From IMG/VR virus record IMGVR_UViG_2576861193_000002: a stretch of DNA of 64,000 bases, one strand, 5' to 3'. This stretch comes from a virus. Its lineage: Duplodnaviria > Heunggongvirae > Uroviricota > Caudoviricetes. A model generated the notes under the pieces. That model did no database searches and was not told the origin of the DNA. It saw only the letters and a list, made by a program, of their open reading frames with translations. How positions within the stretch are numbered: position 1 is the first letter of the stretch; each line of letters opens with the position of its first letter. Both the position numbers and the translations under genes were made by a program. Positions 1 through 64,000 of the stretch are shown here, piece after piece.

Positions 1-98
1 ATCTGCGAACCCTGTCTGACTGCCTGAATACCGATGAATGGCCAGCTATTAAGACATTATCACTGCCCCGCTGGGCTAAGGAATATGCAAATGACTAA
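1..98 (+). CDS. recE: RecE (exonuclease VIII) C-terminal fragment; gene continues upstream of window
   Basis: Open frame from window edge ending ...[20 protein letters not shown]-stop; stop overlaps recT ATG; Rac recE-recT synteny. Confidence 0.55.
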
Positions 99-900
99 GC
101 AACCACCAATCGCAAAAGCCGATCTGCAAAAAACTCAGGGAAACCGTGCACCAGCAGCAGTTAAAAATAGCGACGTGATTAGTTTTATTAACCAGCCATC
201 AATGAAAGAGCAACTGGCAGCAGCTCTTCCACGCCATATGACGGCTGAACGTATGATCCGTATCGCCACCACAGAAATTCGTAAAGTTCCGGCGTTAGGA
301 AACTGTGACACTATGAGTTTTGTCAGTGCGATCGTACAGTGTTCACAGCTCGGACTTGAGCCAGGTAGCGCCCTCGGTCATGCATATTTACTGCCTTTTG
401 GTAATAAAAACGAAAAGAGCGGTAAAAAGAACGTTCAGCTAATCATTGGCTATCGCGGCATGATTGATCTGGCTCGCCGTTCTGGTCAAATCGCCAGCCT
501 GTCAGCCCGTGTTGTCCGTGAAGGTGACGAGTTTAGCTTCGAATTTGGCCTTGATGAAAAGTTAATACACCGCCCGGGAGAAAACGAAGATGCCCCGGTT
601 ACCCACGTCTATGCTGTCGCAAGACTGAAAGACGGAGGTACTCAGTTTGAAGTTATGACGCGCAAACAGATTGAGCTGGTGCGCAGCCTGAGTAAAGCTG
701 GTAATAACGGGCCGTGGGTAACTCACTGGGAAGAAATGGCAAAGAAAACGGCTATTCGTCGCCTGTTCAAATATCTGCCCGTATCAATTGAGATCCAGCG
801 TGCAGTATCAATGGATGAAAAGGAACCACTGACAATCGATCCTGCAGATTCCTCTGTATTAACCGGGGAATACAGTGTAATCGATAATTCAGAGGAATAA
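91..900 (+). CDS. recT: RecT ssDNA-annealing recombinase (Rac prophage)
   Basis: ORF 34..900; in-frame Met at 91 gives 269 aa [14 protein letters not shown]...; RecT family. Confidence 0.9.
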
Positions 901-956
901 TTCAGGCTGGCGGTGTAATGCACCGCCAACTTGAAATATTTTTTATGAGAAAAATT

Positions 957-1151
957 ATGAGATATGACAATGTTAAACCATGTCCATTTTGTGGTTGTCC
1001 ATCAGTAACGGTGAAAGCCATTTCAGGATATTACCGAGCGAAGTGTAACGGATGCGAATCCCGAACCGGTTATGGTGGAAGTGAAAAAGAAGCACTCGAA
1101 AGATGGAATAAACGAACCACTGGAAATAATAATGGAGGTGTTCATGTATAA
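957..1151 (+). CDS. ralR: Lar/RalR restriction-alleviation protein
   Basis: 64 aa MRYDNVKPCPFCGCPSV..., Cys-rich; internal start of ORF 918..1151. Confidence 0.8.
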   Translation: MRYDNVKPCPFCGCPSVTVKAISGYYRAKCNGCESRTGYGGSEKEALERWNKRTTGNNNGGVHV

Positions 1152-1353
1152 AATTACCGCCACTATTGAAAAGGAAGGTGGCACTCCTACTAACTGGACA
1201 AGATATTCAAAATCTAAACTAACGAAATCAGAATGCGAAAAAATGCTCTCAGGTAAAAAAGAAGCAGGCGTTTCCAGAGAGCAGAAAGTAAAACTGATAA
1301 ATTTTAATTGCGAGAAACTTCAGTCCTCGAGAATTGCATTGTATTCAAATTAA
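1144..1353 (+). CDS. ydaC: Rac small protein YdaC/RcbA
   Basis: 69 aa MYKITATIEKEGG...; internal start of ORF 1072..1353. Confidence 0.7.
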   Translation: MYKITATIEKEGGTPTNWTRYSKSKLTKSECEKMLSGKKEAGVSREQKVKLINFNCEKLQSSRIALYSN

Positions 1354-1431
1354 AACTTCATAGCTGATTATTAATAATCAACATCGGGCGTCAATTTCAG
1401 TCTAACATTGGCGCCTGCCAGAGGTGATGCG

Positions 1432-1647
1432 ATGGCACAAGTAATCTTTAATGAAGAGTGGATGGTTGAATACGGCCTGATGCTTCGCACTGGTCTGGGG
1501 GCCAGACAAATTGAAGCATACCGCCAGAACTGTTGGGTGGAGGGCTTCCACTTCAAACGAGTATCTCCTTTAGGTAAGCCAGACAGCAAACGAGGGATTA
1601 TCTGGTACAACTATCCAAAGATAAATCAGTTTATCAAAGACTCATGA
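1432..1647 (+). CDS. xisR: Rac excisionase XisR
   Basis: 71 aa [15 protein letters not shown]...; directly upstream of intR. Confidence 0.7.
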
Positions 1648-1648
1648 T

Positions 1649-2884
1649 ATGTCTAAATTACCAACAGGTGTCGAGATTAGAGGTAGATACATTCGCATCT
1701 GGTTCATGTTTCGAGGAAAACGATGTCGGGAAACATTAAAAGGCTGGGAGATTACAAACAGTAATATTAAAAAGGCCGGAAATTTAAGAGTGCTGGTAGT
1801 TCATGAAATAAACTCCGGTGAATTTGAGTATTTAAGACGTTTTCCCCAGTCCAGCACTGGGGCAAAAATGGTGACAACGAGAGTCATAAAAACGTTCGGA
1901 GAGCTTTGTGATATCTGGACAAAAATTAAAGAGACAGAGTTAACAACAAACACAATGAAGAAAACGAAATCACAATTAAAAACACTCAGAATAATAATTT
2001 GTGAAAGTACCCCGATATCACATATTCGTTATAGCGATATCTTAAACTACCGGAATGAACTGCTGCATGGAGAAACGCTTTACCTGGATAATCCAAGATC
2101 CAACAAAAAAGGAAGAACCGTGCGCACAGTTGATAACTATATCGCCCTGCTCTGTTCGCTGTTGCGTTTTGCGTATCAGTCGGGATTTATATCAACCAAA
2201 CCATTTGAAGGAGTAAAAAAATTACAGCGAAACAGAATAAAGCCTGATCCGTTATCTAAAACAGAATTCAATGCATTAATGGAAAGTGAAAAAGGACAGA
2301 GCCAGAACTTGTGGAAATTTGCCGTTTACTCAGGACTTCGTCACGGGGAACTGGCAGCTCTGGCGTGGGAGGATGTGGATCTCGAAAAGGGAATAGTGAA
2401 TGTCAGAAGAAACCTGACGATACTTGATATGTTCGGTCCCCCAAAAACAAATGCCGGGATCCGAACAGTAACACTACTGCAGCCTGCTCTTGAAGCACTG
2501 AAGGAGCAATACAAACTGACCGGGCATCATCGCAAAAGCGAAATCACCTTTTATCATCGGGAGTACGGCAGAACCGAAAAGCAAAAACTGCATTTTGTTT
2601 TCATGCCCAGGGTGTGTAACGGAAAACAAAAACCTTATTACTCGGTAAGCAGTTTGGGGGCAAGGTGGAATGCAGCAGTAAAACGTGCTGGTATTCGCCG
2701 CCGTAATCCGTACCATACGCGGCATACTTTTGCCTGCTGGCTGTTGACGGCAGGAGCGAACCCGGCATTTATAGCCAGCCAAATGGGGCATGAAACTGCG
2801 CAGATGGTGTATGAAATTTACGGTATGTGGATTGATGACATGAACGACGAACAGATAGCCATGTTGAATGCGCGGTTATCGTAG
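1649..2884 (+). CDS. intR: Rac prophage tyrosine integrase IntR
   Basis: 411 aa; C-terminal catalytic region (NPYHTRHTFACWLL ... MVYEIY) typical of tyrosine recombinases. Confidence 0.9.
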   Translation: MSKLPTGVEIRGRYIRIWFMFRGKRCRETLKGWEITNSNIKKAGNLRVLVVHEINSGEFEYLRRFPQSSTGAKMVTTRVIKTFGELCDIWTKIKETELTTNTMKKTKSQLKTLRIIICESTPISHIRYSDILNYRNELLHGETLYLDNPRSNKKGRTVRTVDNYIALLCSLLRFAYQSGFISTKPFEGVKKLQRNRIKPDPLSKTEFNALMESEKGQSQNLWKFAVYSGLRHGELAALAWEDVDLEKGIVNVRRNLTILDMFGPPKTNAGIRTVTLLQPALEALKEQYKLTGHHRKSEITFYHREYGRTEKQKLHFVFMPRVCNGKQKPYYSVSSLGARWNAAVKRAGIRRRNPYHTRHTFACWLLTAGANPAFIASQMGHETAQMVYEIYGMWIDDMNDEQIAMLNARLS

Positions 2885-2935
2885 TTGCAAAGTTTGCCCC
2901 CAATTTGCCCCACTTAGTACCAGAGAACTGAAATA

Positions 2936-3871
2936 ATGCAAGAAAATCAACAAATTACAAAGAAAGAACAATACAACCTGAACAAATTACAAAAACGTCT
3001 GCGTCGTAACGTGGGCGAAGCCATTGCTGACTTCAATATGATTGAAGAAGGCGATCGCATCATGGTTTGCCTCTCCGGGGGTAAAGACAGCTATACCATG
3101 CTGGAGATTCTGCGCAATTTGCAGCAAAGCGCGCCAATCAATTTTTCGCTGGTGGCTGTTAACCTCGATCAAAAGCAACCGGGCTTCCCGGAACACGTTC
3201 TGCCCGAGTATCTTGAAAAGCTGGGCGTTGAGTACAAGATTGTTGAAGAGAATACTTACGGTATCGTGAAAGAGAAGATTCCAGAGGGCAAAACCACTTG
3301 CTCACTGTGTTCTCGCCTTCGTCGCGGTATCCTTTATCGTACCGCAACGGAACTGGGGGCGACGAAGATCGCGTTGGGTCACCATCGTGACGATATCCTG
3401 CAAACGTTGTTCTTAAATATGTTCTACGGCGGTAAGATGAAAGGTATGCCTCCGAAACTGATGAGCGATGATGGCAAACATATCGTTATTCGTCCGCTGG
3501 CCTACTGCCGCGAGAAAGATATTCAGCGATTTGCCGATGCAAAAGCGTTCCCGATTATTCCGTGCAACCTGTGCGGTTCACAGCCTAACCTGCAACGTCA
3601 GGTGATTGCTGACATGTTGCGTGACTGGGATAAACGTTATCCAGGGCGTATCGAGACGATGTTCAGCGCGATGCAGAATGTGGTGCCGTCGCATCTGTGC
3701 GATACCAACCTGTTCGATTTCAAAGGCATCACCCACGGTTCTGAAGTGGTTAACGGGGGTGATCTGGCGTTTGATCGCGAAGAGATCCCACTACAACCGG
3801 CGTGCTGGCAGCCAGAAGAAGATGAAAATCAGTTGGATGAGTTACGGCTGAATGTGGTTGAAGTGAAATAA
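2936..3871 (+). CDS. ttcA: tRNA 2-thiocytidine biosynthesis protein TtcA
   Basis: 311 aa; PP-loop SGGKDS motif and CxxC pairs. Confidence 0.92.
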
Positions 3872-3875
3872 CCAG

Positions 3876-3957
3876 GATAGCGCCCGATGCGCAAGCGTAT
3901 CGGGCTACTCTTATGGAGGCCGGATAAGACGCGGCCAGCGTCGCATCCGGCAATCCC
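3876..3957. repeat. REP/BIME-type extragenic palindromes between convergent ttcA and dbpA
   Basis: GCCGGATAAGACGCGGCCAGCGTCGCATCCGGC-type imperfect palindromes. Confidence 0.5.
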
Positions 3958-3999
3958 GAATAAGATGTTTACTCTTGCACCCGGCAATTCAACATTTCA

Positions 4000-5373
4000 T
4001 TATTTTAATAACCGCACCCGGCACGTTTTTCCTTTAATCTTCCCGCCCTGTAACTGTTTCCATGCTTTATGAGCAACAGCCTGACGGACCGCGACATAGA
4101 CATGCGCCGGATGCACGGCGATTTTGCCAATATCTGCGCCATCAAGCCCGATATCTCCTGTCAGTGCACCTAATACATCACCCGGGCGCATTTTGGCTTT
4201 TTTCCCGCCATCGATACACAACGTTGCCATTTCTGCTTCCAGCGTCGCAATGGAACTATTAGCTGGCGGCGTTTGCCAGTTAAGTTTTATCTGCAACATG
4301 TCAGAAATGATATTGGCCCGCTGTGCTTCTTCCGGAGCACAGAAACTGATCGCCAGACCGCTATTTCCTGCACGAGCTGTACGACCGATGCGATGTACAT
4401 GAACTTCAGGGTCCCACGCCAGCTCAAAGTTCACCACCAGCTCAAGCGATTTAATATCCAGACCACGCGCAGCAACATCAGTCGCGACCAGTACACGGGC
4501 GCTACCGTTAGCAAAACGTACCAGGGTCTGATCGCGATCGCGTTGCTCCAAATCGCCGTGTAATGACAATGCACTTTGCCCTACTTCATTCAGCGCGTCG
4601 CAGACAGCCTGGCAATCTTTTTTGGTATTGCAAAACACCACGCAAGAGGATGGCTGATGCAAGCTTAATAACCGTTGCAACAGAGGAATTTTGCCTTTGC
4701 TGGATGTCTCATAAAATTGTTGTTCAATGGGTGGCAAAGCATCTGTTGAGTCAATTTCAATCGCCAAAGGATCGCGTTGCACTCGTCCGCTGATTGCAGC
4801 GATGGCTTCCGGCCAGGTTGCCGAAAACAGAAGCGTCTGTCGAGATGCAGGCGCAAAACGGATGACATCATCAATGGCATCGCTAAATCCCATATCCAGC
4901 ATGCGGTCGGCCTCATCCATCACCAGCGTATTCAACGCATCCAGTGATACCGTGCCTTTTTGCAGGTGATCCAGCAAACGCCCCGGCGTTGCCACGATAA
5001 TATGCGGCGCATGTTGCAACGAATCACGCTGCATACCGAACGGTTGACCACCGCACAACGTCAAAATTTTGGTATTTGGCAGAAAACGCGCCAGCCGACG
5101 CAATTCACCTGCCACCTGATCCGCCAGTTCACGCGTAGGACACAGCACTAAAGCCTGGGTTTGAAATAGCGACGCATCAATTTGCTGTAACAAGCCGAGG
5201 CCAAAAGCCGCCGTTTTGCCGCTGCCGGTTTTCGCCTGCACGCGAACATCTTTTCCGGCAAGGATCGCCGGAAGCGCGGCGGCCTGCACCGGCGTCATGG
5301 TTAAATAACCCAACTCATTAAGGTTCGTGAGTTGGGCGGGAGGCAAAACATTCAGGGTAGAAAAAGCGGTCAC
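4000..5373 (-). CDS. dbpA: ATP-dependent RNA helicase DbpA (DEAD-box)
   Basis: 457 aa; Walker A AKTGSGKT, DEAD box VMDEAD, SAT, HRIGRTAR motifs. Confidence 0.92.
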   Translation of the reverse strand: MTAFSTLNVLPPAQLTNLNELGYLTMTPVQAAALPAILAGKDVRVQAKTGSGKTAAFGLGLLQQIDASLFQTQALVLCPTRELADQVAGELRRLARFLPNTKILTLCGGQPFGMQRDSLQHAPHIIVATPGRLLDHLQKGTVSLDALNTLVMDEADRMLDMGFSDAIDDVIRFAPASRQTLLFSATWPEAIAAISGRVQRDPLAIEIDSTDALPPIEQQFYETSSKGKIPLLQRLLSLHQPSSCVVFCNTKKDCQAVCDALNEVGQSALSLHGDLEQRDRDQTLVRFANGSARVLVATDVAARGLDIKSLELVVNFELAWDPEVHVHRIGRTARAGNSGLAISFCAPEEAQRANIISDMLQIKLNWQTPPANSSIATLEAEMATLCIDGGKKAKMRPGDVLGALTGDIGLDGADIGKIAVHPAHVYVAVRQAVAHKAWKQLQGGKIKGKTCRVRLLK

Positions 5374-5402
5374 AATCTATTCTCGTGGTCATCGACGCAA
5401 AG

Positions 5403-5576
5403 TTAGCAGGCGCGTATCCTCGCAGATCTACGCTCACGATGCGACAATTTAATCGGTTCTTCATCGGGTGGTGGGTCAGGCATGGGTTGCGGGCGAGGGA
5501 TCGGATCGGGCACTGGAACAGGATCGCCAGGAATCGGTTCAGGGACAGGAATTTGCAAATAAATAAGTGTCGTCAT
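5403..5576 (-). CDS. small proline-rich hypothetical protein (57 aa)
   Basis: MTTLIYLQIPVPEPIPGDPVPVPDPIPRPQPMPDPPPDEE...; GAGGG RBS before ATG; below ORF-track size cutoff; coordinates approximate. Confidence 0.3.
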   Translation of the reverse strand: MTTLIYLQIPVPEPIPGDPVPVPDPIPRPQPMPDPPPDEEPIKLSHRERRSARIRAC

Positions 5577-5632
5577 ATTTCCCTCTGGTCATTGGGTGGA
5601 CTCTTAAAGGGTAGACGCTGATAAATAACAGG

Positions 5633-5662
5633 CAAAAAAAAGCCGACTCATCAAAGTCGGCG
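5633..5662 (-). terminator. rho-independent terminator downstream of zntB (possibly bidirectional)
   Basis: GCCGACTcatcaaaGTCGGC hairpin flanked by A-run on plus strand, T-run on minus. Confidence 0.5.
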
Positions 5663-5850
5663 TCGTACGAATCAATTGTGCTATGCAGTAATTCAAAAAA
5701 GGAAGTAAGACAATATGGAGCGCAACGCCCATCGCTTGACGTTGCATTCACCTGCAAGAGAGATATTGCCCTGAATGGGTAGAGAGTTTATTGACTTCGC
5801 TCAAACTTTGCGGCGTTTTTGTATACAGACAGCCGGAAAAATTGCTTTTG

Positions 5851-6855
<1,005 letters not shown>

Positions 6856-7088
6856 TTATTTTGTAGTCTAGCCTTCTGGCCCTGTTACGCAACATCTCAT
6901 CACCCCATTACCCTGAAATGATTAATAAAATTCTGTCTAAATTGAATACAAAAAGCAAAATGCTTTTCCGTATACAAACCGTGTGAAGTGTTAAATAGCG
7001 TCTATCATTATCAGAATTATCTGATCATATGACGTGGCTTTTTTGCGATCGGATAGCAACAAAAATTGATAAAAATAACGGGATCTCA

Positions 7089-7139
7089 ATGATTACGCAC
7101 AACTTCAATACCCTGGACTTACTCACCAGTCCTGTCTGG
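7089..7139 (+). pseudogene. dgcM: 5' fragment of diguanylate cyclase gene dgcM (codons 1-17), separated from rest of gene by prophage
   Basis: ATG then MITHNFNTLDLLTSPVW, frame ends 2 codons into prophage DNA; reading frame resumes at 62966 (VWIVSPFEEQ...). Confidence 0.6.
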
Positions 7140-7140
7140 A
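7132..7140. repeat. left junction repeat (candidate att core) CTGTCTGGA
   Basis: Same 9-mer at 62961-62969; both lie in dgcM reading frame. Confidence 0.5.
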
Positions 7141-7209
7141 ATGGTTAGCACTATTAATAATAATTTATAAAACAGTATGTTATAGTGCTTTTGTTTTTGG
7201 TTTTGGATA

Positions 7210-7232
7210 TTTGGTCACTATTTGGTACACAA
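7210..7232. repeat. 23-bp direct repeat TTTGGTCACTATTTGGTACACAA (candidate integrase arm-type site)
   Basis: 22/23 identical copy at 62798-62820 just upstream of int start. Confidence 0.45.
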
Positions 7233-7262
7233 AAAGAAACGAGGCGTTAGCCTCGTTTCGCG
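7226..7262 (-). terminator. terminator after tail-fibre gene (end of late operon)
   Basis: GAAACGAGGC-ttag-GCCTCGTTTC hairpin followed by T-run on minus strand. Confidence 0.45.
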
Positions 7263-7288
7263 CGGCGATGTTCTTCGCACATCACCTC

Positions 7289-9478
7289 TTATTCTTCGCT
7301 TCCGGTCAACTGCCGGACAAGCTCTTCAAGTTTTGTGATCCGTTCATCCATGACGGCAATGTTAGCTCGTAGGCTGGCATTCTCCCCTTCCAGTTCGGTG
7401 ACGCGGTTATCTGTTTCGTGTGCCACCTGGACAAGTAAGCCAGTCACTGCGGCATAATCAACATTGAGGTAACGCGATTCTTCGCGTAGCTCGTTGCCAT
7501 CAATGGTCGGCCCCTGCAACTCTTTGCCGTAATGAGTAAACGATCCAACAGCCTCCGGTAGCGCCTCCATAACCTCCTGAGCGATAACACCAGCGTAAGG
7601 CAGGCCGTTTTCCTTAAGGGTATAAGTGTACCCGTTCATTTTGCGGATGGCTTCAGTTGCGTTATTTATAACCTGAATGTTGTCTTTAAGGTCGCGATCA
7701 GATGATTGATTTACTGATAAGCAAGTAACGCTTCCAGACGCTTTAATATTTGTCACATCAAGTCTGTCGTTTGCAAAATTATATGAGATTGCTGTGCTTG
7801 TGCTTCCGGCATCATCATAATTGCTTTTATGAATAAACCAGTTTCCGCCATTAGCAATAAGGGTATAAGCTGGCGTGTTAGCCGGGCGATCTGTTTCATC
7901 AAATCTTATTGCAGGGTTAGCACTATTTATTTGCAAAGGTTTTTCAAGCGTTGATTTCAGTATCGCACTATCTACAATTAAATTACCTTCTGAGTTAAGG
8001 TTTAGATATTTTGAATCACCAGTTGAACCATTGTATACAAACCTTATTGTTAATTGACTTTTCCCTTCTGATAAAGTCTGAGCATACATATAAGCTGCAA
8101 GACGCAAATCGTCGTTAGTTGACAATAGTCTTGTGCGGAGGATTCCACTAGATGTGCCTACGTCTGTCGAATCACTATATTTATCAAGAAATAGACTATT
8201 AAGCTGAGGGCTATTATCCCTGCCCAACCCTAGATTAGTTCTGGCATTATCAAGGCTTGTCGCACCAGTGCCGCCTTGAGCAACGGCTAACGGTATCCAT
8301 TTTTTTTGCGTATCGCTGTAACAACCCCACGATGAGGCAGATAAACCAAGTCGCATAGAGTTGTCAGCGTTATATATCCATGTTTCGCTGCCCCACTCAC
8401 TAACCCTTTCGGTTGATACCATTTTTTTCCATGCGCTCCAACCTTGCCCGCCATACGACCTTCTGTAACTAATTTTCATATCGTTAAACAAATAATAGGT
8501 CTGCATGCACCCTTCTGAATCACCTGCGCCAGTTTTTTGCACTAACAATGAACCAGCAATCTGTATGGGGTAATTTAATTCAGGTTTTGCGTTTGCTGAT
8601 AATACTTGATGATAAAATCCTGCTGCGCTTCCTTTTAAGTCATCAAGATTCTGTCTATCGCTAAGGGTAGTTTTTGCATCATGCATAACCATTAGGTTTT
8701 TTCTGGCTTCTGCTGCGTTTCCAGCACCAGTACCGCCATACATAACGCCTAACTTAAGTGCCCCGGCGGTTGAATAAGCACCCCACCCAGCGTTATTAAC
8801 GAAGATGTAATTTTTATTTTCTCCGTCCCGCAACTGAGTTTCTTTTGAGGAACCACCATTTTGAAGCAAGCGATTTACTTCATCCTTGCGTGCGTGGCGT
8901 GTCCAGTTCTGGCCTGATGCTGCGACCCATGTATAAGTATAAAGTGATCGCGTAGACCAACCGACAAAGACGCCAGCATATGAAGGCGACGCATCCCGCT
9001 GACAGATAAATCCACTCAAAAATGATTCGCCAGCCGCTACGGAAGGAAAGCCCTTAGTCGTTTCCTTTATGCGCAAAAAGCCAACGTAAGAAGACGGATC
9101 GCCTGATATATCGACGCAATCTCGCGGCTCTGGACCCAAGCCAATATTGCTGCCATCTATTGCGCTTGATATTTCATCTTCCTTTTCCTGATAAAAACGA
9201 AGTGTTTCAGCTACATCCTGGGCAAGCCCATCAACTGAGATCGAATCAGAAAGCAGAATACTAAATTTTGTTCCGGCAGGGATGGCGGGGTTAGCCGCTG
9301 GCGTTACTGACAGTTCAGTACCGCTTTTAATTTCTGTGATGGTAAAGATCTGCACCGGATTGCCGATTGCAATGAGCGTGCAACCTACACGAATGAGAGA
9401 AAGCGGCGCGGAAAAGTTTGTTCCCGTGCCTGTAACAGTATTGCCATTAATGGCAATTGTTCCAGTTGTGTAAATCAT
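7289..9478 (-). CDS. side tail fibre/tailspike with C-terminal intramolecular chaperone (peptidase S74-like) domain
   Basis: 729 aa; C-terminal ...DLKDNIQVINNATEAIRKMNGYTYTLKENGLPYAGVIAQEVMEALPEAV... then coiled coil, resembling fibre self-cleaving chaperone domains. Confidence 0.75.
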   Translation of the reverse strand: MIYTTGTIAINGNTVTGTGTNFSAPLSLIRVGCTLIAIGNPVQIFTITEIKSGTELSVTPAANPAIPAGTKFSILLSDSISVDGLAQDVAETLRFYQEKEDEISSAIDGSNIGLGPEPRDCVDISGDPSSYVGFLRIKETTKGFPSVAAGESFLSGFICQRDASPSYAGVFVGWSTRSLYTYTWVAASGQNWTRHARKDEVNRLLQNGGSSKETQLRDGENKNYIFVNNAGWGAYSTAGALKLGVMYGGTGAGNAAEARKNLMVMHDAKTTLSDRQNLDDLKGSAAGFYHQVLSANAKPELNYPIQIAGSLLVQKTGAGDSEGCMQTYYLFNDMKISYRRSYGGQGWSAWKKMVSTERVSEWGSETWIYNADNSMRLGLSASSWGCYSDTQKKWIPLAVAQGGTGATSLDNARTNLGLGRDNSPQLNSLFLDKYSDSTDVGTSSGILRTRLLSTNDDLRLAAYMYAQTLSEGKSQLTIRFVYNGSTGDSKYLNLNSEGNLIVDSAILKSTLEKPLQINSANPAIRFDETDRPANTPAYTLIANGGNWFIHKSNYDDAGSTSTAISYNFANDRLDVTNIKASGSVTCLSVNQSSDRDLKDNIQVINNATEAIRKMNGYTYTLKENGLPYAGVIAQEVMEALPEAVGSFTHYGKELQGPTIDGNELREESRYLNVDYAAVTGLLVQVAHETDNRVTELEGENASLRANIAVMDERITKLEELVRQLTGSEE

Positions 9479-9612
9479 CGCAATGACTCCATTTTGTTAA
9501 TTAACGGAATAATTCTACCATTTTGTGATCTGTGTTGCATTTTATGCTTATACAAAATGTATATTATAATAAACAAAGCAACAAATACACACAATCTGAG
9601 TGGGGTGTACTA

Positions 9613-9831
9613 ATGAAAATGGTAACAATTATCGCTGTTGCGGCTATTCTGGTTGGTTGCGCTGACACTAATCGACACAACGGTCATTGTGCAACTAGCG
9701 CATACGGTGTCTGCTATGAAAGATGGGTTGATGGTGTAATGGTTCCTGCCGGGGAAATTTGTCGGGTGTATGATGGCACTGATGGCCATAGTGGCAAGAC
9801 TAGAGATTGCGGAAGTAAGGAGTGGTATTAA
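9613..9831 (+). CDS. small Cys-rich lipoprotein (candidate superinfection-exclusion / receptor-masking protein)
   Basis: Internal Met of ORF 9532..9831: MKMVTIIAVAAILVGC lipobox; 6 Cys in mature part; opposite strand to adjacent tail fibre. Confidence 0.55.
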   Translation: MKMVTIIAVAAILVGCADTNRHNGHCATSAYGVCYERWVDGVMVPAGEICRVYDGTDGHSGKTRDCGSKEWY

Positions 9832-10766
9832 TGGGTGCAGGTATATATATTGGGCTGAATGACGGACGCCCTGCAATGGAAATAACAAGCGGGTTGCGTG
9901 CGTTCTCACACGCTGGAGATTTCAATATTCAAAAGGCCGGGTTTTTGCAAAGTTTTTCCATAAAGGATTTAACTGGCGGAGATAAGTTTTTAATCCCAAA
10001 GGCAGGCGCTTACGCGTTTGAGCTTGACCGGGGCGTTGAAACATATTTTATATCAGGCTTTAGTGCTTCTGGTGGCACGGCAAGGATTTCAATTAGTGGT
10101 GAGAACGCATATTCTGATAGGATCACTAATTTTAGCGGTAGCGTGTTTGAGATAGCAAAGGCGTCTACTGGTGAGGGTATATTAGTTGCAGATAGCACAG
10201 GTTTTGCATCGATAACGACTAACGATACATTGATGTCATGTTTATGGGTTGGAAGTGTTAGCTTTACTGGGTCTTACACTATGCCAGTTGCTGGCGTTCC
10301 TTTCGGTAACTGGAGCAATAGCGGAGTTTCAGTTGAGTTTGACGGAAACAATAAATTGATCTGTACAAACACAAACACCTCTTCCACTGGTGACACATAT
10401 GGATCTGTGGCGATGAATTTGGCTATTTTTAGCAAATCACCGCCATCACCTGGCGACGGAATAACCATCATCAATAAAAATAATCAATGCGTGTTTTCAA
10501 CAAAACAAAGGCCATTGGTTGTTAAGGGATTTATAACGTTATCTAATAGTTATCAGAATATTGGTGACGCATTCTTCCCAATATTGAGATGCGGCTTTAA
10601 TACCAGAGCCATTAAAGCATACAAGGAGCTAAGATACAAAGGCATTATGATGTACAATGGGCAGGTGAAAAGCGGAACAGGATCAAGGATTGTCAGGTAT
10701 GAAATAGGTAACAGGCCGGATTTCTGTATAGGTATGAAGCTACCTTATTTGCCAGCAATTTATTAA
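9831..10766 (+). CDS. hypothetical Gly/Ser/Thr-rich beta protein, translationally coupled to lipoprotein
   Basis: AAGGAG RBS, ATG overlapping upstream stop (TAATG); 311 aa; no recognised motif. Confidence 0.5.
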   Translation: MGAGIYIGLNDGRPAMEITSGLRAFSHAGDFNIQKAGFLQSFSIKDLTGGDKFLIPKAGAYAFELDRGVETYFISGFSASGGTARISISGENAYSDRITNFSGSVFEIAKASTGEGILVADSTGFASITTNDTLMSCLWVGSVSFTGSYTMPVAGVPFGNWSNSGVSVEFDGNNKLICTNTNTSSTGDTYGSVAMNLAIFSKSPPSPGDGITIINKNNQCVFSTKQRPLVVKGFITLSNSYQNIGDAFFPILRCGFNTRAIKAYKELRYKGIMMYNGQVKSGTGSRIVRYEIGNRPDFCIGMKLPYLPAIY

Positions 10767-10806
10767 TAAAATTAGTTGCCCCAACCATTTGGCGGGGCAA
10801 CAGTTA

Positions 10807-13800
10807 TTACCAAACACCAATAATAATTTTACCACCACTAGGAAGATTTACCGTAATGCCGTTATTGTTAATAATTACCCGTCCGTCACTATTGCGTACA
10901 TCGAAATTTTGATTGCCTTTAACAATGACGTTACCCCTTACGGTGACTTCGTTGAATTGCGCCCATCCATCTTTGTTAATCATCCAACCTTTTGAGTCTT
11001 GAACAAATACGGTTGACTGGATTTGCTGCGCTATTTTTGCAGTACCGATAGATCCGTCTTTAATAAACGCTTCTTTAACATACATTGCATCATTGGTGGT
11101 ATAGAAAGGTGATGTGTATGTGCCGTTTGCTGCGGTCATCAACACGAAGCGGTCAACGAGGAAAATACACTGCGATTGAACGTTAGTGCCGCTACCAGTC
11201 AGCCCAAGAGACATACCTGTTGCATACTTCATGCCGTTGTTGTCGGTTGCCAGCTTGATAGAGTACGTCGCATCAACATTACCTTTGAAGTCGGTTAACG
11301 CTTTCGACGTCGTCTGTATCGCTGTTGTGTTCCCGTTAACGGTCACTGTTAGCTGATCGATTTTGCTTGATAATGCCTCGTCAGCCGTCGCCATTGCCTG
11401 CGACCATTCTGTAATATTTGAGTTTACAGAATCGAAAGACGCTGAGATCTGGCCAAATTTTTCCGCGCTTGATGCTTCATGCGTAGAAAGTGCCGTTGAC
11501 ACCTCTGATACCTTCGAATTAATCGTACTGGTAAGCGATGAGTTAAGACTACTGATTGCGTCAGTACGGGCCTTCGTTTCGTCTGCAATAGCCTTATCAA
11601 TACGGGTTACGTTACTTGTCACCTTACTATCAAGCGTGGAAATTGATGCGTTCACTCCGCTGATAGCCTGGGCGCGGGCGCTTGATTCGTCGGCAATAGC
11701 CTGATCCAGCCTGCTAACTTCAGATTCAGTGTTGTTTTCAAGCGTGCTAATACTTGCATTCACTCCACTGATAGCTTCAGTTCTTGCGCTTGTCTCATCT
11801 GCAATGGCTTTATCAAGACGGCTTATTCTTGAATCCGTTTTCTTGTCTAGCGCTGACACTGAGGCATTTACTCCGCTGATAGCCTCGCTGCGTGCGCTGG
11901 TTTCGTCTGCAATTGCCCTATCAAGGCGGTTGACGCTTGCTTCCGTCTTCCTATCAAGATCGGTGATCGATGCGTTTACGGAGCTAATGGCTTCCGCTGT
12001 GGCTTTTTTCTCCTCTGCTATAACATTGTCAATACGGTCAATTTGCGCGTTGGTTTCTTTGCGGCCTTTCTTGTATTGGGCCGTGAGAGTAACCCGCGTG
12101 TTGGTTTGAGCAATAGAGTTGTTGATAAGTGCGATTGAGGCGTTTTGCAGACTTGCTTTAGTCTGATTTATTTCGTCGCTGTTTTTGTCAACGTTATTTT
12201 CAACAGTGCCAAGCTCCGCGCTGATGCCCGATATTGCCTGTGCACGGGCGCTTGATTCATCTGCAATTGCCTGATCAAGACGTTTAACGCTGGCGTTTGT
12301 GCTATTTTCAAGCGTTGTTAAATCAGCTTTAACCTCTGTTATTGCGGCGCTTCTTGCCTGCGTTTCATCTGATATTGCTTTATCAAGACGGGAAACGCTC
12401 GCGTCAGTTTTGCTTTCAAGATTGCTTATTGAGGCGTTAACGTCGCTAATGGCCTGGGTGCGGGCACTGGTTTCATCTGCAACCGCTTGATCCAGTCTGC
12501 TTACTTCTGATTCTGTATTGTTTTCAAGTGTGCTAATACTTGCATTCACGCTACTGATAGCGTCTGTGCGTGCTTTTGTTTCGTCTGCTATCGCTTTATC
12601 AATGCGGTTAATGTTGCTTGTAACTTTGCCGTCAAGCGTGGAAATTGAGGTATTCACGCCGCTGATGGCTTCAGTTCTTGCACTGGTTTCATCTGCAATT
12701 GCCTGATCCAAGCGTTTTACGCTGGCGTCAGTTTTCTTGTCTAGCGTTGAAATACTTGCATTTACGTCGCTGATGGCTTGAGTCCGCGCGCTAGTCTCGT
12801 CAGCGATTGCTTGATCAAGGCGGTTAACGCTTGCGTCAGTTTTCTTATCAAGATTGCTTATTGAAGCGTTTACACCGTTAATAGCTTCAGCGCGGGCGCT
12901 GGCCTCGTCAGCTACTGCGCGCTGCACGTTAGAAATCTGACCTTTAAGGTTGGAGTCCATCGTATTCATTTCTGCTGTGATGGTTTCCAGTGATTCCGCT
13001 GTCGCTTTTTTCTCTTCAGCGATAACGTTGTCAATGCGGTCGATTTCCGCTTTAGTCTCTGTCCTGCCTTTCTTGTACTGAGCGGTAAGAGTTACGCGCG
13101 TGTTTGTCTGTGCAAGTGAGTTATTAATAAGAGCAAGTGACGCGTTTTGCAGGCTTGCTTTTGCTTGCGCCAGTTCGCTGCCAACTTTTTCGCTGGACAC
13201 TTCTAATGAGTCAATTCTTGCCTCATGCTGTCCAATATCATCGGCGTTTTCCTCAACCTTTTTATAAAGATCTTCCGTTTCTTTTTTCAGTGTGTCCGTA
13301 TCAGCTTTTATGGCCCCTGTTTCTGTGATTAGGCCGTCCGTATCAATCCTCAAATCGTCAGTGATGTTTGTCAGGTTGTCCGTGTCAACCCTCAAATCGT
13401 CAGTGATGTTTGTCAGGTTATCAGTTGCAGTTTTGAGGTTGTCGGTAGCAGTTTTAAGGTCATTTGTAGCGCTTTCGATAAGATCAGCGCGGTCGCCAAG
13501 ATCTTTAATGTCGCTAATCATCCCCTTAAACTGTTCTGAATTAATTACGTCTTTTGTGACGTAGTCGCTAATTTCATCGAAGTTTTCAGTTGGTTTGCCT
13601 GATGCCTCAACGAAATCTGACACGCCAAAAGCGTTACGTGTACGAATATAAACGTAATAGGTGTGCCCCGTGTTCATGCCGCCAAAAGTCCACTGATAGC
13701 CGCGCCCGGTAAACTGCGCTGATGTGGTTACTTTTGATGGATCTGTGATCTGGTTTTCACCTGCGAAGTAAAATTCGTATGCTGTATCAGTGGTCAGGGT

Positions 13801-15990
13801 TGTTTTGCTAATCGGATACACTGTTGCCTGGAAAACACCAGGAACCCAATTAACGCCGACCGGGGCCGCTGGTGCACCAATAACCAGGTCCACAATACTT
13901 TCCGCACCCTTCATGCCAGTGTCATTACGCCCGCGAATACCAAGCGTGTAGCTGCCAGTATCAAGGCCATAAAACTCATAGCGGTAATTCGTTGTTTCAT
14001 AAGTTGCCACCACGCGGCCTTCGGCGTTATATACGCGTATTTCAAAGGTCAGGCGATGCGTTGTCGTCTGTGTTTCCCATGTAGCGCGACATTGAACAGT
14101 TTCAGAACCAACATTTAACACCTTCAGGTTTTCAATGTTCGGCACGCGGAAGTGATTAAGCGTGTCGTTGTTTACCTCAAAGATTGCGCCTTCATCGACT
14201 ACAGCCTGTTTATGTGGGTCATGCTGTGCTGCCTCGATGGTGTACACGCTGTTGTTTTCAGTTTCTGCTACGCTGATGATTCGGCACAGGACGGGTTTTG
14301 CTGCGTCAGTTGATACAGCAAAAACAGTTCCGTTACGAATCCACGCGGGGGCGGCTGCAAGGGTGATATTGTTTCCGTTAACTCCGGTGATCTGGTGTTT
14401 TTTAAACTTGCCATCACTATCAAGTAAACTAATGGTATCGCCTGCGGCGATGTATTCCGAATCAACCTTATCTACCGTTATCACCTTGCCATTATTCGCC
14501 ACGATACGACCGCCAAAACGAGCGCCTGCGCGGTTATTGTCGAGTATCTCGATAATATCCCCAGGGGTGAAGTGAATTGCGTCGCGGGCCATTTTAAACG
14601 TGAATTTTGATGGTTCGCGTTTTGCTGTTTCTATCAGCCACTTGCCAGCGCGGTATGCCTGCCCGCGTGAAGTGCAACCGAAAGCCTCTAGCGTGGTTTC
14701 GTTATAACCATCGCGGGCGATCAATTCATCATCTGCCACGTATTCTTTTGATTGCTCCCAACCGTTTTCCGGGTCAGTCCATGACACGATAACTGCGTTG
14801 TAAGATTCTGCACGGGCAATACTTGAACGAGTAAACGCGCCATCAACAACGTTAGCATTCGTGATGGTAGCAATTGGATCTTGCGGTGCATCAATCATCA
14901 CCGTAAGGCGCTGCCCATCCCATAACGCGATACCACGGAACATGCCTGCGATATTGTCCAGTAAGTCGCGGGCGCTCATTTGCTCAGTTATGTAAGCATT
15001 AAGCGTCATGCGAGGTTCAAAGCCGCCGTAACCGTCGTTTACCAACTGGTCGCAGTATTGAGAAAGCGTATATAATGCGCCGTCGTCAACATCAATGTAA
15101 CCAGCATGACGTGCAAGCCCGAAACGTTCATTTTTAACCAGATACCGGAATAGCCACGCAGGGTTATTGGTGTACGCTTTTTTAAATCCACCTAGCCATA
15201 AACCTGAATACGTGCGCGTTTCAGGGTTATAGTTGTCAGGCACATCAACAATCAGTCCGCGCAGATGATAGGTGCGGGTAGGTGTATCAGTATACTGGTC
15301 ATGGTCAATTACAGCACCAGCTACAGCGGTATGAGGGTAAGACAGGTTATCGTCGATTATTTCGCTGTAGCTACTCCACCGCGTATCATTACGAAGAAGA
15401 TCGCTTTTGCTGTCTGCTGTTACGCGACGAACGCGAATATCAAACGGCTTTTCATCCGGCGCTTTGATAATGTGAGCTTCCAGATATTCACCGCTTTGTT
15501 TACCGGGACCAATGTGTATACCTTTAACCGGCGACCACGTAGAAGATGATGACGGTTTAACATCAACCACCAACATAACGGATGTATTATATTGATTGCC
15601 CTCATCATCTGACTGAACAAGAGCATCAACGCCAAGATTTAACCTTACGCGGGTAACGTTTGGATCTGAAACAGTCCTTATTATTGGCGTGTCGTGAGTT
15701 ACCTTTGCGTTGACAATAACGGTTGATTCGATGGCATTAAAACCATTAATCGGCGATTGGTCAGCCGTGCCGTTGCGCCAGGCTATACTAATCCCAGGAA
15801 TTGATGTGTTTCCGTTTGCGTCAGTGATAGGCGTGTCATTAAGCATTACGTTGTTTAATGGCGCATTCTGGTTAACTACTCCAAAAATTGGTCCTTCACT
15901 TAGAATATCTAAAACCCGATAAAATTGTTTATGAAACAAATTATCATTAAGCAAAGTTGGTGTTTTTGCTTTACCGCCGCCACTAGACAT
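10807..15990 (-). CDS. central tail fibre / host specificity protein J-like with ~650-aa tandem-repeat coiled-coil insertion
   Basis: 1727 aa; N-terminal ~850 aa resembles lambda J as recalled (YHLRG..V.NYNP.TR.YSG.W.G); aa ~870-1520 are 29-30 aa repeats (SARTQAISDVNASISTLDKKTDASVNRLDQAIADET). Confidence 0.85.
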   Translation of the reverse strand: MSSGGGKAKTPTLLNDNLFHKQFYRVLDILSEGPIFGVVNQNAPLNNVMLNDTPITDANGNTSIPGISIAWRNGTADQSPINGFNAIESTVIVNAKVTHDTPIIRTVSDPNVTRVRLNLGVDALVQSDDEGNQYNTSVMLVVDVKPSSSSTWSPVKGIHIGPGKQSGEYLEAHIIKAPDEKPFDIRVRRVTADSKSDLLRNDTRWSSYSEIIDDNLSYPHTAVAGAVIDHDQYTDTPTRTYHLRGLIVDVPDNYNPETRTYSGLWLGGFKKAYTNNPAWLFRYLVKNERFGLARHAGYIDVDDGALYTLSQYCDQLVNDGYGGFEPRMTLNAYITEQMSARDLLDNIAGMFRGIALWDGQRLTVMIDAPQDPIATITNANVVDGAFTRSSIARAESYNAVIVSWTDPENGWEQSKEYVADDELIARDGYNETTLEAFGCTSRGQAYRAGKWLIETAKREPSKFTFKMARDAIHFTPGDIIEILDNNRAGARFGGRIVANNGKVITVDKVDSEYIAAGDTISLLDSDGKFKKHQITGVNGNNITLAAAPAWIRNGTVFAVSTDAAKPVLCRIISVAETENNSVYTIEAAQHDPHKQAVVDEGAIFEVNNDTLNHFRVPNIENLKVLNVGSETVQCRATWETQTTTHRLTFEIRVYNAEGRVVATYETTNYRYEFYGLDTGSYTLGIRGRNDTGMKGAESIVDLVIGAPAAPVGVNWVPGVFQATVYPISKTTLTTDTAYEFYFAGENQITDPSKVTTSAQFTGRGYQWTFGGMNTGHTYYVYIRTRNAFGVSDFVEASGKPTENFDEISDYVTKDVINSEQFKGMISDIKDLGDRADLIESATNDLKTATDNLKTATDNLTNITDDLRVDTDNLTNITDDLRIDTDGLITETGAIKADTDTLKKETEDLYKKVEENADDIGQHEARIDSLEVSSEKVGSELAQAKASLQNASLALINNSLAQTNTRVTLTAQYKKGRTETKAEIDRIDNVIAEEKKATAESLETITAEMNTMDSNLKGQISNVQRAVADEASARAEAINGVNASISNLDKKTDASVNRLDQAIADETSARTQAISDVNASISTLDKKTDASVKRLDQAIADETSARTEAISGVNTSISTLDGKVTSNINRIDKAIADETKARTDAISSVNASISTLENNTESEVSRLDQAVADETSARTQAISDVNASISNLESKTDASVSRLDKAISDETQARSAAITEVKADLTTLENSTNASVKRLDQAIADESSARAQAISGISAELGTVENNVDKNSDEINQTKASLQNASIALINNSIAQTNTRVTLTAQYKKGRKETNAQIDRIDNVIAEEKKATAEAISSVNASITDLDRKTEASVNRLDRAIADETSARSEAISGVNASVSALDKKTDSRISRLDKAIADETSARTEAISGVNASISTLENNTESEVSRLDQAIADESSARAQAISGVNASISTLDSKVTSNVTRIDKAIADETKARTDAISSLNSSLTSTINSKVSEVSTALSTHEASSAEKFGQISASFDSVNSNITEWSQAMATADEALSSKIDQLTVTVNGNTTAIQTTSKALTDFKGNVDATYSIKLATDNNGMKYATGMSLGLTGSGTNVQSQCIFLVDRFVLMTAANGTYTSPFYTTNDAMYVKEAFIKDGSIGTAKIAQQIQSTVFVQDSKGWMINKDGWAQFNEVTVRGNVIVKGNQNFDVRNSDGRVIINNNGITVNLPSGGKIIIGVW

Positions 15991-16549
15991 ATAGACCCCC
16001 TGTTTCGTGTAATTTCGTGTATCCTGCGCCAGCTTTATTTAGCTCTTCAATCATGAATGACCGCCACGCGACGGCGGCATTAATAGCCATTTCAAGTCCA
16101 CCGCACGCTATAACGCTAAATGATTTACTAACTCTTTTGTCGTTATCAGCGGTGATACGTGCTCTAATAGATCTCCCTTCTGCGTGCCAACATATCCCAA
16201 ATGGCAATCCGCTCTCCCTTGTCGCGCGACCTATGGTCATATTTCTGGCGTTACCTTTTTTATCTGTTACGCGTATGTTATTGAATTTATTATTAAGCCC
16301 ATTACCATCAATGTGATCGATGATCTCACTGCGTTTTAATTTTCTGCCACTGCATAATTCGTAAACAATCCGGTGAGCATAATAGCGACGGCCCTTCCAT
16401 GTGATTTTCCAGTACTTATTGCCGCTTTTTGCCGCTACTATTTTTCCTGCCGCATCGCCAGTCCTCGCCGTTCTGCTGTTAGCGGTGACTTTCCACCTTA
16501 AACATGAAGGAGAATCTTCATCATAAACAAACAATTCAGACCAGTTCAC
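15983..16549 (-). CDS. HNH homing endonuclease with AP2 DNA-binding domain
   Basis: 188 aa; EIIDHIDGNGLNNKFNN HNH motif; inserted between tail genes I and J. Confidence 0.8.
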   Translation of the reverse strand: MNWSELFVYDEDSPSCLRWKVTANSRTARTGDAAGKIVAAKSGNKYWKITWKGRRYYAHRIVYELCSGRKLKRSEIIDHIDGNGLNNKFNNIRVTDKKGNARNMTIGRATRESGLPFGICWHAEGRSIRARITADNDKRVSKSFSVIACGGLEMAINAAVAWRSFMIEELNKAGAGYTKLHETGGLYV

Positions 16550-16561
16550 TGTAACCCCCTA

Positions 16562-17092
16562 TTAACTTACAACGTCTAAGGCGTCTCTGTTGTTACTTGT
16601 ATCTATGCCTAACGATCCGACGTTTGAACCTATTTTCATTTCACCCAACAGGATCGGCACTGGCCTACCCTGGCCTACCTTGTTTTCAATGCTGGTGTAG
16701 GTGTTGTTAGATATGGTGTTATCTTGTGCGCTTTCTGCTGATGTCTTTATCTTCATATTGCGAGACATGAAGATCGAGAACGCAACACTAACAACCGAAA
16801 CACCGATCAAAATCCAGCCTACAACGCCAATTCCTGCAATACCACCTTCCACCACTGGCGCAACAATGACTGTAGTCCCATCCGGGTATTTACTGTTAAC
16901 CGCTGCTGGCGCGGTCTTTTCGTCATAATCTTTCCCGGCAATTCGTAAGCGCAATGGTGTGTTTAAAAACGCCTTCTTGAACTCCTGATTCTGTGCGGTC
17001 AATAAGCCAAGTCCCTGCGCTGGCGTATCAACGTTTAAACACACCTTGCCGTAATATCTTCGAAGATTGCCCGTAAATCTAAATTTGAGCAT
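16562..17092 (-). CDS. tail tip assembly protein I-like
   Basis: 176 aa; position after K-like gene; Gly-rich TM segment; start uncertain (overlaps K). Confidence 0.6.
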   Translation of the reverse strand: MLKFRFTGNLRRYYGKVCLNVDTPAQGLGLLTAQNQEFKKAFLNTPLRLRIAGKDYDEKTAPAAVNSKYPDGTTVIVAPVVEGGIAGIGVVGWILIGVSVVSVAFSIFMSRNMKIKTSAESAQDNTISNNTYTSIENKVGQGRPVPILLGEMKIGSNVGSLGIDTSNNRDALDVVS

Positions 17093-17766
17093 TTGTCAGA
17101 TCTCCATATTGAATGCGTTTGTCTAACATAAGCGGGCCGCATTTGCTCGCGGCGGCTTAATAGTCCGGCATTGTCATGATGCAAAACGGTGTTATCTCCC
17201 AGGTAAATCATCGCGTGACATGGGTCAGCACCCTTAAACGGCTGACGGATAATCACGTCACCCGGCTGAATGCTTTGCGCGTCAACCATGAAAAACCCGT
17301 TCAATGGCAGGTTTTTTATATACAGGTTTTCCCCACGCAGCCACCACCCATCGTGGCGTTCAAAGTCCGGTAGATCCACGCCGCAAAGGTGATAGGCGTC
17401 ACGGAAAAGCGAGTAGCAGTCTGTTTTACCGTGCTCAAATTTACGACCTAACAGGTGAGCTACAGGGCGGAACTTTCTTACCCTGCCACCGGAACATAAA
17501 AACCACGGCAGGCCGGAAATAACTTGCTGTTGTCGATCCCGTGCTGACAATACTAATGAATTGTCAGTATGGGAGTGAAAAACTGCAGTTATAACGCCTA
17601 ATTCGTCAGCTTTGATATAATCGTCAGGCGAGATTTTAAAGCTGTTGTGAGGCGTTTCAGACACGTTTAAGCATGGGTAAAAATAATCGTTATCTATCAC
17701 CAGCCCGCACACCTCCTCTTCCTGGTGGGCTGCTGCATAGCGAATCATTTTATCTTCAAGTGCCAT
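17035..17766 (-). CDS. tail tip assembly protein K-like (NlpC/P60 + JAB/MPN)
   Basis: Internal start MALEDK... of ORF 17035..17862; HSH..D motif and Cys/His peptidase signature. Confidence 0.75.
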   Translation of the reverse strand: MALEDKMIRYAAAHQEEEVCGLVIDNDYFYPCLNVSETPHNSFKISPDDYIKADELGVITAVFHSHTDNSLVLSARDRQQQVISGLPWFLCSGGRVRKFRPVAHLLGRKFEHGKTDCYSLFRDAYHLCGVDLPDFERHDGWWLRGENLYIKNLPLNGFFMVDAQSIQPGDVIIRQPFKGADPCHAMIYLGDNTVLHHDNAGLLSRREQMRPAYVRQTHSIWRSDKCSNLDLRAIFEDITARCV

Positions 17767-17768
17767 AA

Positions 17769-18473
17769 TTAACCCACCTTGCTCGATCCAGGAAAACATG
17801 AAATTGGTAACGGATTCGGGCGCGGAAAACGCAAACGGCAACCGCTTAGGCGGTGGCTGCATTTGTCCATCCTTGGATCGTTGGTTGATTCGTCTTTATC
17901 GGTAGCTACAGGGCCGCCACTATATCCGCAACCGTCGCCGCGATACTGCCACTGGCAAACGTCAGCGAGAATTGTGCGCCCAGGGATAACAGCTTTATCA
18001 GCATCAATTGGCGTTGACAGTTCATATTGCACCTGGTCGGCTGTTTCTTCGCTCATCGCCTCAACGACGTAAAAAGATACAGCCTCAATAGATGGATCTG
18101 CATCTGGGTTGCCGTTGGGGAAGTTGATAGCGTCCAGGTATTTTACTTCCACCTGGCGGCGCGTAACCTTCATTCCTCGAAGGTCGTTAAAATCGTTATT
18201 CATCCCAGTGATTAGCCCGCCAATGTTGGCTACTACCATTTGGGGGCGTGAGTAAACGCCTTCGTTTTTCATTTCGAAGCCAGTCGCCTCGATTGGGTAG
18301 CTGTTGTAGGCCACTCCCTTCCAGATAACCGGGCCGTAATAGCCATTCGCGCCGGAATGGAAGCGGATAATCTCGCCACCCAGGGGCGTGAGGTCTAATT
18401 CAAACAAGTCAATTACCGCACCGACTCCGGCATCCACGGAATCAATAATCATTTCTGTAGGTATGCTGCGCAT
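17769..18473 (-). CDS. minor tail protein L-like
   Basis: 234 aa; CQWQYRGDGCGYSG Cys cluster as in lambda L. Confidence 0.8.
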   Translation of the reverse strand: MRSIPTEMIIDSVDAGVGAVIDLFELDLTPLGGEIIRFHSGANGYYGPVIWKGVAYNSYPIEATGFEMKNEGVYSRPQMVVANIGGLITGMNNDFNDLRGMKVTRRQVEVKYLDAINFPNGNPDADPSIEAVSFYVVEAMSEETADQVQYELSTPIDADKAVIPGRTILADVCQWQYRGDGCGYSGGPVATDKDESTNDPRMDKCSHRLSGCRLRFPRPNPLPISCFPGSSKVG

Positions 18474-18525
18474 TTTATCACCTTGTAATTTGTGATCGAC
18501 GTCACGCTAAATCATACCAAAACGG

Positions 18526-18554
18526 TTGATAGCGCTTTTTACAATATGTATATT
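18526..18554 (+). promoter_or_regulatory. sigma70-like promoter for plus-strand moron cassette
   Basis: TTGATA-17 bp-TATATT; overlaps palindrome TACAATATgtATATTGTA. Confidence 0.4.
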
Positions 18555-18570
18555 GTACTCAAAAGGAAGC

Positions 18571-18756
18571 ATGGTTAACAAAATGGCGCGGAGGTGTGAG
18601 ATGGTTGATAAGGTGTGGAGGTTGAAGGTATTCCTGGCGGATGGCAGGGAAATGACTGTAGCTCTGTATAAGGATGAAGGCGAGGCACTTACTGACGCGC
18701 TTTTACTCGCTGAAGACGAACGCGTTTTGGGGTACAGGATCGAACCCGTCAAATGA
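18571..18756 (+). CDS. moron hypothetical protein
   Basis: Internal Met of ORF 18526..18756; alternative start 18583. Confidence 0.4.
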   Translation: MVNKMARRCEMVDKVWRLKVFLADGREMTVALYKDEGEALTDALLLAEDERVLGYRIEPVK

Positions 18757-18768
18757 GGGTTTAACAAA

Positions 18769-19119
18769 ATGCAAAAATACAGCTTAGATGTGTGGACTGA
18801 TAAATGTGAATGGGAATGCATGGGCCTATTTGACACATATGCTGCGGCGCGTGATGAAGGTCGCGAATTACTTCTCTGTTGGTCTAACGCTCGTGATTTT
18901 GATATTACTCCGGTCCAAGTACCGGATAAGGTGGAAGAGATGAACCCTAAAGATATTGATGTTAGCTTCAATGTTAACTTTGCTGACTCTATGGATCAGT
19001 CTTGCCCTGGTGAAATACACGCAAAAGGTTTCCCCGCTGACGATCCAGAAGCAAAACGCGAATACGAAAAAGCGGCAAAAGATTTCTGTATCGACAATTT
19101 GTCTGCGTTCGATAAATAA
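18769..19119 (+). CDS. moron hypothetical protein (116 aa, acidic)
   Basis: ORF with GAGGG RBS; no recognised domain. Confidence 0.5.
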   Translation: MQKYSLDVWTDKCEWECMGLFDTYAAARDEGRELLLCWSNARDFDITPVQVPDKVEEMNPKDIDVSFNVNFADSMDQSCPGEIHAKGFPADDPEAKREYEKAAKDFCIDNLSAFDK

Positions 19120-19128
19120 GGCGGCAAC

Positions 19129-19377
19129 ATGGGGCGGCGCAATCACGGTGATTATGTGTACACGTTGAAACAGGCCGCCCGCCTCATCGGTTATCATGAG
19201 CACGAATTTATTGATTTGCTGATCGAGCGCGGGATTTTGTATCAGGTTTGTTTAACGCTGTACCCGAAAGCTAAGTACCTACAAGAAAAGTTATTCATCA
19301 TTATGACGGATGAAAACCAGGTCAATCACTCATTCGTCACTGATAAAGGCGTTAATTATCTGCGTGATAACTTATAG
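19129..19377 (+). CDS. moron hypothetical protein, possible HTH
   Basis: 82 aa; YTLKQAARLIGYHEHEFIDLLIERGIL helix-turn-helix-like. Confidence 0.45.
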   Translation: MGRRNHGDYVYTLKQAARLIGYHEHEFIDLLIERGILYQVCLTLYPKAKYLQEKLFIIMTDENQVNHSFVTDKGVNYLRDNL

Positions 19378-19530
19378 GTGACAGATTATAAAATAGAAGT
19401 TTTGGCGCTAATAATAATGGGACTGATAGTATTTGGCGTTCACGCTGTCGATTGGGACTGGGCGGCGATAGCCAATAACATGGCGCACGCTCACCCAATG
19501 AGTTTGATGTACATTAACTACTGACAAGAA

Positions 19531-19560
19531 AAACCCCGCACGAAGCGGGGTTGTTTTTAT
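19531..19560. terminator. bidirectional rho-independent terminator closing moron cassette
   Basis: AAAAACCCCGCacgaaGCGGGGTTGTTTTTAT: GC hairpin with A-run 5' and T-run 3'. Confidence 0.6.
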
Positions 19561-19754
19561 ACATCATCAACCAAAAATAAAACTTCCTTCCCTTCCCTGG
19601 ATCTGCACCCCACGTACCCATCACCCATATCATGTAGATACCAGGTATCGCCATTGTCAGCCTTTACAGTAAGGTCGTTGATCTCGTAGTCGTCAAATAA
19701 TGTAAAAGCGTCAGTTTTGTCCACTACACAAGTCCCGTACATATTAACCCCCAC
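19557..19754 (-). CDS. hypothetical small protein downstream of M
   Basis: 65 aa; start overlaps M stop; stop lies in terminator. Confidence 0.35.
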   Translation of the reverse strand: MGVNMYGTCVVDKTDAFTLFDDYEINDLTVKADNGDTWYLHDMGDGYVGCRSREGKEVLFLVDDV

Positions 19755-20107
19755 TAGCTGACAACTTGCTCAAATGTTGCGTTTAGCGTGTATACAGGCC
19801 CGTCCTTTGTCATACTCCAGCTACGGCAAACAAAAAGCCTTTGCACGCCATCCATAGACGGCGACCAGTAAAAAGCCTCGACAGCGCCGCGCGCCCTCAA
19901 GAATGCTTCTGCCTGGATCGCTACGTTCCCACCATCACCGCATCCTGCACTACTGCCTTTAAAGACCAGGGTGTAGCTATCAAGCAACGTGTTAATCCCT
20001 TTCGCCTGGCGCTGTTCATAACCATCACCAAGTTTAATGACAGATACGTTTGGTTCCCTGGTCACGCTGTAGCTTCTTTGCGGCGTCCATCTGAAAACTT
20101 CTGGCAT
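19754..20107 (-). CDS. minor tail protein M-like
   Basis: 117 aa; C-terminal ...TFEQVVS resembles lambda M ...EFEQVVN as recalled. Confidence 0.75.
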   Translation of the reverse strand: MPEVFRWTPQRSYSVTREPNVSVIKLGDGYEQRQAKGINTLLDSYTLVFKGSSAGCGDGGNVAIQAEAFLRARGAVEAFYWSPSMDGVQRLFVCRSWSMTKDGPVYTLNATFEQVVS

Positions 20108-20140
20108 GATTCCCCCTATAAGTTACATATTGCATACATC

Positions 20141-20181
20141 TTTACGCGCTTCTACGCGAAAAATGAGAAATTCATCACAAG
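20141..20181. repeat. conserved ~40-bp element (copy 1) upstream of M
   Basis: TTTACGCGcttCTACGCGAAAAATgAGAAAtTC; second copy at 32856-32893 upstream of portal. Confidence 0.5.
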
Positions 20182-20276
20182 AATTATAACCAGTTTACAA
20201 AATGGCTTCACATAAGGCGTGACAAGATGTATATAGTAAGCAAGAAGAAAAAGCAGTACCGACAAAGGGGGGCAAT

Positions 20277-20432
20277 ATGGAACGCTATGTGGTTGTGATG
20301 CTGAACAAAGCATTCGAACAGGTGGAAGTTGCGATTGTGAAGGGCTTTGATGATGCATTCAAATACGGTCAATTTATGATGAATGCGAAGGAAAATGAGT
20401 ACCGTGATTTCTTCCTAAAAGTAGTCAACTGA
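20277..20432 (+). CDS. small hypothetical protein (51 aa)
   Basis: AAGGGGGG RBS then ATG; MERYVVVMLNKAFEQ...; coordinates approximate. Confidence 0.3.
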   Translation: MERYVVVMLNKAFEQVEVAIVKGFDDAFKYGQFMMNAKENEYRDFFLKVVN

Positions 20433-20452
20433 TTGATTGCGTGGGGTGAGTT

Positions 20453-20707
20453 ATGAAATTGGTAATGATTGGCAAAAACCTGAAAGCTCAGAAAAACGCG
20501 CCGGAACATGTAGTTAAAAAAGCAAAGGAACTTTTGAACGCGTTTTTAAACAAGAATGCGTCACCCAAAAAATTGAAAGACGGTTACGGCTACGCCTTCC
20601 GCGCCAATTTAGACTGGCGAGTCTATAGCCAGGATCTGAAGGAGTGGGTGATTGTTGAACACCATAAATTCAATGAATTGTCTGGCGTTCGCGGTTGCCA
20701 TAAGTAA
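20453..20707 (+). CDS. hypothetical basic protein (84 aa)
   Basis: GGGGTGAG RBS; MKLVMIGKNLKAQKNAPEHVVKKAKELLNAF... Confidence 0.5.
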   Translation: MKLVMIGKNLKAQKNAPEHVVKKAKELLNAFLNKNASPKKLKDGYGYAFRANLDWRVYSQDLKEWVIVEHHKFNELSGVRGCHK

Positions 20708-20794
20708 GGCGGGATATGGATGACGATAAATTCACCCGGCGGGAGATCTGGAATATTTAGTTGGTGATTTTCGTGAGGGGATATATCTCGCGGA

Positions 20795-21754
20795 ATGGTC
20801 GGATATAAAATGGGTGTGATTATGGCGCGAAAAATGACACATGAAGAACATATTGCAGATATAGCAAATGTCAATCCTCGTGTTGATATTTTAGGAGAAA
20901 TTACAGGCTGCAATGATAAGGTGTCGTGTCGTTGCAGAGTTTGTAACCACAAATGGCGTACTACGCCGCACAGCCTTAAGGCTGGCAGGGGCTGCCCCGA
21001 ATGTAAAAGAACAAAGATAGCACGAATAAAACAACTATCACATAACGATCATGTTGCTGCAATTGCTAATGTTAATCCATTTGTTGAAGTGCTAGAAAAA
21101 ATTGTTAATGTAAAGAAAAAGATCGCATGTCGTTGTAATAATTGCAAAAACATATGGATGACTACGCCAAATGATCTCAAAAACGGTCACGGCTGTCCGA
21201 AATGCTCTGGCGTAGCGAAGCTGTCACATGAAGAGCAGATTGCAGCTATTGCGAAAGTTAACCAAAATGTTGATGTAATAGGCAATATTGTTAATGACAA
21301 AACAAAAGTATCATGCCGCTGCAAGGCTTGCGGTCATGTGTGGTCGGCTACGCCTAACGACCTTAAAAATGGGCGCGGCTGCCCGAAATGCGCGAAACGA
21401 GGGTTTTTATCCCACGAACACGGAAAACTTTACATCATGGTTGATGATCTTGAAGTGCCAACAATGATGAAAATCGGCGTGAGCGTTAAGGAGAACGAGC
21501 GAAGAAATAAAGTATTAAAAAGCGCACATAAAGCAGGTGTCAGAATCCCTGATTTGTATGTCGTGAAAACGTGGGTGGGGCCAACTGAAAAAGTACAAGA
21601 ATTAGAAAGCACGATGCATAAGGCTTTTAGCAATTATAAAATTAACTTCCCTGTAAAATTTGATGGCAGTAATGAATTTTTCTACTACAGGCCGGAAGTA
21701 TTCAGCATGGTAGAAAGTACATACAGTGATATTGTAAATAAAAATGCGGCATGA
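20795..21754 (+). CDS. triple zinc-ribbon + T5orf172 (GIY-YIG-like) domain protein
   Basis: Three ~57-aa repeats each with CRCxxC...GxGCPxC; C-terminus GKLYIMV..MKIGVS..ERRNKVL...ESTMHKAF...NEFF matches T5orf172 pattern. Confidence 0.6.
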   Translation: MVGYKMGVIMARKMTHEEHIADIANVNPRVDILGEITGCNDKVSCRCRVCNHKWRTTPHSLKAGRGCPECKRTKIARIKQLSHNDHVAAIANVNPFVEVLEKIVNVKKKIACRCNNCKNIWMTTPNDLKNGHGCPKCSGVAKLSHEEQIAAIAKVNQNVDVIGNIVNDKTKVSCRCKACGHVWSATPNDLKNGRGCPKCAKRGFLSHEHGKLYIMVDDLEVPTMMKIGVSVKENERRNKVLKSAHKAGVRIPDLYVVKTWVGPTEKVQELESTMHKAFSNYKINFPVKFDGSNEFFYYRPEVFSMVESTYSDIVNKNAA

Positions 21755-21794
21755 ATATTCAGCCCACCACCATTAGTGACGGGCTTATTCTTAG

Positions 21795-24002
21795 TTATCT
21801 TTTTCGTGGCTGTATAATCCCCCCGGGGCGCGTGCTCTGCTCCCTCACAACACCCATAGCAACCTTCTTCATCGTCTCTTGCAGTTTGGCGCTGTCCTGC
21901 TCGGTCCATCCGTTCTCGGCTGTTATGTTGATGGTAACAGGCATGTTGATGCCGCCACCGCCGCCAATGTCGCGATTTGGTATTACCCTGCCGTTGTCAC
22001 CCGGAATCATGTACTGCTCGCCGTTTCGAGATTGGAAGATCTCTGGCTTGCCGTGCTCGCCAACCCTATAAAGATTATTGCTATTAACCGCACCGCCGTT
22101 ATAACGAGCGCCAGCAAGCCCAAGCGCCTTAGCCCCAGCCACACCAGTGGCAAGACTCGTGCCCCCCACGGTCGCCGCTCCGCCCATCGTGGCAACGTTT
22201 GCCAGGTATGCAGGAGTGGCCCACGCAGATCCTAATGCAGTAGCCTCGGCTAGTGCTTTAGCTGTTGCCGCAGCGCTGGCGGCCTCACCGATCAATTGCT
22301 GTTTAACCCATTCAGCCCCCATTTGAACAAGTGTACCGATAACGGAGGAAAGGATTGTATTGCCAATGTTAGCCAGCGCCTGCTGCCAACTTTGAGTGCC
22401 GTTAACCAGGCCCACAAGCGCATTTGTTGCAGATCCTCCCATTGCATCAACGGTATCACCCAATAGTTTGTAGCTCATTGACTGTGCTTTATATCGCTCC
22501 CATTCAATGGAGATCATTTCTTGTGCGTGCGCTCTTTCTTGCTCCTTCATGTATTGCTCGGTAGCGCCAAGATCTTCCAGCATTTGCTTGCGTATGGTCC
22601 ATTCATTTTGCGCCTGCTGTATTGGGTCCAGCTCGCCGCGCTTCTGATCCAGTGATGAAATCATTTTGTCCCATTTTTCTTGCAGCCTATTGATCGGGTC
22701 GTTAATTTCTGCTAGAGTTTCGCGCAATTCATCACCAATTCCCTTCATTGCGCCTTTGTATTCAAGCATGGTTATTTTCCCGGCTTTAAAGGCTGCATCT
22801 ATGGCTTTTTGTGATTCAAGCGCTTTGCGCATTGCTGCTGAATCTTCGTTGTATGCATCTGAAATGCGCACACCCTGTTCCGCAAGGCGCTCGGCTTCTG
22901 ATTTGCCGGATTTTTTACCTTTGCCTTTATTACCCTTGCCACCAGGTTGAGGCTTAAATGTTATGCGACTTACACCAGCTTGCCCCGTGGGGAGAGTGGA
23001 AACAAATGGCTGTTCTCCATCGCCAAACCATCCAACCTGTTTTGCTTGAGCGCGGAACAAACTAAGCCCAGGCACTATACCCTCAAACGCCCCAGCCAAT
23101 AGCCACAATTTGTCAGTTAATGACGTGCTGTCGCTCGCCAGGGACTTAAACCAGCCGGATAATATTTGGACTTCACTAGAGATAGCTTGTATACCAGTAA
23201 CCACCAAATCGGACACGCCAAGCGTTTGATTTAGCGTGTCGATTAGCAGATCGAAGTTGTTTTTTAGCTCGTTAAATGCCTGATCTGTTGTTGTTGGCAG
23301 CTTTGCGAAGTCCTTCTCTATGTCTTCTGCGCCAGCAAGAATTGCGTTGGTAACATCCTCAGCGGTGAGCTTACCATCAAGCATTCTTGCGCGAAGTTCA
23401 CCCATCGAGATTCCCATTTGTTTGGATACGCGCCGCCACACCTCTGGCATGTTTTCAAGTACAGAGTTGTATTCTTCCGCGCGAACAATGCCGCCCGTCA
23501 GTGACTGCCCTAACTGGCGAAGTGCGTTTGACATTTCATCTGATGAGCTACCACCGATACGCCCTATTTTTTGAAGCGAGTCGGTAAGCTGCAATACCTG
23601 CTGACTTGTCGCACTGGTATCCTGAAGGCTGGCCTTCAGGCTTTCCCACAGCTTCCCGGTGCTTTGAACGCTCATCCCTGTACGATTCGATATCTGAATA
23701 ATCCCGTCAAAATTCGATTTTGCGTCAGCAATGCCACTCGACAGGCGCGTCACCCTGGCACGAAGCAGATTTACGTTATCCGCGATCTCCAGGAATTTTT
23801 TTGCAGCCATAACCATCATCCCAATGTTCACAGCTTTAGATAAATTACTTATTGTGGTGTTAAGTGACTTTACTGATTTATCGGTGCGTTTAGCGCCTTG
23901 CTCGATTTTATCAAACGAGTCTTCAGCCTTGCGTTGAGCTACAAGTAACCGTTCGGTTTTTGCGTCAACGGTATATTCGATCGTGCCTACATTTGTGGTC
24001 AT
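21795..24002 (-). CDS. tail tape measure protein
   Basis: 735 aa; alpha-helical, Gly/Ala-rich C-terminal segments; between G/T and M. Confidence 0.85.
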   Translation of the reverse strand: MTTNVGTIEYTVDAKTERLLVAQRKAEDSFDKIEQGAKRTDKSVKSLNTTISNLSKAVNIGMMVMAAKKFLEIADNVNLLRARVTRLSSGIADAKSNFDGIIQISNRTGMSVQSTGKLWESLKASLQDTSATSQQVLQLTDSLQKIGRIGGSSSDEMSNALRQLGQSLTGGIVRAEEYNSVLENMPEVWRRVSKQMGISMGELRARMLDGKLTAEDVTNAILAGAEDIEKDFAKLPTTTDQAFNELKNNFDLLIDTLNQTLGVSDLVVTGIQAISSEVQILSGWFKSLASDSTSLTDKLWLLAGAFEGIVPGLSLFRAQAKQVGWFGDGEQPFVSTLPTGQAGVSRITFKPQPGGKGNKGKGKKSGKSEAERLAEQGVRISDAYNEDSAAMRKALESQKAIDAAFKAGKITMLEYKGAMKGIGDELRETLAEINDPINRLQEKWDKMISSLDQKRGELDPIQQAQNEWTIRKQMLEDLGATEQYMKEQERAHAQEMISIEWERYKAQSMSYKLLGDTVDAMGGSATNALVGLVNGTQSWQQALANIGNTILSSVIGTLVQMGAEWVKQQLIGEAASAAATAKALAEATALGSAWATPAYLANVATMGGAATVGGTSLATGVAGAKALGLAGARYNGGAVNSNNLYRVGEHGKPEIFQSRNGEQYMIPGDNGRVIPNRDIGGGGGINMPVTINITAENGWTEQDSAKLQETMKKVAMGVVREQSTRPGGIIQPRKR

Positions 24003-24010
24003 GATTGCTA

Positions 24011-24080
24011 CTCCAGTTTTGTGATCTGTGTCTCTATTTTATACAAAATGGCTTTACTTCAGCGACTCCATTTTGTATAA
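24011..24080 (+). promoter_or_regulatory. regulatory region with perfect 12-bp inverted repeat TATACAAAATGG-N16-CCATTTTGTATA
   Basis: Upstream of plus-strand lipoprotein moron; TTTTGTGATCTGTGT box shared with 9518-9535. Confidence 0.45.
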
Positions 24081-24319
24081 GGAAGCCATAGGGAACAGTT
24101 AAGAAATCAAACAAAAACGAGGTGAATTATGAAAAGTTTAATCAACAAAATTCTGGTGGTTGCCATTGCTCTTGCAATCTGTGTGCACATGACCGTGCTT
24201 TACTGGCAAGCTCCAAATGCAATGCTCATGATGCAGATCGCAGGTCAAAAGGCGTTCATCCCTGGCTGGGGTGCGCTGGATGCTTTAATCCGCTGGTTTA
24301 TGGCTTAAAGGTGCTAATT

Positions 24320-24694
24320 ATGAAAAACGTATTAAAAGCCGCGCTGATTGGTGTTATTGCTCTGTCGCTCGCTGGGTGTGCAAGATCAACTGATTTTGTT
24401 AGGTTGGCTGATAATAAGTTGCAGGCTGGAATGACTTGCGAGCAGGTTACTAAAATCATGGGTGAGCCTCAAAGGATTGAGTATGACGGTAAGTACAGCT
24501 ATCACGTATGGTGGTCGGTAACAAGTACGGTAGGTTTTACATACATGGATGTTGAAGAGTTATCCCCTTCAAGGGTTATAGCGAAGTTTGATAATTGTAT
24601 TCTGAAAGAATGGAAAGATCGCAGCAAGGCGAAGACTGTATATGGCACAATTACTCACAGCTCACCAGGCGCTGCCGTCAAAGATTTCAATTAA
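24320..24694 (+). CDS. moron lipoprotein, possibly BamE/SmpA-OmlA-like fold
   Basis: Internal Met of ORF 24122..24694: MKNVLKAALIGVIALSLAGC lipobox; GMTCEQVTKIMGEP motif. Confidence 0.55.
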   Translation: MKNVLKAALIGVIALSLAGCARSTDFVRLADNKLQAGMTCEQVTKIMGEPQRIEYDGKYSYHVWWSVTSTVGFTYMDVEELSPSRVIAKFDNCILKEWKDRSKAKTVYGTITHSSPGAAVKDFN

Positions 24695-24700
24695 AGAAAG

Positions 24701-24727
24701 GCCCGGCTAATTCCGGGCTTTTTGTTC
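24701..24727 (+). terminator. rho-independent terminator after lipoprotein moron
   Basis: GCCCGGctaattCCGGGC + TTTTTGTTCTTT. Confidence 0.55.
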
Positions 24728-25399
24728 TTTGGATTTTTTTAGTCTTTCCAGCACCTCCATAGCCTCCCTCATTCCATCGTCATAAGCCTTTTTATCAAGC
24801 AATACATTTGGTCGTTTTTGTTTGTTTCTTGCTTCTTGCGGCGTTTTGGCGCGTACTGCGGCCCTGTATCCGGTCATTGTCATGCCCCATGCTTCTGATT
24901 CAGATAGCCCCAGGTGAGCAACGGCGGAGTAAACATATTCAAGGATGTCGAATGTTGGCTTGTACTCGCCTTCCTGGGTTGTGACCGTGTCTTCTTCTGG
25001 ACCGTCACCAATTAAACCGTGATACATACAGTGTTGCGCCAGTGTGATAACGTCGCTGGTGGGCATCAACCCAGGTTTTAGTCTCAACTTACCCGAAGGA
25101 GTGAAGCTGCATTCGCCCAATAACGGGCCTATTTCGTCCTCTGAGCAACATTTCAGGACGTGGATGGACGTTTGCACTAACTCACCATAACAACGCGCCA
25201 TAATGCGATTGCGGAGGTCTGGATCCGTTGGCAAACGCTGTGGGTATTTACCACCGTGCACAGTTGCGAAGTATTCAACTAATTCCCTGTCACTGCCGAC
25301 CTTAGCCATTGCAGCAAAGCAGGGGTTAAACACATACCGCCTGCCATCAACCACAACCGCAAATTGTCCTGTTCGAACATGGATCATAACTGTCACCAT
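24707..25399 (-). CDS. tail assembly chaperone (G/GT-like)
   Basis: 230 aa; position between major tail and tape measure genes; basic C-terminus. Confidence 0.5.
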   Translation of the reverse strand: MVTVMIHVRTGQFAVVVDGRRYVFNPCFAAMAKVGSDRELVEYFATVHGGKYPQRLPTDPDLRNRIMARCYGELVQTSIHVLKCCSEDEIGPLLGECSFTPSGKLRLKPGLMPTSDVITLAQHCMYHGLIGDGPEEDTVTTQEGEYKPTFDILEYVYSAVAHLGLSESEAWGMTMTGYRAAVRAKTPQEARNKQKRPNVLLDKKAYDDGMREAMEVLERLKKSKEQKARN

Positions 25400-25440
25400 A
25401 AAATAAAGGGGCCAAATGGCCCCGATGTTAATATTTACTG

Positions 25441-25917
25441 TTACACTGACGGAACGTCACCTACCGTGACCTTGCCAGCGCTTTCGCATTCAATGGACCA
25501 GGTGGACACATCATCGTTAGGGTCTTCTTCTTTGAATGAAGTGCAAAGGAACGGACCCTCAGTTACGTCAACCGGGGAAACAAGTTTAAGCCACACATAA
25601 GGTTGTGATCCGGTAGTTTCACCGGGGCTGACAACGTGGCGCTTCAGTTCTTTTTGGTTGTGGATTGCTTCGGTGCGGGATACGCCGTCACCAGAGAAAG
25701 AAACAGATTTGTAAGTTACCAATGATTCTTTCGTGTAGTCTGCTGATTTGTCAGCGGTGGCGTCTGCGGTTTCCCATTCTACGGAAAGCGATTTACCACG
25801 CATCATGCCTAACGCTTTATATGCTTCGTCATTAGGTTTCGCATTAGGGCAAGCGATAGCAAAGAATACAGCCACGTCGCGGCCCAAGAATGCGCCTTTT
25901 TCGCAAGTCTGAGACAT
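25441..25917 (-). CDS. major tail protein
   Basis: 158 aa; position upstream of chaperone/tape measure. Confidence 0.6.
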   Translation of the reverse strand: MSQTCEKGAFLGRDVAVFFAIACPNAKPNDEAYKALGMMRGKSLSVEWETADATADKSADYTKESLVTYKSVSFSGDGVSRTEAIHNQKELKRHVVSPGETTGSQPYVWLKLVSPVDVTEGPFLCTSFKEEDPNDDVSTWSIECESAGKVTVGDVPSV

Positions 25918-25929
25918 GTTTGTTACCTC

Positions 25930-26316
25930 TTATCTGGATATAATGGTTTGGAAAGCTACGGTAAAAATAAAGCGCCCTTCTCTCGTCTGCATTGCAGGAA
26001 TAGCGCCAACTGGCTTCATGTGTGTAATTTTATCAGTTTTATACTCTGTTATCATACTTTGCCGTATTGCGTCGGCGAGATCTTCCACTTCACTGATATT
26101 TGCGTCATTGCGCGCTGAAATAACCAGGATGCGGAAGTAGTCACGGGTTACCGCTTCTTCACCAGCCGCGCCGCCGTTTTGCTGTATGACAATATATCTG
26201 CTGTTATTCGAATTGGATCGCTCATTCCAGAAACGGGCCTGCAAAATATAACCTTCGTCGTACCCGTGGGATTTAATCCAATCCCTTATTTCGTCGTATA
26301 CTTCGCTGCGTTTCAT
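25930..26316 (-). CDS. tail terminator / tail completion protein
   Basis: 128 aa; synteny. Confidence 0.5.
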   Translation of the reverse strand: MKRSEVYDEIRDWIKSHGYDEGYILQARFWNERSNSNNSRYIVIQQNGGAAGEEAVTRDYFRILVISARNDANISEVEDLADAIRQSMITEYKTDKITHMKPVGAIPAMQTREGRFIFTVAFQTIISR

Positions 26317-26792
26317 GATTGTTTCGTCCAGTACCCAAGTTTAATCGTGTTCCAGATTTCATTGAAATTATCTGGTTCCTCGAACGCCTTGCGCAAAAAT
26401 TCCGGTTCCGCGTTCGGATCCCAGTAATAACCTTTCCCAGTACCGCCGCCGAACTCAATTACCTGTTTCGGTCCGAAATCTGAAAGGTTATTGGTTTTCC
26501 CGAAATGCTCGCGCGGCTGTCCCATTAATGTACCTGGCATGTCATGCACCCACTCAGCATAGCGGGCGGTATATCCAACCCTGAGACAAAGGCCGTTACC
26601 GTTTTTCTCAACTGTCTGGTACATACTGTTAATTAAAAACCCTGTATCAACTGGAGTCATTCCAGACGCAAGGCCAGAGGCAACATTGCCAACCATCCAT
26701 AGCACTTCATAAGTTTTTTTATCTGCTATATTCCTGATCTCTTCCGTCATTTTCATGCGGACGCGCCTGACGCCTTTTAGCGGCATAATCAA
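26313..26792 (-). CDS. HK97 gp10-like head-tail joining protein
   Basis: 159 aa; synteny and family resemblance. Confidence 0.55.
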   Translation of the reverse strand: MIMPLKGVRRVRMKMTEEIRNIADKKTYEVLWMVGNVASGLASGMTPVDTGFLINSMYQTVEKNGNGLCLRVGYTARYAEWVHDMPGTLMGQPREHFGKTNNLSDFGPKQVIEFGGGTGKGYYWDPNAEPEFLRKAFEEPDNFNEIWNTIKLGYWTKQS

Positions 26793-27178
26793 CCCCCTGT
26801 CACGATCTTATAATCCGGCGTGTCGTTAAACATGCTCATGTCCCATTCAACGACTCCGGTTATAAAGTTGGCCCCAGCCGCCAGCGGGTCAGCAATAGTA
26901 GTGGTGTCACCAGTGGCAAGCATCCAGCCTTTTTCCGGGCGCTGTACTGGCTGCATATCGTGAAGCAGTTCGGTATATACGGTTATTGTGTTGCTAACCT
27001 CATTCCCGTTTGCGTCTGTTGCGGTTCCGTCAGTGCGTTCCCATGCACAATCAATCAGGTATGGCGTTCCGTATACGTCGGAGTTTGTCCAGTCGTCACG
27101 CGTCACGGGGTAAATGGTGGCCAACGCTTTGTAGCTGAATCTCGCGATCTTACTCATAGCCATAGCTCCATTTAACAA
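26789..27178 (-). CDS. head closure / head-tail adaptor protein
   Basis: 129 aa; synteny. Confidence 0.5.
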   Translation of the reverse strand: MLNGAMAMSKIARFSYKALATIYPVTRDDWTNSDVYGTPYLIDCAWERTDGTATDANGNEVSNTITVYTELLHDMQPVQRPEKGWMLATGDTTTIADPLAAGANFITGVVEWDMSMFNDTPDYKIVTGG

Positions 27179-27335
27179 TTTTCGGATGGGTTTTCGCCAC
27201 GCGCGGGCAAAGAATCACCCATTCTCCAGCGTCATTAAGATATGCCGCCACCTGTCGCCCGGTATCAGTCTGCACCCATACGCGGGTAAACAGTTTTGGT
27301 AATAGCGGATCCGGTAATGTCAGGTCATTCCACAT
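27150..27335 (-). CDS. small head-tail connector-region protein
   Basis: 61 aa ORF between adaptor genes. Confidence 0.35.
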   Translation of the reverse strand: MWNDLTLPDPLLPKLFTRVWVQTDTGRQVAAYLNDAGEWVILCPRVAKTHPKIVKWSYGYE

Positions 27336-27337
27336 TG

Positions 27338-27724
27338 TTACATCCTCCCGCTTTTACCTATCCACAGCCCAGCGTGTGCGGTGTTTTCTGGATCCGGCGG
27401 AATCAGTTCTGCTGTGCAATGGTGTTTGTCCAGTGAGTAAAGCAACGAATAGGCTGCCTTCCATTTCTTATTGAAATCGACATAGCGGTAAGACTGGCTT
27501 GCACCGTTCGTGCCTGTGTGTGAGGAAACGTATTTATTCGCCTGTGTGAGTCCTAACAGTCCGATCAGATAAAGTTGAATTAATGTTGCAGTGGGGGCCG
27601 GATAGTTAGCATCAAGGCATTCGTTAACGCTGTTTGCCTGCTCCACCAGCAAGGATAAAACCACGTCTGGTATTTCAATTCCCTGACTTTCAAGATATTC
27701 CCGCGCCTGTTGTGTAGTAACCAT
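27338..27724 (-). CDS. gp6-like head-tail connector protein
   Basis: Internal start MVTTQQAREYLE...; first gene after capsid. Confidence 0.5.
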   Translation of the reverse strand: MVTTQQAREYLESQGIEIPDVVLSLLVEQANSVNECLDANYPAPTATLIQLYLIGLLGLTQANKYVSSHTGTNGASQSYRYVDFNKKWKAAYSLLYSLDKHHCTAELIPPDPENTAHAGLWIGKSGRM

Positions 27725-27744
27725 TTTGTTTTCTCCACATACAA

Positions 27745-27772
27745 AAAAAATCCCCGGCATTGCGCCGGGGAG
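27745..27772 (-). terminator. terminator/attenuator after major capsid gene
   Basis: CCCCGGCgcaatGCCGGGG hairpin + T-run on minus strand. Confidence 0.5.
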
Positions 27773-27789
27773 TTACAGGAAACGTTATA

Positions 27790-28842
27790 TTAGGAATTTT
27801 TGCCGTAAACGACTCCGGAACGGCCCAGCATGTCGCAGGTGATTTGTAAACCTTCGGCAGACATGATTTTGAAATTGTAGTTATCGGTAGGCATGGTGCG
27901 CGGTACAGGTACTACGCCAGTAGTCATACCGATCAGCGGGGTGATAACGTCACGACGGCGCTGATAAGCAATGATTTCGTTGCCTTTCAGTGCAAAGGTC
28001 TGGCGGATTTCACCAACCGGGGCGAACGGCATAACCGTATTGAGCACGCTGCCAACTACAGCACCGTTAACGATGTGCGGGCGGGCCAGGTTAGCCATGA
28101 TTTCAGGTGATACCCACATAACATCATATTTAGCAACGAAGTTATTGCGGGCCAGAACACCAAATTCACCAATGGTGAAGAAGTCGATCAGTGCGTCAAA
28201 TTTTGCAGTGGTCAGGTCAGTGGTCATGGTTAGTTGTTGGGTGTTTTTGTGGTTTTTAATACCCATAGCTTTATGACCATCAACCGCGATGTTTTCGTTA
28301 CCTTCCAGGTAGAAGTTAACGCGTTTTTTGTTGAATTTTTTCAGTTTCAGGCGCTGACTGTCCAGGGCGAGGTCAATACCTACAGTATTTAAGCCCTGAG
28401 CTAAACGCCAGTTAACACCGTAACCAGCTGCGAACATCGGGATCGGGTCGCCATCGCTGCCGTATTCGGTGTGATCAAAGCCGTGTGGCGCCTGACCATC
28501 CATAGACATTACGACTTCATCGTTGATGTCGCCGGATACGCTGTACATTTTCAGCGTTTTACCGATAGGCAGTACGGTTTGCACACCCATCAGGTCGTTG
28601 ACGATCTCAATACCGATTTCCTCGGTGTTCAGTTCGATGATCTGGTTATCAATTTCTTTCCAGAACTCTTTTGCGAAGCCACCAACAGCGTTACAGGCAA
28701 GCATTTCAGAAGTCATGTTTGCTTTGTTTGCTGCAATCATGGCGTCATGCTGAGCGTTGAAGATATTGCGCTGCGCCCACAGTTCGCTCCAATGACCCTG
28801 CATACGGGCGTTGGTAGCAAGGTTTTCTTTAGTAAAGTACAT
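27790..28842 (-). CDS. major capsid protein
   Basis: 350 aa; position after decoration and scaffold genes, followed by terminator. Confidence 0.8.
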   Translation of the reverse strand: MYFTKENLATNARMQGHWSELWAQRNIFNAQHDAMIAANKANMTSEMLACNAVGGFAKEFWKEIDNQIIELNTEEIGIEIVNDLMGVQTVLPIGKTLKMYSVSGDINDEVVMSMDGQAPHGFDHTEYGSDGDPIPMFAAGYGVNWRLAQGLNTVGIDLALDSQRLKLKKFNKKRVNFYLEGNENIAVDGHKAMGIKNHKNTQQLTMTTDLTTAKFDALIDFFTIGEFGVLARNNFVAKYDVMWVSPEIMANLARPHIVNGAVVGSVLNTVMPFAPVGEIRQTFALKGNEIIAYQRRRDVITPLIGMTTGVVPVPRTMPTDNYNFKIMSAEGLQITCDMLGRSGVVYGKNS

Positions 28843-28859
28843 GTTTTTCCCCTTTTAAA

Positions 28860-29282
28860 TTAAGCGACGCGAACGCGGATAAAGTCTTCCGCTTCCAGTC
28901 TTACGTCTTCCTGGCAGAATGCAATGGTTTTTGCCGATCCGCCGTCCACAGCAGAAGACAATTTAGCGCCATCTGACGCAAGGGCAATGGCTGCGCCTTT
29001 GGTGTAGGTTGCAGCAGGAACACGAAGAGCAAACTCACGCCCCTGTTCCACATAATCAGCAACAACCGTAGCATTAGCTGCGATTGCATCTGCAATGGTT
29101 TTACCTTCATGGAATGCTGGGTTAACGATATACAACTGCTCATTGTCAACATCAGCAGTGACCGCTTTAACGAATTTACCGCCCTGCAGTTTAACCAGTT
29201 CACCTGGTTTTAATTCAGCACCAGCGAGGCGGGTTTCGGTGATGGACTTGCCATCAATATTTACACGACGAAAACGAAACAT
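28860..29282 (-). CDS. head decoration protein (D-like)
   Basis: 140 aa Ala/Val-rich; directly upstream of capsid gene as in lambda D-E. Confidence 0.55.
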   Translation of the reverse strand: MFRFRRVNIDGKSITETRLAGAELKPGELVKLQGGKFVKAVTADVDNEQLYIVNPAFHEGKTIADAIAANATVVADYVEQGREFALRVPAATYTKGAAIALASDGAKLSSAVDGGSAKTIAFCQEDVRLEAEDFIRVRVA

Positions 29283-29298
29283 TGTGATCCCCTTTTAA

Positions 29299-38951: not shown

Positions 38952-39150
38952 TCAACATTTCTTCTTCCAGGTTAGCCGGACGTTTACGAAATACCCCGGC
39001 AAAAACCAGATCGTCGAGTAGGTCTTCACGCTTAAATAACCACTCTTTCATTATCACCCCGTCGTCACTGCGATACACGACGCCGTTTTTAAGAAAATAA
39101 AAAGTACTGGTGTTTGTCTGGAGGTATAGATCTTCGTAAACGTCCATGAT
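38899..39150 (-). CDS. hypothetical protein (Q-lysis island)
   Basis: Internal start MDVYEDLYLQ... of ORF 38899..39273. Confidence 0.4.
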   Translation of the reverse strand: MMDVYEDLYLQTNTSTFYFLKNGVVYRSDDGVIMKEWLFKREDLLDDLVFAGVFRKRPANLEEEMLIEVFQNENQGKLFPGER

Positions 39151-39151
39151 G

Positions 39152-39394
39152 TTAACCCTCGACCACTTCCAGCCCGCGCCCCTTGTCGCCAACGAAGTCG
39201 CCCAGGCTGAACGTATACGACCACGCCGGATTAATGTAGTGATCATCAGCGCCAGCGGCAATGAGGTCAGCACCGTTAATCATGCAAGTGACATTATCAC
39301 TATGAACGACGTCAACCACCTTACCAACAACCTGTTTCAATGACGGGTATCCGTGATCGTGCAAAAATTTGACTTTCATTAATCTGTCTCCCAA
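39152..39394 (-). CDS. hypothetical protein (Q-lysis island)
   Basis: 80 aa ORF. Confidence 0.4.
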   Translation of the reverse strand: MGDRLMKVKFLHDHGYPSLKQVVGKVVDVVHSDNVTCMINGADLIAAGADDHYINPAWSYTFSLGDFVGDKGRGLEVVEG

Positions 39395-39654
39395 CGTTCA
39401 ATACTGATTAAAAAATCCCGGATAGCGTGGCGCTCGTCGCGCGTTGGTTTGCGTTTCCGGTAGATCATGAAATCGAACCATGCTTTTTCCTGCTCAAAAT
39501 CCAGGTCGTAAGCAAGCGCCTCAATGTATCCGCATTCGTGATACTGGTACGCCACGCCAGCACGAACAAAAAAGCGGGTTTTATCCCGCTTGTGCTCATA
39601 GATACGCATATTTACCCCGTTATGCAGTTGTGTAGCTGTCAACCAGCTTTTCAT
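39379..39654 (-). CDS. hypothetical protein (Q-lysis island)
   Basis: 91 aa ORF. Confidence 0.4.
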   Translation of the reverse strand: MKSWLTATQLHNGVNMRIYEHKRDKTRFFVRAGVAYQYHECGYIEALAYDLDFEQEKAWFDFMIYRKRKPTRDERHAIRDFLISIERWETD

Positions 39655-39850
39655 CTTTCATTCTGGCAAGCTGTGCGATGTTCATCGTGTAGCCGCCATC
39701 AGAGAAAAGCAATTCGGCCGCAGCGCGACGAAAAGCAATATCATCATGGTTACGTGTCCATGTAGCGATCACAACGCGTTTCCCGTTAGTGGCGAACATA
39801 GACAATTCATTATCAACAACGTCGATAGCCTGCCAGATTTTTAATTCCAT
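39620..39850 (-). CDS. hypothetical protein (Q-lysis island)
   Basis: 76 aa ORF. Confidence 0.4.
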   Translation of the reverse strand: MELKIWQAIDVVDNELSMFATNGKRVVIATWTRNHDDIAFRRAAAELLFSDGGYTMNIAQLARMKDEKLVDSYTTA

Positions 39851-40206
39851 GATTTATCCCCGTAGATCTTGAATAGTTCGCGTTCTTCCAGATCTTCAAA
39901 TATCCCTATGTGCAGGTCACGCAGGCGGCGCATTGTGCGGAATCGTGGCCTGAACTCCTGGCTGCGTTTAATATACTTGCCACCAATTGAATAGATATGG
40001 CCGTATGAGTACCATCTATTCCCCACCCATATTTCATATTCCTTGCCTTCGTAATTGAATTTTATCGTTAGCTCGCCGACTTCAACTATTAACCCTTTGT
40101 CAATAATGTCATTGAGCATTTCGTCCCATTCTTTGAGGAATGGTTGTTGATAAAAACCAAAAAGCGTATTCACAGCATGGCAGAGGTAATCAATGATTAT
40201 TTGCAT
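39841..40206 (-). CDS. hypothetical protein (Q-lysis island)
   Basis: 121 aa ORF. Confidence 0.45.
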   Translation of the reverse strand: MQIIIDYLCHAVNTLFGFYQQPFLKEWDEMLNDIIDKGLIVEVGELTIKFNYEGKEYEIWVGNRWYSYGHIYSIGGKYIKRSQEFRPRFRTMRRLRDLHIGIFEDLEERELFKIYGDKSWN

Positions 40207-40210
40207 ATTG

Positions 40211-40423
40211 TCACCACATCATATAATAAACGTTCTCGTCAGCTAACATGTCAGCTACATCCTGCGTCATATGTCTGGCATTAAGGAAATAGTCATCACT
40301 ATGCCATTCCCTTACAAGCATGCGCGCCCATTTACGGCGCTGGCGCTTATTGCGTCGCAGATCATCAAAAGCCTTTAATGCTTTGTCATATGCCCTTACA
40401 AGGCGCTTACGGTTACTTTTCAT
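40211..40423 (-). CDS. hypothetical basic protein (Q-lysis island)
   Basis: Internal start of ORF 40211..40459; Arg/Lys-rich. Confidence 0.4.
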   Translation of the reverse strand: MKSNRKRLVRAYDKALKAFDDLRRNKRQRRKWARMLVREWHSDDYFLNARHMTQDVADMLADENVYYMMW

Positions 40424-40685
40424 CGCTATGATCCTGTAAACAGTCGTTATAGCCTTCAATGTATCCGGTTAATCCTGTATTACTTACTGACCATTCAGCC
40501 GAACGGCGTTTGATGGCCTTGTCCATAGTCATTTTGTCGCCTGGTCCGCCTGGCTCAATGTATTTTCTTAAATCCCTTGCTATCCACGCCCTTAATTGTT
40601 GCGTATCACCGCACAACCGCGCGGATAATGTCAGGTCATTAACCAGTTTTGCAAATAGATGTTCCTTTAATTTAGGCTTCATCAT
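40413..40685 (-). CDS. hypothetical protein translationally coupled to Q
   Basis: 90 aa; start overlaps Q stop. Confidence 0.45.
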   Translation of the reverse strand: MMKPKLKEHLFAKLVNDLTLSARLCGDTQQLRAWIARDLRKYIEPGGPGDKMTMDKAIKRRSAEWSVSNTGLTGYIEGYNDCLQDHSDEK

Positions 40686-41404
40686 TCACCCCGCGTCACT
40701 CGTTTAATTTCGTTGTCAGCCCGCGCCTCTTCTTTGAACAATTCGGCAATGGCGTCTTCATAGAAAGCCCGGTATTTCTTCCACCATGTTGATCGGCTTA
40801 CTGGAAAAACAAGCTGATTAACCGCCTGCCGAACAAGATCTACTGGGAAACGCGAGTACCCGCGCCCGCCGCAGTGCTGGCACGTTTTGAATACTGGCAT
40901 TTCCGCAGCTTCACTGGCTGCTTTATCCGGTACTTCGCCACGGCCCTTGCACTGTTTACAATGATTGAGAACTTTTCCATGCCCCTTGCATTTTTTGCAA
41001 AGGTGTTTTTCTCCGTAGTCGTCAAACGTAAATTTATATCCGCCGCACTCCATACAAGTTTTTTCCGTAGCGGCACTCTGGCAATAATCCCGAAACGCGA
41101 AAACGGCGACAAGAATAATGAGATCATTGCGTTGTGCCTCGTCCAGTTCCATAACGTATTTATAGTCTTTTGCCATAGCCTTTAAACGCTCTATAAGCAA
41201 AACTACGGCCTTATGTTTTTCGGCTTGTGATAGTTCCATCTTTCCCAGAAAAGCGCTATAACCAAGCTCTACGCGCGATTGCGCCATACCTGCGGCAGTT
41301 AGTGCATCCGTGGTATTAAGCGCATCCGGGGATGTGCCACGGCTTTCATCTGACAAACGCGGTGATTTTGGGAAGTGGAATTTAAGAATAGATTCCAGAT
41401 TCAT
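40682..41404 (-). CDS. antitermination protein Q (zinc-binding, 82/21-type)
   Basis: 240 aa; CxxC clusters (CMECGG, CKKCKGHG, CKQCKGRG, CQHCGGRG). Confidence 0.8.
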   Translation of the reverse strand: MNLESILKFHFPKSPRLSDESRGTSPDALNTTDALTAAGMAQSRVELGYSAFLGKMELSQAEKHKAVVLLIERLKAMAKDYKYVMELDEAQRNDLIILVAVFAFRDYCQSAATEKTCMECGGYKFTFDDYGEKHLCKKCKGHGKVLNHCKQCKGRGEVPDKAASEAAEMPVFKTCQHCGGRGYSRFPVDLVRQAVNQLVFPVSRSTWWKKYRAFYEDAIAELFKEEARADNEIKRVTRGE

Positions 41405-41586
41405 TATTTGCCCCCGTAACGAGCAATAAGGCGTTTACGATCAGAAATAGACTGGACTAACTTCCTCTCAAGCTCTTTCAATGCAAGCAATTCGCGCATA
41501 TGAAAAGCCTGGATTTGTCGGACTGTAGCTAAATCATGCTCGTCGCGCTGAATATCTATTTGCAGATCTTTAATTTCGTTTTTCAT
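41404..41586 (-). CDS. small coiled-coil hypothetical protein
   Basis: 60 aa ORF between rusA and Q. Confidence 0.4.
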   Translation of the reverse strand: MKNEIKDLQIDIQRDEHDLATVRQIQAFHMRELLALKELERKLVQSISDRKRLIARYGGK

Positions 41587-41990
41587 TGCTCACCCCACAT
41601 ATTCGTCGCGTATTCGTCAATATCCGGTAGCAGATCTCCGTGTTCGCGGATCTTAATAAACAAGCGTCCGCCTTTTACCTTCCGGCAGCGAACAATTTTT
41701 ATCGAGTCGATTTGCCCGTCATCCTCCCAGAATCCGGCATAAGTAAGGCTATCAAAAAGGCATTTAGGGATATTATCCAGATCTCTGATCCGGTTATCCG
41801 GCGGCGCGGCATAAATGGCGATTGCCAGTCGGCAAGGCAGGTTAATATTTAAATTTAATAGCTCGATGATGTCTCTTACTTGTTCCCTGTATTCTTTTCC
41901 AACCTTGCTGATATGGTGAAAACCTCGCGAATGTCGGTAATAGCGGTTATTCGATGGCGGGTAAGGTAGGCTAAATGTATATTCGTTCAT
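41583..41990 (-). CDS. rusA: Holliday junction resolvase RusA
   Basis: Internal start MNEYTFSLPYPPSNNRYYRHSRG...; RusA family signature. Confidence 0.8.
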   Translation of the reverse strand: MNEYTFSLPYPPSNNRYYRHSRGFHHISKVGKEYREQVRDIIELLNLNINLPCRLAIAIYAAPPDNRIRDLDNIPKCLFDSLTYAGFWEDDGQIDSIKIVRCRKVKGGRLFIKIREHGDLLPDIDEYATNMWGEQ

Positions 41991-42003
41991 GCTGCCTTTC
42001 TCC

Positions 42004-42480
42004 TTACTTCCCGTGATTTGGATGAAAACCATATTTAATTTCAGCTTCTTGTCTCGCTTTGATTGCGTCCTCCATTCTGTCGAATCTGCCTAAACTAATA
42101 CATTTATAATTTACCCAAATTTGCGAATGCCATTTCTTGCGCTCTTTATCCCAATAAACACCAATATAACCACTGGTATTGTTTTTGTTTTTTGGTCTAT
42201 TCTTCGCGTTCTCCTTGCCTAACACCAATCTAAAATTATTAAGCCTGTTATTGCTAGGGTCGTGATCCAAATGGTCTATCTCGTACCCTTCCTGGATCGG
42301 GCCGTTGTGCATTTCCCAAATAATACGGTGAGCTTTATACCATCTACCAAAAAGCCTAACGCGTATGCGACCAGTATCATTTGGACACCCAGCAATACTA
42401 CCGGCTTTCATTCTACCGCGTGACTTTTTCCATATCAGGTTAATACCATCGTAACAAAACCATTCGTGCCAGTTCATCAT
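42004..42480 (-). CDS. HNH homing endonuclease with AP2 domain
   Basis: EIDHLDHDPSNNRLNNFRLV; inserted between ninG and rusA. Confidence 0.8.
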   Translation of the reverse strand: MMNWHEWFCYDGINLIWKKSRGRMKAGSIAGCPNDTGRIRVRLFGRWYKAHRIIWEMHNGPIQEGYEIDHLDHDPSNNRLNNFRLVLGKENAKNRPKNKNNTSGYIGVYWDKERKKWHSQIWVNYKCISLGRFDRMEDAIKARQEAEIKYGFHPNHGK

Positions 42481-42495
42481 GCAATACACCCCCAA

Positions 42496-43110
42496 TCATG
42501 CGCATTGCGCTCTCTCCTTCCTTAATGTGTCTAATTTACGCTGATATATATTTATTATTTCTTTGCATTCTTCGATCGTCCATTTGTGAGTCTCGTTATT
42601 ATTTTCTAATGCCTCCACCCTTTCTAATCCTATTTTTTTTATTAAATTTATTCTGTATAACTCAACATTGCCGTCTAATACCTGATTGCAATGTCGGCAT
42701 TGTAGGTTTACGTTATCCTCGTTAAATCGAAGGTGTCCGGCTGCCGCTACTGTGCGCCAGTGTCCAGCATCAGCGCCGCATTGTTCGTAATAATAAGTCC
42801 CGCAAGATATACACGGCTGTCCTGCGTCACGCTCGCGTATATAAGCGTTAAAAACGTTTTGCGCCTGTTTAATCCAGTAGCTGCGCGGATTTAACTGCTT
42901 CCGCTTCCGGTTGCGTTCTTCCCGCTGGCTATCACGGTGTTTCTTCCGCTCCATAGCCTTCATAGCCTTTTCGCGATCGCGGCATAGCTGATCAAACTTC
43001 AGTTCTTCCAGACAATCATCGCTGCACCACGTTTGATTGTGATATTTAGGCTCAAAAAAAACGCCGCAGCACTTGCAACGGCGTTTTATGGGTTTTTTAG
43101 GGTTTTGCAT
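42496..43110 (-). CDS. ninG: NinG/Rap recombination protein
   Basis: Internal start MQNPKKPIKRRCKCCG...; PRSYWIKQAQ, CISCG, RTxAAA, NLQCRHCN resemble lambda NinG as recalled. Confidence 0.8.
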   Translation of the reverse strand: MQNPKKPIKRRCKCCGVFFEPKYHNQTWCSDDCLEELKFDQLCRDREKAMKAMERKKHRDSQREERNRKRKQLNPRSYWIKQAQNVFNAYIRERDAGQPCISCGTYYYEQCGADAGHWRTVAAAGHLRFNEDNVNLQCRHCNQVLDGNVELYRINLIKKIGLERVEALENNNETHKWTIEECKEIINIYQRKLDTLRKERAQCA

Positions 43111-43124
43111 AAAAACCACCCCGA

Positions 43125-43301
43125 TTATTTTTGATTTTCTGTTTCGTTCAGCCTTTCGGCGTGTCCGGCCCTTAGCCAATGATCTAAACATTCGTTGCAC
43201 TCGTTGCAGTCTCCTTTCTTCGTGCTGCATACATTGCACATTGCACGCATGACGCTCTCTCTTTCATAGTCGTCATGCCATTGGTAATTATCAAAAGGCA
43301 T
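43125..43301 (-). CDS. ninF: NinF-like small Cys-rich protein
   Basis: 58 aa MPFDNYQWHDDYERESVMRAMCNVC...; AGGAG-like RBS; below ORF-track cutoff. Confidence 0.45.
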   Translation of the reverse strand: MPFDNYQWHDDYERESVMRAMCNVCSTKKGDCNECNECLDHWLRAGHAERLNETENQK

Positions 43302-43379
43302 AATGCTCTCTCCTTTTCAGGTGATTTCTACGCATTTCAGCGCTGCCGGATTTTTAAAGAGCATCTTGCTTGTTTGAAG

Positions 43380-43458
43380 TATACAAAATGGATACATCAG
43401 AACAAGGTGAATAGCGCCATTATGTGATCCACATCACGCAATGACGCCATTTTGTAAA
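43380..43458. promoter_or_regulatory. intergenic regulatory region with TATACAAAATGG / CCATTTTGTAAA and TGTGATccacATCAC palindrome
   Basis: 12-mer shared with 24039, 24067, 50996. Confidence 0.4.
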
Positions 43459-43460
43459 TT

Positions 43461-44219
43461 TCAGTCCGGTAAAACGCGGTCATGGTTAGCCATGAATACA
43501 GCACGGGCAAAGCCGCGCGGAGTTAGTGAGCGTATCATCTTTGTTCGTTTCGTCCTGCCTCCTGTTTTCGCCCACCCAGGGTTATCACCAGAGTTAAGAT
43601 CCACAGGTCTGAAAAGCGGCTGTTTAAATCCGTTACCGCACCAAATACAAGTTTTCTTCGTGTACGCGTCTCGCGGCGGGTAAACATCAGGGAAAGCAGG
43701 ATGTTTGTCATCTTCAGGCAGGTAGCCACCGTAAGCGCACGGGTTGAAGATAAAATCAGGTTTACGCCATAGCGTTGACAGTGCGCCCACAGGATTTTCC
43801 ACCATCCACGGCACGTTGTGCATATCCGCCAGTTTTTCTACCAGTTTTGCGCTATTCGCCGCCTTCACCTGGAAGTCAGGATCTTTTTTCCGTTTATCAG
43901 CGAACCAGCGAGCGCCAGACACGGCGAGATCGTCGCACGGAGGCCACCCCATGATAATGTCAGGCTCTGGATAAACAGACAATTCAGGTGAGAACATTAC
44001 CAGGAAATGGCTGTCAATCCATACGTTAACGTATTCAATATTCGGATGAATGATTTTAACGCCTTCATAATCGCCGTGATTTGCGCCGTCATAGTTGAAG
44101 CAATAGCACTTATATCCTGCTTCCGCCCAATCTTTAACGGCGTACCCACTGCCGTCGTACAGCGACCAAACGACCCAATTTCTAAGCCAATTATTTAACC
44201 AATGTTTACCCCTTCTCAT
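43461..44219 (-). CDS. putative DNA cytosine-C5 methyltransferase-like protein
   Basis: 252 aa; LYDGSGY (motif I-like), GWPPC (PC motif), MVENPVGAL (ENV motif); short for a full enzyme. Confidence 0.5.
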   Translation of the reverse strand: MRRGKHWLNNWLRNWVVWSLYDGSGYAVKDWAEAGYKCYCFNYDGANHGDYEGVKIIHPNIEYVNVWIDSHFLVMFSPELSVYPEPDIIMGWPPCDDLAVSGARWFADKRKKDPDFQVKAANSAKLVEKLADMHNVPWMVENPVGALSTLWRKPDFIFNPCAYGGYLPEDDKHPAFPDVYPPRDAYTKKTCIWCGNGFKQPLFRPVDLNSGDNPGWAKTGGRTKRTKMIRSLTPRGFARAVFMANHDRVLPD

Positions 44220-44761
44220 TTTCTACCCTCAAACGTAAAATATCGGCGCATGATGATAGTGATCACCGTTACCGCCGCCATTTTTGAGATGAATTGCATT
44301 GCTGATATTTCCGGCATGAATGCCATAAACGATAGCGTCGGGAAAATTAACGCATCGCCAATGGCGGACGCTATATTTGCAGGCCAGCGCTTAGAATCGA
44401 AATCACCAGGCAAAACCAGGTAAACACCGCCAGAAATAAGCGCACCAGAAACAACAGCGACAAATGACGCAATTGCCACCATTCCCGCATCGTAATTTAT
44501 CATTACCGTTATTGCGCCAGCGGCGGCGCATGTTGTAGCAGACCACTTAAGACCGCCGTCATATAACAGAAAATCGCGGATCATCATATTGACACACACA
44601 GCGGCTACCGTGGTGATCGGAATTACCCACGGGCCGCAATGGTTAACAATAAGGTTGATGATCACGAAAACGGCGACATAAACACAGGCCAATAACCTGT
44701 CAATTGTCACCTTTTTCATTTGGGTCATACCTCTTATCGCGAATAGCTTCAGATCTGTCAA
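44216..44761 (-). CDS. integral membrane protein (5-6 TM)
   Basis: 181 aa hydrophobic. Confidence 0.5.
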   Translation of the reverse strand: MTDLKLFAIRGMTQMKKVTIDRLLACVYVAVFVIINLIVNHCGPWVIPITTVAAVCVNMMIRDFLLYDGGLKWSATTCAAAGAITVMINYDAGMVAIASFVAVVSGALISGGVYLVLPGDFDSKRWPANIASAIGDALIFPTLSFMAFMPEISAMQFISKMAAVTVITIIMRRYFTFEGRK

Positions 44762-45146
44762 AATTCAAATCAAGCCGAGTTGAAATACAACCACATTGAG
44801 GATTAAGAGCAGTGAACTGTTTTTTCTTTTGCTCTTCCTCATGATCGTTTAATATCTGCTCAGCTTTTAGTGCGCTGTAGCTAATCAAATCAACCAGACT
44901 ATCTGTTGGGTCGCTCCCATTGACCAAAATGGCCTCTAAACGCGCCTCCTTGAGACAAATCAACAGATCCCATACATCAAGTGGGGTTAAATTTGTCCCC
45001 TTTTTAGCGTTGTAAATAGTGGCTATTTTTGGCGCTGACTTTTCCTCTTTTCTGTCGTACCCGTTTTGTTTACCCCTTTGCTCTATTGTTTCCGCTGCAA
45101 GTCGTAATAAATCTGCCGCACTAGTCATTATCTTCACCTCTTGCAT
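44700..45146 (-). CDS. hypothetical protein
   Basis: 148 aa ORF. Confidence 0.4.
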   Translation of the reverse strand: MQEVKIMTSAADLLRLAAETIEQRGKQNGYDRKEEKSAPKIATIYNAKKGTNLTPLDVWDLLICLKEARLEAILVNGSDPTDSLVDLISYSALKAEQILNDHEEEQKKKQFTALNPQCGCISTRLDLNFDRSEAIRDKRYDPNEKGDN

Positions 45147-45660
45147 ATAGCTCTTTACGTGTTATCTGCGTGAAAATACATTCATGTCTGCACCGTGGAT
45201 GCCAGATCAAAAACAAGCTACCCTTATTGTTTCCGCTTGCTGGTTTCCCTGTCGCAGCATTGATAAACGCCAGCCGCCCGCGCGTGATTAATCGGCACTC
45301 GTTTGCCGTCTCCACGCCGTTCATGAACCAGCTAACAGAAATGTCAGCGGGCAATAACATTACGCAACCGATATGGTTTCTGCTGTGTTCAAGCGCCGCT
45401 TTATCAACGAATGGCCCCGGATTCGAATATGGCGGATTCATCCAGACATATTCGCCAGGCATTGCCACCGCTCCCCACGGATAATGCAGCGTGTCCATTT
45501 CTTCTGTTATATACCGAGGAACTAGCGCATTTTCCTTGTTTGCCGCCACGTCAGCGACAAATTCAAACTCGCGGTCCATTCCTCTGAAAACTGGTTTAGG
45601 CGTCTGCCATAGATCTTTAATTTCCTTAGGAGTGTGGCTGCCTCCAAAATCATTTTTCAT
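45121..45660 (-). CDS. DNA N6-adenine methyltransferase (phage Dam-type)
   Basis: 179 aa; NPPY motif (MNPPYS). Confidence 0.8.
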   Translation of the reverse strand: MKNDFGGSHTPKEIKDLWQTPKPVFRGMDREFEFVADVAANKENALVPRYITEEMDTLHYPWGAVAMPGEYVWMNPPYSNPGPFVDKAALEHSRNHIGCVMLLPADISVSWFMNGVETANECRLITRGRLAFINAATGKPASGNNKGSLFLIWHPRCRHECIFTQITRKELYARGEDND

Positions 45661-45669
45661 TACGCCCCC

Positions 45670-45960
45670 TTAGAAATAATCTTGTTCCGTCCCCCAACGG
45701 TTGTTTAAATACCCAACCAACCAGATAAAACGCTCAATGCTGATTAGCGGGGCAACCTTGCGATAATGCTTTTCTAATATCAGCCGCGTGGCTTTATCGC
45801 TGTAGCCGTTTCTTTCTACCTCCGCTTTGCAGGCAGAAAGCGCTGCTCGTGCGGCAGTTTTTACGGCGTTAAATTGCGGCTCTGACAGGTTGAATAAAGC
45901 CATTTTATAAATCATCAGTAGAATCAGCGAAAAAGAACCCAACAAATACACTAAAAGCAA
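45670..45960 (-). CDS. hypothetical protein
   Basis: 96 aa ORF; start ambiguous. Confidence 0.4.
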   Translation of the reverse strand: MLLVYLLGSFSLILLMIYKMALFNLSEPQFNAVKTAARAALSACKAEVERNGYSDKATRLILEKHYRKVAPLISIERFIWLVGYLNNRWGTEQDYF

Positions 45961-46147
45961 TAATGACCCTTAACATATAAAGCGCATCATCAGGTGATGG
46001 CATTTCTGGTAGTTCCCATGTAACAAAAGACACACCGCATAAAATTCCAATAAAAACAGTGGCTATACATGAAAATACGAAAAAAGAACAAAATAACCAG
46101 CCCACAATGAAGTCAATAAGTGCACGCATCATTTTAAACGTCCTCAA
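45905..46147 (-). CDS. small membrane protein
   Basis: 80 aa, two hydrophobic segments. Confidence 0.4.
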   Translation of the reverse strand: MRTFKMMRALIDFIVGWLFCSFFVFSCIATVFIGILCGVSFVTWELPEMPSPDDALYMLRVIIAFSVFVGFFFADSTDDL

Positions 46148-46337
46148 TCACACCGCCTTGCACGCGTTCATTAATGTCCCATGTGTGAGATTTGCATACT
46201 TCTTGATAATAGTGATCCGGCCTGCTGCCGAAATACCATTTACCACCCATATAAAAGTAAACGCCCGAAAAACTTCCGGGCGCTGCCTTTGTTGCTTCTT
46301 CTGGAATCTTCCAATCTTTATACTGTTTAAACTTCAT
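46134..46337 (-). CDS. hypothetical protein
   Basis: 67 aa ORF. Confidence 0.4.
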   Translation of the reverse strand: MKFKQYKDWKIPEEATKAAPGSFSGVYFYMGGKWYFGSRPDHYYQEVCKSHTWDINERVQGGVIEDV

Positions 46338-46518
46338 ACATTAACACCGCCTTTTTAAGTTCGCTTAATTCAAAGTGCATAAGACGAAAATGCTGTACAC
46401 CACCAACAATACTGACCTGATAAATATCACCAACGCAGTTATAGTAATAACAACCAAGTTGACCGATTCCGGCTAATTTAGCGTTATCCGGTATCATGTA
46501 TTCGCCAACCTTTTTCAT
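46327..46518 (-). CDS. hypothetical protein
   Basis: 63 aa ORF. Confidence 0.4.
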   Translation of the reverse strand: MKKVGEYMIPDNAKLAGIGQLGCYYYNCVGDIYQVSIVGGVQHFRLMHFELSELKKAVLMYEV

Positions 46519-46616
46519 AGATCACCTCATATGGTATTCAATAAACCACCTGATAAACAGGCATAAGGCAATAAAACCCCAGCAAATGCACATGAATAGT
46601 AGCGGATCGTCCATAG

Positions 46617-46925
46617 TTAAGCCTCGAATAATGCGTAGTCGAATTTGCCCAAATATCTTTCAAGACTGACTATCTCAATGCCATCAGAGCACCGCTTCCA
46701 CACAGACACCTGGTTTTCATTTTCCCGGAAGTGCATATTAGAAAGAACTTCATCGGCTGGATAGCTTTTCCCGGCGACGTAGGCATCGCTACCTACGCCG
46801 CCCTCAACGCAATAAAGCATTAATTCGCGAGCCATCTTGCTTTCCTCAGTGCTGTAAACCTTTGATTTCAGTTTACAAAACGGATACGCAATCACAACAC
46901 AAAATGTATATTTATGTGATCGCAA
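46617..46925 (-). CDS. hypothetical protein
   Basis: 102 aa ORF. Confidence 0.4.
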   Translation of the reverse strand: MRSHKYTFCVVIAYPFCKLKSKVYSTEESKMARELMLYCVEGGVGSDAYVAGKSYPADEVLSNMHFRENENQVSVWKRCSDGIEIVSLERYLGKFDYALFEA

Positions 46926-46933
46926 TCACGCTG

Positions 46934-47554
46934 TTAATGCAGTACACGTTTTTCCGGTTCCGGCATTGGCTGTGCGTTTTTCCGTGCATCATTAAGCACA
47001 GCGATAGCCGCCTGTACGCCTAAATCATTTGCACGCATATTATTTCCAACCATTTCGCCGTAAAACAATGGCATGATCGCCTTTACGTCTTCCTCTTTGT
47101 GACCTTCATCAATACACTTCTGCAATGCTTTAGCCTCAAATATTTCTTTCATTACGCTGCGCATAGAATACAATGCAACGCTACCCATATGATTTTCATC
47201 TAACGGGAAGATAACAGCGCTTCCGAACGCCAGCGGGTCAATTTCTTCCGGAACTGGTACGCGACCAAATTCCTCTTCCATTCGTTTTACGAAAGTAAGG
47301 CAGAAGACATAACGAGCTACAGCCGTTTTTTCTTCAGCGTTTAAAGACACATAATCGCGGATCGATGCGTCCATCATAATATCAACAATGTGTAACGCCA
47401 GATTCAAATCAGCGTCATACGCACCAGCATCCATATCTTTCAATACTTCGTGATAATCCTTCGTTTCCACTTCATGCAAACTTGCGTCTTCAGTGTAGCG
47501 AGTGATTAACATGCCTTCGCTGCCGAGTGAATAAGCTGTTTTGATGTCGTTCAT
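46934..47554 (-). CDS. hypothetical protein
   Basis: 206 aa ORF. Confidence 0.45.
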   Translation of the reverse strand: MNDIKTAYSLGSEGMLITRYTEDASLHEVETKDYHEVLKDMDAGAYDADLNLALHIVDIMMDASIRDYVSLNAEEKTAVARYVFCLTFVKRMEEEFGRVPVPEEIDPLAFGSAVIFPLDENHMGSVALYSMRSVMKEIFEAKALQKCIDEGHKEEDVKAIMPLFYGEMVGNNMRANDLGVQAAIAVLNDARKNAQPMPEPEKRVLH

Positions 47555-47567
47555 GATATTTATCCTT

Positions 47568-47900
47568 TTATAGTGGGGGATGCCATTTCATTTCAGTTTC
47601 TGGATTGAACGGGTTTCCTTCGCTTGAAAGGAATAAATCACGCGCCCGTTTTAGCTCTTCCTGGCTTATTTCAACTTCATCAATCTGACCGAACGATCCA
47701 GGCATCATCCGTTTTAAATCAGATAGCGGGCGCATAAGGCCGCAACCACGCAACAACATATCTAACGCGAACTGCCGCCGCCCTGCCGCATCATTAAAGC
47801 GCCGAGAATAAGGAACAACCACAATCCGGCGCTCGAACTCAATAAATAGCGATAGCTTGTTAGTTTCTGCATCATATGCTTTATGTAATTTAATTTTCAT
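47568..47900 (-). CDS. hypothetical protein
   Basis: 110 aa ORF. Confidence 0.45.
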   Translation of the reverse strand: MKIKLHKAYDAETNKLSLFIEFERRIVVVPYSRRFNDAAGRRQFALDMLLRGCGLMRPLSDLKRMMPGSFGQIDEVEISQEELKRARDLFLSSEGNPFNPETEMKWHPPL

Positions 47901-48081
47901 TTAACACCTCGACATATTGTTCAAGATGCCATTGACCCACCTCATCATCTTCCTCGTCAAATAATGTTACCTGGCCACCAGGCCCAAAAGAAAAGGCAGC
48001 TATGATAAATTTATACCCATACCACGTTCGGATCTTTTCGCCGCCTTTTAAATCTTTAACTTTTACCAATTTTATAGCCAT
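47890..48081 (-). CDS. hypothetical protein
   Basis: 63 aa ORF. Confidence 0.4.
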   Translation of the reverse strand: MAIKLVKVKDLKGGEKIRTWYGYKFIIAAFSFGPGGQVTLFDEEDDEVGQWHLEQYVEVLNEN

Positions 48082-48344
48082 ACGCCGTACATCCCATTCA
48101 GTCCGGCGAACAATTTCCGCCAGTGGTCTTCAACATAAGCCAGGAAAGGCTTAACGCGAACATTGCGTGCCTTAAGTTCAATCTTATCGAAGAAGATCGG
48201 CTCTATAATTGTCCCATCAAGGTATCTGACCAGGATCGGGCGCTCAATTTCTATATGTGCTTTGTTAAGCACAACAAGCCCAGGATCACTACGATATGCA
48301 GGCAAAACAACAAGATCGCCAGCTTTTGCATTCCACGGAGTCAT
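48072..48344 (-). CDS. hypothetical protein
   Basis: 90 aa ORF. Confidence 0.4.
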   Translation of the reverse strand: MTPWNAKAGDLVVLPAYRSDPGLVVLNKAHIEIERPILVRYLDGTIIEPIFFDKIELKARNVRVKPFLAYVEDHWRKLFAGLNGMYGVWL

Positions 48345-48581
48345 AACATCACCCCTTTACCAATAAGGCTAATCACCGCAGCCAGTGCGCCACAAAATAC
48401 AACCACAAACAGGAAGCAAATAATGCAAAACGCGACCGTCACAATATCCTTACCGACTTTCATGATTAACCTCACATGTTAGTAATGAGTTTAATGATCG
48501 CTACCGTGATATAAAGCGATACGCTGAGATACAGCACAGCGATAGATAAAGCCGCAAGCAATGCGGCAATTTTTGCAAGGT

Positions 48582-48806
48582 TCATTTGCCACCCTCCGCA
48601 ATGAACTTATTAAGCCACTTGTTGTTAGCCAGGCGTTCGGCATCTTCGCCGAATGATTTGCGGTTAATTAATTCCTGGCGAGTAGGCTGAGGCCACTTAT
48701 CCGTCCACCCGGCAGACGTATCGAACTCATACAGGCCGCCATCAAAAGTAACGTAGTCATCTGCTGTGTCAGGCATTTCTTTATCAACTTCTTTTTCTTC
48801 GATCAT
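48582..48806 (-). CDS. hypothetical protein
   Basis: 74 aa ORF. Confidence 0.4.
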   Translation of the reverse strand: MIEEKEVDKEMPDTADDYVTFDGGLYEFDTSAGWTDKWPQPTRQELINRKSFGEDAERLANNKWLNKFIAEGGK

Positions 48807-48820
48807 GATTTAATACCTCA

Positions 48821-49108
48821 TTAATCGTTAATAACCTGACCCATACGCCCGCGATATTTGCGCATACGTGGATCGACATATTCAGGCCAGTGCATATCCG
48901 GTTTTCTTTGCAGTGGGTAAAAACTTGCCTGCCAGTTGTCTAACCATATTTGTTTTGCGTACAGGTCACTAAATCTTTTCGCCATCCGATCCGCTGCCGT
49001 GCCGCATAAAAAAAGCCCATGATCTATTTGATCACGGGCTTCTTTTAATACTTGCTCTTTTGTTCGTGGTGGCGGTGGCGGTTTTAGATAATAACTCATC
49101 GCTAACAC
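48821..49108 (-). CDS. hypothetical protein
   Basis: 95 aa ORF. Confidence 0.4.
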   Translation of the reverse strand: MLAMSYYLKPPPPPRTKEQVLKEARDQIDHGLFLCGTAADRMAKRFSDLYAKQIWLDNWQASFYPLQRKPDMHWPEYVDPRMRKYRGRMGQVIND

Positions 49109-49115
49109 ATTGATT

Positions 49116-49535
49116 CTAAAAAGGAATATCGTCGTCGAAGTCCATCGGCGGCGGATTATTCCCGTTATTATTCTGCTGCTGCGGCGGCGCTTTCTGCTGC
49201 TGGCCTTGCTGCTGGCCTTGTTGGTTAACGTTCATAAATTCGAATTCGTTAACCGCCACTTCTACCGCCGTCCCCTTCGTGCCATCGTTCCGGTCAAACT
49301 GCCGAACATCCAGGCGACCGCTTACCACTATCTTTCCACCCTTGCGGATATGTGGCGCTAATTTTTCCGCACGCTCACCAAATACCAGACAAGTGATCCA
49401 CATTACCCGTTTATTATCACCGTAGCCATTCGTAACAGCCAACGGAAAACTACCAATCGCTTTCCCGTTTTGCGTGTAGCGAACTTCCATATCATTCCCG
49501 ATATTACCGCCCAGTGTGATTAAATTTAAACTCAT
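49116..49535 (-). CDS. ssb: single-stranded DNA-binding protein
   Basis: 139 aa; OB-fold, Gln/Gly-rich linker, acidic tail DFDDDIPF. Confidence 0.85.
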   Translation of the reverse strand: MSLNLITLGGNIGNDMEVRYTQNGKAIGSFPLAVTNGYGDNKRVMWITCLVFGERAEKLAPHIRKGGKIVVSGRLDVRQFDRNDGTKGTAVEVAVNEFEFMNVNQQGQQQGQQQKAPPQQQNNNGNNPPPMDFDDDIPF

Positions 49536-50176
49536 TAACCCATCTCCCCGTTAAGCTCCGCCTTGCGGATCCCATATACATCTTGCGCTTTCTGCCGTTG
49601 CTCTGAATTTTCAGGTAACAGCTTCCAACATTTACCGAATATTTCCCTTAGTGTTTTTTCGTCCTGAGCTTTCGCTGCCGCATCACAAAAACGTGCTAAC
49701 ACTTCATCAGGATTTGGTGGCGCTTTCTGCTGTTGTGGCTGTTGTTTTGGTGGGTTTTTCTGTTGGCGAGGCTGCTGGCCCGTCTGCTTACTGAAAGCAT
49801 CAGTATCCGCGTCTTTCGCATCATCTATGCAGAATAAGCCATTCAAGGCATATTTCCGCGCGTAACTTGACGTTGCTCCTGTTATTTGTCCCGCCGTCAT
49901 CCCTTTTAGCTCCAGCTCCTCCCTTGCGAATGCAGTTGCTGAAATTGAATCCTCACCGTCACTCACTGTTGCCGTAGCTTTCACGTAATAGCGATCACCG
50001 ATCAAAACAATATCATCACTGACCATCAACGTGATATTTTGAAGCAGTGGCTTAACCGCCTCTAAAATATCCTCCGCTGAGCGATAGCTGTACTTCCCGA
50101 AATTATTGTATTGCCCCTTTGGAGCGTTCAACGTTTGCTGAATCGTCCACAGCTTTTTGTGTAACTCTGTTTTCAC
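49535..50176 (-). CDS. erf: Erf-family ssDNA annealing recombinase
   Basis: 213 aa; LNAPKGQYNNFGKYSYRSAEDILEAVKPLL...IVLIGDRYYVKATAT resembles P22 Erf as recalled. Confidence 0.8.
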   Translation of the reverse strand: MKTELHKKLWTIQQTLNAPKGQYNNFGKYSYRSAEDILEAVKPLLQNITLMVSDDIVLIGDRYYVKATATVSDGEDSISATAFAREELELKGMTAGQITGATSSYARKYALNGLFCIDDAKDADTDAFSKQTGQQPRQQKNPPKQQPQQQKAPPNPDEVLARFCDAAAKAQDEKTLREIFGKCWKLLPENSEQRQKAQDVYGIRKAELNGEMG

Positions 50177-50325
50177 TCTTTGATCTCCTTCGCTGTTAGC
50201 ACTACATACAAGGCTTTATTTGCGGCGCTCCACATTTCGGCATCGTGAAGCATTTCCGCTACCGCAAGTTTGAATTGAAGCGCCTCAATGACCATAATGT
50301 CACCTCCGATTATTTACATTTTGTA

Positions 50326-50616
50326 TTAATGGTAACGGACTTTATCAAGGGGTTTTTCCCCTAACTGGCGTGGTTGCGTTGCGTGGTAGTAGTTGCCGCT
50401 TTCATTTTCCGTATACCATTTTACCGCTCCTTTGCGACGTTCTTTAATGCCATTGGGTTTGCATCTTTCCTCGTTTGCAAAGCGAATGGCTTTATCCACA
50501 TTGTCAGTTTTATTGATTGCAGGTGATGATTTTCTTTCGTTTTCTCTTTTTATTCTTCTGCGTTCCCTGGCATTCAGTTTACTGTCACATTTGCCGTACA
50601 TGATTGTAACCGTCAT
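50326..50616 (-). CDS. N-like transcription antiterminator
   Basis: 96 aa; N-terminal arginine-rich motif KLNARERRRIKRENERK; first gene after PL-like promoter. Confidence 0.5.
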   Translation of the reverse strand: MTVTIMYGKCDSKLNARERRRIKRENERKSSPAINKTDNVDKAIRFANEERCKPNGIKERRKGAVKWYTENESGNYYHATQPRQLGEKPLDKVRYH

Positions 50617-50672
50617 GATCTGATCTCCTTATATCCTTGATGATACTTGATAAAAAATCATCTTCGTTAATT

Positions 50673-50710
50673 GCCGCACTTCCAGCGGCTGACCAGATTT
50701 TTAATGAGCG
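50673..50710 (-). promoter_or_regulatory. candidate nutL (boxA-like CGCTCATTA + boxB-like hairpin)
   Basis: Minus strand: CGCTCATTAAAAAT then GCCGCuggaaguGCGGC stem-loop, between promoter and N-like gene. Confidence 0.35.
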
Positions 50711-50965
50711 GCTTAACATCTTTCAACTAATCCCGCAATCATCGCCGTTTCCGGTGTGACCCTGCTCACTCCAAGCAAGCTGACTCGTCGCCTTGCGTGC
50801 GGTTTCGTGGGGGATGTGACGCTTTAGACACCCCATGCGCCTTGTTATCAGTGCCGCTTTCGGTCCCCCATCGGGGAGTTACTCCACGGTTGACAAGGTG
50901 TTAAGCCTGATTTTTAAAGTACCAGGAAGGTGCTTTTTGTTTCCTGCCTCCTTCCTTTGACTCGA

Positions 50966-50994
50966 AATATACGCCACGTAAAACATCGAGTCAA
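50966..50994 (-). promoter_or_regulatory. PL-like early promoter
   Basis: Minus strand TTGACT-17 bp-TATATT; CCATTTTGTATA motif abuts -35. Confidence 0.45.
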
Positions 50995-51087
50995 TCCATT
51001 TTGTATACTTTTTTAAAATATTTTATATGACATTGATATTTAAACAATAAATAACGTTTTCTGTTTACGTTTTGGTGTTTTCCAGGC

Positions 51088-51112
51088 AAAGAAAAGCCGC
51101 CATCCGGCGGCT
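51088..51112 (-). terminator. terminator after repressor gene
   Basis: GCCGCCatccGGCGGC hairpin + T-run on minus strand, just after cI stop. Confidence 0.45.
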
Positions 51113-51117
51113 AGTGT

Positions 51118-51765
51118 TTATGGCAGGTTTACGATCTTCGCATCCACTACCACGCCTAAGATTTTTGATTCTGGATTCATAGGGATCGGCGGATACAGCG
51201 GATTCAGCGAACGCAAAAGTTTTCTACCTCCATCAATAATCAACTGTTTAAACGTCGGTATCTGCCCTTCCTCCAATTGGGCTATAACCAGTTTTCCGTC
51301 AATAGCTGGCGCGTGCGGATCGACAAGTATCATCGTCCCAGCTGGTATACTCAATCCTTGCGGCGCGTTCATTGATTCGCCTTTAGCTACCAGCCAATAA
51401 CTATCATCTGAACAAATAACGCTAGTAGTAACGTGTGGTAATGTTGATCGCCTTGCATCTTCCATATTGTTTACTACATCCTTCCAGTCAACAACCGGGT
51501 AACTGCCTAAATCACGCGGTGGCGCTCCAGGCAACGTGTTAGAAACAGAATCATCAATGACCATTCCATCATGTGTGACAGTGAACTGCCGACGCCCAAG
51601 CGCCCGCATAATCCGCGCAATGTCTTCAAGATTTGGCTCGCGGCGACCGTTAAGCCAGTGTGACAAGCCGCCTTTTGTGATCCCCATGAGATCTGCCAAT
51701 GAGTCCTGACTCATGCCCTGCGCCCGCATGAGTTGTTTTGCTAAGTCATACCATTTTGTTTTCAT
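51118..51765 (-). CDS. CI-like repressor (HTH + S24 LexA-like autopeptidase)
   Basis: 215 aa; N-terminal HTH; C-terminal S24 domain with GESM and catalytic Lys region. Confidence 0.85.
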   Translation of the reverse strand: MKTKWYDLAKQLMRAQGMSQDSLADLMGITKGGLSHWLNGRREPNLEDIARIMRALGRRQFTVTHDGMVIDDSVSNTLPGAPPRDLGSYPVVDWKDVVNNMEDARRSTLPHVTTSVICSDDSYWLVAKGESMNAPQGLSIPAGTMILVDPHAPAIDGKLVIAQLEEGQIPTFKQLIIDGGRKLLRSLNPLYPPIPMNPESKILGVVVDAKIVNLP

Positions 51766-51834
51766 GTCGCTACCCTATAATCTAAAAAATTTTGATGCAA
51801 GTCACAAAATGTAATTTTCAATCCTTGACCTGTT

Positions 51835-51862
51835 AACGCCATTCTGTAAACTTGCAGACAAG
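51835..51862 (+). promoter_or_regulatory. PR-like promoter divergent from repressor gene
   Basis: TTGACC-16 bp-TAAACT; overlaps GCCATTCTGTAAAC operator-like motif. Confidence 0.3.
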
Positions 51863-51930
51863 GTAAGTCCATAGTTGCAATGATGCAAGGAAAAAGATAA
51901 GGGAAAGCACAAAAGGCACATACCTTAAAA

Positions 51931-51963
51931 GCTCTTTAAAAATCCGGTGTCGCTGCGAAGCGA
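51931..51963 (+). promoter_or_regulatory. candidate nutR (boxA-like + GNRA hairpin)
   Basis: GCTCTTTAAAAAT then UCGCU-GCGA-AGCGA stem-loop; parallels candidate nutL. Confidence 0.3.
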
Positions 51964-52071
51964 AAAACAAATATCACGCAACGGCGGGATCTGTTCAGCG
52001 GTCAGTCACTGCTATCTAATGCTAATTGGATACCCGCCAGCGCGTTCACTCTAACCATAGGAGAAAGAAAC

Positions 52072-52317
52072 ATGTATTACGTTCGCAAGGCTTTTGATAT
52101 TCGCCTGAATAACAATGATCATGTGCAAAAACTCATCTTAATTGCACTGGCAACAAAGGCCGGATGCAACGGCAAAAGCGAAGTAACGCCGGAAGAAATC
52201 GCTGAAATGTGCGAAATTCCGTTACGTGACACTATCTCTGCACTGCATCAACTGAAAAGAAGCGGCCTAATCAGTCAGCTGCCAGGTTTCTTCTGTGTTT
52301 ATAAGTTAATGTTTTAG
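52072..52317 (+). CDS. winged-helix DNA-binding protein (early regulator)
   Basis: 81 aa; AGGAGA RBS; first gene of rightward operon. Confidence 0.5.
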   Translation: MYYVRKAFDIRLNNNDHVQKLILIALATKAGCNGKSEVTPEEIAEMCEIPLRDTISALHQLKRSGLISQLPGFFCVYKLMF

Positions 52318-52323
52318 TTCGTC

Positions 52324-53325
52324 ATGAGGTTAATGCTTATGAGTATGCGGCTAATGGTAGAAGTCTTCCATACTGAGGTCGGCAACCCAATGCACAAACT
52401 GGTGCTGTTAAAGTTGGCTGATAACGCTAACGATAACGGAGAGTGTTACCCTTCTTACCAGCACATAGCGAAGCAATGCGAAATAAACAAAAGCACGGCA
52501 ATGAGAGCAATCGAGGCTCTTTGCAAAAAAGGTTTGTTACTAAAACAGCCTCGATATTTAATCGGAGGGAAAGAACAAACGAGCAATTTCTATGTAATCG
52601 TTTTACCTTCACTGTCAGGTAGTGGCACAAAGCAACCGGGGGTAGTGGCAGAGAGCAACCAGGGTAGTGGCACAAAGCAACCGGGGGTAGTGGCAGAGAG
52701 CAACCCTAATCAGTCATATATAACCAGTAAAGAGAACATTAAAGATATACCCCCTTGTATCCCCCCAGAAGAAAAACATGTCAATCAGGATGGCGTAAAC
52801 GAAGCGGCATTGCGTTGCCTTGCCTTCTACAACGACAAGGCAGGATGCAAATATCGTGATGCAAAACCATTCATCGAACTACTGACAGAAACAAAAACAC
52901 GTAAAGCGTATACGGAGGATGAGATCACATTAGTGATTGAGTGGGCTTTAACTCAATGGCGTAACCGTGGTGGAACACCTAAGCCTATCAACATTTGCAG
53001 GGTAACTAAGTTTGATGGGTATCTTGCTGATGCTGAACAATGGCGCAAGCTGTCAGCCACTGCAAACGCTGCCGACGTAGTGGAAGCATTTAACAGCACG
53101 TTTGATGGCCTGTTGCCACCTACTGAACTGGATCGGGATCTTGAACGAAAGATCTATGCGTTCACTGACTACCTGAAAGACAAAAGCATTAACGGCTTTG
53201 TCGCCTACTTCGAAACGTTCAAAAACACGGCTTCAGATTTTTACTTAGGCAATGGCTTTACTGCGACACTTGATTTCCTGCTTAAACCAAAAACGCTACG
53301 TGATACACGCGCTGGCGCTCTTTGA
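52324..53325 (+). CDS. replication initiator O-like protein
   Basis: 333 aa; N-terminal winged-helix; internal linker encoded by iteron repeats. Confidence 0.6.
   Translation: MRLMLMSMRLMVEVFHTEVGNPMHKLVLLKLADNANDNGECYPSYQHIAKQCEINKSTAMRAIEALCKKGLLLKQPRYLIGGKEQTSNFYVIVLPSLSGSGTKQPGVVAESNQGSGTKQPGVVAESNPNQSYITSKENIKDIPPCIPPEEKHVNQDGVNEAALRCLAFYNDKAGCKYRDAKPFIELLTETKTRKAYTEDEITLVIEWALTQWRNRGGTPKPINICRVTKFDGYLADAEQWRKLSATANAADVVEAFNSTFDGLLPPTELDRDLERKIYAFTDYLKDKSINGFVAYFETFKNTASDFYLGNGFTATLDFLLKPKTLRDTRAGAL
52619..52705. repeat. four ~19-bp iterons inside O-like gene (candidate origin)
   Basis: GTAGTGGCA(CAA/GAG)AGCAACC four times at 22-23 bp spacing; coordinates approximate. Confidence 0.5.
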
Positions 53326-53457
53326 CCAACCACGATCCGAAAAAACCCAAAATAACACGCAAAACAAGCTCGCTAGCGAGATAAATCGCATGTAGTGCTA
53401 CACTTGCATGCCTTTTGCGATTAGCTCGTTAGAGAGCGTTTTAGAGAGGATTTCAAA

Positions 53458-53559
53458 ATGGACGGTAAACGCGTTTTCGCCCTGGCTTTTGCCATCGCCG
53501 CTGCAATAGCTGTTAACGTCGCCTTGTTCGGCGGTTTGTTCCTTCTCGTTAATCCATAA
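53458..53559 (+). CDS. small hydrophobic peptide (33 aa)
   Basis: GAGAGG RBS; MDGKRVFALAFAIAAAIAVNVALFGGLFLLVNP; below ORF cutoff. Confidence 0.25.
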   Translation: MDGKRVFALAFAIAAAIAVNVALFGGLFLLVNP

Positions 53560-53678
53560 CCTACCTACCAGTCTGTAAATCAAAAATTAGCCACCTGAGA
53601 GCGTCTATAACGCAATAAGACACTGCAACCTGTGCAAACTGGTTACGCGGTGGGATTTTTGCGTTGTAGAGCGTTTTA

Positions 53679-55760
53679 TTGATTGTATATATGCAAAAGC
53701 AAATTACTAAATACGAGGTATTAATGATGTCTAGATATTTTGTATCGATAAGAGGAAGTAAATTTTTTGCAAAAATTGATGAAGGAATGGTGTTTATGCG
53801 GAAGCGTAAATATCAAACGTGGGATCGTTGTGGTAAAAAAAGCGAGTTTGTACGCGCGGTGGCCGGTGGCTATTGGAAGGAAATAACAGCGGCGGAAGCT
53901 GGCGATTTTAAGTACGCTGATTGCAGCCAGTGCGCGGAGAACTGGCCTGAATTATTTGATTATCATCCTGATGGGTATCTGATTAGCAAGGTTAAGCGGG
54001 GTACGGGAAAGAGTTTAATTAAACCTGGCGGTATAATTCGCGGAACAGTAAGTTCTCAGGGAAATTTATATATTGGTATAAATGGTCATTATTATCAATT
54101 ATCTCGCGTAGTATATGAAATGTTTAACGGCCCTATTCCTGATGGTTACGTGATAAAGAATGATAATAAGTCATGCACAAAAATAGAAAACCTGAAATTA
54201 ATATCACGGAACGGAAAAATAACAAAGCATAATGTTATTGGTAAAAGCGGAATCAGAGGTGTTTATTGGAATAAGAAAAATAATAAATGGATGGCAAATG
54301 TTAGTTACGATTATTTAGGTTGTTTCGATAATATCAACGACGCAATAAACGCGTGTATCATGGGTGAAATTAAACGTTACGGCAGGCAAATGAACCACTT
54401 CCCTGATTATATCTCACCAGAGGAAGAGGAGCGCATTAAACAGCGTTATTATGAAGGTGACGAAATGAAACAGATCAAAATTAACACTAAACCTCCTGAA
54501 CCTGAATTTAAATACAACACATTCAGGTTTAAAAAGCGCGATATTAGAATCAACGGAAACAATTATATAAGCCTGGTAGATCTATTCCGGGCGATGGGTG
54601 GAAGTAGTAGCGAGCAGTTCAGGCAGCAGATCGACAAATTCGAAGATGTTCCGGTGTTTGATTATTTCCTTAACCGTGGCGAGGACTACGAAGACGAATA
54701 CTTTGCACCTCCGTTAATGGCGCAAATGTTCGTACAGCGGTTGGGCAACGCTTGCGACGGCGTGGAACTGCTTAACACTTACATTGCATATTGCAACGTC
54801 ATGGCGGCAGCAGATGACCAGGCTGATAGCGGGCAGGTGGAAGACCTGAAAGGCCAAGTGAAAGCGGCTTGCGGCAAGATCAAGGAACTGGAACAGGAGA
54901 ACAGGGAAAAACAATCGACTATCGATCAAATCACTCGAGATAAAGCGCAAGCAACGTTGTACGACCTCAATAGCTATTACCGAAAATATATCGACGAGTG
55001 CGCTGAACGCATGAGGGTTGAACATCAACGCGACAACATGGAGGGGCAGATCAGCGAATTGCAGGGACTGCTTAACGTGGCAAGAGAGGATCGCAATAAC
55101 TATCAAGATCGGGCGAACTACTGGAACCATCAATATAACCAGGCAAATAAAGCATTTGGGGAGGAACAGGATAAACGCCAGAAATTAGAAAGAGAAAACG
55201 ACAACCTGGTAAAAACTAATTGCGAACTACGCCAAAAACTCAACGCTGCAAATGACGAAGACGCAAAAGCGAAAGCTGCGGCAGACAAACAAACAATCAA
55301 CGACCTTCGCGCAGATCTGGAGGAAGCAAAAGAAACAATCAATGCGCAACAACAGGAGGCACGCAACAAGGCTCTGGCTATCAAGGGATATCAGCTTAAA
55401 GTGGCAGAACTTGAGGACGATAAACGGGAACTGCAAAACAATCTGAATATCTTGCAAACTGGTCATAATATCCTGCTGGATCGCTACAACAAGCTAACTG
55501 CTCGCAACATGCGCCGCCGCGCAGCACAAAAACGGTATATGGGTGATCTGCACAATAACCACGTAACTGATACGCTTGAGTGGATGCAGGCAATAAAAGG
55601 TGCTGGCGACTATTACAAACAACGCCAACAGCGCAACCAGGAGCGTTATCGTAAGCTGATAATGGCATTGCAAGACAAAGTAAAAGAATTGCTGTACCGC
55701 CTCGATAAAAAGCCAGAAGGCGGATTCTTTAGCAAGGTTAAAGGTTTATTTAACCATTGA
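53679..55760 (+). CDS. multidomain protein: degenerate HNH-AP2 module + KilA-N/Bro-N-like domain + ~300-aa coiled coil
   Basis: 693 aa; AP2-like SGIRGVYWNKKNNKWMANVSY; HNH His positions replaced; FRFKKRDIRINGNNYISLVDLFRAMGG; heptad-rich C-terminus; start uncertain. Confidence 0.55.
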   Translation: MIVYMQKQITKYEVLMMSRYFVSIRGSKFFAKIDEGMVFMRKRKYQTWDRCGKKSEFVRAVAGGYWKEITAAEAGDFKYADCSQCAENWPELFDYHPDGYLISKVKRGTGKSLIKPGGIIRGTVSSQGNLYIGINGHYYQLSRVVYEMFNGPIPDGYVIKNDNKSCTKIENLKLISRNGKITKHNVIGKSGIRGVYWNKKNNKWMANVSYDYLGCFDNINDAINACIMGEIKRYGRQMNHFPDYISPEEEERIKQRYYEGDEMKQIKINTKPPEPEFKYNTFRFKKRDIRINGNNYISLVDLFRAMGGSSSEQFRQQIDKFEDVPVFDYFLNRGEDYEDEYFAPPLMAQMFVQRLGNACDGVELLNTYIAYCNVMAAADDQADSGQVEDLKGQVKAACGKIKELEQENREKQSTIDQITRDKAQATLYDLNSYYRKYIDECAERMRVEHQRDNMEGQISELQGLLNVAREDRNNYQDRANYWNHQYNQANKAFGEEQDKRQKLERENDNLVKTNCELRQKLNAANDEDAKAKAAADKQTINDLRADLEEAKETINAQQQEARNKALAIKGYQLKVAELEDDKRELQNNLNILQTGHNILLDRYNKLTARNMRRRAAQKRYMGDLHNNHVTDTLEWMQAIKGAGDYYKQRQQRNQERYRKLIMALQDKVKELLYRLDKKPEGGFFSKVKGLFNH

Positions 55761-55841
55761 AGCCGTATAACCACGCAATTTATGTCGTCGTGGCGTCAAT
55801 TTCCTGAATGAATATACATTCAGTAAACCGGAGAATATACA

Positions 55842-56525
55842 ATGAGTGACTTAATGGTTTTTGATGCTGTTAAGATGAATAGTCTTGAAATTGCAGAATT
55901 AACGGGAAGTGATCACAAGGATATTAAACGGAGTATTTACAGACTGATTAAGAAGGGAATAATTCAAAATTCGCCAATGGCGAAAGTTGAGAATAAACAA
56001 TCACTTAGCCCTAATAGATTTTCTGATGTTTACGTCTTTGAGGGCGAGCAAGGAAAACGAGATAGTATCATTGTCGTTGCTCAAAACTGCCCTGAATTTA
56101 CGGCGCGGCTTGTTGATCGCTGGCAGGAACTTGAAAAACGGGTACAGCAAAACTCTCCTGCAATTCCTCAAACATTAAGCGAAGCGTTGCGCCTTGCTGC
56201 CGATCTTGCTGAGGAAAAGGAACGGCTTGCGCTGGTTAATAAGGAACTTGCGCCAAAAGCGGCTGTATGTGACGCGATAGTCAAAAACGATATGCACCGC
56301 ACGGCTTCAGAGGTAGCTAAACCGCTGGGAATGTCAGCCGTAAAATTAAACAGAAAACTTTCGGCTGTTGGTGTTTACGATCTTCGCTGTCGCCGCCGTG
56401 TATTCAGTCAGTGGTTTATTGATGAGGGGTACGGTGAAATGAGGGTAACTCACGATGGATATGAGCAGGCTGTATTCACTGCTAAAGGACAAGTATGGAT
56501 CACTGAGCTTTTAACTTGTAACTAA
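55842..56525 (+). CDS. antirepressor-like protein (Rha/Ant N-terminal + KilAC-like C-terminal)
   Basis: 227 aa; domain architecture typical of phage antirepressors. Confidence 0.6.
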   Translation: MSDLMVFDAVKMNSLEIAELTGSDHKDIKRSIYRLIKKGIIQNSPMAKVENKQSLSPNRFSDVYVFEGEQGKRDSIIVVAQNCPEFTARLVDRWQELEKRVQQNSPAIPQTLSEALRLAADLAEEKERLALVNKELAPKAAVCDAIVKNDMHRTASEVAKPLGMSAVKLNRKLSAVGVYDLRCRRRVFSQWFIDEGYGEMRVTHDGYEQAVFTAKGQVWITELLTCN

Positions 56526-56559
56526 GTATACAATTTGTTATTCGCGAGGAAATGACACT

Positions 56560-57678
56560 ATGTCACAAAGAAAGATCAGCGATGAACAGCTAATCGCTGA
56601 ATATAACAACGGTTTAACGTACAAGCAGATCGCTGAAAAATATGGCATGTCAAAACGCAACGTCGAACGCCTGGGCGCAAAACTGGCGAAACGCGGTTTA
56701 TTATCAACGCGCCGCGCTCCTGGTTTTGGTGTCAATGGCGAGTCGTTGCTAGTCGATAAGAACGGCAATGTGATCATGCGTTGGATTAAAACAGCCCGTG
56801 ACCGCGACGAAATGGAACAGTTAATGGAAGCGGCCCGCGACGCTTTCACGGATGAAATACCACGCGCGGAGGCTGTGCCAGTGCCTGAAATTGATTTTCA
56901 AAAAAGCCTGGCCCTTTATCCGGTGTTTGATCTGCATATCGGGGCTCTTGCCCATAAAGCTGAATGCGGTGAGAGCTACGACACTGGGATCGCTGAACGC
57001 GTGCTAAATAACTTCTTTGATTATGCTGTTGGCGCTGCTCCTATGAGTGAAAAAGCAGTCTTACTTCTCGGTGGCGACCTGCTTCACACTGACGGATTGT
57101 TACCAGTGACGCCATCAAGCAATCACGTTCTTGATTGCGATTCGCGCTACGCAAAACTTGTTTATGTGGCGATCCGGTCTGTCCGGCGGGCGGTCGGAAA
57201 GATGTTGCTAAATCATAAGGATGTGGAAATCCAGGTGTTATCAGGGAATCATGACCAGTCTGGTATGATTTGGCTACGTGCGGCGCTGGCGGCTTTTTAC
57301 GAAGATGAACCGCGCGTGACGGTTGATGTGTCACCTGCTATTGTCCACCACACACAGTACGGCAAAACATTCCTTGCTTACCACCACGGGCACACTATCA
57401 AAAAGCCGGAAAATTTATTGTCTGCTTGCGTCTCTGACTGGCGGGAAGACTTTGGCAAGTCTGCTGCGGTTTACGCTCATTGCGGGCACTGGCACCATCA
57501 ACGGCTAATCGAATCATCGTTAGGCGTTGTTGAGTATCACGGCACGTTAGCGGGTAAAGACGCTTACTCAACTAATGGCGGCTGGCGGTCGCGGCGTCTG
57601 GCAGCGGTTATTATTTACAGCCAGGATCATGGGGAGATCGGGCGCTTTGTTTATTACCCTGAATTTTCCATTTTGTAA
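56560..57678 (+). CDS. calcineurin-like metallophosphoesterase with N-terminal HTH
   Basis: 372 aa; FDLHIG, GGDLLHTD, GNHD, GHWHH motifs; N-terminal LTYKQIAEKYGMSKRNVERL. Confidence 0.55.
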   Translation: MSQRKISDEQLIAEYNNGLTYKQIAEKYGMSKRNVERLGAKLAKRGLLSTRRAPGFGVNGESLLVDKNGNVIMRWIKTARDRDEMEQLMEAARDAFTDEIPRAEAVPVPEIDFQKSLALYPVFDLHIGALAHKAECGESYDTGIAERVLNNFFDYAVGAAPMSEKAVLLLGGDLLHTDGLLPVTPSSNHVLDCDSRYAKLVYVAIRSVRRAVGKMLLNHKDVEIQVLSGNHDQSGMIWLRAALAAFYEDEPRVTVDVSPAIVHHTQYGKTFLAYHHGHTIKKPENLLSACVSDWREDFGKSAAVYAHCGHWHHQRLIESSLGVVEYHGTLAGKDAYSTNGGWRSRRLAAVIIYSQDHGEIGRFVYYPEFSIL

Positions 57679-57696
57679 ACATGAGGTAATGACATA

Positions 57697-64000: not shown

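What the first reader, a model, noticed from the sequence alone, without database searches (positions are those of the whole stretch)
24011..24080. A 12-bp motif TATACAAAATGG / CCATTTTGTATA recurs at the early promoter region and upstream of moron cassettes
Perfect copies occur at 24039, 24067 (reverse complement, forming a 12-bp inverted repeat with a 16-bp spacer), 43380 and 50996 (abutting the -35 of the PL-like promoter). Near-copies occur at 9489, 9518, 9549, 20194, 43447 and around 51836. A given 12-mer is expected far less than once in 64 kb. This suggests one DNA-binding protein, possibly the repressor, co-regulates the early promoter and the moron cassettes.
Basis: seen in the sequence. 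Interest (0 to 1): 0.55.

Follow-up and report, generated by a model that had tools for sequence, protein, structure and literature searches.

The report
Repressor operator sites scattered across prophage
The repeated 12-base motif is the conserved core of a 15-bp operator, most likely bound by this E. coli prophage's lambda-CI-like repressor; it lies at both early promoters and at about a dozen other gene boundaries, including the reverse-strand cassettes inside the tail operon.

Summary
TATACAAAATGG occurs exactly four times (24040+, 24068-, 43380+, 50996-) against 0.02 expected, and its 9-mer core is the most over-represented 9-mer in the window. It is nearly absent from about 68 kb of host DNA.

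The window holds a 55.6-kb prophage of the mEpimmI group (mEp013/mEp021 relatives), whose promoters and operators are not described in the one group paper I could read.

The 12-mer is not a complete site. It is the strong half-site (TATAC), the A/T centre (AAAAT) and the start of a weak half-site of a 15-bp pseudo-dyad, TATAC-AAAAT-G(G/T)AT(A/T).

More distant homologues of the repressor (Rep), with similar recognition helices, have clear TATAC-N5-GTATA dyads in their cro-repressor gaps. A cousin phage whose Rep has an identical recognition helix but is 56% identical overall keeps the sites at the same functional places, with little or no similarity in the DNA between them.

The inverted repeat at 24040-24079 is two operators 25 bp apart. 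They bracket the -35 and cover the -10 of the promoter of a reverse-strand cassette. The main early promoter (50966-51007) and cassette c (20194-20235) have the same layout.

Binding by Rep is inferred, not shown. I judge this a new variant of a known kind, of moderate interest.

The parts
24040..24054 (.). It is the distal operator (about -49 to -35) of the cassette-d promoter.
   Evidence: (13.8 bits with a PWM trained on other phages); conserved in 34 sequence variants
24065..24079 (.). Operator ACTCCATTTTGTATA, right arm of the repeat. It starts 25 bp after the first and covers the -10 of the cassette-d promoter.
   Evidence: (14.6 bits)
24011..24025 (.). Degenerate third site CTCCAGTTTTGTGAT. 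In relatives it is a good operator, CATACAAAATGTGAT, 29 bp from the next one. Here a 1-nt insertion spoils it.
24053..24081 (+). Predicted sigma-70 promoter of reverse-strand cassette d (genes 24129-24694): -35 TTTACT (24053-24058), 17-bp spacer, -10 TATAAG (24076-24081).
   Evidence: read from the sequence; prediction only, and the -10 lacks T at -7
50993..51007 (.). Distal operator (TATACAAAATGGATT on the minus strand) of the main early promoter that drives the N-like gene. It overlaps the -35 by 2 bp.
   Evidence: (17.5 bits); positions 1-11 invariant in 36 unique sequences while neighbours vary
50968..50982 (.). Proximal operator (TTTACGTGGCGTATA on the minus strand) with a GC-rich centre. 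It starts 25 bp from the distal one and covers the spacer and the first bases of the -10.
   Evidence: the matching position in the cousin L211 is ATCACAAGGCGTATA
50966..50994 (-). Predicted main early promoter: -35 TTGACT (50989-50994), 17-bp spacer, -10 TATATT (50966-50971). It drives the N-like gp17 gene (50326-50616) and the long minus-strand operon.
   Evidence: nutR1 and gp17 are described in PMC11893012
51836..51850 (.). Operator ACGCCATTCTGTAAA covering the -10 (TAAACT, 51847-51852) of the second early promoter (-35 TTGACC, 51825-51830, plus strand).
   Evidence: conserved as TTTACA(G/A/T)AATG(G/T) while the next 9 nt vary
51801..51815 (.). Operator GTCACAAAATGTAAT between the repressor gene start and the second early promoter; a candidate autoregulatory site.
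   Evidence: (11.7 bits)
51118..51765 (-). Repressor gene (Rep, 215 aa): HTH_3 plus Peptidase_S24, lambda-CI-like.
   Evidence: function of the mEp021 orthologue shown in PMC11893012
43380..43458 (.). Three sites upstream of nutR2 and ninG: TATACAAAATGGATA (43380-43394), GCGCCATTATGTGAT (43414-43428) and ACGCCATTTTGTAAA (43444-43458).
   Evidence: the same three sites with 18- and 26-bp spacers in cousin L211, first spacer 9/18 identical, second unalignable; rc boxA GCTCTTTAA at 43354
46872..46910 (.). Two sites in the gap upstream of the gp26-like gene: TTTACAAAACGGATA (46872-46886) and AACACAAAATGTATA (46896-46910).
   Evidence: (15.0 and 16.0 bits); both present in L211
50313..50327 (.). 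Site TTTACATTTTGTATT overlapping the stop codon of the N-like gene, in a 30-nt gap. L211 has the perfect dyad TATACAAAACGTATA here.
   Evidence: (17.2 bits)
20194..20235 (+). Cassette-c promoter-operator module: TTTACAAAATGGCTT (20194-20208), -35 TTCACA (20207-20212), GTGACAAGATGTATA (20219-20233), -10 TATATA (20230-20235). Same geometry as the main early promoter.
   Evidence: conserved in mEp021 and mEp515
18538..18552 (.). Dyad TTTACAATATGTATA at the cassette-b junction, covering the -10 of a predicted TTGATA-17-TATATT promoter (18526-18554, plus strand).
   Evidence: 15.3 bits; 17.2 bits
9486..9563 (.). Three sites at the cassette-a (lipoprotein) / tail-fibre junction: ACTCCATTTTGTTAA (9486-9500), CTACCATTTTGTGAT (9515-9529) and the perfect dyad TATACAAAATGTATA (9549-9563).
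   Evidence: (19.0 bits)
55813..55850 (.). Two dyads upstream of, and across the start codon of, the Rha/KilAC antirepressor gene: TATACATTCAGTAAA (55813-55827) and TATACAATGAGTGAC (55836-55850).
   Evidence: L211 has two exact 12-mers upstream of its Rha/ANT gene. These two are weaker calls, made on half-sites only.
56527..56541 (.). Site TATACAATTTGTTAT in the 34-nt gap after the antirepressor gene.
   Evidence: (14.3 bits)
57665..57679 (.). Site TTTCCATTTTGTAAA on the stop codon of the 372-aa gene, 17 nt before dnaB. There is no room for a promoter.
   Evidence: (14.5 bits)
60581..60595 (.). Site CAGGCATTTTGTATA in the gap upstream of the gp03-like 218-aa gene.

Best explanation
The 12-mer is the conserved core of a 15-bp pseudo-palindromic operator, TATAC-AAAAT-G(G/T)AT(A/T). 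It consists of a strong half-site, an A/T-rich centre and a weak half-site, as in the lambda operators.

I infer that the sites are bound by dimers of the prophage's lambda-CI-like repressor, Rep (51118-51765). About 25 candidate sites lie at about 13 intergenic loci of this mEpimmI-type prophage.

At the main early promoter, and at the promoters of reverse-strand cassettes c and d, two operators lie 25 bp apart. One abuts or overlaps the -35 and the other covers the -10. Bound Rep would therefore exclude RNA polymerase. At that spacing the two dimers probably bind cooperatively.

The inverted repeat at 24040-24079 is one such operator pair. At the second early promoter an operator covers the -10, and another lies next to the repressor gene, where it may serve autoregulation.

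Other sites lie in short gaps inside the early operons. These include the gap after the N-like gene and those before the antirepressor, dnaB, gp26-like, ninG and gp03-like genes. There Rep would silence internal promoters or block read-through transcription.

Shown here:
- the motif statistics;
- the intergenic placement;
- the 15-bp dyad in homologous immunity regions;
- conservation of the sites in a distant cousin.

Inferred:
- that Rep is the binder;
- that binding represses;
- that binding is cooperative;
- every promoter position.
For: 1. Enrichment and placement.
2. Rep is HTH_3 plus S24 and matches lambda CI (3bdn, E = 2e-18).
3. More distant Rep homologues have similar recognition helices. 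They are P0009 in Enterobacter and P0013 in Citrobacter. In their cro-rep gaps and just after rep they carry 15-bp dyads. Examples are TATACGTTTCGTATT, TATACATTTTGTGTC, AATACAGTTCGTATG, TATACATTTTGTATT, GATACGTTTTGTATA and AATACGTTATGTATT.
4. A PWM trained only on sites from other phages gives 12 window hits at 13 bits or more, against 1.4 +/- 1.2 in shuffles. Ten of the 12 are intergenic and one more is on a stop codon. All but one of the 12 (41146, inside the Q gene) belong to this site family. A smaller training set gave the same top hits.
5. Cousin phage L211 is only 64-72% identical in nucleotide patches. Its Rep matches 18 of 18 residues in the helix-3 region but about 56% elsewhere. It keeps sites at the main early promoter (two, 25 bp apart), in the cro-rep gap (three), after the N-like gene, in the gp26-like gap (two) and upstream of ninG. 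The ninG sites are three, with spacers of 18 and 26 bp against 18 and 25 here; the first spacer is only half identical and the second could not be aligned. It also has two sites upstream of its antirepressor gene.
6. The same operator / -35 / operator-with--10 layout occurs at three promoters.
7. In 27-36 unique homologous sequences the sites are conserved islands between variable flanks.
8. Sites cluster in twos and threes, 23-35 bp apart.
9. Plasmid-expressed Rep021 blocks all tested phages of the group (PMC11893012). This fits shared operators.
Against: - There are no binding or expression data.
- All 41 IMG/VR relatives and the sequenced phages are homoimmune. So the decisive covariation test, a changed recognition helix with changed sites, could not be run.
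- The weak half-site is very degenerate, and scoring the two half-sites alone is not above background (39 hits against 34 in shuffles).
- Position 12 is mostly G, where dyad symmetry predicts T. Recognition may therefore be more asymmetric than in lambda.
- Several sites lie in gaps too short for a promoter (50313, 57665, 56527). Simple promoter occlusion cannot explain all of them.
- The lipoprotein cassette is proposed in PMC11893012 to mediate superinfection exclusion. On this model Rep would repress it in lysogens, unless it acts during lytic growth.
- A Cro-type protein could use the same sites. One is present in L211, but none is recognisable in this window.
Confidence: 0.65

Rival explanations
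1. The motif is a promoter element: the -10 region (CCATTTTG-TAWAMN) of a family of duplicated sigma-70 promoters. Perhaps they need an unknown activator that reads the CCATTTTG part. The inverted repeat would then be two back-to-back divergent promoters.
For: In the CCATTTTGTAWA orientation, 11 of about 14 sites point along the downstream genes. One is the -10 of the second early promoter (TTGACC-16-TAAACT). The copy at 43380 lies 20 nt upstream of the nutR2 boxA. TATACT and TAAACT are acceptable -10 hexamers.
Against: T at -7 is present in only 5 of 10 candidate hexamers, and the -35 matches are mostly 2-3 of 6 (read). The motif's position relative to better hexamers varies. It is in the spacer at 9549 and 20194(-), acts as the -35 at 18575, and lies 17 nt from an ATG at 57668. 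Three sites point antisense. This reading does not explain the 15-bp dyads in the immunity regions of other phages, the clustering, or the operator with a GC-rich centre at the main early promoter. The two roles are not exclusive: operators overlapping -10 elements will look promoter-like.
Confidence: 0.12
2. The sites are bound by a different protein: another phage regulator (a Cro analogue, Rha/antirepressor, or the 372-aa HTH protein) or a host factor, not Rep.
For: Nothing here ties Rep physically to the sites. In lambda, Cro shares the CI operators. L211 has a cro-like HTH_3 gene.
Against: The 81-aa winged-helix first gene of the second early operon is absent from prophage KKa019, which keeps the sites. 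No cro homologue is found in the window. The Rha/HNH genes vary between relatives. The sites travel with Rep homologues into unrelated prophage backgrounds in Citrobacter and Enterobacter. From memory, no E. coli regulator consensus I know fits (IHF, Fis, CRP, LexA, TyrR, OmpR, HprR/CusR). The motif is rare in host DNA.
Confidence: 0.12
3. The inverted repeat acts as an RNA or DNA hairpin, for example a processing or stabilising stem in the read-through late transcript upstream of the tape-measure gene.
For: The predicted 12-13 bp stem has -14.5 kcal/mol as RNA (z = -2.8) and -9.3 kcal/mol as DNA (z = -3.9). There is one compensatory-looking double change: KKa019 has TATACAAAACGT...CCGTTTTGTATA, with a one-arm intermediate in L158.
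Against: Most copies are single or arranged as direct repeats, so a stem cannot explain the family. The loop-proximal pair does not covary: G-A and T-C combinations are common. The A-to-G variant CCGTTTTGT also occurs at unpaired sites (46872; L211 19388), so the double change is within the tolerated variation of the site. No Rfam family matches.
Confidence: 0.04
4. The repeats are boundary or linker sequences that promote recombination, so that accessory cassettes can be swapped between related phages, with no regulatory role.
For: In 11 E. coli genomes only 24020-24110 is conserved, while the flanking cargo genes and the tape-measure gene differ.
Against: The 12-15 bp shared between different loci is too short for homologous exchange, and repeats inside one genome would risk deletions. 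The sites also lie at the two early promoters, where nothing is swapped. Site positions are conserved while the DNA between them is not, which is the reverse of what a recombination linker predicts. Conservation of the whole 85-bp promoter-operator module explains equally well.
Confidence: 0.05

Closest known systems
Lambda CI repressor with the OR and OL operators
   Same: The repressor has the same two-domain build (HTH plus S24) and matches lambda CI by sequence. The operators are short pseudo-dyads with one well-conserved half and one degenerate half. They occur in tandem about 2.4 helical turns apart. They overlap the -35 and -10 of two early promoters that flank the repressor gene, and each promoter is followed by a nut site (PMC11893012). 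The lambda operator sequences and their ~24-bp spacing are quoted from my own knowledge.
   Different: The site is 15 bp rather than 17 bp, with an A/T-rich centre. There are two sites rather than three at each early promoter in this window. About 20 further sites lie outside the immunity region, including in the late (tail) region. No cro gene is recognisable in this window. According to PMC11893012, Rep lacks the Ala-Gly cleavage site and lysogens are not UV-inducible.
Stoperators of Cluster A mycobacteriophages (L5/Bxb1 type; PMC9283540, PMC6550527)
   Same: Many copies of one short repressor site are spread over the prophage, mostly in short intergenic gaps. One lies at the early lytic promoter. 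Several sites here sit in gaps with no room for a promoter (50313, 56527, 57665). There is an orientation bias relative to transcription.
   Different: Those repressors are monomers that read a truly asymmetric 13-14 bp site with two domains. Here the repressor is of the dimeric CI/LexA type and the site is a pseudo-dyad. Blocking of elongation is untested here. The host and the phage lineage are unrelated.
Phage P1 C1 repressor and its dispersed operators (from my own knowledge; not checked with the tools)
   Same: One repressor controls many separate operons through more than a dozen operators spread over the genome. Some are paired or overlapping, and they cover promoters, including that of an antirepressor system.
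   Different: The P1 operator is a 17-bp asymmetric sequence, and C1 is unrelated to CI/LexA-type proteins. P1 is a plasmid prophage.
Phage T5 llp lipoprotein gene (from my own knowledge; an analogy for the cassettes only)
   Same: A small lipoprotein gene lies next to the receptor-binding tail genes and is transcribed from the opposite strand. It is expressed early in lytic growth to block the receptor. That is what Rep-controlled expression of cassette a (9610-9831, Phage_lipoprotein) would give.
   Different: T5 is virulent and has no repressor. When the cassettes here are expressed is unknown.

Membership tests
Lambda-CI-type repressor/operator immunity system | A repressor with an N-terminal Cro/CI-type HTH and a C-terminal S24 (LexA-like) domain, encoded between two divergent early promoters | tested here: met
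   Pfam HTH_3 (5e-13) and Peptidase_S24 (4e-18); lambda repressor 3bdn, E = 2e-18; predicted promoters on both sides
Lambda-CI-type repressor/operator immunity system | Operators are 14-17 bp sites with partial dyad symmetry | tested here: met
   Perfect dyad TATACAAAATGTATA at 9549 and near-perfect at 43380, 18538 and 50313. Clear TATAC-N5-GTATA dyads in the immunity regions of Rep homologues. However, half-site symmetry alone is not above background.
Lambda-CI-type repressor/operator immunity system | Operators overlap the -35 and -10 of the early lytic promoters | tested here: met
   50993-51007 overlaps the -35 and 50968-50982 covers the -10 of TTGACT-17-TATATT. 51836-51850 covers the -10 of TTGACC-16-TAAACT. 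The promoters are predictions, not mapped starts.
Lambda-CI-type repressor/operator immunity system | Adjacent operators spaced so that dimers can bind cooperatively | tested here: inconclusive
   A 25-bp start-to-start spacing occurs at three promoters here and at the main early promoter of L211. Other clusters are 23-35 bp apart. Cooperativity itself cannot be tested with these tools.
Lambda-CI-type repressor/operator immunity system | The repressor binds the operators and represses transcription | not testable with these tools
   Only indirect evidence: sites co-occur with Rep homologues in unrelated prophages, and the recognition helix is identical in the cousin that keeps the sites.
Lambda-CI-type repressor/operator immunity system | Operators are confined to the immunity region (OL and OR) | tested here: not met
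   Sites occur at about 11 further loci, from 9486 to 60595. This is the main departure from the lambda pattern.
Stoperator system (Cluster A mycobacteriophages) | Many repressor sites dispersed in short intergenic gaps of both arms of the genome | tested here: met
   10 of the 12 strongest hits are intergenic in a prophage that is 91% coding, and they lie in both early operons and in the tail region.
Stoperator system (Cluster A mycobacteriophages) | A truly asymmetric site read by a monomeric two-domain repressor | tested here: not met
   The site is a pseudo-dyad, and the repressor belongs to the dimeric CI/S24 family. The system may work like stoperators at some sites, but it is not a member of that family.
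Stoperator system (Cluster A mycobacteriophages) | A single orientation relative to transcription, and a block to elongation | tested here: inconclusive
   About 11 of 14 sites have the strong half-site on the same side relative to transcription. Blocking of elongation is not testable here.
Sigma-70 -10 element (rival reading) | Conserved T at -12, A at -11 and T at -7, at a fixed distance from a -35 element and a start site | tested here: not met
   T at -7 in 5 of 10 candidate hexamers; -35 matches mostly 2-3 of 6; variable register

The most novel reading that the evidence does not exclude
A lambda-CI-family repressor in a common E. coli gut prophage group runs a genome-wide operator network of about 25 sites. 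The network does three things beyond silencing the two early promoters.
1. It controls the four reverse-strand accessory cassettes embedded in the tail operon. These would then be early-lytic units, not lysogen-expressed morons.
2. It controls an antirepressor gene.
3. It acts as a transcription roadblock at promoter-less gaps, a Gram-negative, dimeric counterpart of mycobacteriophage stoperators.

Having so many sites would also lock the recognition helix. It is 18 of 18 identical in a cousin whose repressor is otherwise 56% identical. That would explain why this whole phage group forms a single immunity group, while lambdoid phages from the same samples split into 19 (PMC11893012).
Probability: 0.3. 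Interest if true: 0.72.

Novelty: new variant of a known kind. Interest (0 to 1): 0.58.

Why it matters
The mEpimmI phages are reported to be as common in human faeces as lambdoid phages (PMC11893012). That paper, the only paper on the group I could read, defines no promoters or operators.

This analysis proposes the operator sequence of their repressor. It shows that the same promoter-operator module is reused for accessory cassettes inside the tail operon, and it lists about 25 candidate sites that can be tested directly with the existing pRep021 plasmid.

If confirmed, three things would follow.
- It would extend the lambda model of two operator regions to a dispersed operator network in an E. 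coli siphophage.
- It would change how the reverse-strand cassettes are read. The toxin-like, exclusion and lipoprotein genes would be repressor-controlled rather than lysogen-expressed.
- It would offer a mechanistic reason for the group's single immunity type.

Tried and rejected
1. Reading the 12-mer as a -35 element (T[AT]TACA): no -10 hexamer at 16-18 bp at any site. Rejected.
2. Reading it as a -10 or extended -10 element: see the rival explanation. The TG is out of register and T at -7 is often missing.
3. Searching for a dyad immediately around the 12-mer at 17- or 19-bp width: nothing found. The correct 15-bp frame became clear only from the homologous immunity regions.
4. An UP-element reading of the copy at -48 to -37 of the main early promoter: the invariant C5 and G11 and the copies elsewhere argue for base-specific recognition.
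5. Host factors, from memory (IHF, Fis, CRP, LexA, TyrR, ArcA, OmpR, CusR/HprR, MarA-type): no convincing fit.
6. Short ORFs starting at the ATG inside the motif: 1-17 codons, with no conservation.
7. The 81-aa winged-helix protein (52072-52317) as the binder: it is absent from KKa019, which keeps the sites.
8. A scan of viral contigs for the 14-mer CCATTTTGTATAAG: only chance matches. Uninformative, and a wasted scan.
9. A genome-contig scan with the gp25-like protein: no relatives found.
10. A covariation test with Rep among 41 IMG/VR loci: all are homoimmune, so the test was not possible.
11. A half-site-only dyad score: not above shuffles.
12. A literature search for the motif string: only unrelated primers. 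The Arch Virol 2023 paper on Gp17 is not held.
13. Rfam: nothing in the prophage.
Full report
**1. What the window is**

Window positions about 7,210 to 62,820 are a prophage. It is flanked by the direct repeat ATTTGGTACACAA at 7220 and 62808. The host flanks carry ttcA/dbpA/zntB-type genes and the sRNAs RalA and FnrS.

The prophage belongs to the mEpimmI group of Nus-dependent, non-lambdoid E. coli phages. It is 91% identical to mEp013 over 22064-26000, and other mEp phages match more weakly. The group is described in PMC11893012.

The layout follows.
- The CI-like repressor, Rep, is at 51118-51765 (minus strand).
- A strong predicted promoter, TTGACT-17-TATATT (50966-50994, minus strand), drives the N-like gp17 gene. 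Its operon continues through erf, ssb, dam, ninG, rusA and Q, then lysis, head and tail genes, down to the tail fibre at 7289-9478.
- A second predicted early promoter, TTGACC-16-TAAACT (51825-51852, plus strand), drives the replication genes.
- Four plus-strand cassettes interrupt the minus-strand tail operon:
  - a, 9610-10766: lipoprotein plus DUF6453;
  - b, about 18571-19377: includes a KilAC-like gene;
  - c, 20277-21754: ParE-like and T5orf172/CapR genes;
  - d, 24129-24694: small membrane or lipoprotein-like genes.

PMC11893012 defines no promoters or operators. It notes only that Rep021 'may' recognise operators different from those of lambda.

**2. The observation**

The 12-mer TATACAAAATGG occurs exactly at 24040(+), 24068(-), 43380(+) and 50996(-). 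Shuffles expect 0.02 copies.

With up to two mismatches there are 25 matches against 8.6 expected. ACAAAATGG is the most over-represented 9-mer in the window.

All nine copies within one mismatch lie between genes or on a stop codon. They recur at the homologous places in mEp021, mEp013 and mEp515.

About 68 kb of host DNA holds no exact copy and one single-mismatch copy. The 55.8-kb prophage holds 4 and 9.

**3. First attempts at an explanation**

The motif has sharp 12-bp borders and no obvious symmetry. I first tested promoter readings.

In the CCATTTTGTAWA orientation most copies point along the downstream genes. One copy is the -10 region of the second early promoter. Another lies 20 nt upstream of the nutR2 boxA.

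As -10 elements, however, they are poor. T at -7 is present in only 5 of 10, the -35 matches are mostly weak, and the register against better hexamers is variable. Three copies point antisense.

Three features argued for a protein-binding site instead.
- Sites cluster in twos and threes.
- The arrangement motif-N24-TATA recurs at the main early promoter, cassette c and both directions of the cassette-d repeat.
- In 27-36 unique homologous sequences the copies are conserved islands between variable flanks.

The 81-aa winged-helix protein encoded first in the second early operon is not the binder. Prophage KKa019 lacks it and keeps the sites.

**4. The decisive comparison**

All 41 IMG/VR relatives retrieved with a neighbouring protein are homoimmune. 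Their Rep N-terminal domains are 96-100% identical. A covariation test within the group was therefore impossible.

A search with Rep itself found more distant homologues, aligned.

P0008 is 56% identical overall. Its N-terminal arm, MKTKW, is identical, and the helix-3 region matches in 18 of 18 residues. It sits in a cousin phage (L211-L213) that shares gene order but is only 64-72% identical in nucleotide patches. That phage has a true cro-like gene 124 bp from rep.

In L211 the motif is kept at the same functional places:
- two sites 25 bp apart at the main early promoter, TATACAAAATGGTAT and ATCACAAGGCGTATA, the second running into the -10 TATAGT;
- three sites in the cro-rep gap;
- the perfect dyad TATACAAAACGTATA just after the N-like gene;
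- two sites in the gp26-like gap;
- three sites upstream of ninG, with spacers of 18 and 26 bp against 18 and 25 bp in the window. The first spacer is only 9/18 identical and the second could not be aligned;
- two exact 12-mers upstream of its Rha/ANT antirepressor gene.

Still more distant homologues lie in unrelated prophage backgrounds. They are P0009 in Enterobacter and P0013 in Citrobacter, with helices TKGAVSHWLNARRE and TQGGLGHWLNGRRE. Their cro-rep gaps and the DNA just after rep hold plain 15-bp dyads. Examples are TATACGTTTCGTATT, TATACATTTTGTGTC, AATACAGTTCGTATG, TATACATTTTGTATT, GATACGTTTTGTATA and AATACGTTATGTATT.

It comprises a strong half-site, an A/T-rich centre and the beginning of a weak half-site. 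From my own knowledge, lambda's operators look the same way: the half TATCACCGC is well conserved and the other half is degenerate.

In the window, 9549 is a perfect dyad (TATACAAAATGTATA). Sites 43380, 18538 and 50313 are near-perfect.

**5. Independent scoring**

A matrix trained only on sites from the other phages (L211, L214, L216) gives 12 window hits at 13 bits or more. Shuffles give 1.4 +/- 1.2, with a maximum of 4 in 40.

Ten of the 12 hits are intergenic and one more is on a stop codon, in a prophage that is 91.4% coding. All but one of the 12 (41146, inside the Q gene) belong to this site family. A smaller training set gave the same top hits.

A score using only the two 5-bp half-sites is not above background. 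The signal therefore rests on the strong half-site plus the centre, and the weak half-site adds little.

**6. Anatomy at the reported locus and elsewhere**

All coordinates were checked.

At 24011-24081:
- a degenerate site at 24011-24025. In relatives it is a good operator, CATACAAAATGTGAT;
- an operator at 24040-24054;
- the -35 TTTACT at 24053-24058;
- an operator at 24065-24079, which runs into the -10 TATAAG at 24076-24081;
- the cassette-d genes, starting at 24129.

The main early promoter has the same geometry: an operator at 50993-51007 overlapping the -35 by 2 bp, and an operator at 50968-50982 covering the -10.

Cassette c has it too: 20194-20208, -35 TTCACA, 20219-20233, -10 TATATA.

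So the '12-bp inverted repeat with a 16-bp spacer' is an operator pair 25 bp apart. The two strong half-sites face outwards.

Further sites:
- 51836-51850, over the -10 of the second early promoter;
- 51801-51815, next to the rep start;
- three at 43380-43458;
- two at 46872-46910;
- 50313-50327;
- 18538-18552, over the -10 of the predicted cassette-b promoter;
- three at 9486-9563;
- 57665-57679;
- 60581-60595;
- 56527-41, and with less certainty 55813-27 and 55836-50, around the Rha/KilAC antirepressor gene.

**7. Mechanism**

Inferred: Rep dimers occupy these sites in the lysogen. Where two sites bracket a promoter, they exclude RNA polymerase, probably with cooperative binding at the 25-bp spacing, as with lambda CI.

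Where a site lies in a gap too short for a promoter (50313, 56527, 57665), it could block read-through. That would resemble the stoperators of Cluster A mycobacteriophages (PMC9283540, PMC6550527), but this system is not a member of that family. Here the site is a pseudo-dyad and the repressor is of the CI/S24 type.

One consequence is that cassettes a-d would be off in the lysogen and switched on together with the early genes. That would make them early-lytic accessory units rather than classical morons. For the lipoprotein this resembles T5 llp (my own knowledge).

A second consequence is that many sites per genome should hold the recognition helix fixed. This fits the identical helix in the 56%-identical cousin, and the single immunity group reported for all these phages (PMC11893012).

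**8. Rivals and limits**

The rivals are a promoter-element reading, a different binding protein, a hairpin and a recombination linker. They are weighed in the rival section.

The hairpin has one compensatory-looking double change, in KKa019 with an intermediate in L158. But the same A-to-G variant occurs at unpaired sites, and the loop-proximal pair does not covary.

The main limits:
- No binding or expression data exist.
- Promoter positions are predictions.
- The weak half-site is hardly distinguishable from background.
- The sites around the antirepressor gene rest on half-site matches only.

**9. Verdict**

The finding is best filed as a new variant of a known kind: a lambda-CI-type repressor/operator system whose operators are dispersed over the prophage, with the promoter-operator module reused for reverse-strand cassettes in the tail operon. 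Interest is moderate.

Noticed in passing
window 50957-50965 and 50986-50994: A 9-bp inverted repeat, TTGACTCGA ... TCGAGTCAA, with a 20-bp spacer. One arm is the -35 of the main early promoter and the other lies around its start site. It is kept, with partly matching changes, in relatives (TTGACTCGG/GCGAGTCAA; TTGACTCTG/GCGAATCAA). It is not part of the operator family and is unexplained; it may be a site for a second regulator.
   Followed up: partly
window 51874-51889: A conserved palindrome, CTTGC-N6-GCAAG (here GTTGCAATGATGCAAG), about 25-40 nt downstream of the second early promoter and upstream of the nutL boxA (51931). Its arms are conserved in 27 unique sequences. It could be a small RNA stem or another protein site.
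   Followed up: no
window 9515-9530, 24011-24026, 43414-43429: Three operators whose weak half is GTGAT are followed by C, making a GATC Dam site (…TTTTGTGATC, …TTATGTGATC). The phage encodes its own Dam methylase (45121-45660). Methylation could modulate binding at these sites.
   Followed up: no
window 52072-52317; locus L144 49719-50000; locus L211 9649-9876: The window has no recognisable cro gene. The first gene of the second early operon is an 81-aa winged-helix protein. It is missing from prophage KKa019, where the replication gene comes first. The cousin L211 has a true HTH_3 cro-like gene.
   Followed up: partly
window 19532-19552 and 24696-24723: GC-rich hairpins with T-runs on both strands (bidirectional terminator-like) close the reverse-strand cassettes. 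They lie between convergent cassette and tail genes. Late transcription must therefore read through them, presumably with Q (PF03589, 40682-41404).
   Followed up: no
window 57640-57680; mEp021 (L022) around 6063: The site before dnaB and 14 nt upstream of it (TTACCCTGAATTTTCCATTTTGTAAAC) are kept whether the upstream neighbour is the 372-aa gene (window, mEp013) or an inserted HNH endonuclease gene (mEp021, mEp515). The HNH insertion ends exactly at this block.
   Followed up: no
window 1150-1328 (-) and 5638-5755 (-): The host flank carries the RalA antitoxin sRNA (Rac-type remnant; 225 bits) and FnrS (135 bits). Neither is related to the finding.
   Followed up: no
window 7220-7232 and 62808-62820: The direct repeat ATTTGGTACACAA, within a longer similar stretch TTTGGTCACnATTTGGTACACAA, lies at both prophage ends. 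It is the likely att core and gives a prophage of about 55.6 kb.
   Followed up: partly
loci L002, L003 (E. coli prophages), 6001-6800: At the same cassette-d position, other E. coli prophages carry a TagO-like (type VI secretion-associated) gene behind the same 85-bp promoter-operator block. The cargo is swapped while the control module is kept.
   Followed up: partly

Follow-up and report, generated by a model that had tools for sequence, protein, structure and literature searches.

The gp15 gene of phage HK97, reportedly described as a moron by Cumby et al. in 2012, and a set of small phage lipoproteins are the described systems closest to the locus analysed here. The first moron, HK97 gp15, traces back to a chromosomal family and acts as an exclusion protein made by the prophage; morons expressed from prophages as a rule run antisense and end in a terminator of their own (PMC3594210). 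T5 Llp, Cor, Rtp45 and the Lpp of mEpimmI phages are outer-membrane lipoproteins of small size whose genes siphophages carry as antisense cargo in the structural module, and in the mEpimmI group the small lipoproteins of the structural cluster exclude phages experimentally (PMC11893012). On the side of the fold, the lipoproteins BamE/OmlA (SmpA_OmlA, PF04355) and OsmE, of about 110–125 amino acids (AA), share with the protein described below their size, the helix motif G-M-T-x-x-Q-V-x-x-x-(M/L)-G-x-P and an architecture of two helices on an antiparallel sheet.

The DNA analysed (the window) is a stretch of 64,000 nucleotides which corresponds to a chromosomal prophage located between zntB and dgcM of Escherichia coli. 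The host element is an mEpimmI-type prophage, 99% identical in this region to phage mEp013. The sequence-only reading of the window had proposed that a lipoprotein gene of the lysogenic-conversion type, with a BamE/OmlA-like motif, lies inside the tail operon between the tape measure and tail chaperone genes. The features of the region, and the exclusion lipoprotein gene carried elsewhere by the same prophage, are the following.

21795..24002, minus (late-operon) strand: tape measure protein gene, left flank (PF20155 TMP_3, 4e-52; phrog_1107, 3e-144)
24017..24031, plus strand: conserved block TTTTGTGATCTGTGT with a CRP-like half-site TGTGA, kept in relatives
24039..24051, plus strand: left arm of a 13-nt perfect inverted repeat, TTATACAAAATGG, ending 1 nt before the putative -35
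24053..24081, plus strand: putative sigma-70 promoter of the cassette (TTTACT, 17 nt, TATAAG)
24068..24080, plus strand: right arm of the 13-nt perfect inverted repeat, CCATTTTGTATAA, overlapping the putative -10
24129..24308, plus strand: first cassette gene, 59-AA protein, RBS GAGGTG, one N-terminal transmembrane helix (hydropathy)
24320..24694, plus strand: lipoprotein gene, second in the cassette (ATG 24320, TAA 24692-24694, 124 AA)
24696..24728, plus strand: intrinsic terminator, a GC-rich hairpin (24696-24723) and a T tract
24707..25399, minus strand: DUF6246 gene, right flank (PF19759, 9e-56; phrog_791)
9613..9831, a separate gene: lpp, the published mEpimmI exclusion lipoprotein gene, 72 AA (PF24052, 104 bits)

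The left flank is indeed a tape measure gene, as its PF20155 match indicates. The right flank can be called a tail chaperone gene by position only: the DUF6246 gene lies between the tail tube and tape measure genes, the place of the tail assembly chaperone, without family evidence for that function or a G/GT-type frameshift. When such a programmed frameshift was sought in this gene, the lone slippery site was an A7 located 10 codons from the end, with no long -1 extension, and the DUF6246 protein has no relative in the PDB. The proposal of a cargo gene inside the tail operon was borne out, as the cassette is antisense to the late tail genes of an integrated prophage and ends with a terminator. 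The junction between the tape measure and DUF6246 genes holds at least six different cargo sets among the relatives examined, none of which showed an empty slot. Where present, the lipoprotein gene is always the last gene before DUF6246, and its upstream partner varies: the 59-AA membrane protein, a VasI/TagO-like lipoprotein, a 138-AA periplasmic protein, a pair of 91-AA and 118-AA proteins, or just a 29-AA ORF. In most sister prophages the partner is the lipoprotein with a VasI/TagO domain (PF11319, 1.2e-15). All sizeable alternative cargo in the slot carries export or membrane signals. Some relatives, such as mEp515 and the prophage of E. coli strain 190, have other cargo and lack the lipoprotein; it is nevertheless the constant element of the slot, while the other cargo is swapped among relatives. 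Compared with the Juhala/Hendrix definition of a moron, the region shows variable content between genes that are adjacent in related phages and a modest difference in base composition (GC 0.42 across the cassette versus 0.46-0.51 in the flanking tail genes). Its terminator is clear; its putative promoter, a 9/12 match missed by the promoter scanner, is conserved and recurs at other sites. The cassette is best explained as a two-gene moron in the classical slot between chaperone and tape measure genes.

The lipoprotein gene had been presented as a stand-alone unit, which it is not: 24129..24308 and 24320..24694 form a two-gene plus-strand operon in which the lipoprotein comes second, after the 59-AA ORF. 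This first protein has no family match in Pfam, PHROG or PADLOC and only two homologue clusters among 5.8 billion proteins. Its C-terminal tail, GQKAFIPGWGALDALIRWF, is conserved, and comparison with a 68%-identical homologue shows 1 non-synonymous versus 7 synonymous changes in the last 20 codons. The possibility that the 59-AA ORF is a remnant of a VasI gene was discarded, as the two sequences show no relation from the conserved promoter block up to the start of the lipoprotein gene. At the other end of the operon, the terminator attributed to the cassette was recovered as a GC-rich hairpin followed by a T run; the hairpin has a dG of -20.4 kcal/mol (z = -3.4) and none of 200 shuffled sequences folds as well. 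The convergent DUF6246 gene, whose end is at 24707, shares it, with a weaker terminator-like reading on the minus strand, and the mEp013 annotation has ARNold terminator T16 in this position.

The inverted repeat that the sequence-only reading had assigned to the lipoprotein gene is real, as the arms 24039-24051 and 24068-24080 form the only strong one, but it lies upstream of the 59-AA ORF, outside 24320-24727. Repeat and putative promoter are kept even in relatives that lack the lipoprotein, and therefore belong to the slot, or operon, rather than to the lipoprotein gene. Two other interpretations of the repeat were set aside: as a terminator, since no T run follows it on either strand, and as a significant RNA fold ahead of the tape measure gene in the late transcript, since the folding of that region is unexceptional (z = -0.61). 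The arms are two copies of a prophage-wide motif, found 14 times in the window versus 1.05 expected. Three copies lie in the cI–cro intergenic region; another immediately precedes the -35 of a strong PL-like promoter that points leftward, an arrangement which matches that of the cassette. The putative cassette promoter at 24053..24081 was read by eye as a 9/12 match to the consensus; its -10 is TATAAA in most relatives, and the scanner did not report it because its rule requires a T at -10 position 6. The succession of motif, 1 nt, -35, 17 nt and -10 recurs at 20193 (plus strand) and 50996 (minus strand). The block TTTTGTGATCTGTGT, which is centred at about -60.5 relative to the predicted transcription start (counted by hand), has two exact copies in the window versus 0.21 expected, the second at 9521-9535 upstream of lpp, so that the upstream regions of the cassette and of lpp share an exact 15-nt block plus the motif. 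The presence of the motif in the cI–cro region and beside the PL-like promoter suggests that the cassette might be repressed in lysogens; judged from these elements, its expression could equally be early-lytic. Lysogenic expression thus has against it both this distribution of the motif and a promoter that matches at only 9/12 positions and was not called.

The signal of the 124-AA protein agrees with the lipoprotein and LAGC lipobox initially proposed. An RBS, AAGGTG, lies 6 nt 5' of the ATG at 24320, and the translated N-terminus reads MKNVLKAALIGVIALSLAGC followed by ARST. The lipobox occupies AA 17-20 and GMTCEQVTKIMGEP AA 37-50; the predicted layout is a signal peptide (AA 1-19), Cys20 (codon at nt 24377-24379), a folded domain from about AA 26 to 103 and a disordered C-terminal tail. 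Read directly from the sequence, the protein complies with PROSITE rule PS51257 (positive charge in the n-region, no charge in the h-region, and the lipobox [LVI][ASTVI][GAS]C, whose cysteine falls at 15-35): the n-region has K2 and K6, AA 10-15 carry no charge, and IGVIAL precedes S-L-A-G-C with Cys20, which is the predicted signal peptidase II site. The lipobox cysteine is invariant in all 29 aligned relatives, and a custom lipobox scan of the 64-kb window returned only three ORFs, this one, lpp and Rz1. Under the Lol avoidance rule, an alanine at +2 is read as outer-membrane sorting. Because of its Ala at +2, the 124-AA protein is presumably an outer-membrane lipoprotein.

The ORF matches phrog_18614 over its full length (E 1e-54), and its homologues show a dN/dS of 0.06-0.13 at a near-saturated dS of 0.7-1.2, which argues that 24320..24694 is not a chance ORF but, as judged from its conservation, a real gene under strong purifying selection. 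Residues from about 72 to 103 are almost invariant, with K103S in homologue P0007 as the sole change, and the lipobox cysteine is kept even in the 48%-identical homologue P0010, which occupies the same slot. The mature protein is highly conserved, with no arms-race signature. The gene is also rare, being present in 14 of 5,426 complete E. coli genomes and in 10 of 2.9 million IMG/VR contigs, and its product forms about nine protein clusters; members of the phage clade are absent from the 185,579 species-representative genomes scanned, and the family is confined to one phage lineage. This rarity, and the lack of a named family, would suit a non-functional hitch-hiker or an annotation artefact, a reading made highly improbable by the low dN/dS, the near-invariant segment, the retained cysteine, the good RBS and the terminator. 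The lipoprotein gene is thus a conserved yet rare cargo gene of a familiar kind.

The BamE/OmlA-like character ascribed to this protein is upheld at the level of the fold. Pfam BamE (PF04355) is its top match, at 17.9 bits versus a cut-off of 23.2 and over AA 32-50 only, and P0010 has no match at all; being below this cut-off, the 124-AA protein is not a BamE orthologue. Some of the relatives found in an exhaustive search do pass the Pfam cut-off, and hhalign comparison with them gives 99% probability (E 2.9e-18). The best accepted PDB profile matches are OmlA (2pxg, E 1.4e-3, AA 24-101) and BamE. The top PDB profile matches, to BLIP-II, were rejected as spurious, being sums of six tiny 'GKVxxWG' matches to RCC1-like repeats, and a PDB search with the single sequence found nothing. 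PADLOC gave no match, and NCBIfam gave only weak, far sub-threshold ones, to OsmE (the top match, E 0.033, 14.1 bits versus a cut-off of 65), YgdI/YgdR and LptM. An AlphaFold model based on a 29-sequence alignment that includes distant relatives reaches a pLDDT of 71 overall and 80-94 in the core, where two helices are predicted to pack on a beta sheet; a model from eight close homologues alone (pLDDT 43) was unusable. With the usable model, the top Foldseek matches are BamE, OsmE, BtiO and BLIP (probability 0.9-1.0, about 1.0 for BamE/OmlA and OsmE), with entries 5wam, 4dm5 and 5d0q among them and TM scores normalised to the target of 0.43-0.58; against BFVD it matches phage SmpA/OmlA lipoproteins. 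Profiles and model together support membership of the BamE/OmlA/OsmE/BLIP fold superfamily (alpha-alpha-beta-beta-beta). Neither the absence of a predicted signal peptidase II site nor a lack of resemblance to BamE-like folds, either of which would have counted against the sequence-only reading, was seen.

Within this superfamily the phage protein stands apart from BamE: it is 14-18% identical to the solved BamE structures, it is phage-borne and not a host BAM subunit, and the phage clade has an inserted hairpin (AA 66-85) and two clade-specific cysteines, Cys40 and Cys93, which are absent from the BamE-positive relatives and probably form a DsbA-made disulfide. The nearest non-phage relatives, 23-36% identical over about 65-80% of the length, are chromosomal BamE-like or DUF3192-like lipoproteins of about 130 AA from Pasteurellaceae, Vibrio and Endozoicomonas (P0015, P0032, P0033, P0037, P0040 and P0044), which share the domain layout, including V-D-N-E-x-L-S...V-T-E-W-G, but lie in housekeeping contexts rather than prophages, lack the two cysteines and have a helical C-terminal tail. 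Pseudomonas phages B3 and PP9W2 and the Flyfo siphovirus Tbat2_3 also encode SmpA/OmlA-domain lipoproteins of the same fold family, and the Tbat2_3 gene is likewise in a cargo cluster directly after the tape measure gene. These proteins belong to different phage lineages and are at most 30% identical to ours; a search of the literature turned up no functional work on SmpA/OmlA lipoproteins from phages.

The cassette lipoprotein is not Lpp, which is the product of the 72-AA gene at 9613..9831; the 124-AA product has no match to PF24052 (the Lpp/Rtp45 family), and its fold and family are unrelated to those of Llp, Cor, Rtp45 and Lpp. The lpp of the window is of type A, 95.8% identical to the Lpp of mEp021 and mEp515, which rules out type C, and it shares upstream regulatory sequence with the cassette. 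The genes for Llp, Cor and Lpp adjoin and co-vary with the receptor-binding protein gene, whereas the cassette adjoins the tape measure gene, some 8 kb away from 10807..15990, the gene for the 1727-AA central tail fibre (J-like), an assignment made from size and position only. The cassette is found both with a LamB-type phage (mEp013) and with the OmpA-type Lpp/J end of this window, so it does not go together with the receptor that the phage itself uses. With HK97 gp15 the cassette has in common the slot, a small envelope-targeted product, an independent transcription unit (predicted here) and an origin in a chromosomal family (YebO for gp15, BamE-like lipoproteins here), and its 59-AA single-pass membrane protein resembles gp15 in kind. 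The two are not related in sequence (no YebO match in the profile search), the cassette is antisense to the late genes and has two genes, its conserved gene encodes a predicted outer-membrane lipoprotein whereas gp15 is an inner-membrane protein, and exclusion is demonstrated for gp15 and proposed for the cassette. That this prophage already has an exclusion lipoprotein, Lpp, counts against an exclusion reading, as do the mature protein's lack of an arms-race sign, the lack of receptor coupling and the lack of a PADLOC match.

We tentatively favour, at somewhat less than even confidence, a model in which the cassette is a moron whose BamE-fold lipoprotein docks on an envelope protein and protects the lysogen, most likely by phage exclusion. 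In line with established lipoprotein biology, Sec would export the precursor, and Lgt, LspA and Lnt would lipidate it and cleave it at Cys20. Its domain, like other members of this protein-binding fold, would dock onto an outer-membrane receptor or porin, or onto a component of the periplasmic path of an incoming tail, and docking would protect the lysogen, most likely by excluding other phages; this would be a second exclusion function, independent of the receptor-linked Lpp. Rather unlikely in our view, the lipoprotein could instead be a BamE/OsmE-like factor of envelope homeostasis that docks on BAM (BamA/BamD) or works in the manner of OsmE; altered outer-membrane protein assembly or stress tolerance would then benefit the lysogen in fitness or by conversion, any effect on receptors being indirect. 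BamE and OsmE are the closest solved folds, OmlA 2pxg and BamE are the best accepted PDB profile matches, NCBIfam points weakly to OsmE, and the nearest relatives are single-gene chromosomal lipoproteins in housekeeping contexts of Pasteurellaceae and Vibrio, some of them annotated BamE. Against this, identity to BamE structures is 14-18%, the Pfam match is sub-threshold and limited to AA 32-50, the hairpin and cysteines set the phage clade apart from its BamE-positive relatives, and E. coli already has BamE and OsmE. We regard as improbable a bolder version, in which the protein would be a phage-made BamE mimic or envelope-protein decoy that docks on a central outer-membrane machine such as BAM and so changes the set of receptors at the surface, as one part of a conserved slot for envelope cargo, with the slot promoter wired to the prophage's repressor motif and the CRP-like site.

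The regulatory region bears on another explanation, that the cassette is repressed in the prophage and turned on early after infection or induction. T5 Llp masks its receptor and thereby keeps progeny from being wasted on cell debris, and a lytic-cycle function of the cassette could be of this kind, or could condition the envelope for phage production. The motif has the look of a CI-type operator (14 copies versus 1.05 expected, copies between cI and cro, the layout of the PL-like promoter), one repeat arm overlaps the putative -10, and the prophage has a CI-like repressor gene at 51118..51765. Against this, the copy that abuts the -35 might just as well be an activating site, in the way lambda CI works at PRM, the gene shows no linkage to receptor type, and antisense orientation with a private terminator is typical of morons expressed from the prophage (PMC3594210); we hold a lytic-cycle role to be unlikely. 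The fold family also includes dedicated inhibitors, BLIP and the T6SS immunity protein BtiO (9uu1, Foldseek TMq 0.43, rmsd 3.9), and the VasI/TagO (PF11319) partner found in most sister prophages belongs to a family otherwise known only from T6SS loci. The lipoprotein might on these grounds be a periplasmic inhibitor of a toxin or enzyme, an orphan immunity protein against a T6SS effector, a colicin domain or a lytic enzyme. This appears distinctly unlikely, as no effector, VgrG, PAAR or toxin gene lies close by, no effector-like gene occurs in the slot at any locus examined, the BtiO match is no better than those to BamE and OsmE, the function of TagO/VasI is itself not established (PMC13584744), and the family is confined to one phage lineage and absent from the 185,579 species-representative genomes.

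Prophage morons are among the chief means by which phages alter the surface and the phage sensitivity of gut E. coli. In human faeces, phages of the mEpimmI group reportedly equal lambdoid phages in frequency, and they have an established experimental system, with mEp013, W3110 lysogens and pKQV4 expression plasmids. If the lipoprotein acted as a BamE mimic under a promoter wired in this way, envelope remodelling would be switched with the lysis–lysogeny state and with host physiology. Should it exclude phages, the few known exclusion lipoproteins would gain a new fold, and the phage-borne SmpA/OmlA proteins and their chromosomal relatives a functional pointer; otherwise it remains an ordinary hypothetical cargo gene. 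The slot itself, conserved, filled with swapped secreted cargo and marked by a shared motif, offers a handle on the regulation of that cargo.

The gene analysed here encodes a lipobox-bearing protein with a BamE fold, carried in an antisense, terminator-bounded two-gene cassette that lies in an integrated prophage, at a slot known for morons. The window is E. coli chromosome, with Rac left-end genes, ttcA, dbpA and zntB on the left and a tyrosine integrase gene and dgcM on the right, and a prophage of roughly 56 kb lies between these flanks. The 800 bp around the lipoprotein gene are 99% identical to the temperate phage mEp013, where its counterpart, mEp013_85, is annotated 'hypothetical'. mEp013, from human faeces, is a member of the Nus-dependent, non-lambdoid 'mEpimmI' group (PMC11893012).

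Features of the locus
21795..24002, minus strand, tape measure gene (PF20155, 4e-52)
24039-24080, perfect 13-nt inverted repeat, TTATACAAAATGG-N16-CCATTTTGTATAA
24053-24081, candidate promoter TTTACT-17-TATAAG, read by eye (the promoter scanner gave no call)
24129..24308, plus strand, 59-aa ORF with RBS GAGGTG, ending 11 nt upstream of the lipoprotein start
24320 (ATG) to 24694 (TAA), plus strand, 124-aa lipoprotein, beginning MKNVLKAALIGVIALSLAGC|ARSTDFVRLADNKLQAGMTCEQVTKIMGEPQRIEY
24696-24723, GC-rich hairpin followed by a T tract
24707..25399, minus strand, DUF6246 gene, in the tail assembly chaperone position

The sequence-only reading had set the gene between tape measure and tail chaperone genes. 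The tape measure flank is borne out by PF20155, but the other flank holds by position only: DUF6246 has no functional annotation and no solved relative, and no G/GT-type -1 frameshift was found in its gene, the sole slippery site being an A7 run located 10 codons ahead of the stop, so that the label 'chaperone' is purely positional. The tail tube and terminator genes lie beyond it on the minus strand, and the cargo slot sits where the usual 'T' extension region would be. Two further antisense, plus-strand cargo islands break the tail operon (18507-19203 and 20277-21754); one includes a protein with a ParE-like toxin domain (20453..20707), and another gene (20795..21754) encodes a 319-aa protein with repeated treble-clef zinc fingers, a T5orf172/GIY-YIG-like domain and weak similarity to PADLOC PDC-S57, at whose position mEp013 has a different, 436-aa gene.

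The lipoprotein gene is real, conserved and under selection. Its translation carries the LAGC lipobox and the GMTCEQVTKIMGEP motif at the positions first proposed, and its N-terminus, with K2 and K6, an h-region free of charges, and S-L-A-G-C with Cys at position 20, conforms to the PROSITE lipoprotein rule. Scanning all ORFs of the 64 kb window for lipoboxes gave only two other candidates, the 72-aa gene 9613..9831 and the Rz1 o-spanin gene 36252..36446. The protein matches phrog_18614 end to end (E 1e-54), and seven gapless homologous genes give a dN/dS of 0.06-0.13 at dS 0.7-1.2; most amino-acid changes among homologues fall in the signal peptide, and residues around 72-103 are nearly invariant, K103S in the homologous protein P0007 being the sole exception.

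The proposal of a stand-alone unit with its own signals needs revision, since the lipoprotein gene is the second of a two-gene operon, but its terminator is present 3' of the stop codon (dG -20.4 kcal/mol, z-score -3.4); this hairpin overlaps the stop codon of the DUF6246 gene, which converges on it from the minus strand, and thus serves both genes. The 59-aa partner has a single transmembrane helix, which is N-terminal; its C-terminal tail, GQKAFIPGWGALDALIRWF, shows 1 non-synonymous versus 7 synonymous changes against a 68%-identical homologue. Only two homologue clusters were found among 5.8 billion proteins, and in one relative (locus L020) a homologue from one of them precedes a different secreted protein, which indicates that the 59-aa gene is an independent module.

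All E. coli relatives, irrespective of the cargo that they carry, conserve the first 85 nt past the start of the tape measure gene. The inverted repeat noticed earlier is real but lies ahead of the whole operon; it was ruled out as a terminator, and the minus-strand RNA fold around it is unremarkable (z = -0.61). Its arms are copies of a motif with the 9-mer core CCATTTTGT (reverse complement ACAAAATGG), present 14 times in the window versus 1.05 expected and a maximum of 4 in any of 100 shuffles (9489, 9518, 18578, 20197, 24043, 24068, 27721, 31638, 43383, 43447, 50996, 51751 and 57668, with 984 outside the prophage). The copies are concentrated in regulatory gaps: the cI-cro intergenic region, beside the CI-like repressor gene (51118..51765), has three, one immediately precedes the -35 of a strong leftward PL-like promoter (TTGACT-17-TATATT), one at 20193 is in a like promoter arrangement upstream of another plus-strand island, and three lie upstream of the lpp gene. 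The motif could be the mEpimmI repressor operator, or a shared promoter element. The upstream regions of lpp (within 9478-9612) and of the cassette also share an exact 15-mer, TTTTGTGATCTGTGT, holding a CRP-like half-site, whose cassette copy has its centre about 60 nt upstream of the predicted start (hand-counted). CRP-like sites (18491-18506 and 43420-43436, TGTGA-N6-TCACG; half-sites 24020-24035 and 9524-9539) lie just inside the gaps from which minus-strand tail genes and plus-strand cargo diverge, and those at 18491 and 24020 have their centres, by hand count, about 60-62 nt ahead of the predicted start, the class I activation position.

The family is narrow. Single-sequence searches gave about 9 clusters of close relatives, in E. 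coli and Shigella; the gene is carried by 14 of 5,426 complete E. coli genomes and 10 IMG/VR contigs, and by none of 185,579 species-representative genomes. HMMER, run exhaustively over 1.84 billion representatives, gave 23 matches: P0010, which is 48% identical and occupies this slot in a more distantly related phage, and short lipoproteins, several of them above the Pfam BamE cut-off. The protein itself scores below that cut-off (17.9 bits versus 23.2), but the phage-clade profile aligns with that of the BamE-positive relatives at 99% probability (E 2.9e-18, residues 3-103). The AlphaFold model from a 29-sequence alignment (pLDDT 71; core 80-94) has two helices, a sheet with an extra hairpin and a disordered tail, and its best PDB matches by Foldseek are BamE (5wam, 5d0q and others), OsmE (4dm5), the T6SS immunity protein BtiO (9uu1) and BLIP, with probability 0.9-1.0; among viral proteins, SmpA/OmlA lipoproteins from other phages match best. 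The 'BamE/OmlA-like' reading is thus correct at the level of fold and superfamily, without the protein being an orthologue of BamE. Every member of the phage clade, P0010 included, has Cys40 and Cys93, and the chromosomal relatives lack both, which suggests a periplasmic disulfide. An unrelated siphovirus, Flyfo siphovirus Tbat2_3 (locus L011, 3395-5378), encodes an SmpA/OmlA lipoprotein with 29.5% identity across 90% of the query; its gene belongs to a cargo cluster that follows immediately on the tape measure gene and also has a YafO toxin, suggesting independent recruitment of a BamE-like fold to this neighbourhood.

In every relative examined that has it, no other plus-strand gene separates the lipoprotein gene from DUF6246; upstream of it the cargo differs.

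Cargo upstream of the lipoprotein gene
This window and mEp013: 59-aa membrane protein
Most E. coli prophages: 29-aa ORF and 219-aa VasI/TagO-domain lipoprotein
Locus L021: 138-aa periplasmic protein
Locus L015: 91-aa and 118-aa membrane-anchored protein
Locus L016: 29-aa ORF alone

mEp515 and E. coli strain 190 have a 119-aa periplasmic protein in the slot and no lipoprotein, and all sizeable cargo of the slot is predicted to be exported or membrane-bound. The 219-aa lipoprotein (lipobox LVGC; PF11319, 1.2e-15; L009 5331-5990, L017 3608-4267) sits immediately upstream of the BamE-fold gene in sister prophages; to our knowledge, the VasI/TagO family has otherwise been described only among T6SS accessory genes. 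The same slot holds HK97 gene 15, for which the term 'moron' was first introduced; its product, a membrane protein expressed from the prophage, keeps the DNA of other phages from entering (PMC3594210).

Phage exclusion is also the function of the mEpimmI 'Lpp' lipoproteins: type A excludes the OmpA-dependent mEp021 and mEp515, and type C acts against LamB-dependent phages and lambda and leaves mEp013 unaffected (PMC11893012). Our gene is not the published Lpp, which is here the separate 72-aa gene at 9613..9831 (plus strand, PF24052, Phage_lipoprotein/Rtp45 family), 95.8% identical to the tested type-A Lpp of mEp021/mEp515. With a type-A lpp gene at its tail-tip end and an mEp013-like tape-measure region, the prophage is a mosaic whose tail shaft is mEp013-like and whose tail-tip end is mEp021-like. 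The cassette therefore occurs with both receptor types and, unlike Llp, Cor and Lpp, is not a receptor-matched blocker. Among six sequenced mEp phages, mEp013 alone carries the cassette, and it alone of the LamB-dependent ones resists Lpp010, an escape for which the authors suspect J protein variation (PMC11893012); the correlation is probably a coincidence.

Following established lipoprotein biology, the precursor would be exported by Sec and processed by Lgt, LspA and Lnt, and the mature protein, with Ala at +2, would be sorted by Lol to the periplasmic face of the outer membrane, where its BamE-fold domain may bind an envelope partner and so protect the lysogen. We tentatively favour such protection, most likely as heterotypic superinfection exclusion. 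Envelope homeostasis of the BamE/OsmE kind, which the structural matches bring to mind, is unlikely. An early-lytic role under repressor control, slightly less probable again, touches on the motif shared with the cI-cro region: should the repressor use it as its operator, the lysogen could show either activation or repression of the cassette. A part as an orphan immunity protein against periplasmic toxins, suggested by the match to BtiO, is improbable, and a non-functional ORF is barely credible for a gene so conserved and selected.

What the first reader, a model, noticed from the sequence alone, without database searches (positions are those of the whole stretch)
43461..45660. Two DNA methyltransferase genes (C5-type-like and Dam-type) flanking a membrane protein in the nin-like region
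The Dam-type gene has the NPPY motif. The 252-aa protein has motif I, PC and ENV-like motifs but is too short to carry a full target-recognition domain. Together they suggest anti-restriction DNA modification; the membrane protein between them is unexplained.
Basis: partly seen in the sequence, partly recalled or inferred. Interest (0 to 1): 0.4.

Follow-up and report, generated by a model that had tools for sequence, protein, structure and literature searches.

The report
Prophage methylase pair plus orphan importer
An E. coli prophage carries two ordinary phage DNA methylase genes (one for adenine, one for cytosine), and between them sit a small protein of unknown function and a membrane importer of the queuosine-precursor family that here lacks its usual DNA-modifying partner enzyme.

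Summary
All four lie on the minus strand and overlap one another.

- **45121-45660:** a phage N6-adenine methyltransferase. It passes the Pfam PF05869 and NCBIfam TIGR01712 cut-offs and has NPPY at residues 75-78.
- **44700-45128:** Its function is unknown.
- **44216-44719:** a 167-aa membrane protein, identified here as a divergent member of the VUT/YhhQ (COG1738) importer family.
- **43461-44219:** a Dcm-like C5-cytosine methyltransferase.

The "too short" concern does not hold. The 252-aa protein is 62% identical to the Dcm of phage KarlJaspers. A near-identical phage (K42) has a Dcm shown experimentally to make 5mC at CCWGG and to trigger retron Ec86. All four mutated residues of that enzyme are conserved here, and the predicted fold matches DNMT3A/B.

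The window is an mEp021-like prophage in E. coli, and the four-gene order is conserved across that phage group.

One mildly unusual point remains. In eight other phage isolates the VUT gene abuts a DpdA-like transglycosylase gene. This prophage has no DpdA and no preQ0 pathway genes, yet its VUT gene is the most constrained of the four (dN/dS 0.02-0.03).

Verdict: ordinary orphan methylases that are already annotated as such, plus a newly assigned importer whose role is unresolved. Interest is low to moderate.

The parts
45121..45660 (-). Phage orphan N6-adenine DNA methyltransferase (Dam-type, 179 aa), NPPY at residues 75-78
   Evidence: Pfam PF05869 E 6.5e-52 and NCBIfam TIGR01712 at 141 bits, above its 97-bit cut-off. 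phrog_111 E 4e-64. 95.5% identical to mEp021 gp30. Homologues in 1,880 phage records. dN/dS 0.05-0.09.
44700..45128 (-).
   Evidence: Pfam PF19905 E 4e-8. A 100% identical 142-aa E. coli protein is named 'DUF6378 domain-containing protein'. The conserved N-terminal ~95 aa is predicted helical and the C-terminal tail varies. The start overlaps the dam stop by 8 nt.
44216..44719 (-). 167-aa polytopic membrane protein, a divergent member of the VUT/YhhQ (COG1738, Pfam Vut_1) importer family
   Evidence: Its own Pfam score is sub-threshold (E 0.78) but spans profile positions 6-149 of 152. A family-profile search gave 260 hits, and 77 of the 81 aligned sequences (80 hits plus the window protein) pass Vut_1 at E<=0.001. 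hhalign against CAjan gp41 'preQ0 transporter': 97.4% probability, E 1.2e-11. tblastn of Opt-719 and PEAT2 'VUT family protein' queries against the window: E 9e-27 and 3e-15. Four separate hydrophobic regions by a 17-residue hydropathy scan; mEp021 annotation gives 6 TM. dN/dS 0.02-0.03.
43461..44219 (-). Dcm-like orphan C5-cytosine DNA methyltransferase (252 aa) with a DNMT3-like fold
   Evidence: phrog_757 E 1e-85. 62% identical (E 1e-106) to KarlJaspers bas06_0055. C95, E141, K188 and K189 align with C82, E128, K175 and K176 of the tested K42 Dcm. AlphaFold2 pLDDT 88; top Foldseek hits are DNMT3B/3A at E 4e-7. ATGA overlap with the VUT stop.
43302..43460 (-). Conserved non-coding stretch at the end of the cassette: terminator t4 hairpin (43414-43447), boxA-like TGCTCTTTAAAAA (43351-43363) and boxB-like hairpin (43331-43343), probably nutR2
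   Evidence: The 175 aligned bases (43296-43470) that span this stretch are 174/175 identical to mEp021, while flanking genes have dS 0.23-0.5. mEp021 annotates TERM_4 at the homologous position. PMC11893012 places nutR2 and t4 downstream of this methylase gene. The boxA/boxB reading is my inference from the sequence.

Best explanation
This is the conserved early-region accessory cassette of an mEp021-like (mEpimmI group) temperate coliphage, integrated between zntB and dgcM of E. coli. Four overlapping genes are probably transcribed together, and the unit ends at terminator t4 and nutR2.

Two of the genes are independent orphan DNA methyltransferases: a minimal phage Dam-type m6A enzyme and a Dcm-like m5C enzyme with a DNMT3-like fold. 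The inferred mechanism is that both use SAM to methylate replicating phage DNA, and the host chromosome as well. Progeny DNA is then pre-protected against restriction enzymes that cut the unmethylated sites. The Dcm-like enzyme probably targets CCWGG, as its tested homologue appears to, and would make the phage visible to retron Ec86.

The membrane protein is a VUT/YhhQ-family importer. The most likely substrate is a 7-deazaguanine base (preQ0, preQ1 or queuine). Because the phage has no DpdA, the imported base would feed the host queuosine-tRNA pathway rather than phage DNA.

Shown here: family membership, conservation of catalytic residues, gene order and purifying selection. Inferred: target sequences, anti-restriction benefit and transporter substrate. 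DUF6378 remains unassigned.
For: **Dam-type gene.** Curated HMMs are passed well above their cut-offs and NPPY is present.

**Dcm-like gene.**
- It is 62% identical to KarlJaspers Dcm, with the tested residues C82/E128/K175/K176 all conserved.
- K42 Dcm makes 5mC by LC-MS and triggers retron Ec86.
- The AlphaFold2 model is confident (pLDDT 88) and matches DNMT3A/B at Foldseek probability 1.0.
- Motifs I, IV, VI and the C-terminal RSLTPRGFA block are invariant or nearly so across 34 homologues.

**VUT gene.** Support comes from a transitive profile search, hhalign and direct BLAST to annotated VUT proteins. One of those, PEAT2 gp18, itself passes Vut_1 at 38 bits.

**Cassette.**
- The gene order is conserved in mEp021, five other mEp phages, MagusPhagus, 35 of 5,426 complete E. 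coli genomes, and a relative at 54-66% aa identity.
- The genes overlap and have ribosome-binding sites.
- All four are under purifying selection, dN/dS 0.02-0.18.

**No deazaguanine machinery.** No DpdA and no preQ0 pathway genes were found anywhere in the window.
Against: - Neither target sequence was measured, and at 62% identity specificity can differ.
- E. coli already has its own Dam and Dcm, so the anti-restriction benefit depends on the host. GATC and CCWGG occur at expected frequency in the prophage (O/E 1.06 and 0.95), which gives no signal either way.
- The window C5 protein does not hit Pfam PF00145 at all, and Foldseek TM-scores are only 0.4-0.5.
- The VUT protein's own Pfam score (10.5 bits) is far below the 27.2-bit cut-off.
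- In all 8 isolated phages checked outside this group, VUT is paired with DpdA. A DpdA-less VUT therefore lacks an established role, and E. coli already has YhhQ.
- Co-transcription is inferred from overlaps and from the mEp021 annotation. It was not measured.
Confidence: 0.75

Rival explanations
1. The four genes form one DNA hypermodification pathway. The VUT protein imports a base or cofactor, and the C5-methyltransferase-like enzyme, perhaps with DUF6378, installs it on phage DNA. This would functionally replace the VUT-DpdA pair seen in other phages.
For: The Dcm-like gene occupies the slot directly downstream of VUT, with a 4-nt overlap. That slot holds DpdA in 7 of 8 other phage isolates. 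The four-gene order persists down to 54-66% aa identity. VUT is the most constrained gene of the four.
Against: Homologues of the C5 enzyme at 55-62% identity stand alone, without VUT or DUF6378, in a DNA-polymerase-A/tailspike contig, a phage with a T1-type holin and a ~150-kb phage contig. The tested homologue makes plain 5mC. VUT homologues also occur without either partner. Early regions of temperate phages are mosaics in which adjacency is weak evidence.
Confidence: 0.07
2. The membrane protein is a VUT-fold protein put to another use. Candidates are import of a different small molecule, superinfection exclusion, or membrane perturbation, unrelated to 7-deazapurines.
For: It is very divergent: Pfam E 0.78, and about 27-35% identity to annotated phage VUT proteins. 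No DpdA or queuosine genes occur in the phage. The host already has YhhQ. Substrates have been tested for only a few VUT family members (from memory).
Against: Family-wide conserved positions are all retained: Y14, N22, G29, R48, D49, A84, S85, N115, D122, F126, P127, F131, K146. dN/dS of 0.02-0.03 argues for a precise molecular function. Its nearest phage relatives sit next to DpdA.
Confidence: 0.25
3. The 252-aa protein is a degenerate, catalytically dead remnant of a C5 methyltransferase that has lost its target-recognition domain.
For: It is short, has no Pfam PF00145 hit, and has no sequence-level PDB hit as a single sequence.
Against: The catalytic Cys, the ENP Glu, the SAM-binding loop and the C-terminal motif are invariant or nearly so across 34 homologues. 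dN/dS is 0.05-0.16. The family has more than 7,700 members of the same length. A 236-aa member is active in vivo.
Confidence: 0.03
4. The methylases serve mainly purposes other than restriction evasion, for example timing of phage gene expression or packaging, control of lysogeny, or countering methylation-sensing defences.
For: E. coli K-12 hosts already methylate GATC and CCWGG. There is no motif depletion or enrichment in the prophage. Phage Dcm interacts with a defence system, retron Ec86.
Against: No direct evidence exists for a regulatory role in this phage group. Anti-restriction is the role usually inferred for phage orphan methylases (established knowledge, not tested here).
Confidence: 0.15

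Closest known systems
Dcm-like C5 cytosine methyltransferase of Drexlerviridae phages KarlJaspers (bas06_0055) and K42
   Same: 62% identity over 232 aa (E 1e-106). The same spacing separates the catalytic Cys, the ENP Glu and the KK pair. Same length class and same DNMT3-like predicted fold.
   Different: The window protein has a 13-residue longer N-terminus. It sits in a temperate phage, translationally coupled to a VUT gene. Its target sequence and any retron triggering are untested.
DNMT3A/DNMT3B catalytic domain (e.g. PDB 6U8P, 6F57)
   Same: Best structural match (Foldseek E 4e-7, probability 1.0). The profile alignment covers motif I to motif IV.
   Different: Only 12-19% identity and TM-scores of 0.4-0.5. 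The eukaryotic enzymes act as DNMT3L-assisted oligomers on CpG.
Phage N6-adenine methyltransferase family (Pfam PF05869, NCBIfam TIGR01712)
   Same: Full-length HMM match above the curated cut-offs, NPPY motif, about 170-180 aa.
   Different: Nothing distinctive. Identity to homologues in Stx phages and Vibrio phages is about 42-44%. Target sequence unknown.
YhhQ/COG1738 (Pfam Vut_1) preQ0/preQ1 importers, including phage CAjan gp41 and Pectobacterium phage PEAT2 gp18
   Same: Same family by profile methods. Same short ~155-170 aa phage form. Family-conserved residues are kept.
   Different: CAjan gp41 lies in a preQ0-synthesis and DpdA cluster, and PEAT2 gp18 overlaps a DpdA-like gene. The window phage has neither. 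Its own Pfam score is below threshold.
E. coli Dcm / M.EcoRII-type C5 methyltransferases (Pfam PF00145)
   Same: Same catalytic motif set (FxGxG-like, PC, ENV-like). CCWGG is the probable target by analogy with K42 Dcm.
   Different: No PF00145 hit for the window protein.

Membership tests
Phage N6-adenine DNA methyltransferase (PF05869 / TIGR01712) | Full-length match to the family HMMs above the curated cut-offs | tested here: met
   PF05869: 176.1 bits against a 28.1 cut-off, residues 7-176 on profile positions 1-167 of 169. TIGR01712: 141.4 bits against 97.05.
Phage N6-adenine DNA methyltransferase (PF05869 / TIGR01712) | Catalytic (D/N)PP(Y/F/W) motif | tested here: met
   NPPY at residues 75-78.
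Phage N6-adenine DNA methyltransferase (PF05869 / TIGR01712) | N6-adenine methylation of a defined target such as GATC | not testable with these tools
   Needs SMRT or nanopore methylome data, or restriction-protection assays.
C5-cytosine DNA methyltransferase (phage Dcm-like, DNMT3-like subgroup) | Motif I SAM-binding loop, motif IV Pro-Cys nucleophile, motif VI ENV-type glutamate | tested here: met
   DGSG 22-25, PPC 93-95, ENP 141-143. G23, S24, G25, P94, C95, E141, N142 and P143 are invariant, and D22 and P93 nearly invariant, across 34 homologues.
C5-cytosine DNA methyltransferase (phage Dcm-like, DNMT3-like subgroup) | Class I methyltransferase fold superimposable on solved C5 methyltransferases | tested here: met
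   AlphaFold2 pLDDT 87.9, pTM 0.86. The top Foldseek PDB hits, ranks 1-43, are DNMT3A/3B/3C chains (best E 4e-7). A prophage CP-933R methylase, 3G7U, is also found. TM-scores are only 0.4-0.5.
C5-cytosine DNA methyltransferase (phage Dcm-like, DNMT3-like subgroup) | Match to Pfam PF00145 (DNA_methylase) | tested here: not met
   No hit even at E<=10. Only 2 of the 120 listed homologues carry a precomputed PF00145 hit. The subgroup is too divergent for that model, and membership rests on the motifs, the fold and the tested homologue.
C5-cytosine DNA methyltransferase (phage Dcm-like, DNMT3-like subgroup) | Close homology to an experimentally active member | tested here: met
   62% identity (E 1e-106) to KarlJaspers Dcm. 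K42 Dcm, from a genome 95.4% identical to KarlJaspers, makes 5mC by LC-MS; the quadruple C82A/E128A/K175A/K176A mutant was the negative control in those assays.
C5-cytosine DNA methyltransferase (phage Dcm-like, DNMT3-like subgroup) | 5-methylcytosine formation by this protein, and its target sequence | not testable with these tools
   Needs bisulfite, nanopore or LC-MS analysis of DNA from a dcm- host expressing the gene.
VUT / YhhQ (COG1738, Pfam Vut_1) transporter family | Match to Pfam PF02592 above the gathering score | tested here: not met
   10.5 bits (E 0.78) against a 27.2 cut-off, although the match is collinear over profile positions 6-149 of 152.
VUT / YhhQ (COG1738, Pfam Vut_1) transporter family | Homology to bona fide family members by profile or pairwise methods | tested here: met
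   The family profile finds 260 proteins at E<=1e-3, and 77 of the 81 aligned sequences (80 hits plus the window protein) pass Vut_1 at E<=0.001. hhalign to CAjan gp41: 97.4%, E 1.2e-11. PEAT2 gp18 (Vut_1 38 bits) hits the window gene by tblastn at E 3e-15, and Opt-719 'VUT family protein' at E 9e-27.
VUT / YhhQ (COG1738, Pfam Vut_1) transporter family | Polytopic membrane protein that keeps the family-conserved residues | tested here: met
   Hydrophobic segments span most of the 167 aa, and the mEp021 record notes 6 TM. Conserved positions Y14, N22, G29, R48, D49, A84, S85, N115, D122, F126, P127, F131 and K146 are present.
VUT / YhhQ (COG1738, Pfam Vut_1) transporter family | Transport of preQ0, preQ1 or queuine | not testable with these tools
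   Needs complementation of an E. coli queD yhhQ mutant or an uptake assay.
Phage 7-deazaguanine DNA modification system (DpdA-based) | A DpdA (TGT-like DNA transglycosylase) gene | tested here: not met
   An HMM built from 8 VUT-adjacent DpdA-like proteins finds CAjan DpdA at E 8.7e-12. Its best hit among 474 window ORFs is E 0.93. tblastn with three DpdA types gives a best E of 0.15. No TGT domain appeared in the Pfam scans of 31 window ORFs; those scans covered the ORFs of 150 aa or more outside the tail, capsid and lysis block at 10.8-37.8 kb.
Phage 7-deazaguanine DNA modification system (DpdA-based) | [quoted passage not shown] | tested here: not met
   tblastn of the CAjan cluster proteins against the window gives no hit at E<=0.1. 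phmmer gives only noise at E 0.02-0.09.

The most novel reading that the evidence does not exclude
A temperate coliphage lineage keeps a VUT/YhhQ-family importer under very strong purifying selection although it has no DpdA. The gene is translationally coupled to a Dcm-like enzyme in the slot that DpdA occupies in other phages. The most novel reading not excluded is that import of a 7-deazapurine, or of another base, serves a DpdA-independent purpose in infection. One version is a not-yet-recognised DNA modification made with the neighbouring enzymes and DUF6378. Another is deliberate reprogramming of host queuosine-tRNA during lytic growth.
Probability: 0.1. Interest if true: 0.6.

Novelty: new member of a known kind. 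Interest (0 to 1): 0.25.

Why it matters
There are three practical consequences.

- **Annotation.** The short "C5-like" gene should be treated as a real Dcm-like methylase of a very large phage family. A tested member of that family triggers retron Ec86, so prophages of this group may be sensed by that defence system.
- **The membrane protein.** RefSeq E. coli records name no membrane or VUT protein in this cassette (only hypothetical proteins), and GenBank mEp021 calls it "putative membrane protein". It can now be labelled a VUT/YhhQ-family protein.
- **The VUT-DpdA contrast.** Eight phage isolates pair VUT with DpdA, while the mEp021 group keeps VUT alone. That gives a clean experimental handle on what a phage importer of queuosine precursors does when no DNA transglycosylase is present.

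None of this changes current understanding of phage methylases.

Tried and rejected
- **DUF6378 structure.** The AlphaFold2 model from a shallow 19-sequence alignment had pLDDT 50 and pTM 0.28. It was not used for fold search. Sequence search of the PDB gave only a designed helical repeat at E 0.085. No paper describes a function.
- **PDB sequence searches.** The Dam-type protein returned only noise. The C5-like protein as a single sequence returned nothing. Only its family profile reached DNMT3B, at E 0.05.
- **Direct comparison of the window VUT protein with CAjan gp41.** BLASTP and a shallow 7-sequence profile were inconclusive (E 1.3 and 0.058). The 81-sequence profile was needed.
- **CAjan cluster proteins of unknown function.** I tested whether gp34, gp36, gp39, gp40 or gp43 match any cassette protein. 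None does.
- **The ~300-aa VUT proteins.** I checked whether they are fusions to a methylase or DUF6378, which would have been a Rosetta-stone link. They are not. Their tails have no Pfam match or match DUF5020, and one protein of the set carries a QueF-like domain.
- **The gene after VUT in phage Opt-719.** I tested whether it is a Dcm-like gene. It is not; it is DpdA-like.
- **Motif bias.** GATC and CCWGG show no bias in the prophage.
- **Dam specificity.** A literature search for the target of PF05869-type Dam enzymes found nothing usable.
Full report
**What is in the region**

All genes in 43461-45660 lie on the minus strand. The region holds four genes, not three.
- Dam-type ORF of 179 aa, 45121-45660.
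- DUF6378 ORF of 142 aa, 44700-45128. An in-frame ATG at 45146 is an alternative start.
- Hydrophobic ORF of 167 aa, 44216-44719.
- C5-methyltransferase-like ORF of 252 aa, 43461-44219.

The junctions are ATGACTAG (8-nt overlap), a 20-nt overlap, and ATGA (4-nt overlap). Each start has a purine-rich ribosome-binding site 6-10 nt upstream. Downstream come a NinF-like ORF, NinG, an HNH endonuclease, RusA and a Q-type antiterminator. "Nin-like region" is therefore a fair description.

**Where the window comes from**

- The region is 90-93% identical in DNA to mEp021 and four of the five other mEp phages (mEp013 89.9%), and 87% identical to phage MagusPhagus.
- Similar prophages occur in 35 of 5,426 complete E. 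coli genomes, at no more than 93% identity.
- The window's DUF6378 protein is 100% identical to an E. coli protein.
- Flanking genes are a RecT and integrase remnant, ttcA, dbpA and zntB on one side. A GGDEF protein, probably dgcM, lies on the other side, next to the prophage integrase. The gene names other than the Pfam domains are my reading of the E. coli map.
- The same four-gene order is annotated in mEp021 (gp30-gp33) and MagusPhagus. It also occurs on a metagenomic contig whose proteins are only 54-66% identical.
- The mEpimmI paper places nutR2 and terminator t4 just downstream of the cytosine methylase gene (PMC11893012).
- The 175 bases aligned across that non-coding stretch are 174/175 identical between the window and mEp021. 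The flanking genes have synonymous divergence of 0.23-0.5.

**The Dam-type gene**

It passes Pfam PF05869 (176 bits, cut-off 28) and the NCBIfam equivalog TIGR01712 (141 bits, cut-off 97). Homologues are found in 1,880 of 50,697 phage records. Its target sequence cannot be read from the sequence, and I found no usable literature on it.

**The C5-like gene**

- It has no Pfam hit, but it matches phrog_757 at E 1e-85.
- More than 7,700 homologues of 225-260 aa exist, in 1,514 phage records spanning Drexlerviridae, Klebsiella, Salmonella, Campylobacter and Vibrio phages.
- Across 34 homologues, the motif I glycines, the Pro-Cys, ENP, and a C-terminal IRSLTxR block are invariant.
- The AlphaFold2 model is confident (pLDDT 87.9). 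Its best PDB matches are the DNMT3B and DNMT3A catalytic domains (E 4e-7, TM-scores 0.4-0.5), followed by a prophage CP-933R methylase.
- A published preprint studied the 711-bp dcm gene of phage K42, whose genome is 95.4% identical to KarlJaspers. Expressing it triggers retron Ec86 and gives 5mC on the msDNA by LC-MS. Mutating the msDNA CCTGG motif was also tested. A C82A/E128A/K175A/K176A mutant served as the inactive control (10.1101/2023.08.16.553469).
- The KarlJaspers gene is also 711 bp. Its product is 62% identical to the window protein (E 1e-106). Those four residues align with window residues C95, E141, K188 and K189.

The protein is therefore a member of an experimentally validated family of short C5 methyltransferases. 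The concern that it is too short to work does not hold.

**The membrane protein**

- On its own it scores only E 0.78 against Pfam Vut_1, although the match is collinear over nearly the whole model.
- A profile of its seven close relatives, searched against 1.84 billion representative proteins, found 260 hits. Of the 81 sequences aligned (80 hits plus the window protein), 77 match Vut_1 at E<=0.001, and one also carries a QueF-like domain.
- A profile of these 81 sequences matches phage CAjan gp41, the annotated preQ0 transporter studied by deletion in PMC7544227, with 97.4% probability and E 1.2e-11.
- tblastn against isolated phages finds 14 distant relatives at 27-35% identity. Several are annotated "VUT family protein".
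- Family-conserved residues are retained.
- dN/dS against mEp021 and MagusPhagus is 0.02-0.03, the lowest of the four genes.

I conclude it is a functional, divergent VUT/YhhQ-family protein. The one experimentally studied member cited in the papers read here is E. coli YhhQ, involved in preQ0 transport.

**The missing partner**

- In all eight isolated phages I examined outside the mEp021 group, the VUT gene abuts or overlaps a 243-278 aa (stop-to-stop ORF) DpdA-like gene. The phages are PEAT2, Opt-719, LHE71, Phc, RCIP0319, Flyfo Tbat1_6, ECO111 5-P and AB3P2. The DpdA-like gene is downstream in seven and upstream in one.
- Pfam TGT misses these DpdA-like proteins, and most are annotated as hypothetical.
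- An HMM built from them detects CAjan DpdA at E 8.7e-12. Its best hit among 474 stop-to-stop ORFs of the window is E 0.93.
- No preQ0 synthesis gene is detectable in the window.
- Two metagenomic phage contexts also have VUT without DpdA within the fetched flanks. Hutinet et al. noted that phage YhhQ homologues do not correlate with any particular group of phages (PMC6884629).
- In this prophage the slot after VUT holds the Dcm-like gene.

This is the only unusual feature of the locus.

**Are the four genes one system?**

Arguments for: conserved order, overlapping reading frames, and joint purifying selection. Arguments against:
- Homologues of the C5 enzyme at 55-62% identity occur alone in unrelated phage types.
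- The tested homologue makes ordinary 5mC.
- VUT homologues occur in other contexts.

I therefore read the cassette as a set of independent accessory genes in a mosaic early region, and I give the integrated-pathway reading about 7%.

**Mechanism and confidence**

- Shown here: family membership of three of the four proteins, conserved catalytic residues, gene order, and selection.
- Inferred from established knowledge of orphan phage methylases: both enzymes methylate phage DNA during replication, which protects progeny from restriction in new hosts.
- Inferred by homology: the Dcm-like enzyme probably targets CCWGG and would expose the phage to retron Ec86.
- Inferred by family and weakly supported: the VUT protein imports a 7-deazaguanine precursor, which without DpdA can only feed the host queuosine-tRNA pathway.
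- Unassigned: DUF6378. The structure prediction failed.

**Verdict**

These are ordinary phage orphan methylases, already annotated as such in GenBank and RefSeq. The analysis adds one new family assignment (VUT), one overlooked gene (DUF6378), and a modest open question about a DpdA-less importer. Interest is 0.25, and the novelty class is a new member of a known kind.

Noticed in passing
window 43302-43460 (- strand): The non-coding stretch between the Dcm-like gene and the NinF-like ORF is far more conserved than its neighbours: the 175 aligned bases spanning it (43296-43470) are 174/175 identical to mEp021, while the flanking genes have dS 0.23-0.5. It holds the mEp021-annotated terminator hairpin (43414-43447), a boxA-like TGCTCTTTAAAAA (43351-43363) and a boxB-like hairpin GCGCTGAAATGCG (43331-43343). 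This is probably the nutR2 site of the mEpimmI paper.
   Followed up: partly
window 42004-42495 (-) and 53679-55760 (+): An HNH_3 + AP2 endonuclease ORF of 163 aa sits between ninG and rusA. It is absent at that position in mEp021 and MagusPhagus, so it looks like a free-standing homing endonuclease insertion. A second ORF of 693 aa in the replication region also carries HNH_3 and AP2.
   Followed up: no
L021, L022, L023, L024, L025, L026, L027, L028 (eight phage isolates): There is a recurrent two-gene VUT + DpdA-like module. The 243-278 aa (stop-to-stop ORF) DpdA-like proteins get no Pfam TGT hit and are mostly annotated 'hypothetical protein'. An HMM built from them recovers CAjan DpdA at E 8.7e-12. 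These phages may carry unrecognised 7-deazaguanine DNA modification that relies on imported precursor.
   Followed up: partly
window 20795-21754 (+): An opposite-strand 319-aa ORF inside the tail gene block carries DUF4379/CapR-type zinc-finger repeats and a T5orf172 domain. It is a likely moron or nuclease-like accessory gene.
   Followed up: no
window 1-7000 and 61570-64000: Host context: a RecT and integrase remnant (34-2884), a PP-loop protein, a DbpA helicase and a CorA-like transporter (5851-6834) lie on one side. The prophage integrase (61570-62784) and a PAS-GGDEF protein (63023 onward) lie on the other. The mEp021-like prophage therefore spans roughly 7.0-62.8 kb.
   Followed up: partly
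window 44700-45128 (-): The DUF6378 protein lacks about 23 residues in its variable C-terminal half compared with the common 165-aa form. The N-terminal ~95 residues are nearly invariant across E. coli prophages.
   Followed up: no
proteins P0158, P0161, P0167, P0202, P0208 (hits): Some VUT-family proteins of about 300-340 aa carry a C-terminal extension. It matches DUF5020 in one case, and the others have no significant Pfam match (one only a marginal SycN hit at E 0.07). One protein among the 81 scanned also carries a QueF-like domain.
   Followed up: no

What the first reader, a model, noticed from the sequence alone, without database searches (positions are those of the whole stretch)
50326..51010. 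N-like antiterminator with candidate nutL and nutR sites
The 96-aa protein has an arginine-rich motif (ARERRRIKRENERK). Both the leftward region (50673-50710) and the rightward region (51931-51963) carry a boxA-like CGCTC(A/T)TTAAAAAT followed within ~10 nt by a short GC stem-loop. Together with Q and the tR'-like terminator this implies a full N/Q antitermination cascade.
Basis: partly seen in the sequence, partly recalled or inferred. Interest (0 to 1): 0.4.

Follow-up and report, generated by a model that had tools for sequence, protein, structure and literature searches.

The report
Known phage N-like antiterminator (mEp021 Gp17)

Summary
The 96-aa ORF (50326-50616, minus strand) is 100% identical to gp17 of coliphage mEp021. 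The literature reports Gp17 as the experimentally shown lambda-N-like early antiterminator of the Nus-dependent, non-lambdoid mEpimmI phage group, acting at three nut sites (PMC11893012, citing Valencia-Toxqui 2023).

The arginine-rich motif and both proposed nut sites are at the stated coordinates. The 13-mer GCTCWTTAAAAAT occurs exactly three times in the window, against 0.01 expected.

Each boxA is followed 6-7 nt later by a short hairpin. Across more than 50 related (pro)phages the stems change by compensatory substitutions: 96.6% of cells are paired and 3 of 5 pairs change on both sides. The loops stay U-GNRA-U/A.

By sequence, the boxA is of the kind known from ribosomal RNA operons (my recollection). 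The boxB and the N-terminus of Gp17 are closest to phage P22, and the C-terminus weakly resembles phage 21 N. A Q-type antiterminator lies downstream.

Verdict: observation confirmed, interpretation supported, already known. Side observations are a polymorphic 213-nt leader insert and a possible separate promoter for the third nut site.

The parts
50326..50616 (-). gp17: 96-aa N-like processive antiterminator. The arginine-rich motif is residues 15-24 (N-A-R-E-R-R-R-I-K-R), window about 50574-50545. The C-terminus is highly conserved (KWY.ENESGNY.HATQPR.LGE.PLDKVRYH).
   Evidence: 100% identical to mEp021 gp17. PHROG 271 E 1.1e-10. Family alignment.
   Evidence: conserved in relatives
50673..50689 (-). 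boxB hairpin of the gp17-adjacent nut site: GCCGC-UGGAAGU-GCGGC
   Evidence: -8.8 kcal/mol. In relatives the stems are replaced by GCUAC/GUAGC, UGCAC/GUGCA, GCAC/GUGC and UCGC/GCGA.
   Evidence: Nearly invariant in relatives, with loop variants GUGA and GCAA.
43330..43362 (-). It sits just upstream of ninF-ninG-rusA-Q.
   Evidence: Same position after the cytosine methyltransferase gene in mEp021. The base pair at the foot of the stem is G.U, A-U or C-G in relatives.
50966..50994 (-). Leftward early promoter (TTGACT-17-TATATT) that feeds the gp17-adjacent nut site and gp17
   Evidence: 10 of 12 consensus positions. Conserved in relatives. Function is inferred.
51825..51852 (+). Rightward early promoter (TTGACC-16-TAAACT) that feeds the 51931 nut site and the replication genes
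   Evidence: conserved in 25 variants. Function is inferred.
51118..51765 (-). CI/LexA-type repressor (Rep021 orthologue) lying between the two divergent early promoters
   Evidence: HTH_3 plus Peptidase_S24; PMC11893012
51095..51112 (.). Bidirectional intrinsic terminator after the repressor gene
   Evidence: annotated TERM_1 in MH706966
48551..48567 (-). Intrinsic terminator inside the gp17 operon; candidate target of antitermination
   Evidence: corresponds to TERM_2 of MH706966
46260..46284 (-). Strong intrinsic terminator inside the gp17 operon; candidate target of antitermination
   Evidence: 11-pair stem; corresponds to TERM_3 of MH706966
53518..53535 (+). Terminator-like site downstream of the replication gene in the divergent operon; candidate target of antitermination
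   Evidence: pattern match only
40682..41404 (-). Q-family late antiterminator gene, reached only after the third nut site
   Evidence: PF03589 Antiterm, 101 bits against a cut-off of 26.7
50712..50922 (-). Polymorphic insert of about 213 nt in the gp17 leader. It holds the annotated 37-aa 'gp16' ORF. A degenerate boxA copy (GTACTTTAAAAAT, 50922-50910) lies on its promoter side and the functional boxA on its gp17 side.
   Evidence: Role unknown.

Best explanation
The ORF is the Gp17 antiterminator of an mEp021-type (mEpimmI) E. coli prophage, a small and probably disordered protein of the phage lambda N kind.

Proposed mechanism. After the repressor is lost, host RNA polymerase starts at two divergent early promoters on either side of the repressor gene. 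Each early transcript carries a nut site: a boxA of the kind found in rRNA operons (GCUCUUUAA[A/C]AAU), followed 6-7 nt later by a boxB hairpin with a 4-5 bp GC-rich stem and a U-GNRA-U/A loop. The N-terminal arginine-rich helix of Gp17 binds boxB. boxA recruits NusB/NusE, and together with NusA and NusG this builds a termination-resistant elongation complex. That complex reads through the intrinsic terminators of the recombination/accessory operon and of the replication operon. A third nut site, 7.3 kb downstream in the gp17 operon, reloads or loads the complex just before ninF-ninG-rusA-Q. Q is therefore made, and Q then turns on late genes.

Shown here: sequence identity to Gp17, the motifs, their non-random recurrence, hairpin covariation, and gene order.

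Taken from the literature: Gp17-dependent terminator read-through, Nus dependence, and three functional nut sites.

Inferred: the contacts (ARM to boxB, boxA to NusB/E) and which terminators are overridden in this particular prophage.
For: - Gp17 is 100% identical over 96 aa to mEp021, mEp515 and mEp044. The locus is 95% identical to mEp021 with the same gene order.
- PMC11893012 states that Gp17 is responsible for early antitermination in mEp021. It also states that R17, R19, R20 and R24 are conserved in 48 genomes, that Gp17 acts at nutR1 (upstream of gp17), nutL (beyond the repressor) and nutR2 (after the cytosine methyltransferase gene), and that the group needs host Nus factors.
- PHROG 271 'N-like' matches residues 2-95 at E 1.1e-10.
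- boxA occurs exactly 3 times against 0.01 expected.
- The three sites are found at the same relative positions in the related loci examined.
- boxB stem covariation: 96.6% of cells paired, 3 of 5 pairs with changes on both sides, 0 of 500 shuffles as good. Registers slid by 1-3 columns give 15-66% pairing and at most one compensatory pair.
- Loop variants GAAA, GCGA, GUGA, GCAA and GGAA all fit GNRA.
- The N-terminus aligns to the P22 N ARM (hhalign E 3.8e-4). The window's third boxB (GCGCUGAAAUGCGU) is the P22 nutL boxB (GCGCUGACAAAGCGC) with one loop base fewer.
- The Q gene lies downstream and terminators lie within the operons.
Against: - The Pfam N_peptide model (PF25694) scores only 16.6 bits against a gathering score of 27.9, and no NCBIfam model matches.
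- Similarity to lambda N itself is limited to a short WY patch.
- The primary experimental paper (Arch Virol 168:92) could not be read. The exact published nut coordinates and the tested terminators are therefore known only through the 2025 paper's summary.
- In 53-54 nt of context the hairpins are not more stable than shuffled sequence. Their support comes from covariation, not energy.
- The commonest gp17-adjacent boxB has an odd 7-nt loop (UGGAAGU).
Confidence: 0.93

Rival explanations
1. The protein is a Nun-like exclusion factor. Its ARM would bind boxB RNA of competing phages and arrest or terminate their transcription, rather than antiterminating the phage's own transcripts.
For: It sits in the N position next to the early promoter and has an N-terminal ARM, as HK022 Nun does (my recollection). 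The C-terminus ends in aromatic and histidine residues (..VRYH).
Against: Cognate boxA-boxB sites lie in the phage's own early transcripts, ahead of essential genes, at three conserved places. Arrest there would be suicidal. Published work reports antitermination by Gp17 (PMC11893012). No similarity to Nun was detected, and only the N-like PHROG matched.
Confidence: 0.02
2. Antitermination is driven by the rrn-type boxA alone, with host Nus factors as in ribosomal RNA operons. The hairpins and the small basic protein would be accessory or would serve another role, for example translational control of gp17.
For: The boxA (GCUCUUUAA[A/C]AAU) is a near-perfect rrn-type boxA (my recollection of the rrn consensus UGCUCUUUAACAA) and is the most conserved part of each site. 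The phage group is Nus-dependent.
Against: The hairpin next to each boxA is kept by compensatory changes with a conserved GNRA loop at all three sites, which argues for a specific ligand. The ARM is invariant at N15, A16, R17, R20 and R24 (numbered from Met1). The literature attributes the activity to Gp17.
Confidence: 0.04
3. The motifs are chance features of AT-rich intergenic DNA, and the ORF is an unrelated small basic protein.
For: The short hairpins are energetically unremarkable in context. Pfam is below threshold.
Against: Three exact 13-mers against 0.01 expected. Position and structure are conserved across more than 50 genomes, with covariation. The protein is identical to a characterised one.
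Confidence: 0.01

Closest known systems
Gp17 / nutR1-nutR2-nutL system of coliphage mEp021 (mEpimmI group; Valencia-Toxqui et al. 2023, Arch Virol 168:92; Negrete-Mendez et al. 2025, PMC11893012)
   Same: The protein is 100% identical. The gene order is the same (repressor, gp17, kil-like ORF, erf, ssb ... methylases, ninF/G, rusA, Q). The same three nut sites are at the same relative positions. The DNA is 95% identical across the immunity region.
   Different: Only allelic detail differs. The window's gp17-adjacent boxA reads ..TTAAAAAT where mEp021 has ..TTAACAAT. The window is an integrated prophage in an E. coli chromosome (RalA and FnrS lie nearby).
Phage P22 gene 24 (N) protein and its nutL
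   Same: The N-terminus is similar (MTVITYGK.. against MTVTIMYGK..) and the ARM aligns in register (NAKTRRHERR against NARERRRIKR) (hhalign E 3.8e-4). The boxA is CGCTCTTTAA. The boxB 5' arm and loop start, GCGCUGA, are identical to the window's third site.
   Different: The P22 loop is the pentaloop GACAA; here the loops are four-base GNRA (GAAA, GCGA), closed by U.U or U-A. The C-terminal halves are unrelated. P22 is a lambdoid phage with two nut sites.
Phage lambda N with nutL/nutR
   Same: The logic and layout are the same: an ARM protein encoded directly after the early promoter and nut site next to the repressor gene. Lambda nutL reads CGCTCTTAAAAATTAA-GCCCTGAAGAAGGGC, close to the window's GCTCATTAAAAAT..GCCGCTGGAAGTGCGGC. 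The system is Nus-dependent and is followed by Q.
   Different: There is almost no protein similarity (an 11-residue WY patch only). There are three nut sites. The boxA is rrn-like rather than the shorter lambda CGCUCUUA. Q lies in the same operon as the N-like gene, not in the replication operon.
Phage 21 N
   Same: The C-terminal half aligns weakly (RCK..ERK..YYSKP..G..Q..LGSKPL against RCKPN..RRKG..WYTENESG..QPRQLGEKPL) (hhalign E 0.0038). This is the part that contacts RNA polymerase in lambda-type N proteins (my recollection).
   Different: The match has low probability (8.8%). The ARM and boxB types differ.
E. coli rrn operon boxA antitermination (NusB/NusE/NusA/NusG/SuhB)
   Same: The boxA sequence GCUCUUUAACAAU in many relatives equals the rrn consensus as I recall it. 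Nus factors are required.
   Different: rrn antitermination needs no phage protein and no boxB ligand of this kind.

Membership tests
mEpimmI Gp17 orthologue group (mEp021 gp17) | Sequence identity to mEp021 Gp17 | tested here: met
   100% over 96 aa to mEp021, mEp515 and mEp044. 52 clusters at 63-97% identity, all from E. coli or phage sources.
mEpimmI Gp17 orthologue group (mEp021 gp17) | Synteny: the gene lies between the CI-type repressor and the kil-like/erf/ssb genes | tested here: met
mEpimmI Gp17 orthologue group (mEp021 gp17) | Three nut sites: upstream of gp17, beyond the repressor, and after the cytosine methyltransferase gene | tested here: met
   description in PMC11893012
Lambda-type N processive antiterminators (PHROG 271; Pfam PF25694) | Significant match to a family profile | tested here: inconclusive
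   PHROG 271 E 1.1e-10 over residues 2-95. However, Pfam PF25694 scores 16.6 bits against a gathering score of 27.9, and there is no NCBIfam hit.
Lambda-type N processive antiterminators (PHROG 271; Pfam PF25694) | N-terminal arginine-rich motif in the A-x-x-R-R-x-x-[RK]-R register | tested here: met
   Residues 16-24, ARERRRIKR. Aligned to the P22 ARM. Invariant N15, A16, R17, R20 and R24 across the family, numbered from Met1.
Lambda-type N processive antiterminators (PHROG 271; Pfam PF25694) | Cognate nut sites (boxA plus boxB hairpin) in each early transcript | tested here: met
Lambda-type N processive antiterminators (PHROG 271; Pfam PF25694) | C-terminal RNA-polymerase-binding region homologous to lambda or phage 21 N | tested here: inconclusive
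   hhalign E 0.0038 against phage 21 N and 0.039 against lambda N, both at low probability
Lambda-type N processive antiterminators (PHROG 271; Pfam PF25694) | Nus-factor-dependent read-through of terminators | not testable with these tools
   Reported for mEp021 and the group in PMC11893012. The primary paper is not held.
HK022 Nun-type termination factor | Acts on foreign nut sites; the phage's own early operons lack cognate nut sites | tested here: not met
   Three cognate sites lie in the phage's own early operons

The most novel reading that the evidence does not exclude
The third nut site may not be simply a reloading point on the long gp17 transcript. It may have its own regulated promoter.

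Its boxA is preceded by a conserved module, TTGTTC-16-TATACT (43405-43378), that mirrors the rightward early promoter, including the CCATT(T/C)TGTA(T/A)ACTT operator-like motif. That module is in turn preceded by a CRP-like site, (T/C)GTGA-N6-TCACA, centred near -60.

If this is real, Q expression (ninF-ninG-rusA-Q) would be a third, separately controlled early unit that depends on Gp17 and may respond to nutrients.

A second open point is the 213-nt polymorphic insert that splits a duplicated boxA in the gp17 leader. It could be a structured regulatory RNA rather than the annotated 'gp16' ORF.
Probability: 0.25. Interest if true: 0.3.

Novelty: already known. Interest (0 to 1): 0.1.

Why it matters
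The finding adds little, because the system is published and experimentally characterised. Its value here is annotation. It identifies the window as an mEpimmI (mEp021-like) prophage, fixes the three nut sites to exact coordinates, and corrects a two-site reading to three.

The comparative details may help anyone studying how ARM peptides read boxB variants. These are boxB stems that covary under a constant U-GNRA-U/A loop, an rrn-type boxA, and a chimeric look to the protein (N-terminus like P22, C-terminus like phage 21). They are refinements of a known system.

Tried and rejected
- Rfam: no family matches the nut regions or the gp17 leader at gathering or permissive thresholds.
- PDB sequence search with Gp17: only chance hits. 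N peptides there are too short or too divergent to be found.
- Mobile element idea for the 213-nt leader insert (MITE-like; 19-nt imperfect inverted ends flanked by boxA-like repeats): rejected as an active multi-copy element. It occurs once per genome, only at this position, in 31 of 5,426 E. coli genomes and 4 phage records.
- Fold stability of that insert: unremarkable (z -1.4 sense, -2.0 antisense). The alignment is too conserved for a covariation test, with only one internal hairpin showing 3 compensatory pairs.
- Co-variation between ARM variants and boxB loops: none is clear. All Gp17 clades keep the same GAAA and GCGA loops at two of the three sites.
- The primary paper (Arch Virol 168:92): could not be obtained.
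Minus-strand terminator-like sites downstream of Q are at 39591-39572 and 37889-37871.

Full report
**What is at the coordinates**

The minus strand of 50326-50616 carries a 96-aa ORF with a strong ribosome-binding site. Its sequence is MTVTIMYGKCDSKLNARERRRIKRENERKSS....

Upstream on the same strand lie three features:
- a good sigma-70 promoter, TTGACT-17-TATATT (50994-50966);
- the bidirectional terminator of the neighbouring repressor gene (51095-51112);
- the CI/LexA-type repressor itself (51118-51765; HTH_3 plus Peptidase_S24).

Downstream of the ORF are a kil-like 40-aa ORF, erf and ssb. On the other side of the repressor, a divergent promoter (51825-51852) leads into an HTH gene and an O-like replication gene.

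**Identity**

tblastn shows the ORF is 100% identical to gp17 of coliphage mEp021, and also to mEp515 and mEp044. The 2.3-kb immunity region is 95% identical to mEp021 with the same annotated gene order.

The 2025 paper on this phage group (PMC11893012) makes these statements:
- Gp17 is the N-lambda-like protein responsible for early antitermination in mEp021, citing Valencia-Toxqui et al. 2023, Arch Virol 168:92.
- Its ARM arginines 17, 19, 20 and 24 are conserved in all 48 genomes.
- It acts at three nut sites: nutR1 upstream of gp17, nutL beyond the repressor gene, and nutR2 after a cytosine methyltransferase gene.
- The group depends on host Nus factors and also has a Q-like protein.

I could not obtain the primary paper.

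**The nut sites**

The 13-mer GCTCWTTAAAAAT occurs exactly three times in the 64-kb window against 0.01 expected, and no shuffle reached three.

| Site | Strand | boxA | Spacer | boxB hairpin | Published name |
|---|---|---|---|---|---|
| 3 | minus | 43362-43350 | CCGGCA | GCGC-UGAAAU-GCGU (43343-43330) | nutR2 (missed) |

The third site sits between the methyltransferase gene and ninF. This is where mEp021 has the same sequence and where the paper places nutR2. The paper's remark that nutL and nutR2 are the most alike also fits: both read GCTCTTTAAAAATCCGG.

The leading C of 'CGCTC' is present only at the gp17-adjacent site.

**Are the hairpins real?**

In 53-54 nt of context their folding energy is no better than shuffled sequence, so energy alone says little. 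Comparative evidence is strong.

I collected divergent gp17 loci and 45 IMG/VR loci, and found all three sites at the same relative positions in the loci examined.

The gp17-adjacent boxB stem takes these forms in different lineages:
- GCCGC/GCGGC
- GCUAC/GUAGC
- UGCAC/GUGCA
- GCAC/GUGC
- UCGC/GCGA

The foot of the third-site stem is G.U, A-U or C-G.

On an alignment of 14 distinct sites, 96.6% of cells are paired. Three of five pairs change on both sides (12 cells), and no shuffle in 500 matches this. Shifting the register by 1-3 columns gives 15-66% pairing and at most one compensatory pair.

The loops stay within U-GNRA-(U/A): GAAA in most, then GCGA, GUGA and GCAA. The common gp17-adjacent form is UGGAAGU, which contains GGAA.

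**Relation to classical N systems**

- Profile matches: PHROG 271 ('anti-termination protein N-like') matches residues 2-95 at E 1.1e-10. The Pfam N_peptide model is below threshold (16.6 against 27.9 bits), and NCBIfam has nothing.
- P22 N: the Gp17 family profile aligns at its N-terminus to P22 N, including the ARM register (E 3.8e-4).
- Phage 21 N: its C-terminal half aligns weakly (E 0.0038).
- Lambda N: the match is only an 11-residue WY patch.
- My recalled P22 and phage 21 N sequences were checked against database records and are 100% and 99% identical.

Read directly from the records, P22 nutL is CGCTCTTTAA-N10-GCGCUGACAAAGCGC. Lambda nutL is CGCTCTTAAAAATTAA-GCCCUGAAGAAGGGC.

The window's third boxB therefore equals the P22 boxB with one loop base fewer. 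This gives a plain GNRA tetraloop where P22 and lambda use a pentaloop with one extruded base (the latter from my recollection of the NMR structures).

The boxA, which reads GCUCUUUAACAAU in many relatives, equals the rrn-operon boxA consensus as I recall it.

**Mechanism**

*Shown here:* identity to Gp17, the motif and its conservation, three non-random boxA/boxB modules with covarying stems, terminator-like sites inside both operons (48567-48551, 46284-46260 and 53518-53535), and a Q-family gene downstream of the third site (40682-41404; PF03589, 101 bits).

*From the literature:* Gp17-dependent read-through and Nus dependence.

*Inferred:* the ARM binds the GNRA boxB, and boxA recruits NusB/NusE. 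With NusA and NusG the polymerase becomes termination-resistant. It then expresses the recombination and accessory genes in one direction and the replication genes in the other. Via the third site it reaches ninF-ninG-rusA-Q, and Q then opens late transcription.

*Rivals:* three alternatives were considered.
- A Nun-like excluder is contradicted by the phage carrying its own cognate sites.
- Antitermination by boxA alone is contradicted by selection on the hairpins.
- A chance occurrence is contradicted by the published Gp17 dependence and by the recurrence of the sites.

**Things seen beyond the finding**

(a) Leader insert. In the window, mEp021 and many relatives, the gp17 leader carries an insert of about 213 nt (about 50712-50922). 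It is absent from close relatives that encode an identical or near-identical Gp17 (for example L008).
- It is flanked by a degenerate boxA copy (GTACTTTAAAAAT, 50922-50910) and the functional boxA.
- Its 19-nt imperfect inverted ends would close a long helix.
- It holds the annotated 37-aa 'gp16'.
- One internal hairpin shows three compensatory pairs together with non-conservative codon changes.
- It is single-copy and confined to this locus, and its fold is not unusually stable.
- Its role is unknown.

(b) Possible promoter for the third nut site. The 60 nt before the third boxA resemble the rightward early promoter: ccTTGTTCtgatgtatCCATTTTGTATACTT against ccTTGACCtgttaacgCCATTCTGTAAACTT.
- The hexamers are conserved and the spacer varies across 40 sequence variants.
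- Further upstream is a (T/C)GTGA-N6-TCACA site centred near -60. This is also where mEp021 is annotated with a weak terminator.
- The motif CCATTTTGTA(T/A)ACTT is over-represented: 15 hits against 2.9 expected. It lies at all three promoter-like places.
- A separate, possibly CRP- and repressor-controlled, promoter for the third nut site is therefore a reasonable but untested idea.

**Verdict**

It should be extended from two to three nut sites. The system is already known and experimentally characterised in mEp021, so interest is low.

Noticed in passing
window 50712-50922 (minus strand): An insert of about 213 nt in the gp17 leader is present in the window, mEp021, mEp010 and mEp515 but absent from close relatives with the same Gp17. 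It lies between a degenerate boxA copy (GTACTTTAAAAAT) and the functional boxA. It has 19-nt imperfect inverted ends (GGCTTAACACCTTGTCAAC / GTTGAAAGATGTTAAGCC) and holds the annotated 37-aa 'gp16'. One internal hairpin covaries while the codons change non-conservatively. It is single-copy, has no Rfam match, and its role is unknown.
   Followed up: partly
window 43378-43438 (minus strand): A promoter-like module, TTGTTC-16-TATACT, sits directly before the third nut site and mirrors the rightward early promoter. It is conserved in 40 variants with a variable spacer. It is preceded by a CRP-like (T/C)GTGA-N6-TCACA site centred near -60. mEp021 is annotated with a weak terminator (TERM_4) at the same spot.
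   Followed up: partly
window 50996-51010 (+), 43391-43377 (-), 51839-51853 (+), 43447-43461 (+), 24037-24051 (-), 24068-24082 (+): The motif CCATTTTGTA(T/A)ACTT is over-represented (15 hits with up to 3 mismatches against 2.9 expected). It overlaps the -35 or -10 elements of both early promoters and of the putative third one. It is a candidate operator for the repressor or another phage regulator.
   Followed up: partly
window 1150-1328 (-) and 5638-5755 (-): Rfam matches above gathering score to RalA (the antitoxin sRNA of the Rac prophage) and FnrS. The window is therefore E. coli chromosome next to the Rac/ydaM region with an integrated mEpimmI prophage. This fits the ydaM attachment site reported for the group.
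   Followed up: no
window 52072-52317 (+): There is no cro-sized ORF between the rightward promoter/nut site and the first gene. That gene (81 aa, HTH) resembles the N-terminal winged-helix part of the adjacent O-like replication protein (PHROG 4617, E 8e-9). It looks like a duplicated domain, and whether it acts as a Cro analogue is open.
   Followed up: no
window 50173-50295 (-): A 40-aa ORF right after gp17 has a sub-threshold match to lambda Kil (PF06301, 20.7 bits against a cut-off of 27.6; PHROG 2055).
   Followed up: no
window 51880-51900 (+): A conserved small hairpin, CUUGCA-AxGA-UGCAAG in most relatives (in this window the foot base is G, not C), lies in the rightward leader about 40 nt before boxA. 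It is present with minor variation in 25 sequence variants. Its function is unknown.
   Followed up: no
window 39572-39591 (-) and 37871-37889 (-): Two strong minus-strand intrinsic terminators lie 1.1 and 2.8 kb downstream of the Q gene. This was not evaluated further.
   Followed up: no

What the first reader, a model, noticed from the sequence alone, without database searches (positions are those of the whole stretch)
52619..52705. Four iterons embedded in the O-like initiator gene, a candidate replication origin
GTAGTGGCA(CAA/GAG)AGCAACC is repeated four times at 22-23 bp spacing and encodes the repeated peptide SGTKQPGVVAESN in the linker of the O-like protein, mirroring the lambda ori-within-O arrangement.
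Basis: partly seen in the sequence, partly recalled or inferred. Interest (0 to 1): 0.45.

Follow-up and report, generated by a model that had tools for sequence, protein, structure and literature searches.

The report
Prophage replication origin inside initiator gene
Four 20-bp repeats inside the replication-initiator gene of an mEp021-like E. coli prophage are very probably that protein's own binding sites at the phage replication origin, the arrangement known from lambda and P22, so this is a well-supported but ordinary find.

Summary
Window 52618-52705 carries four copies of GGTAGTGGCA(CAA/GAG)AGCAACC at 23/22/23-bp spacing, against 0.06 expected by chance. They lie in the linker-coding part of a 333-aa initiator gene (52324-53325).

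The origin reading is supported in silico.
- The 22/23-bp units are read in two reading frames, so the repeat is kept as DNA, not as peptide.
- Each unit is a dyad (GTGNC-N5-GNNAC).
- In 13 related phages and prophages the dyad has three variants (G/C, T/A, A/T), changed on both half-sites.
- In 114 related proteins each variant goes with its own recognition-helix residues, while sequence on both sides reassorts.
- Relatives with a different N-terminal domain (Lin1244_N) carry different repeats (4 x GGGTCATGA, 11-bp spacing) at the same place.
- The least stable 40-mer of the gene (73% AT, 52706-52750) lies directly after the last repeat.
- The initiator's C-terminus resembles P22 gp18. A DnaB-type helicase 57% identical to P22 gp12 lies at 57697-59112.

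The initiator is HTH_36, not lambda-O family, so it works like lambda/P22 ori without being homologous to lambda O. No origin activity has been tested. Verdict: new member of a known kind, modest interest.

The parts
52324..53325 (+). Replication initiator gene (333-aa ORF; the start used in relatives is the ATG at 52339, MSMRL..., 328 aa)
   Evidence: ORF. Pfam HTH_36 at aa 21-72, E 1.3e-14, 54 bits against a cut-off of 25. PHROGs 'replication initiation protein / O-like' families 428, 8540, 391 and 345. Annotated 'putative replication protein' or 'DNA replication protein O' in mEp021 and mEp554.
52348..52599 (+). Coding region of the N-terminal winged-helix DNA-binding domain (aa 9-92)
   Evidence: AlphaFold model (model numbering = ORF numbering minus 6): helices 3-12, 16-28, 39-46 and 50-62, strands 66-69 and 83-86, pLDDT about 66-80. 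Foldseek matches are all winged-helix DNA binders, with E no better than 5e-3.
52489..52527 (+). Coding region of the predicted recognition helix (K56-K68, KSTAMRAIEALCK); with N55 and L73 it holds the residues that differ between iteron classes
   Evidence: Helix 50-62 of the model. The variable columns of the N-domain are positions 21, 46, 51, 55, 57, 63, 64, 65, 68 and 73. The signature at 55/57/64/65/68/73 maps one-to-one onto iteron class in 114 proteins.
52618..52637 (+). Iteron 1: GGTAGTGGCACAAAGCAACC (imperfect dyad GTGGC-N5-GCAAC)
52641..52660 (+). Iteron 2: GGTAGTGGCAGAGAGCAACC, read in a different frame from iteron 1
   Evidence: The frame difference follows from the 23-bp offset and the translation.
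52663..52682 (+). Iteron 3 (identical to iteron 1)
52686..52705 (+). Iteron 4 (identical to iteron 2)
52706..52750 (+). AT-rich stretch (73% AT), the candidate DNA-unwinding element; it starts with the motif AATCAGTCA, which also follows the last repeat in P22
   Evidence: GC falls to 0.25 at 52710-52749. This is the least stable 40-mer of the gene and in the lowest 0.36% of all 40-mers of the window. CAGTCATATATAACCAGTAAAGAGAA is identical in all 13 HTH_36-type relatives.
53065..53322 (+). Coding region of the C-terminal segment (aa 248-333), homologous to the C-terminus of P22 gp18; inferred helicase-recruiting part
   Evidence: BLASTP against P22 gp18: 33% identity over 90 aa, E 1e-12. This part is shared by HTH_36-type and Lin1244_N-type initiators of the group.
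57697..59112 (+). Phage DnaB-type replicative helicase gene (471 aa), the presumed partner of the initiator
   Evidence: Pfam DnaB_C E 1.3e-75 and DnaB N-domain E 8e-12. 57% identity to P22 gp12 over 444 aa. NCBIfam DnaB and phage_DnaB matches, below their equivalog cut-offs.

Best explanation
The four 20-bp repeats are iterons: binding sites for dimers of the initiator protein that is encoded around them. Together with the AT-rich stretch next to them they form the replication origin of this mEp021-like (mEpimmI group) prophage.

Proposed sequence of events:
1. After derepression, rightward early transcription from the cI-proximal region makes the initiator.
2. Its N-terminal winged-helix domain binds each dyad GTGGC-N5-GCAAC.
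3. Four sites spaced about two helical turns apart (22.5 bp) assemble a bent, O-some-like nucleoprotein complex.
4. This destabilises the neighbouring 45-bp AT-rich stretch (52706-52750).
5. The gp18-like C-terminus of the initiator brings in the phage's own DnaB-type helicase (57697-59112), after which host primase and polymerase take over.

Shown here: the repeats, their DNA-level conservation, their co-variation with the recognition helix, the AT-rich neighbour, and the homologies of the C-terminus and the helicase. Inferred: binding, unwinding, helicase recruitment and origin activity.
For: - The repeat is real and non-random.
- Units are 22/23 bp apart, so neighbouring units are read in different frames (GSGTKQP versus GVVAESN). 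The similarity is kept at the DNA level.
- All 13 HTH_36-type relatives keep the repeats at the same gene position with 23/22/23 spacing (12 of the 13 by regex; RM9245's second unit was read by eye and spaced by hand).
- Dyad positions 8 and 16 occur as G/C (18 iterons), T/A (21) and A/T (9). They are complementary in 48 of 51 iterons, so changes are compensated on both half-sites.
- Ten of the eleven variable columns among the first 92 residues lie in aa 46-73; nine belong to the N-domain and the tenth, aa 98, is already in the linker; the eleventh is aa 21.
- Among 114 cluster representatives the helix-3 signature maps one-to-one onto iteron class: 27 A, 36 B, 50 C and one hybrid protein. 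The hybrid also has hybrid iterons.
- Residues just upstream (21/46/51) and the segment just downstream (IKDI/IKNN/LNKD) reassort, the downstream segment among all three classes (LNKD only in A and B) and the upstream signatures each between two. The coupling is therefore more than linkage.
- Initiators of mEp515, MagusPhagus, MIN12 and UMNK88 share the C-terminal two thirds but have a Lin1244_N N-domain. They carry four (A/G)GGTCATGA repeats at 11-bp spacing plus an AT-rich run at the equivalent place.
- More distant HTH_36 'O' proteins (SfV, Min27, Stx2a_1447, Serratia BZS1) have their own 21-25-bp dyad repeats 260-420 nt into the gene.
- The AT-rich least-stable segment lies directly 3' of iteron 4, as in lambda and P22.
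- Copy number varies only in steps of two units (45 bp, in frame): 2, 4 or 6.
- The C-terminus resembles P22 gp18 and the helicase resembles P22 gp12.
- No other copy of the iteron exists in the window.
Against: - No experiment: neither binding nor origin activity has been shown for this phage group. The one paper describing the group does not mention an origin.
- The class A dyad in this window is imperfect (4 of 5 pairs, G7/A17).
- The compensatory changes rest on few independent events, because iterons within one genome evolve in concert and the relatives are close (70-98% protein identity).
- The structure model is of low overall confidence (mean pLDDT 56).
- The helicase gene is 4.4 kb away rather than adjacent as in P22.
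- Promoter-like matches in the region are no more frequent than in shuffles, so transcriptional activation of the origin is only assumed.
Confidence: 0.8

Rival explanations
1. The repeats are initiator-binding sites, but they serve mainly autoregulation or copy control (handcuffing, or a roadblock to rightward transcription). The site where replication actually starts lies elsewhere, for instance in the repeat-bearing intergenic region 53326-53680 or near the helicase gene.
For: Plasmid iterons are known to do both jobs (established knowledge). The intergenic region downstream holds a duplicated 27-28-nt element and inverted repeats that are conserved in relatives.
Against: The least stable DNA of the gene lies directly beside the iterons. 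The layout matches the mapped or annotated origins of lambda and P22 position for position. No iteron copy exists anywhere else in the window. The duplicated downstream element sits just before two ORF starts and looks like a translation or transcription signal.
Confidence: 0.1
2. The repeat is only a duplicated flexible-linker peptide, made by slippage and kept or tolerated at the protein level, with no DNA function.
For: The 45-bp unit is duplicated perfectly. Copy number varies between 2, 4 and 6. The segment is predicted to be disordered.
Against: The 20-bp unit recurs within each 45-bp unit in a second reading frame, giving unrelated peptides. Peptides differ radically between classes (SGTKQPGVVAESN, SVRETPGVVSERH, SVTVTPGVVTQSH) while the DNA dyad and spacing are preserved. 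The repeat class tracks recognition-helix residues.
Confidence: 0.03
3. The dyads act as RNA or single-strand DNA hairpins, for example by pausing ribosomes or RNA polymerase within the initiator mRNA.
For: Dyad symmetry with compensatory changes is also what a conserved stem would show.
Against: The RNA fold of 52610-52715 is no more stable than shuffles (z = -0.11), and the minimum-energy structure does not use the intra-iteron stems. Rfam has no match at the locus. A hairpin model does not explain co-variation with a DNA-binding helix.
Confidence: 0.02

Closest known systems
Phage lambda ori-lambda inside gene O (and Stx-phage origins with six iterons)
   Same: Four roughly 18-20-bp dyad-symmetric iterons at about two-turn spacing (lambda 20/24/23 bp; here 23/22/23). 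They lie in the middle of the initiator gene and are followed at once by an AT-rich stretch (PMC7466680). Copy number can vary: 6 in Stx phages (PMC7466680), and 2 to 6 here.
   Different: The initiator here is Pfam HTH_36, whereas lambda O is Phage_rep_O. BLASTP finds no similarity. There is no P-type helicase loader, and the partner is a phage DnaB-type helicase. The iteron sequence is unrelated.
Salmonella phage P22 ori inside gene 18, with gene 12 (DnaB-type helicase)
   Same: The origin is annotated inside the initiator gene. The C-terminal 90 aa of the initiator are homologous (33% identity, E 1e-12) and the helicase is 57% identical. The motif AATCAGTCA plus an AT-rich run plus a C-run follows the last repeat in both.
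   Different: The P22 gp18 N-domain is Phage_rep_O with different iterons (TCGGTAAAA type). Genes 18 and 12 are adjacent in P22, but here they are 4.4 kb apart with variable genes between them.
Phage L gene 18, with six imprecise 11-bp repeats proposed as its origin (PMC8022706)
   Same: It parallels the Lin1244_N-type relatives of this prophage (mEp515, MagusPhagus), which have four 11-bp-spaced GGGTCATGA repeats in the initiator gene.
   Different: The repeat sequence is different. Whether L gp18 has a Lin1244_N domain was not tested here. This comparison does not concern the window's own allele.
HTH_36-type 'O' / replication proteins of SfV (orf39), Min27 and other Stx phages, and Serratia phage BZS1
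   Same: Same Pfam family for the N-domain, 46-52% identity to the window protein over the N-domain, and their own 21-25-bp dyad repeats at the same position in the gene. The SfV repeats (GGTAGTGCAGGAGTTGCACC) even share the GGTAGTG...CACC frame.
   Different: Different dyad cores, different C-terminal domains and partners (Min27 has a large 'P' gene). None has a tested origin as far as the searched literature shows.
Bacillus phage SPP1 oriL inside gene 38 (replisome organizer)
   Same: Direct repeats bound by the origin-binding protein lie within its own gene, next to an AT-rich unwinding element. The helicase is of the DnaB family (PMC6316719).
   Different: Unrelated proteins, a separate helicase loader (gp39), a second origin (oriR), and a Gram-positive host.

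Membership tests
Lambda-type origin (ori-lambda / O-P module) | Several direct repeats of about 18-20 bp with internal dyad symmetry, inside the initiator gene | tested here: met
   Four 20-bp units with the dyad GTGGC-N5-GCAAC at codons 99-128. The lambda iterons are annotated.
Lambda-type origin (ori-lambda / O-P module) | AT-rich region directly beside the iterons | tested here: met
   52706-52750 is 73% AT and is the least stable 40-mer of the gene.
Lambda-type origin (ori-lambda / O-P module) | Initiator belongs to the Phage_rep_O family (PF04492) | tested here: not met
   Pfam finds HTH_36 only. Lambda O and P22 gp18 both match PF04492. BLASTP against lambda O finds nothing significant.
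Lambda-type origin (ori-lambda / O-P module) | P-type helicase loader that hijacks host DnaB | tested here: not met
   No such gene was found among the ORFs scanned or in the Pharokka-style annotation of the relative MagusPhagus. A phage DnaB-type helicase is present instead.
Lambda-type origin (ori-lambda / O-P module) | Origin activity and initiator binding | not testable with these tools
   This needs a plasmid replication assay, EMSA or footprinting.
P22 18/12-type replication module | Initiator C-terminus homologous to gp18 | tested here: met
   33% identity over 90 aa, E 1e-12.
P22 18/12-type replication module | DnaB-type helicase homologous to gp12 | tested here: met
   57% identity over 444 aa; Pfam DnaB_C E 1e-75.
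P22 18/12-type replication module | gp18-type (Phage_rep_O) origin-binding N-domain and P22-type iterons | tested here: not met
   The N-domain here is HTH_36, whereas P22 has PF04492. The iteron sequences are unrelated.
HTH_36 (PF13730) winged-helix initiators | Match to PF13730 above the gathering score | tested here: met
   54.1 bits against a cut-off of 25, E 1.3e-14, aa 21-72. All 120 nearest database clusters carry PF13730.
Iteron-type origins in general (plasmid RepA / pi type) | Iterons plus AT-rich element plus winged-helix initiator | tested here: met
   The weak Foldseek matches include the staphylococcal plasmid RepA N-domains 4pql, 4pt7 and 5kbj.
Iteron-type origins in general (plasmid RepA / pi type) | DnaA boxes in the origin | tested here: not met
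   No TTATCCACA with up to 1 mismatch on either strand in 52000-53700.

The most novel reading that the evidence does not exclude
The three iteron variants (dyad position 8/16 = G/C, T/A or A/T), each paired with its own recognition-helix residues (N55/S57/E64/A65/K68/L73; G-or-S55/S57/D64/A65/E68/I73; S55/R57/D64/S65/E68/I73), would be functionally distinct replicon specificities circulating within one immunity group of coliphages. A fourth, unrelated cassette (Lin1244_N domain plus 11-bp GGGTCATGA repeats) would plug into the same C-terminal and helicase module. If so, the group offers a ready-made natural allelic series for reading the DNA-recognition code of HTH_36 initiators, and it would give the poorly characterised Lin1244_N domain a function as an origin-binding domain.
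Probability: 0.5. Interest if true: 0.45.

Novelty: new member of a known kind. Interest (0 to 1): 0.3.

Why it matters
- It places the probable replication origin of the mEpimmI (mEp021-like) coliphages. This gut-prevalent group was described in 2025 without any mention of an origin (PMC11893012).
- It shows that the group's replication module is a mosaic: an HTH_36 or Lin1244_N origin-binding cassette joined to a P22-type C-terminus and helicase.
- In practice it gives a roughly 150-bp fragment to test for origin function, for phage-derived vectors, and for predicting replicon compatibility between co-resident prophages.
- It also gives annotators a caution: 'DNA replication protein O' is here a functional analogy, not homology to lambda O.
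- Conceptually it adds another independent case of iterons embedded in the linker-coding part of the initiator gene, with unusually clean co-variation between protein and site.

Tried and rejected
- RNA-structure reading: the fold of 52610-52715 has z = -0.11 against shuffles, and Rfam has no family at the locus. Rejected.
- DnaA boxes: none within 1 mismatch in 52000-53700, so no evidence for DnaA dependence.
- Promoter and terminator scan of 51700-53750: 3 promoter-like and 3 terminator-like sites, no more than in shuffles. Not used as evidence.
- Sequence search of the initiator against PDB: nothing (best E 0.41).
- Foldseek of the AlphaFold model against PDB: only generic winged-helix matches with E no better than 5e-3. 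This supports 'winged helix' and nothing more specific.
- The model's C-terminal 90 residues are of low confidence, so no structural statement is made about helicase recruitment.
- NCBIfam gives no family for the initiator, for the 81-aa upstream protein or for the Lin1244-type initiator.
- Direct homology to lambda O: rejected.
- A helicase loader was looked for among neighbouring ORFs and in the MagusPhagus annotation. None was recognised.
- The 372-aa protein always found just upstream of the helicase gene remains unassigned.
- The homologue search returned only close relatives among its best 120 (at least 70% identity). It deepened the co-variation table but not the structure prediction.

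Full report
**Observation**

Window 52618-52705 contains four 20-bp units: GGTAGTGGCACAAAGCAACC, GGTAGTGGCAGAGAGCAACC, and the same pair repeated exactly. Start-to-start spacing is 23/22/23 bp (sequence; Tandem Repeats Finder gives period 23 x 3.9 and period 45 x 2.0 at 100% match). A search for GGTAGTGGCANNNAGCAACC allowing 3 mismatches finds these four sites and nothing else in 64 kb on either strand. Shuffles predict 0.06.

It lies in ORF 52324-53325 (+, 333 aa) and is translated as SGSGTKQPGVVAESNQGSGTKQPGVVAESN. Because 22 and 23 are not multiples of three, odd and even units are read in different frames (GGT AGT GGC ACA AAG CAA CCG versus G GTA GTG GCA GAG AGC AAC C). The same DNA motif therefore encodes two unrelated peptides, and only the 45-bp pair is in frame.

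**The gene and its setting**

The ORF has an N-terminal Pfam HTH_36 domain (aa 21-72, E 1.3e-14) and matches PHROG families named 'replication initiation protein' or 'O-like'. It does not match Phage_rep_O, the family of lambda O and P22 gp18. BLASTP against lambda O finds nothing.

Upstream lie an S24-peptidase cI-type repressor on the other strand (51118-51765) and an 81-aa winged-helix ORF (52072-52317). ERF recombinase and SSB genes lie further left.

The window is an E. coli chromosome carrying a prophage of the mEp021-like 'mEpimmI' group. The region 51000-54000 is 90-93% identical to phages mEp554, mEp021, mEp010, mEp044, mEp013, mEp515 and MagusPhagus. The 2025 paper that defines this group never mentions iterons or an origin.

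An AlphaFold model built on 38 close homologues has low overall confidence (mean pLDDT 56). It shows a winged helix-turn-helix domain (ORF residues about 9-92, pLDDT 66-80) and a segment with pLDDT below 50 from residue 95 to 154. That segment covers the codons of the iterons and of the AT-rich stretch. A confident helical domain follows (residues 155-244, pLDDT 85-92). Foldseek returns only winged-helix DNA binders, weakly.

**Close relatives: the repeats are conserved as DNA and co-vary with the recognition helix**

I fetched the locus from six phages and seven E. coli prophages with the same N-domain. All carry the repeats at the same place with the same 23/22/23 spacing (where the regex caught only one of RM9245's two units). 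The dyad core comes in three forms:
- Class A, GTGGC-N5-GCAAC: the window, mEp021, E21845, N1286.
- Class B, GTGTC-N5-GACAC: mEp554, Ecol244, KKa019, PAR, RM9245.
- Class C, GTGAC-N5-GTCAC mixed with GTGTC forms: mEp010, mEp013, mEp044, strain 190.

Over 51 iterons, positions 8 and 16 are G/C (18), T/A (21), A/T (9) or T/T (3). They are complementary in 48 of 51, so the change is made on both half-sites. The encoded linker peptides differ radically between classes (SGTKQPGVVAESN, SVRETPGVVSERH, SVTVTPGVVTQSH). The peptide is free to change while the DNA symmetry is kept.

In the first 92 residues, ten of eleven variable columns lie between residues 46 and 98, nine of them in 46-73. That span covers helix 2, the predicted recognition helix (K56-K68) and the first wing strand.

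The homologue search returned 120 clusters, all at least 70% identical and all HTH_36. In 114 of them I could read both the helix-3 residues and the linker peptide, which reports the diagnostic iteron bases. The signature at positions 55/57/64/65/68/73 maps one-to-one onto iteron class:
- NSEAKL (26, plus one NSESKL variant) with class A: 27.
- G/S-SDAEI with class B: 36.
- SRDSEI with class C: 50.
- One hybrid protein, SREEKL, with hybrid linker peptides. Its DNA, from a metagenome contig, indeed shows one A, one A/C hybrid and two C iterons.

By contrast, the residues just upstream (21/46/51) occur with more than one class: NQQ with A and B, NHE with B and C. The segment starting about 40 bp after the last iteron (IKDI, IKNN, LNKD types) reassorts too: IKDI and IKNN with all three classes, LNKD with A and B only. 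Recombination has therefore shuffled both flanks but not the helix-iteron pair, so physical linkage alone does not explain the association.

Copy number is 4 in 100 clusters, 2 in 10 and 6 in 4, always in steps of 45 bp.

**A different DNA-binding domain brings different repeats**

mEp515, MagusPhagus and prophages of strains MIN12 and UMNK88 share the C-terminal two thirds of the protein. Their N-domain is Lin1244_N (PF14297). At the equivalent place (nt 390-431 of the gene) they have four (A/G)GGTCATGA repeats at 11-bp spacing. These again are not a multiple of three, so each is read in a different frame. A long A/T- and purine-rich run follows. Domain and repeats are thus exchanged together as a cassette.

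**More distant relatives**

HTH_36-type 'O' or replication proteins of SfV, Stx2a_1447, Min27 and Serratia phage BZS1 are 32-52% identical over the N-domain. Each has its own 21-25-bp dyad repeats 260-420 nt into the gene. Examples are GGTAGTGCAGGAGTTGCACC in SfV and GGTGGGGCAGGAGCTGCCC in Min27.

**The neighbouring AT-rich element**

Directly after iteron 4, 52706-52750 is 73% AT. The 40-mer at 52710 is the least stable of the gene and lies in the lowest 0.36% of the window by nearest-neighbour energy. Its first 26 bp (CAGTCATATATAACCAGTAAAGAGAA) are identical in all 13 HTH_36-type loci. With such close relatives this alone proves little. The start of this stretch (AATCAGTCA, then an A/T-rich run, then a run of C) resembles what follows the last repeat in P22. 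No DnaA box is present.

**Partner proteins**

The last 90 residues of the initiator are homologous to the C-terminus of P22 gp18 (33% identity, E 1e-12). ORF 57697-59112 is a DnaB-family helicase (Pfam DnaB_C E 1e-75) that is 57% identical to P22 gp12.

In lambda the C-terminal part of O contacts P. In P22 the gp18/gp12 pair replaces O/P and host DnaB (established knowledge; PMC8022706 summarises gp12 as a DnaB-type helicase). I therefore infer that the C-terminus here recruits the phage helicase.

No P-like or DnaC-like loader was recognised. Unlike in P22, initiator and helicase genes are 4.4 kb apart. Between them lie a 693-aa HNH-domain protein, an Ant/Rha-type protein, and a conserved 372-aa protein of unclear function that sits just upstream of the helicase in the relatives whose fetched stretch reached that far.

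**Mechanism proposed**

Initiator dimers bind the four dyads, which sit about two helical turns apart and so form a compact bent complex. This strains and opens the adjoining AT-rich stretch. The gp18-like C-terminus loads the phage DnaB-type helicase, and host primase and Pol III complete the replisome. Binding, opening and loading are inferred by analogy with lambda (PMC7466680) and P22. The anatomy and the co-variation are shown here.

**Rivals**

A pure protein-linker repeat is contradicted by the two-frame reading and the DNA-level dyad conservation. RNA hairpins are not supported (z = -0.11) and would not explain co-variation with a DNA-binding helix. It cannot be excluded in silico that the sites serve mainly autoregulation and that replication starts elsewhere. 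Against that stand the adjacent least-stable DNA, the absence of any other iteron copy, and the positional match with lambda and P22.

**Comparison and novelty**

[quoted passage not shown] It is known for lambda and Stx phages (PMC7466680), P22 and L (PMC8022706) and SPP1 oriL (PMC6316719).

This locus works like them but is not a member of the lambda-O family: the origin-binding domain is HTH_36, and the C-terminus and helicase are of P22 type. It is a new member of a known kind. In the literature I could search, it has not been described for the mEpimmI group.

The clean three-state iteron and helix-3 series, and the alternative Lin1244_N cassette, are the most interesting by-products.

**Dead ends**

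The PDB sequence search, NCBIfam, the promoter scan and Rfam at the locus gave nothing usable.

Noticed in passing
window 52072-52317 (+): An 81-aa winged-helix ORF is the first gene rightward of the cI-type repressor. It resembles the N-domain of phage replication initiators (phrog_4617, E 8e-9) and is labelled 'replication initiation protein' in MagusPhagus. No such ORF is annotated upstream of the initiator gene in prophages Ecol_244, KKa019 and PAR; KKa019 and PAR have a small MarR-like ORF downstream of the initiator gene instead. It could be the Cro analogue or an accessory origin or iteron regulator.
   Followed up: partly
L005 3221-3261, L006 1603-1643, L022 and L023 (nt 390-431 of the initiator gene): Lin1244_N-type initiators of the same phage group carry four (A/G)GGTCATGA repeats at 11-bp spacing. 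An A/T- and purine-rich run follows in all four; the small palindrome ATACAC-N3-GTGTAT follows in three, not in MIN12. This is probably their own origin. It suggests that Lin1244_N is an origin-binding domain.
   Followed up: partly
L024 1790-1877 (metagenome contig ERZ27297715 k141_718854): One relative has a hybrid recognition helix (R57 as in class C; E64, K68 and L73 as in class A) together with a hybrid iteron array (A, A/C, C, C). It may be a natural recombinant caught in a specificity switch, or an assembly chimera.
   Followed up: partly
window 56560-57678 (+): A 372-aa protein sits directly upstream of the helicase gene here and in the relatives whose fetched stretch reached that far (complete in MagusPhagus, cut at the edge in about ten others). 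It is in phrog_704 'DNA repair exonuclease' (E 5e-139) and has a weak N-terminal HTH. By eye it has metallophosphoesterase-like motifs (GGDLLH, GNHD, GHWHH), but there is no Pfam, NCBIfam or PDB sequence match. It is possibly part of the replication module.
   Followed up: partly
window 53679-55760 (+) and 55842-56525 (+): A 693-aa protein with an HNH_3 domain and a long charged, probably coiled-coil tail, and an Ant/Rha-type antirepressor, fill the interval between initiator and helicase genes. This interval differs in content between relatives (zinc-ribbon protein, Rha, other genes) and looks like a variable 'moron' slot.
   Followed up: no
window 53416-53443 and 53651-53678 (+): A 28-nt element (..GTTAGAGAGCGTTTTA / ..GTTGTAGAGCGTTTTA) is duplicated 235 bp apart, each copy just before an ORF start. 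The same duplication occurs in mEp515 (L005 3989-4015 and 4223-4249). It may be a shared translation-initiation or regulatory signal, and these phages are Nus-dependent.
   Followed up: no
window 1150-1328 (-) and 5638-5755 (-); 61570-62784 (-); 63023-63952 (+): Rfam finds the RalA antitoxin sRNA (rac-prophage type) and the FnrS sRNA. Window 4500-10500 matches zntB, dbpA, ynaL and ydaN of E. coli and then phage tail-fibre genes. A tyrosine integrase lies at 61570-62784, followed by a host PAS-GGDEF gene. The window is therefore an E. coli chromosome with the mEp021-like prophage inserted next to zntB, close to rac remnants.
   Followed up: partly
window 11756-11950, 12652-12912, 13336-13470 (found on + strand): There are 108-bp (1.8-2.4 copies, 73-79% match), 42-bp (2 copies, 95%) and 21-bp tandem repeats in what, by synteny with relatives, should be the tail-fibre region. 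They are probably repeated fibre-shaft modules.
   Followed up: no
window 52706-52720; L021 1921-1935; L017 1853-1905; L019 and L020: The motif AA(T/C)CAGTCA directly follows the last repeat in this prophage and P22, and follows within about 5-25 bp in SfV, Min27 and BZS1. In SfV, Min27 and BZS1 GAACCAGTCA (or a one-off variant) recurs 2-3 times, about 12 bp apart in SfV. It is either a conserved origin element or a conserved peptide (PNQS / EPV).
   Followed up: partly
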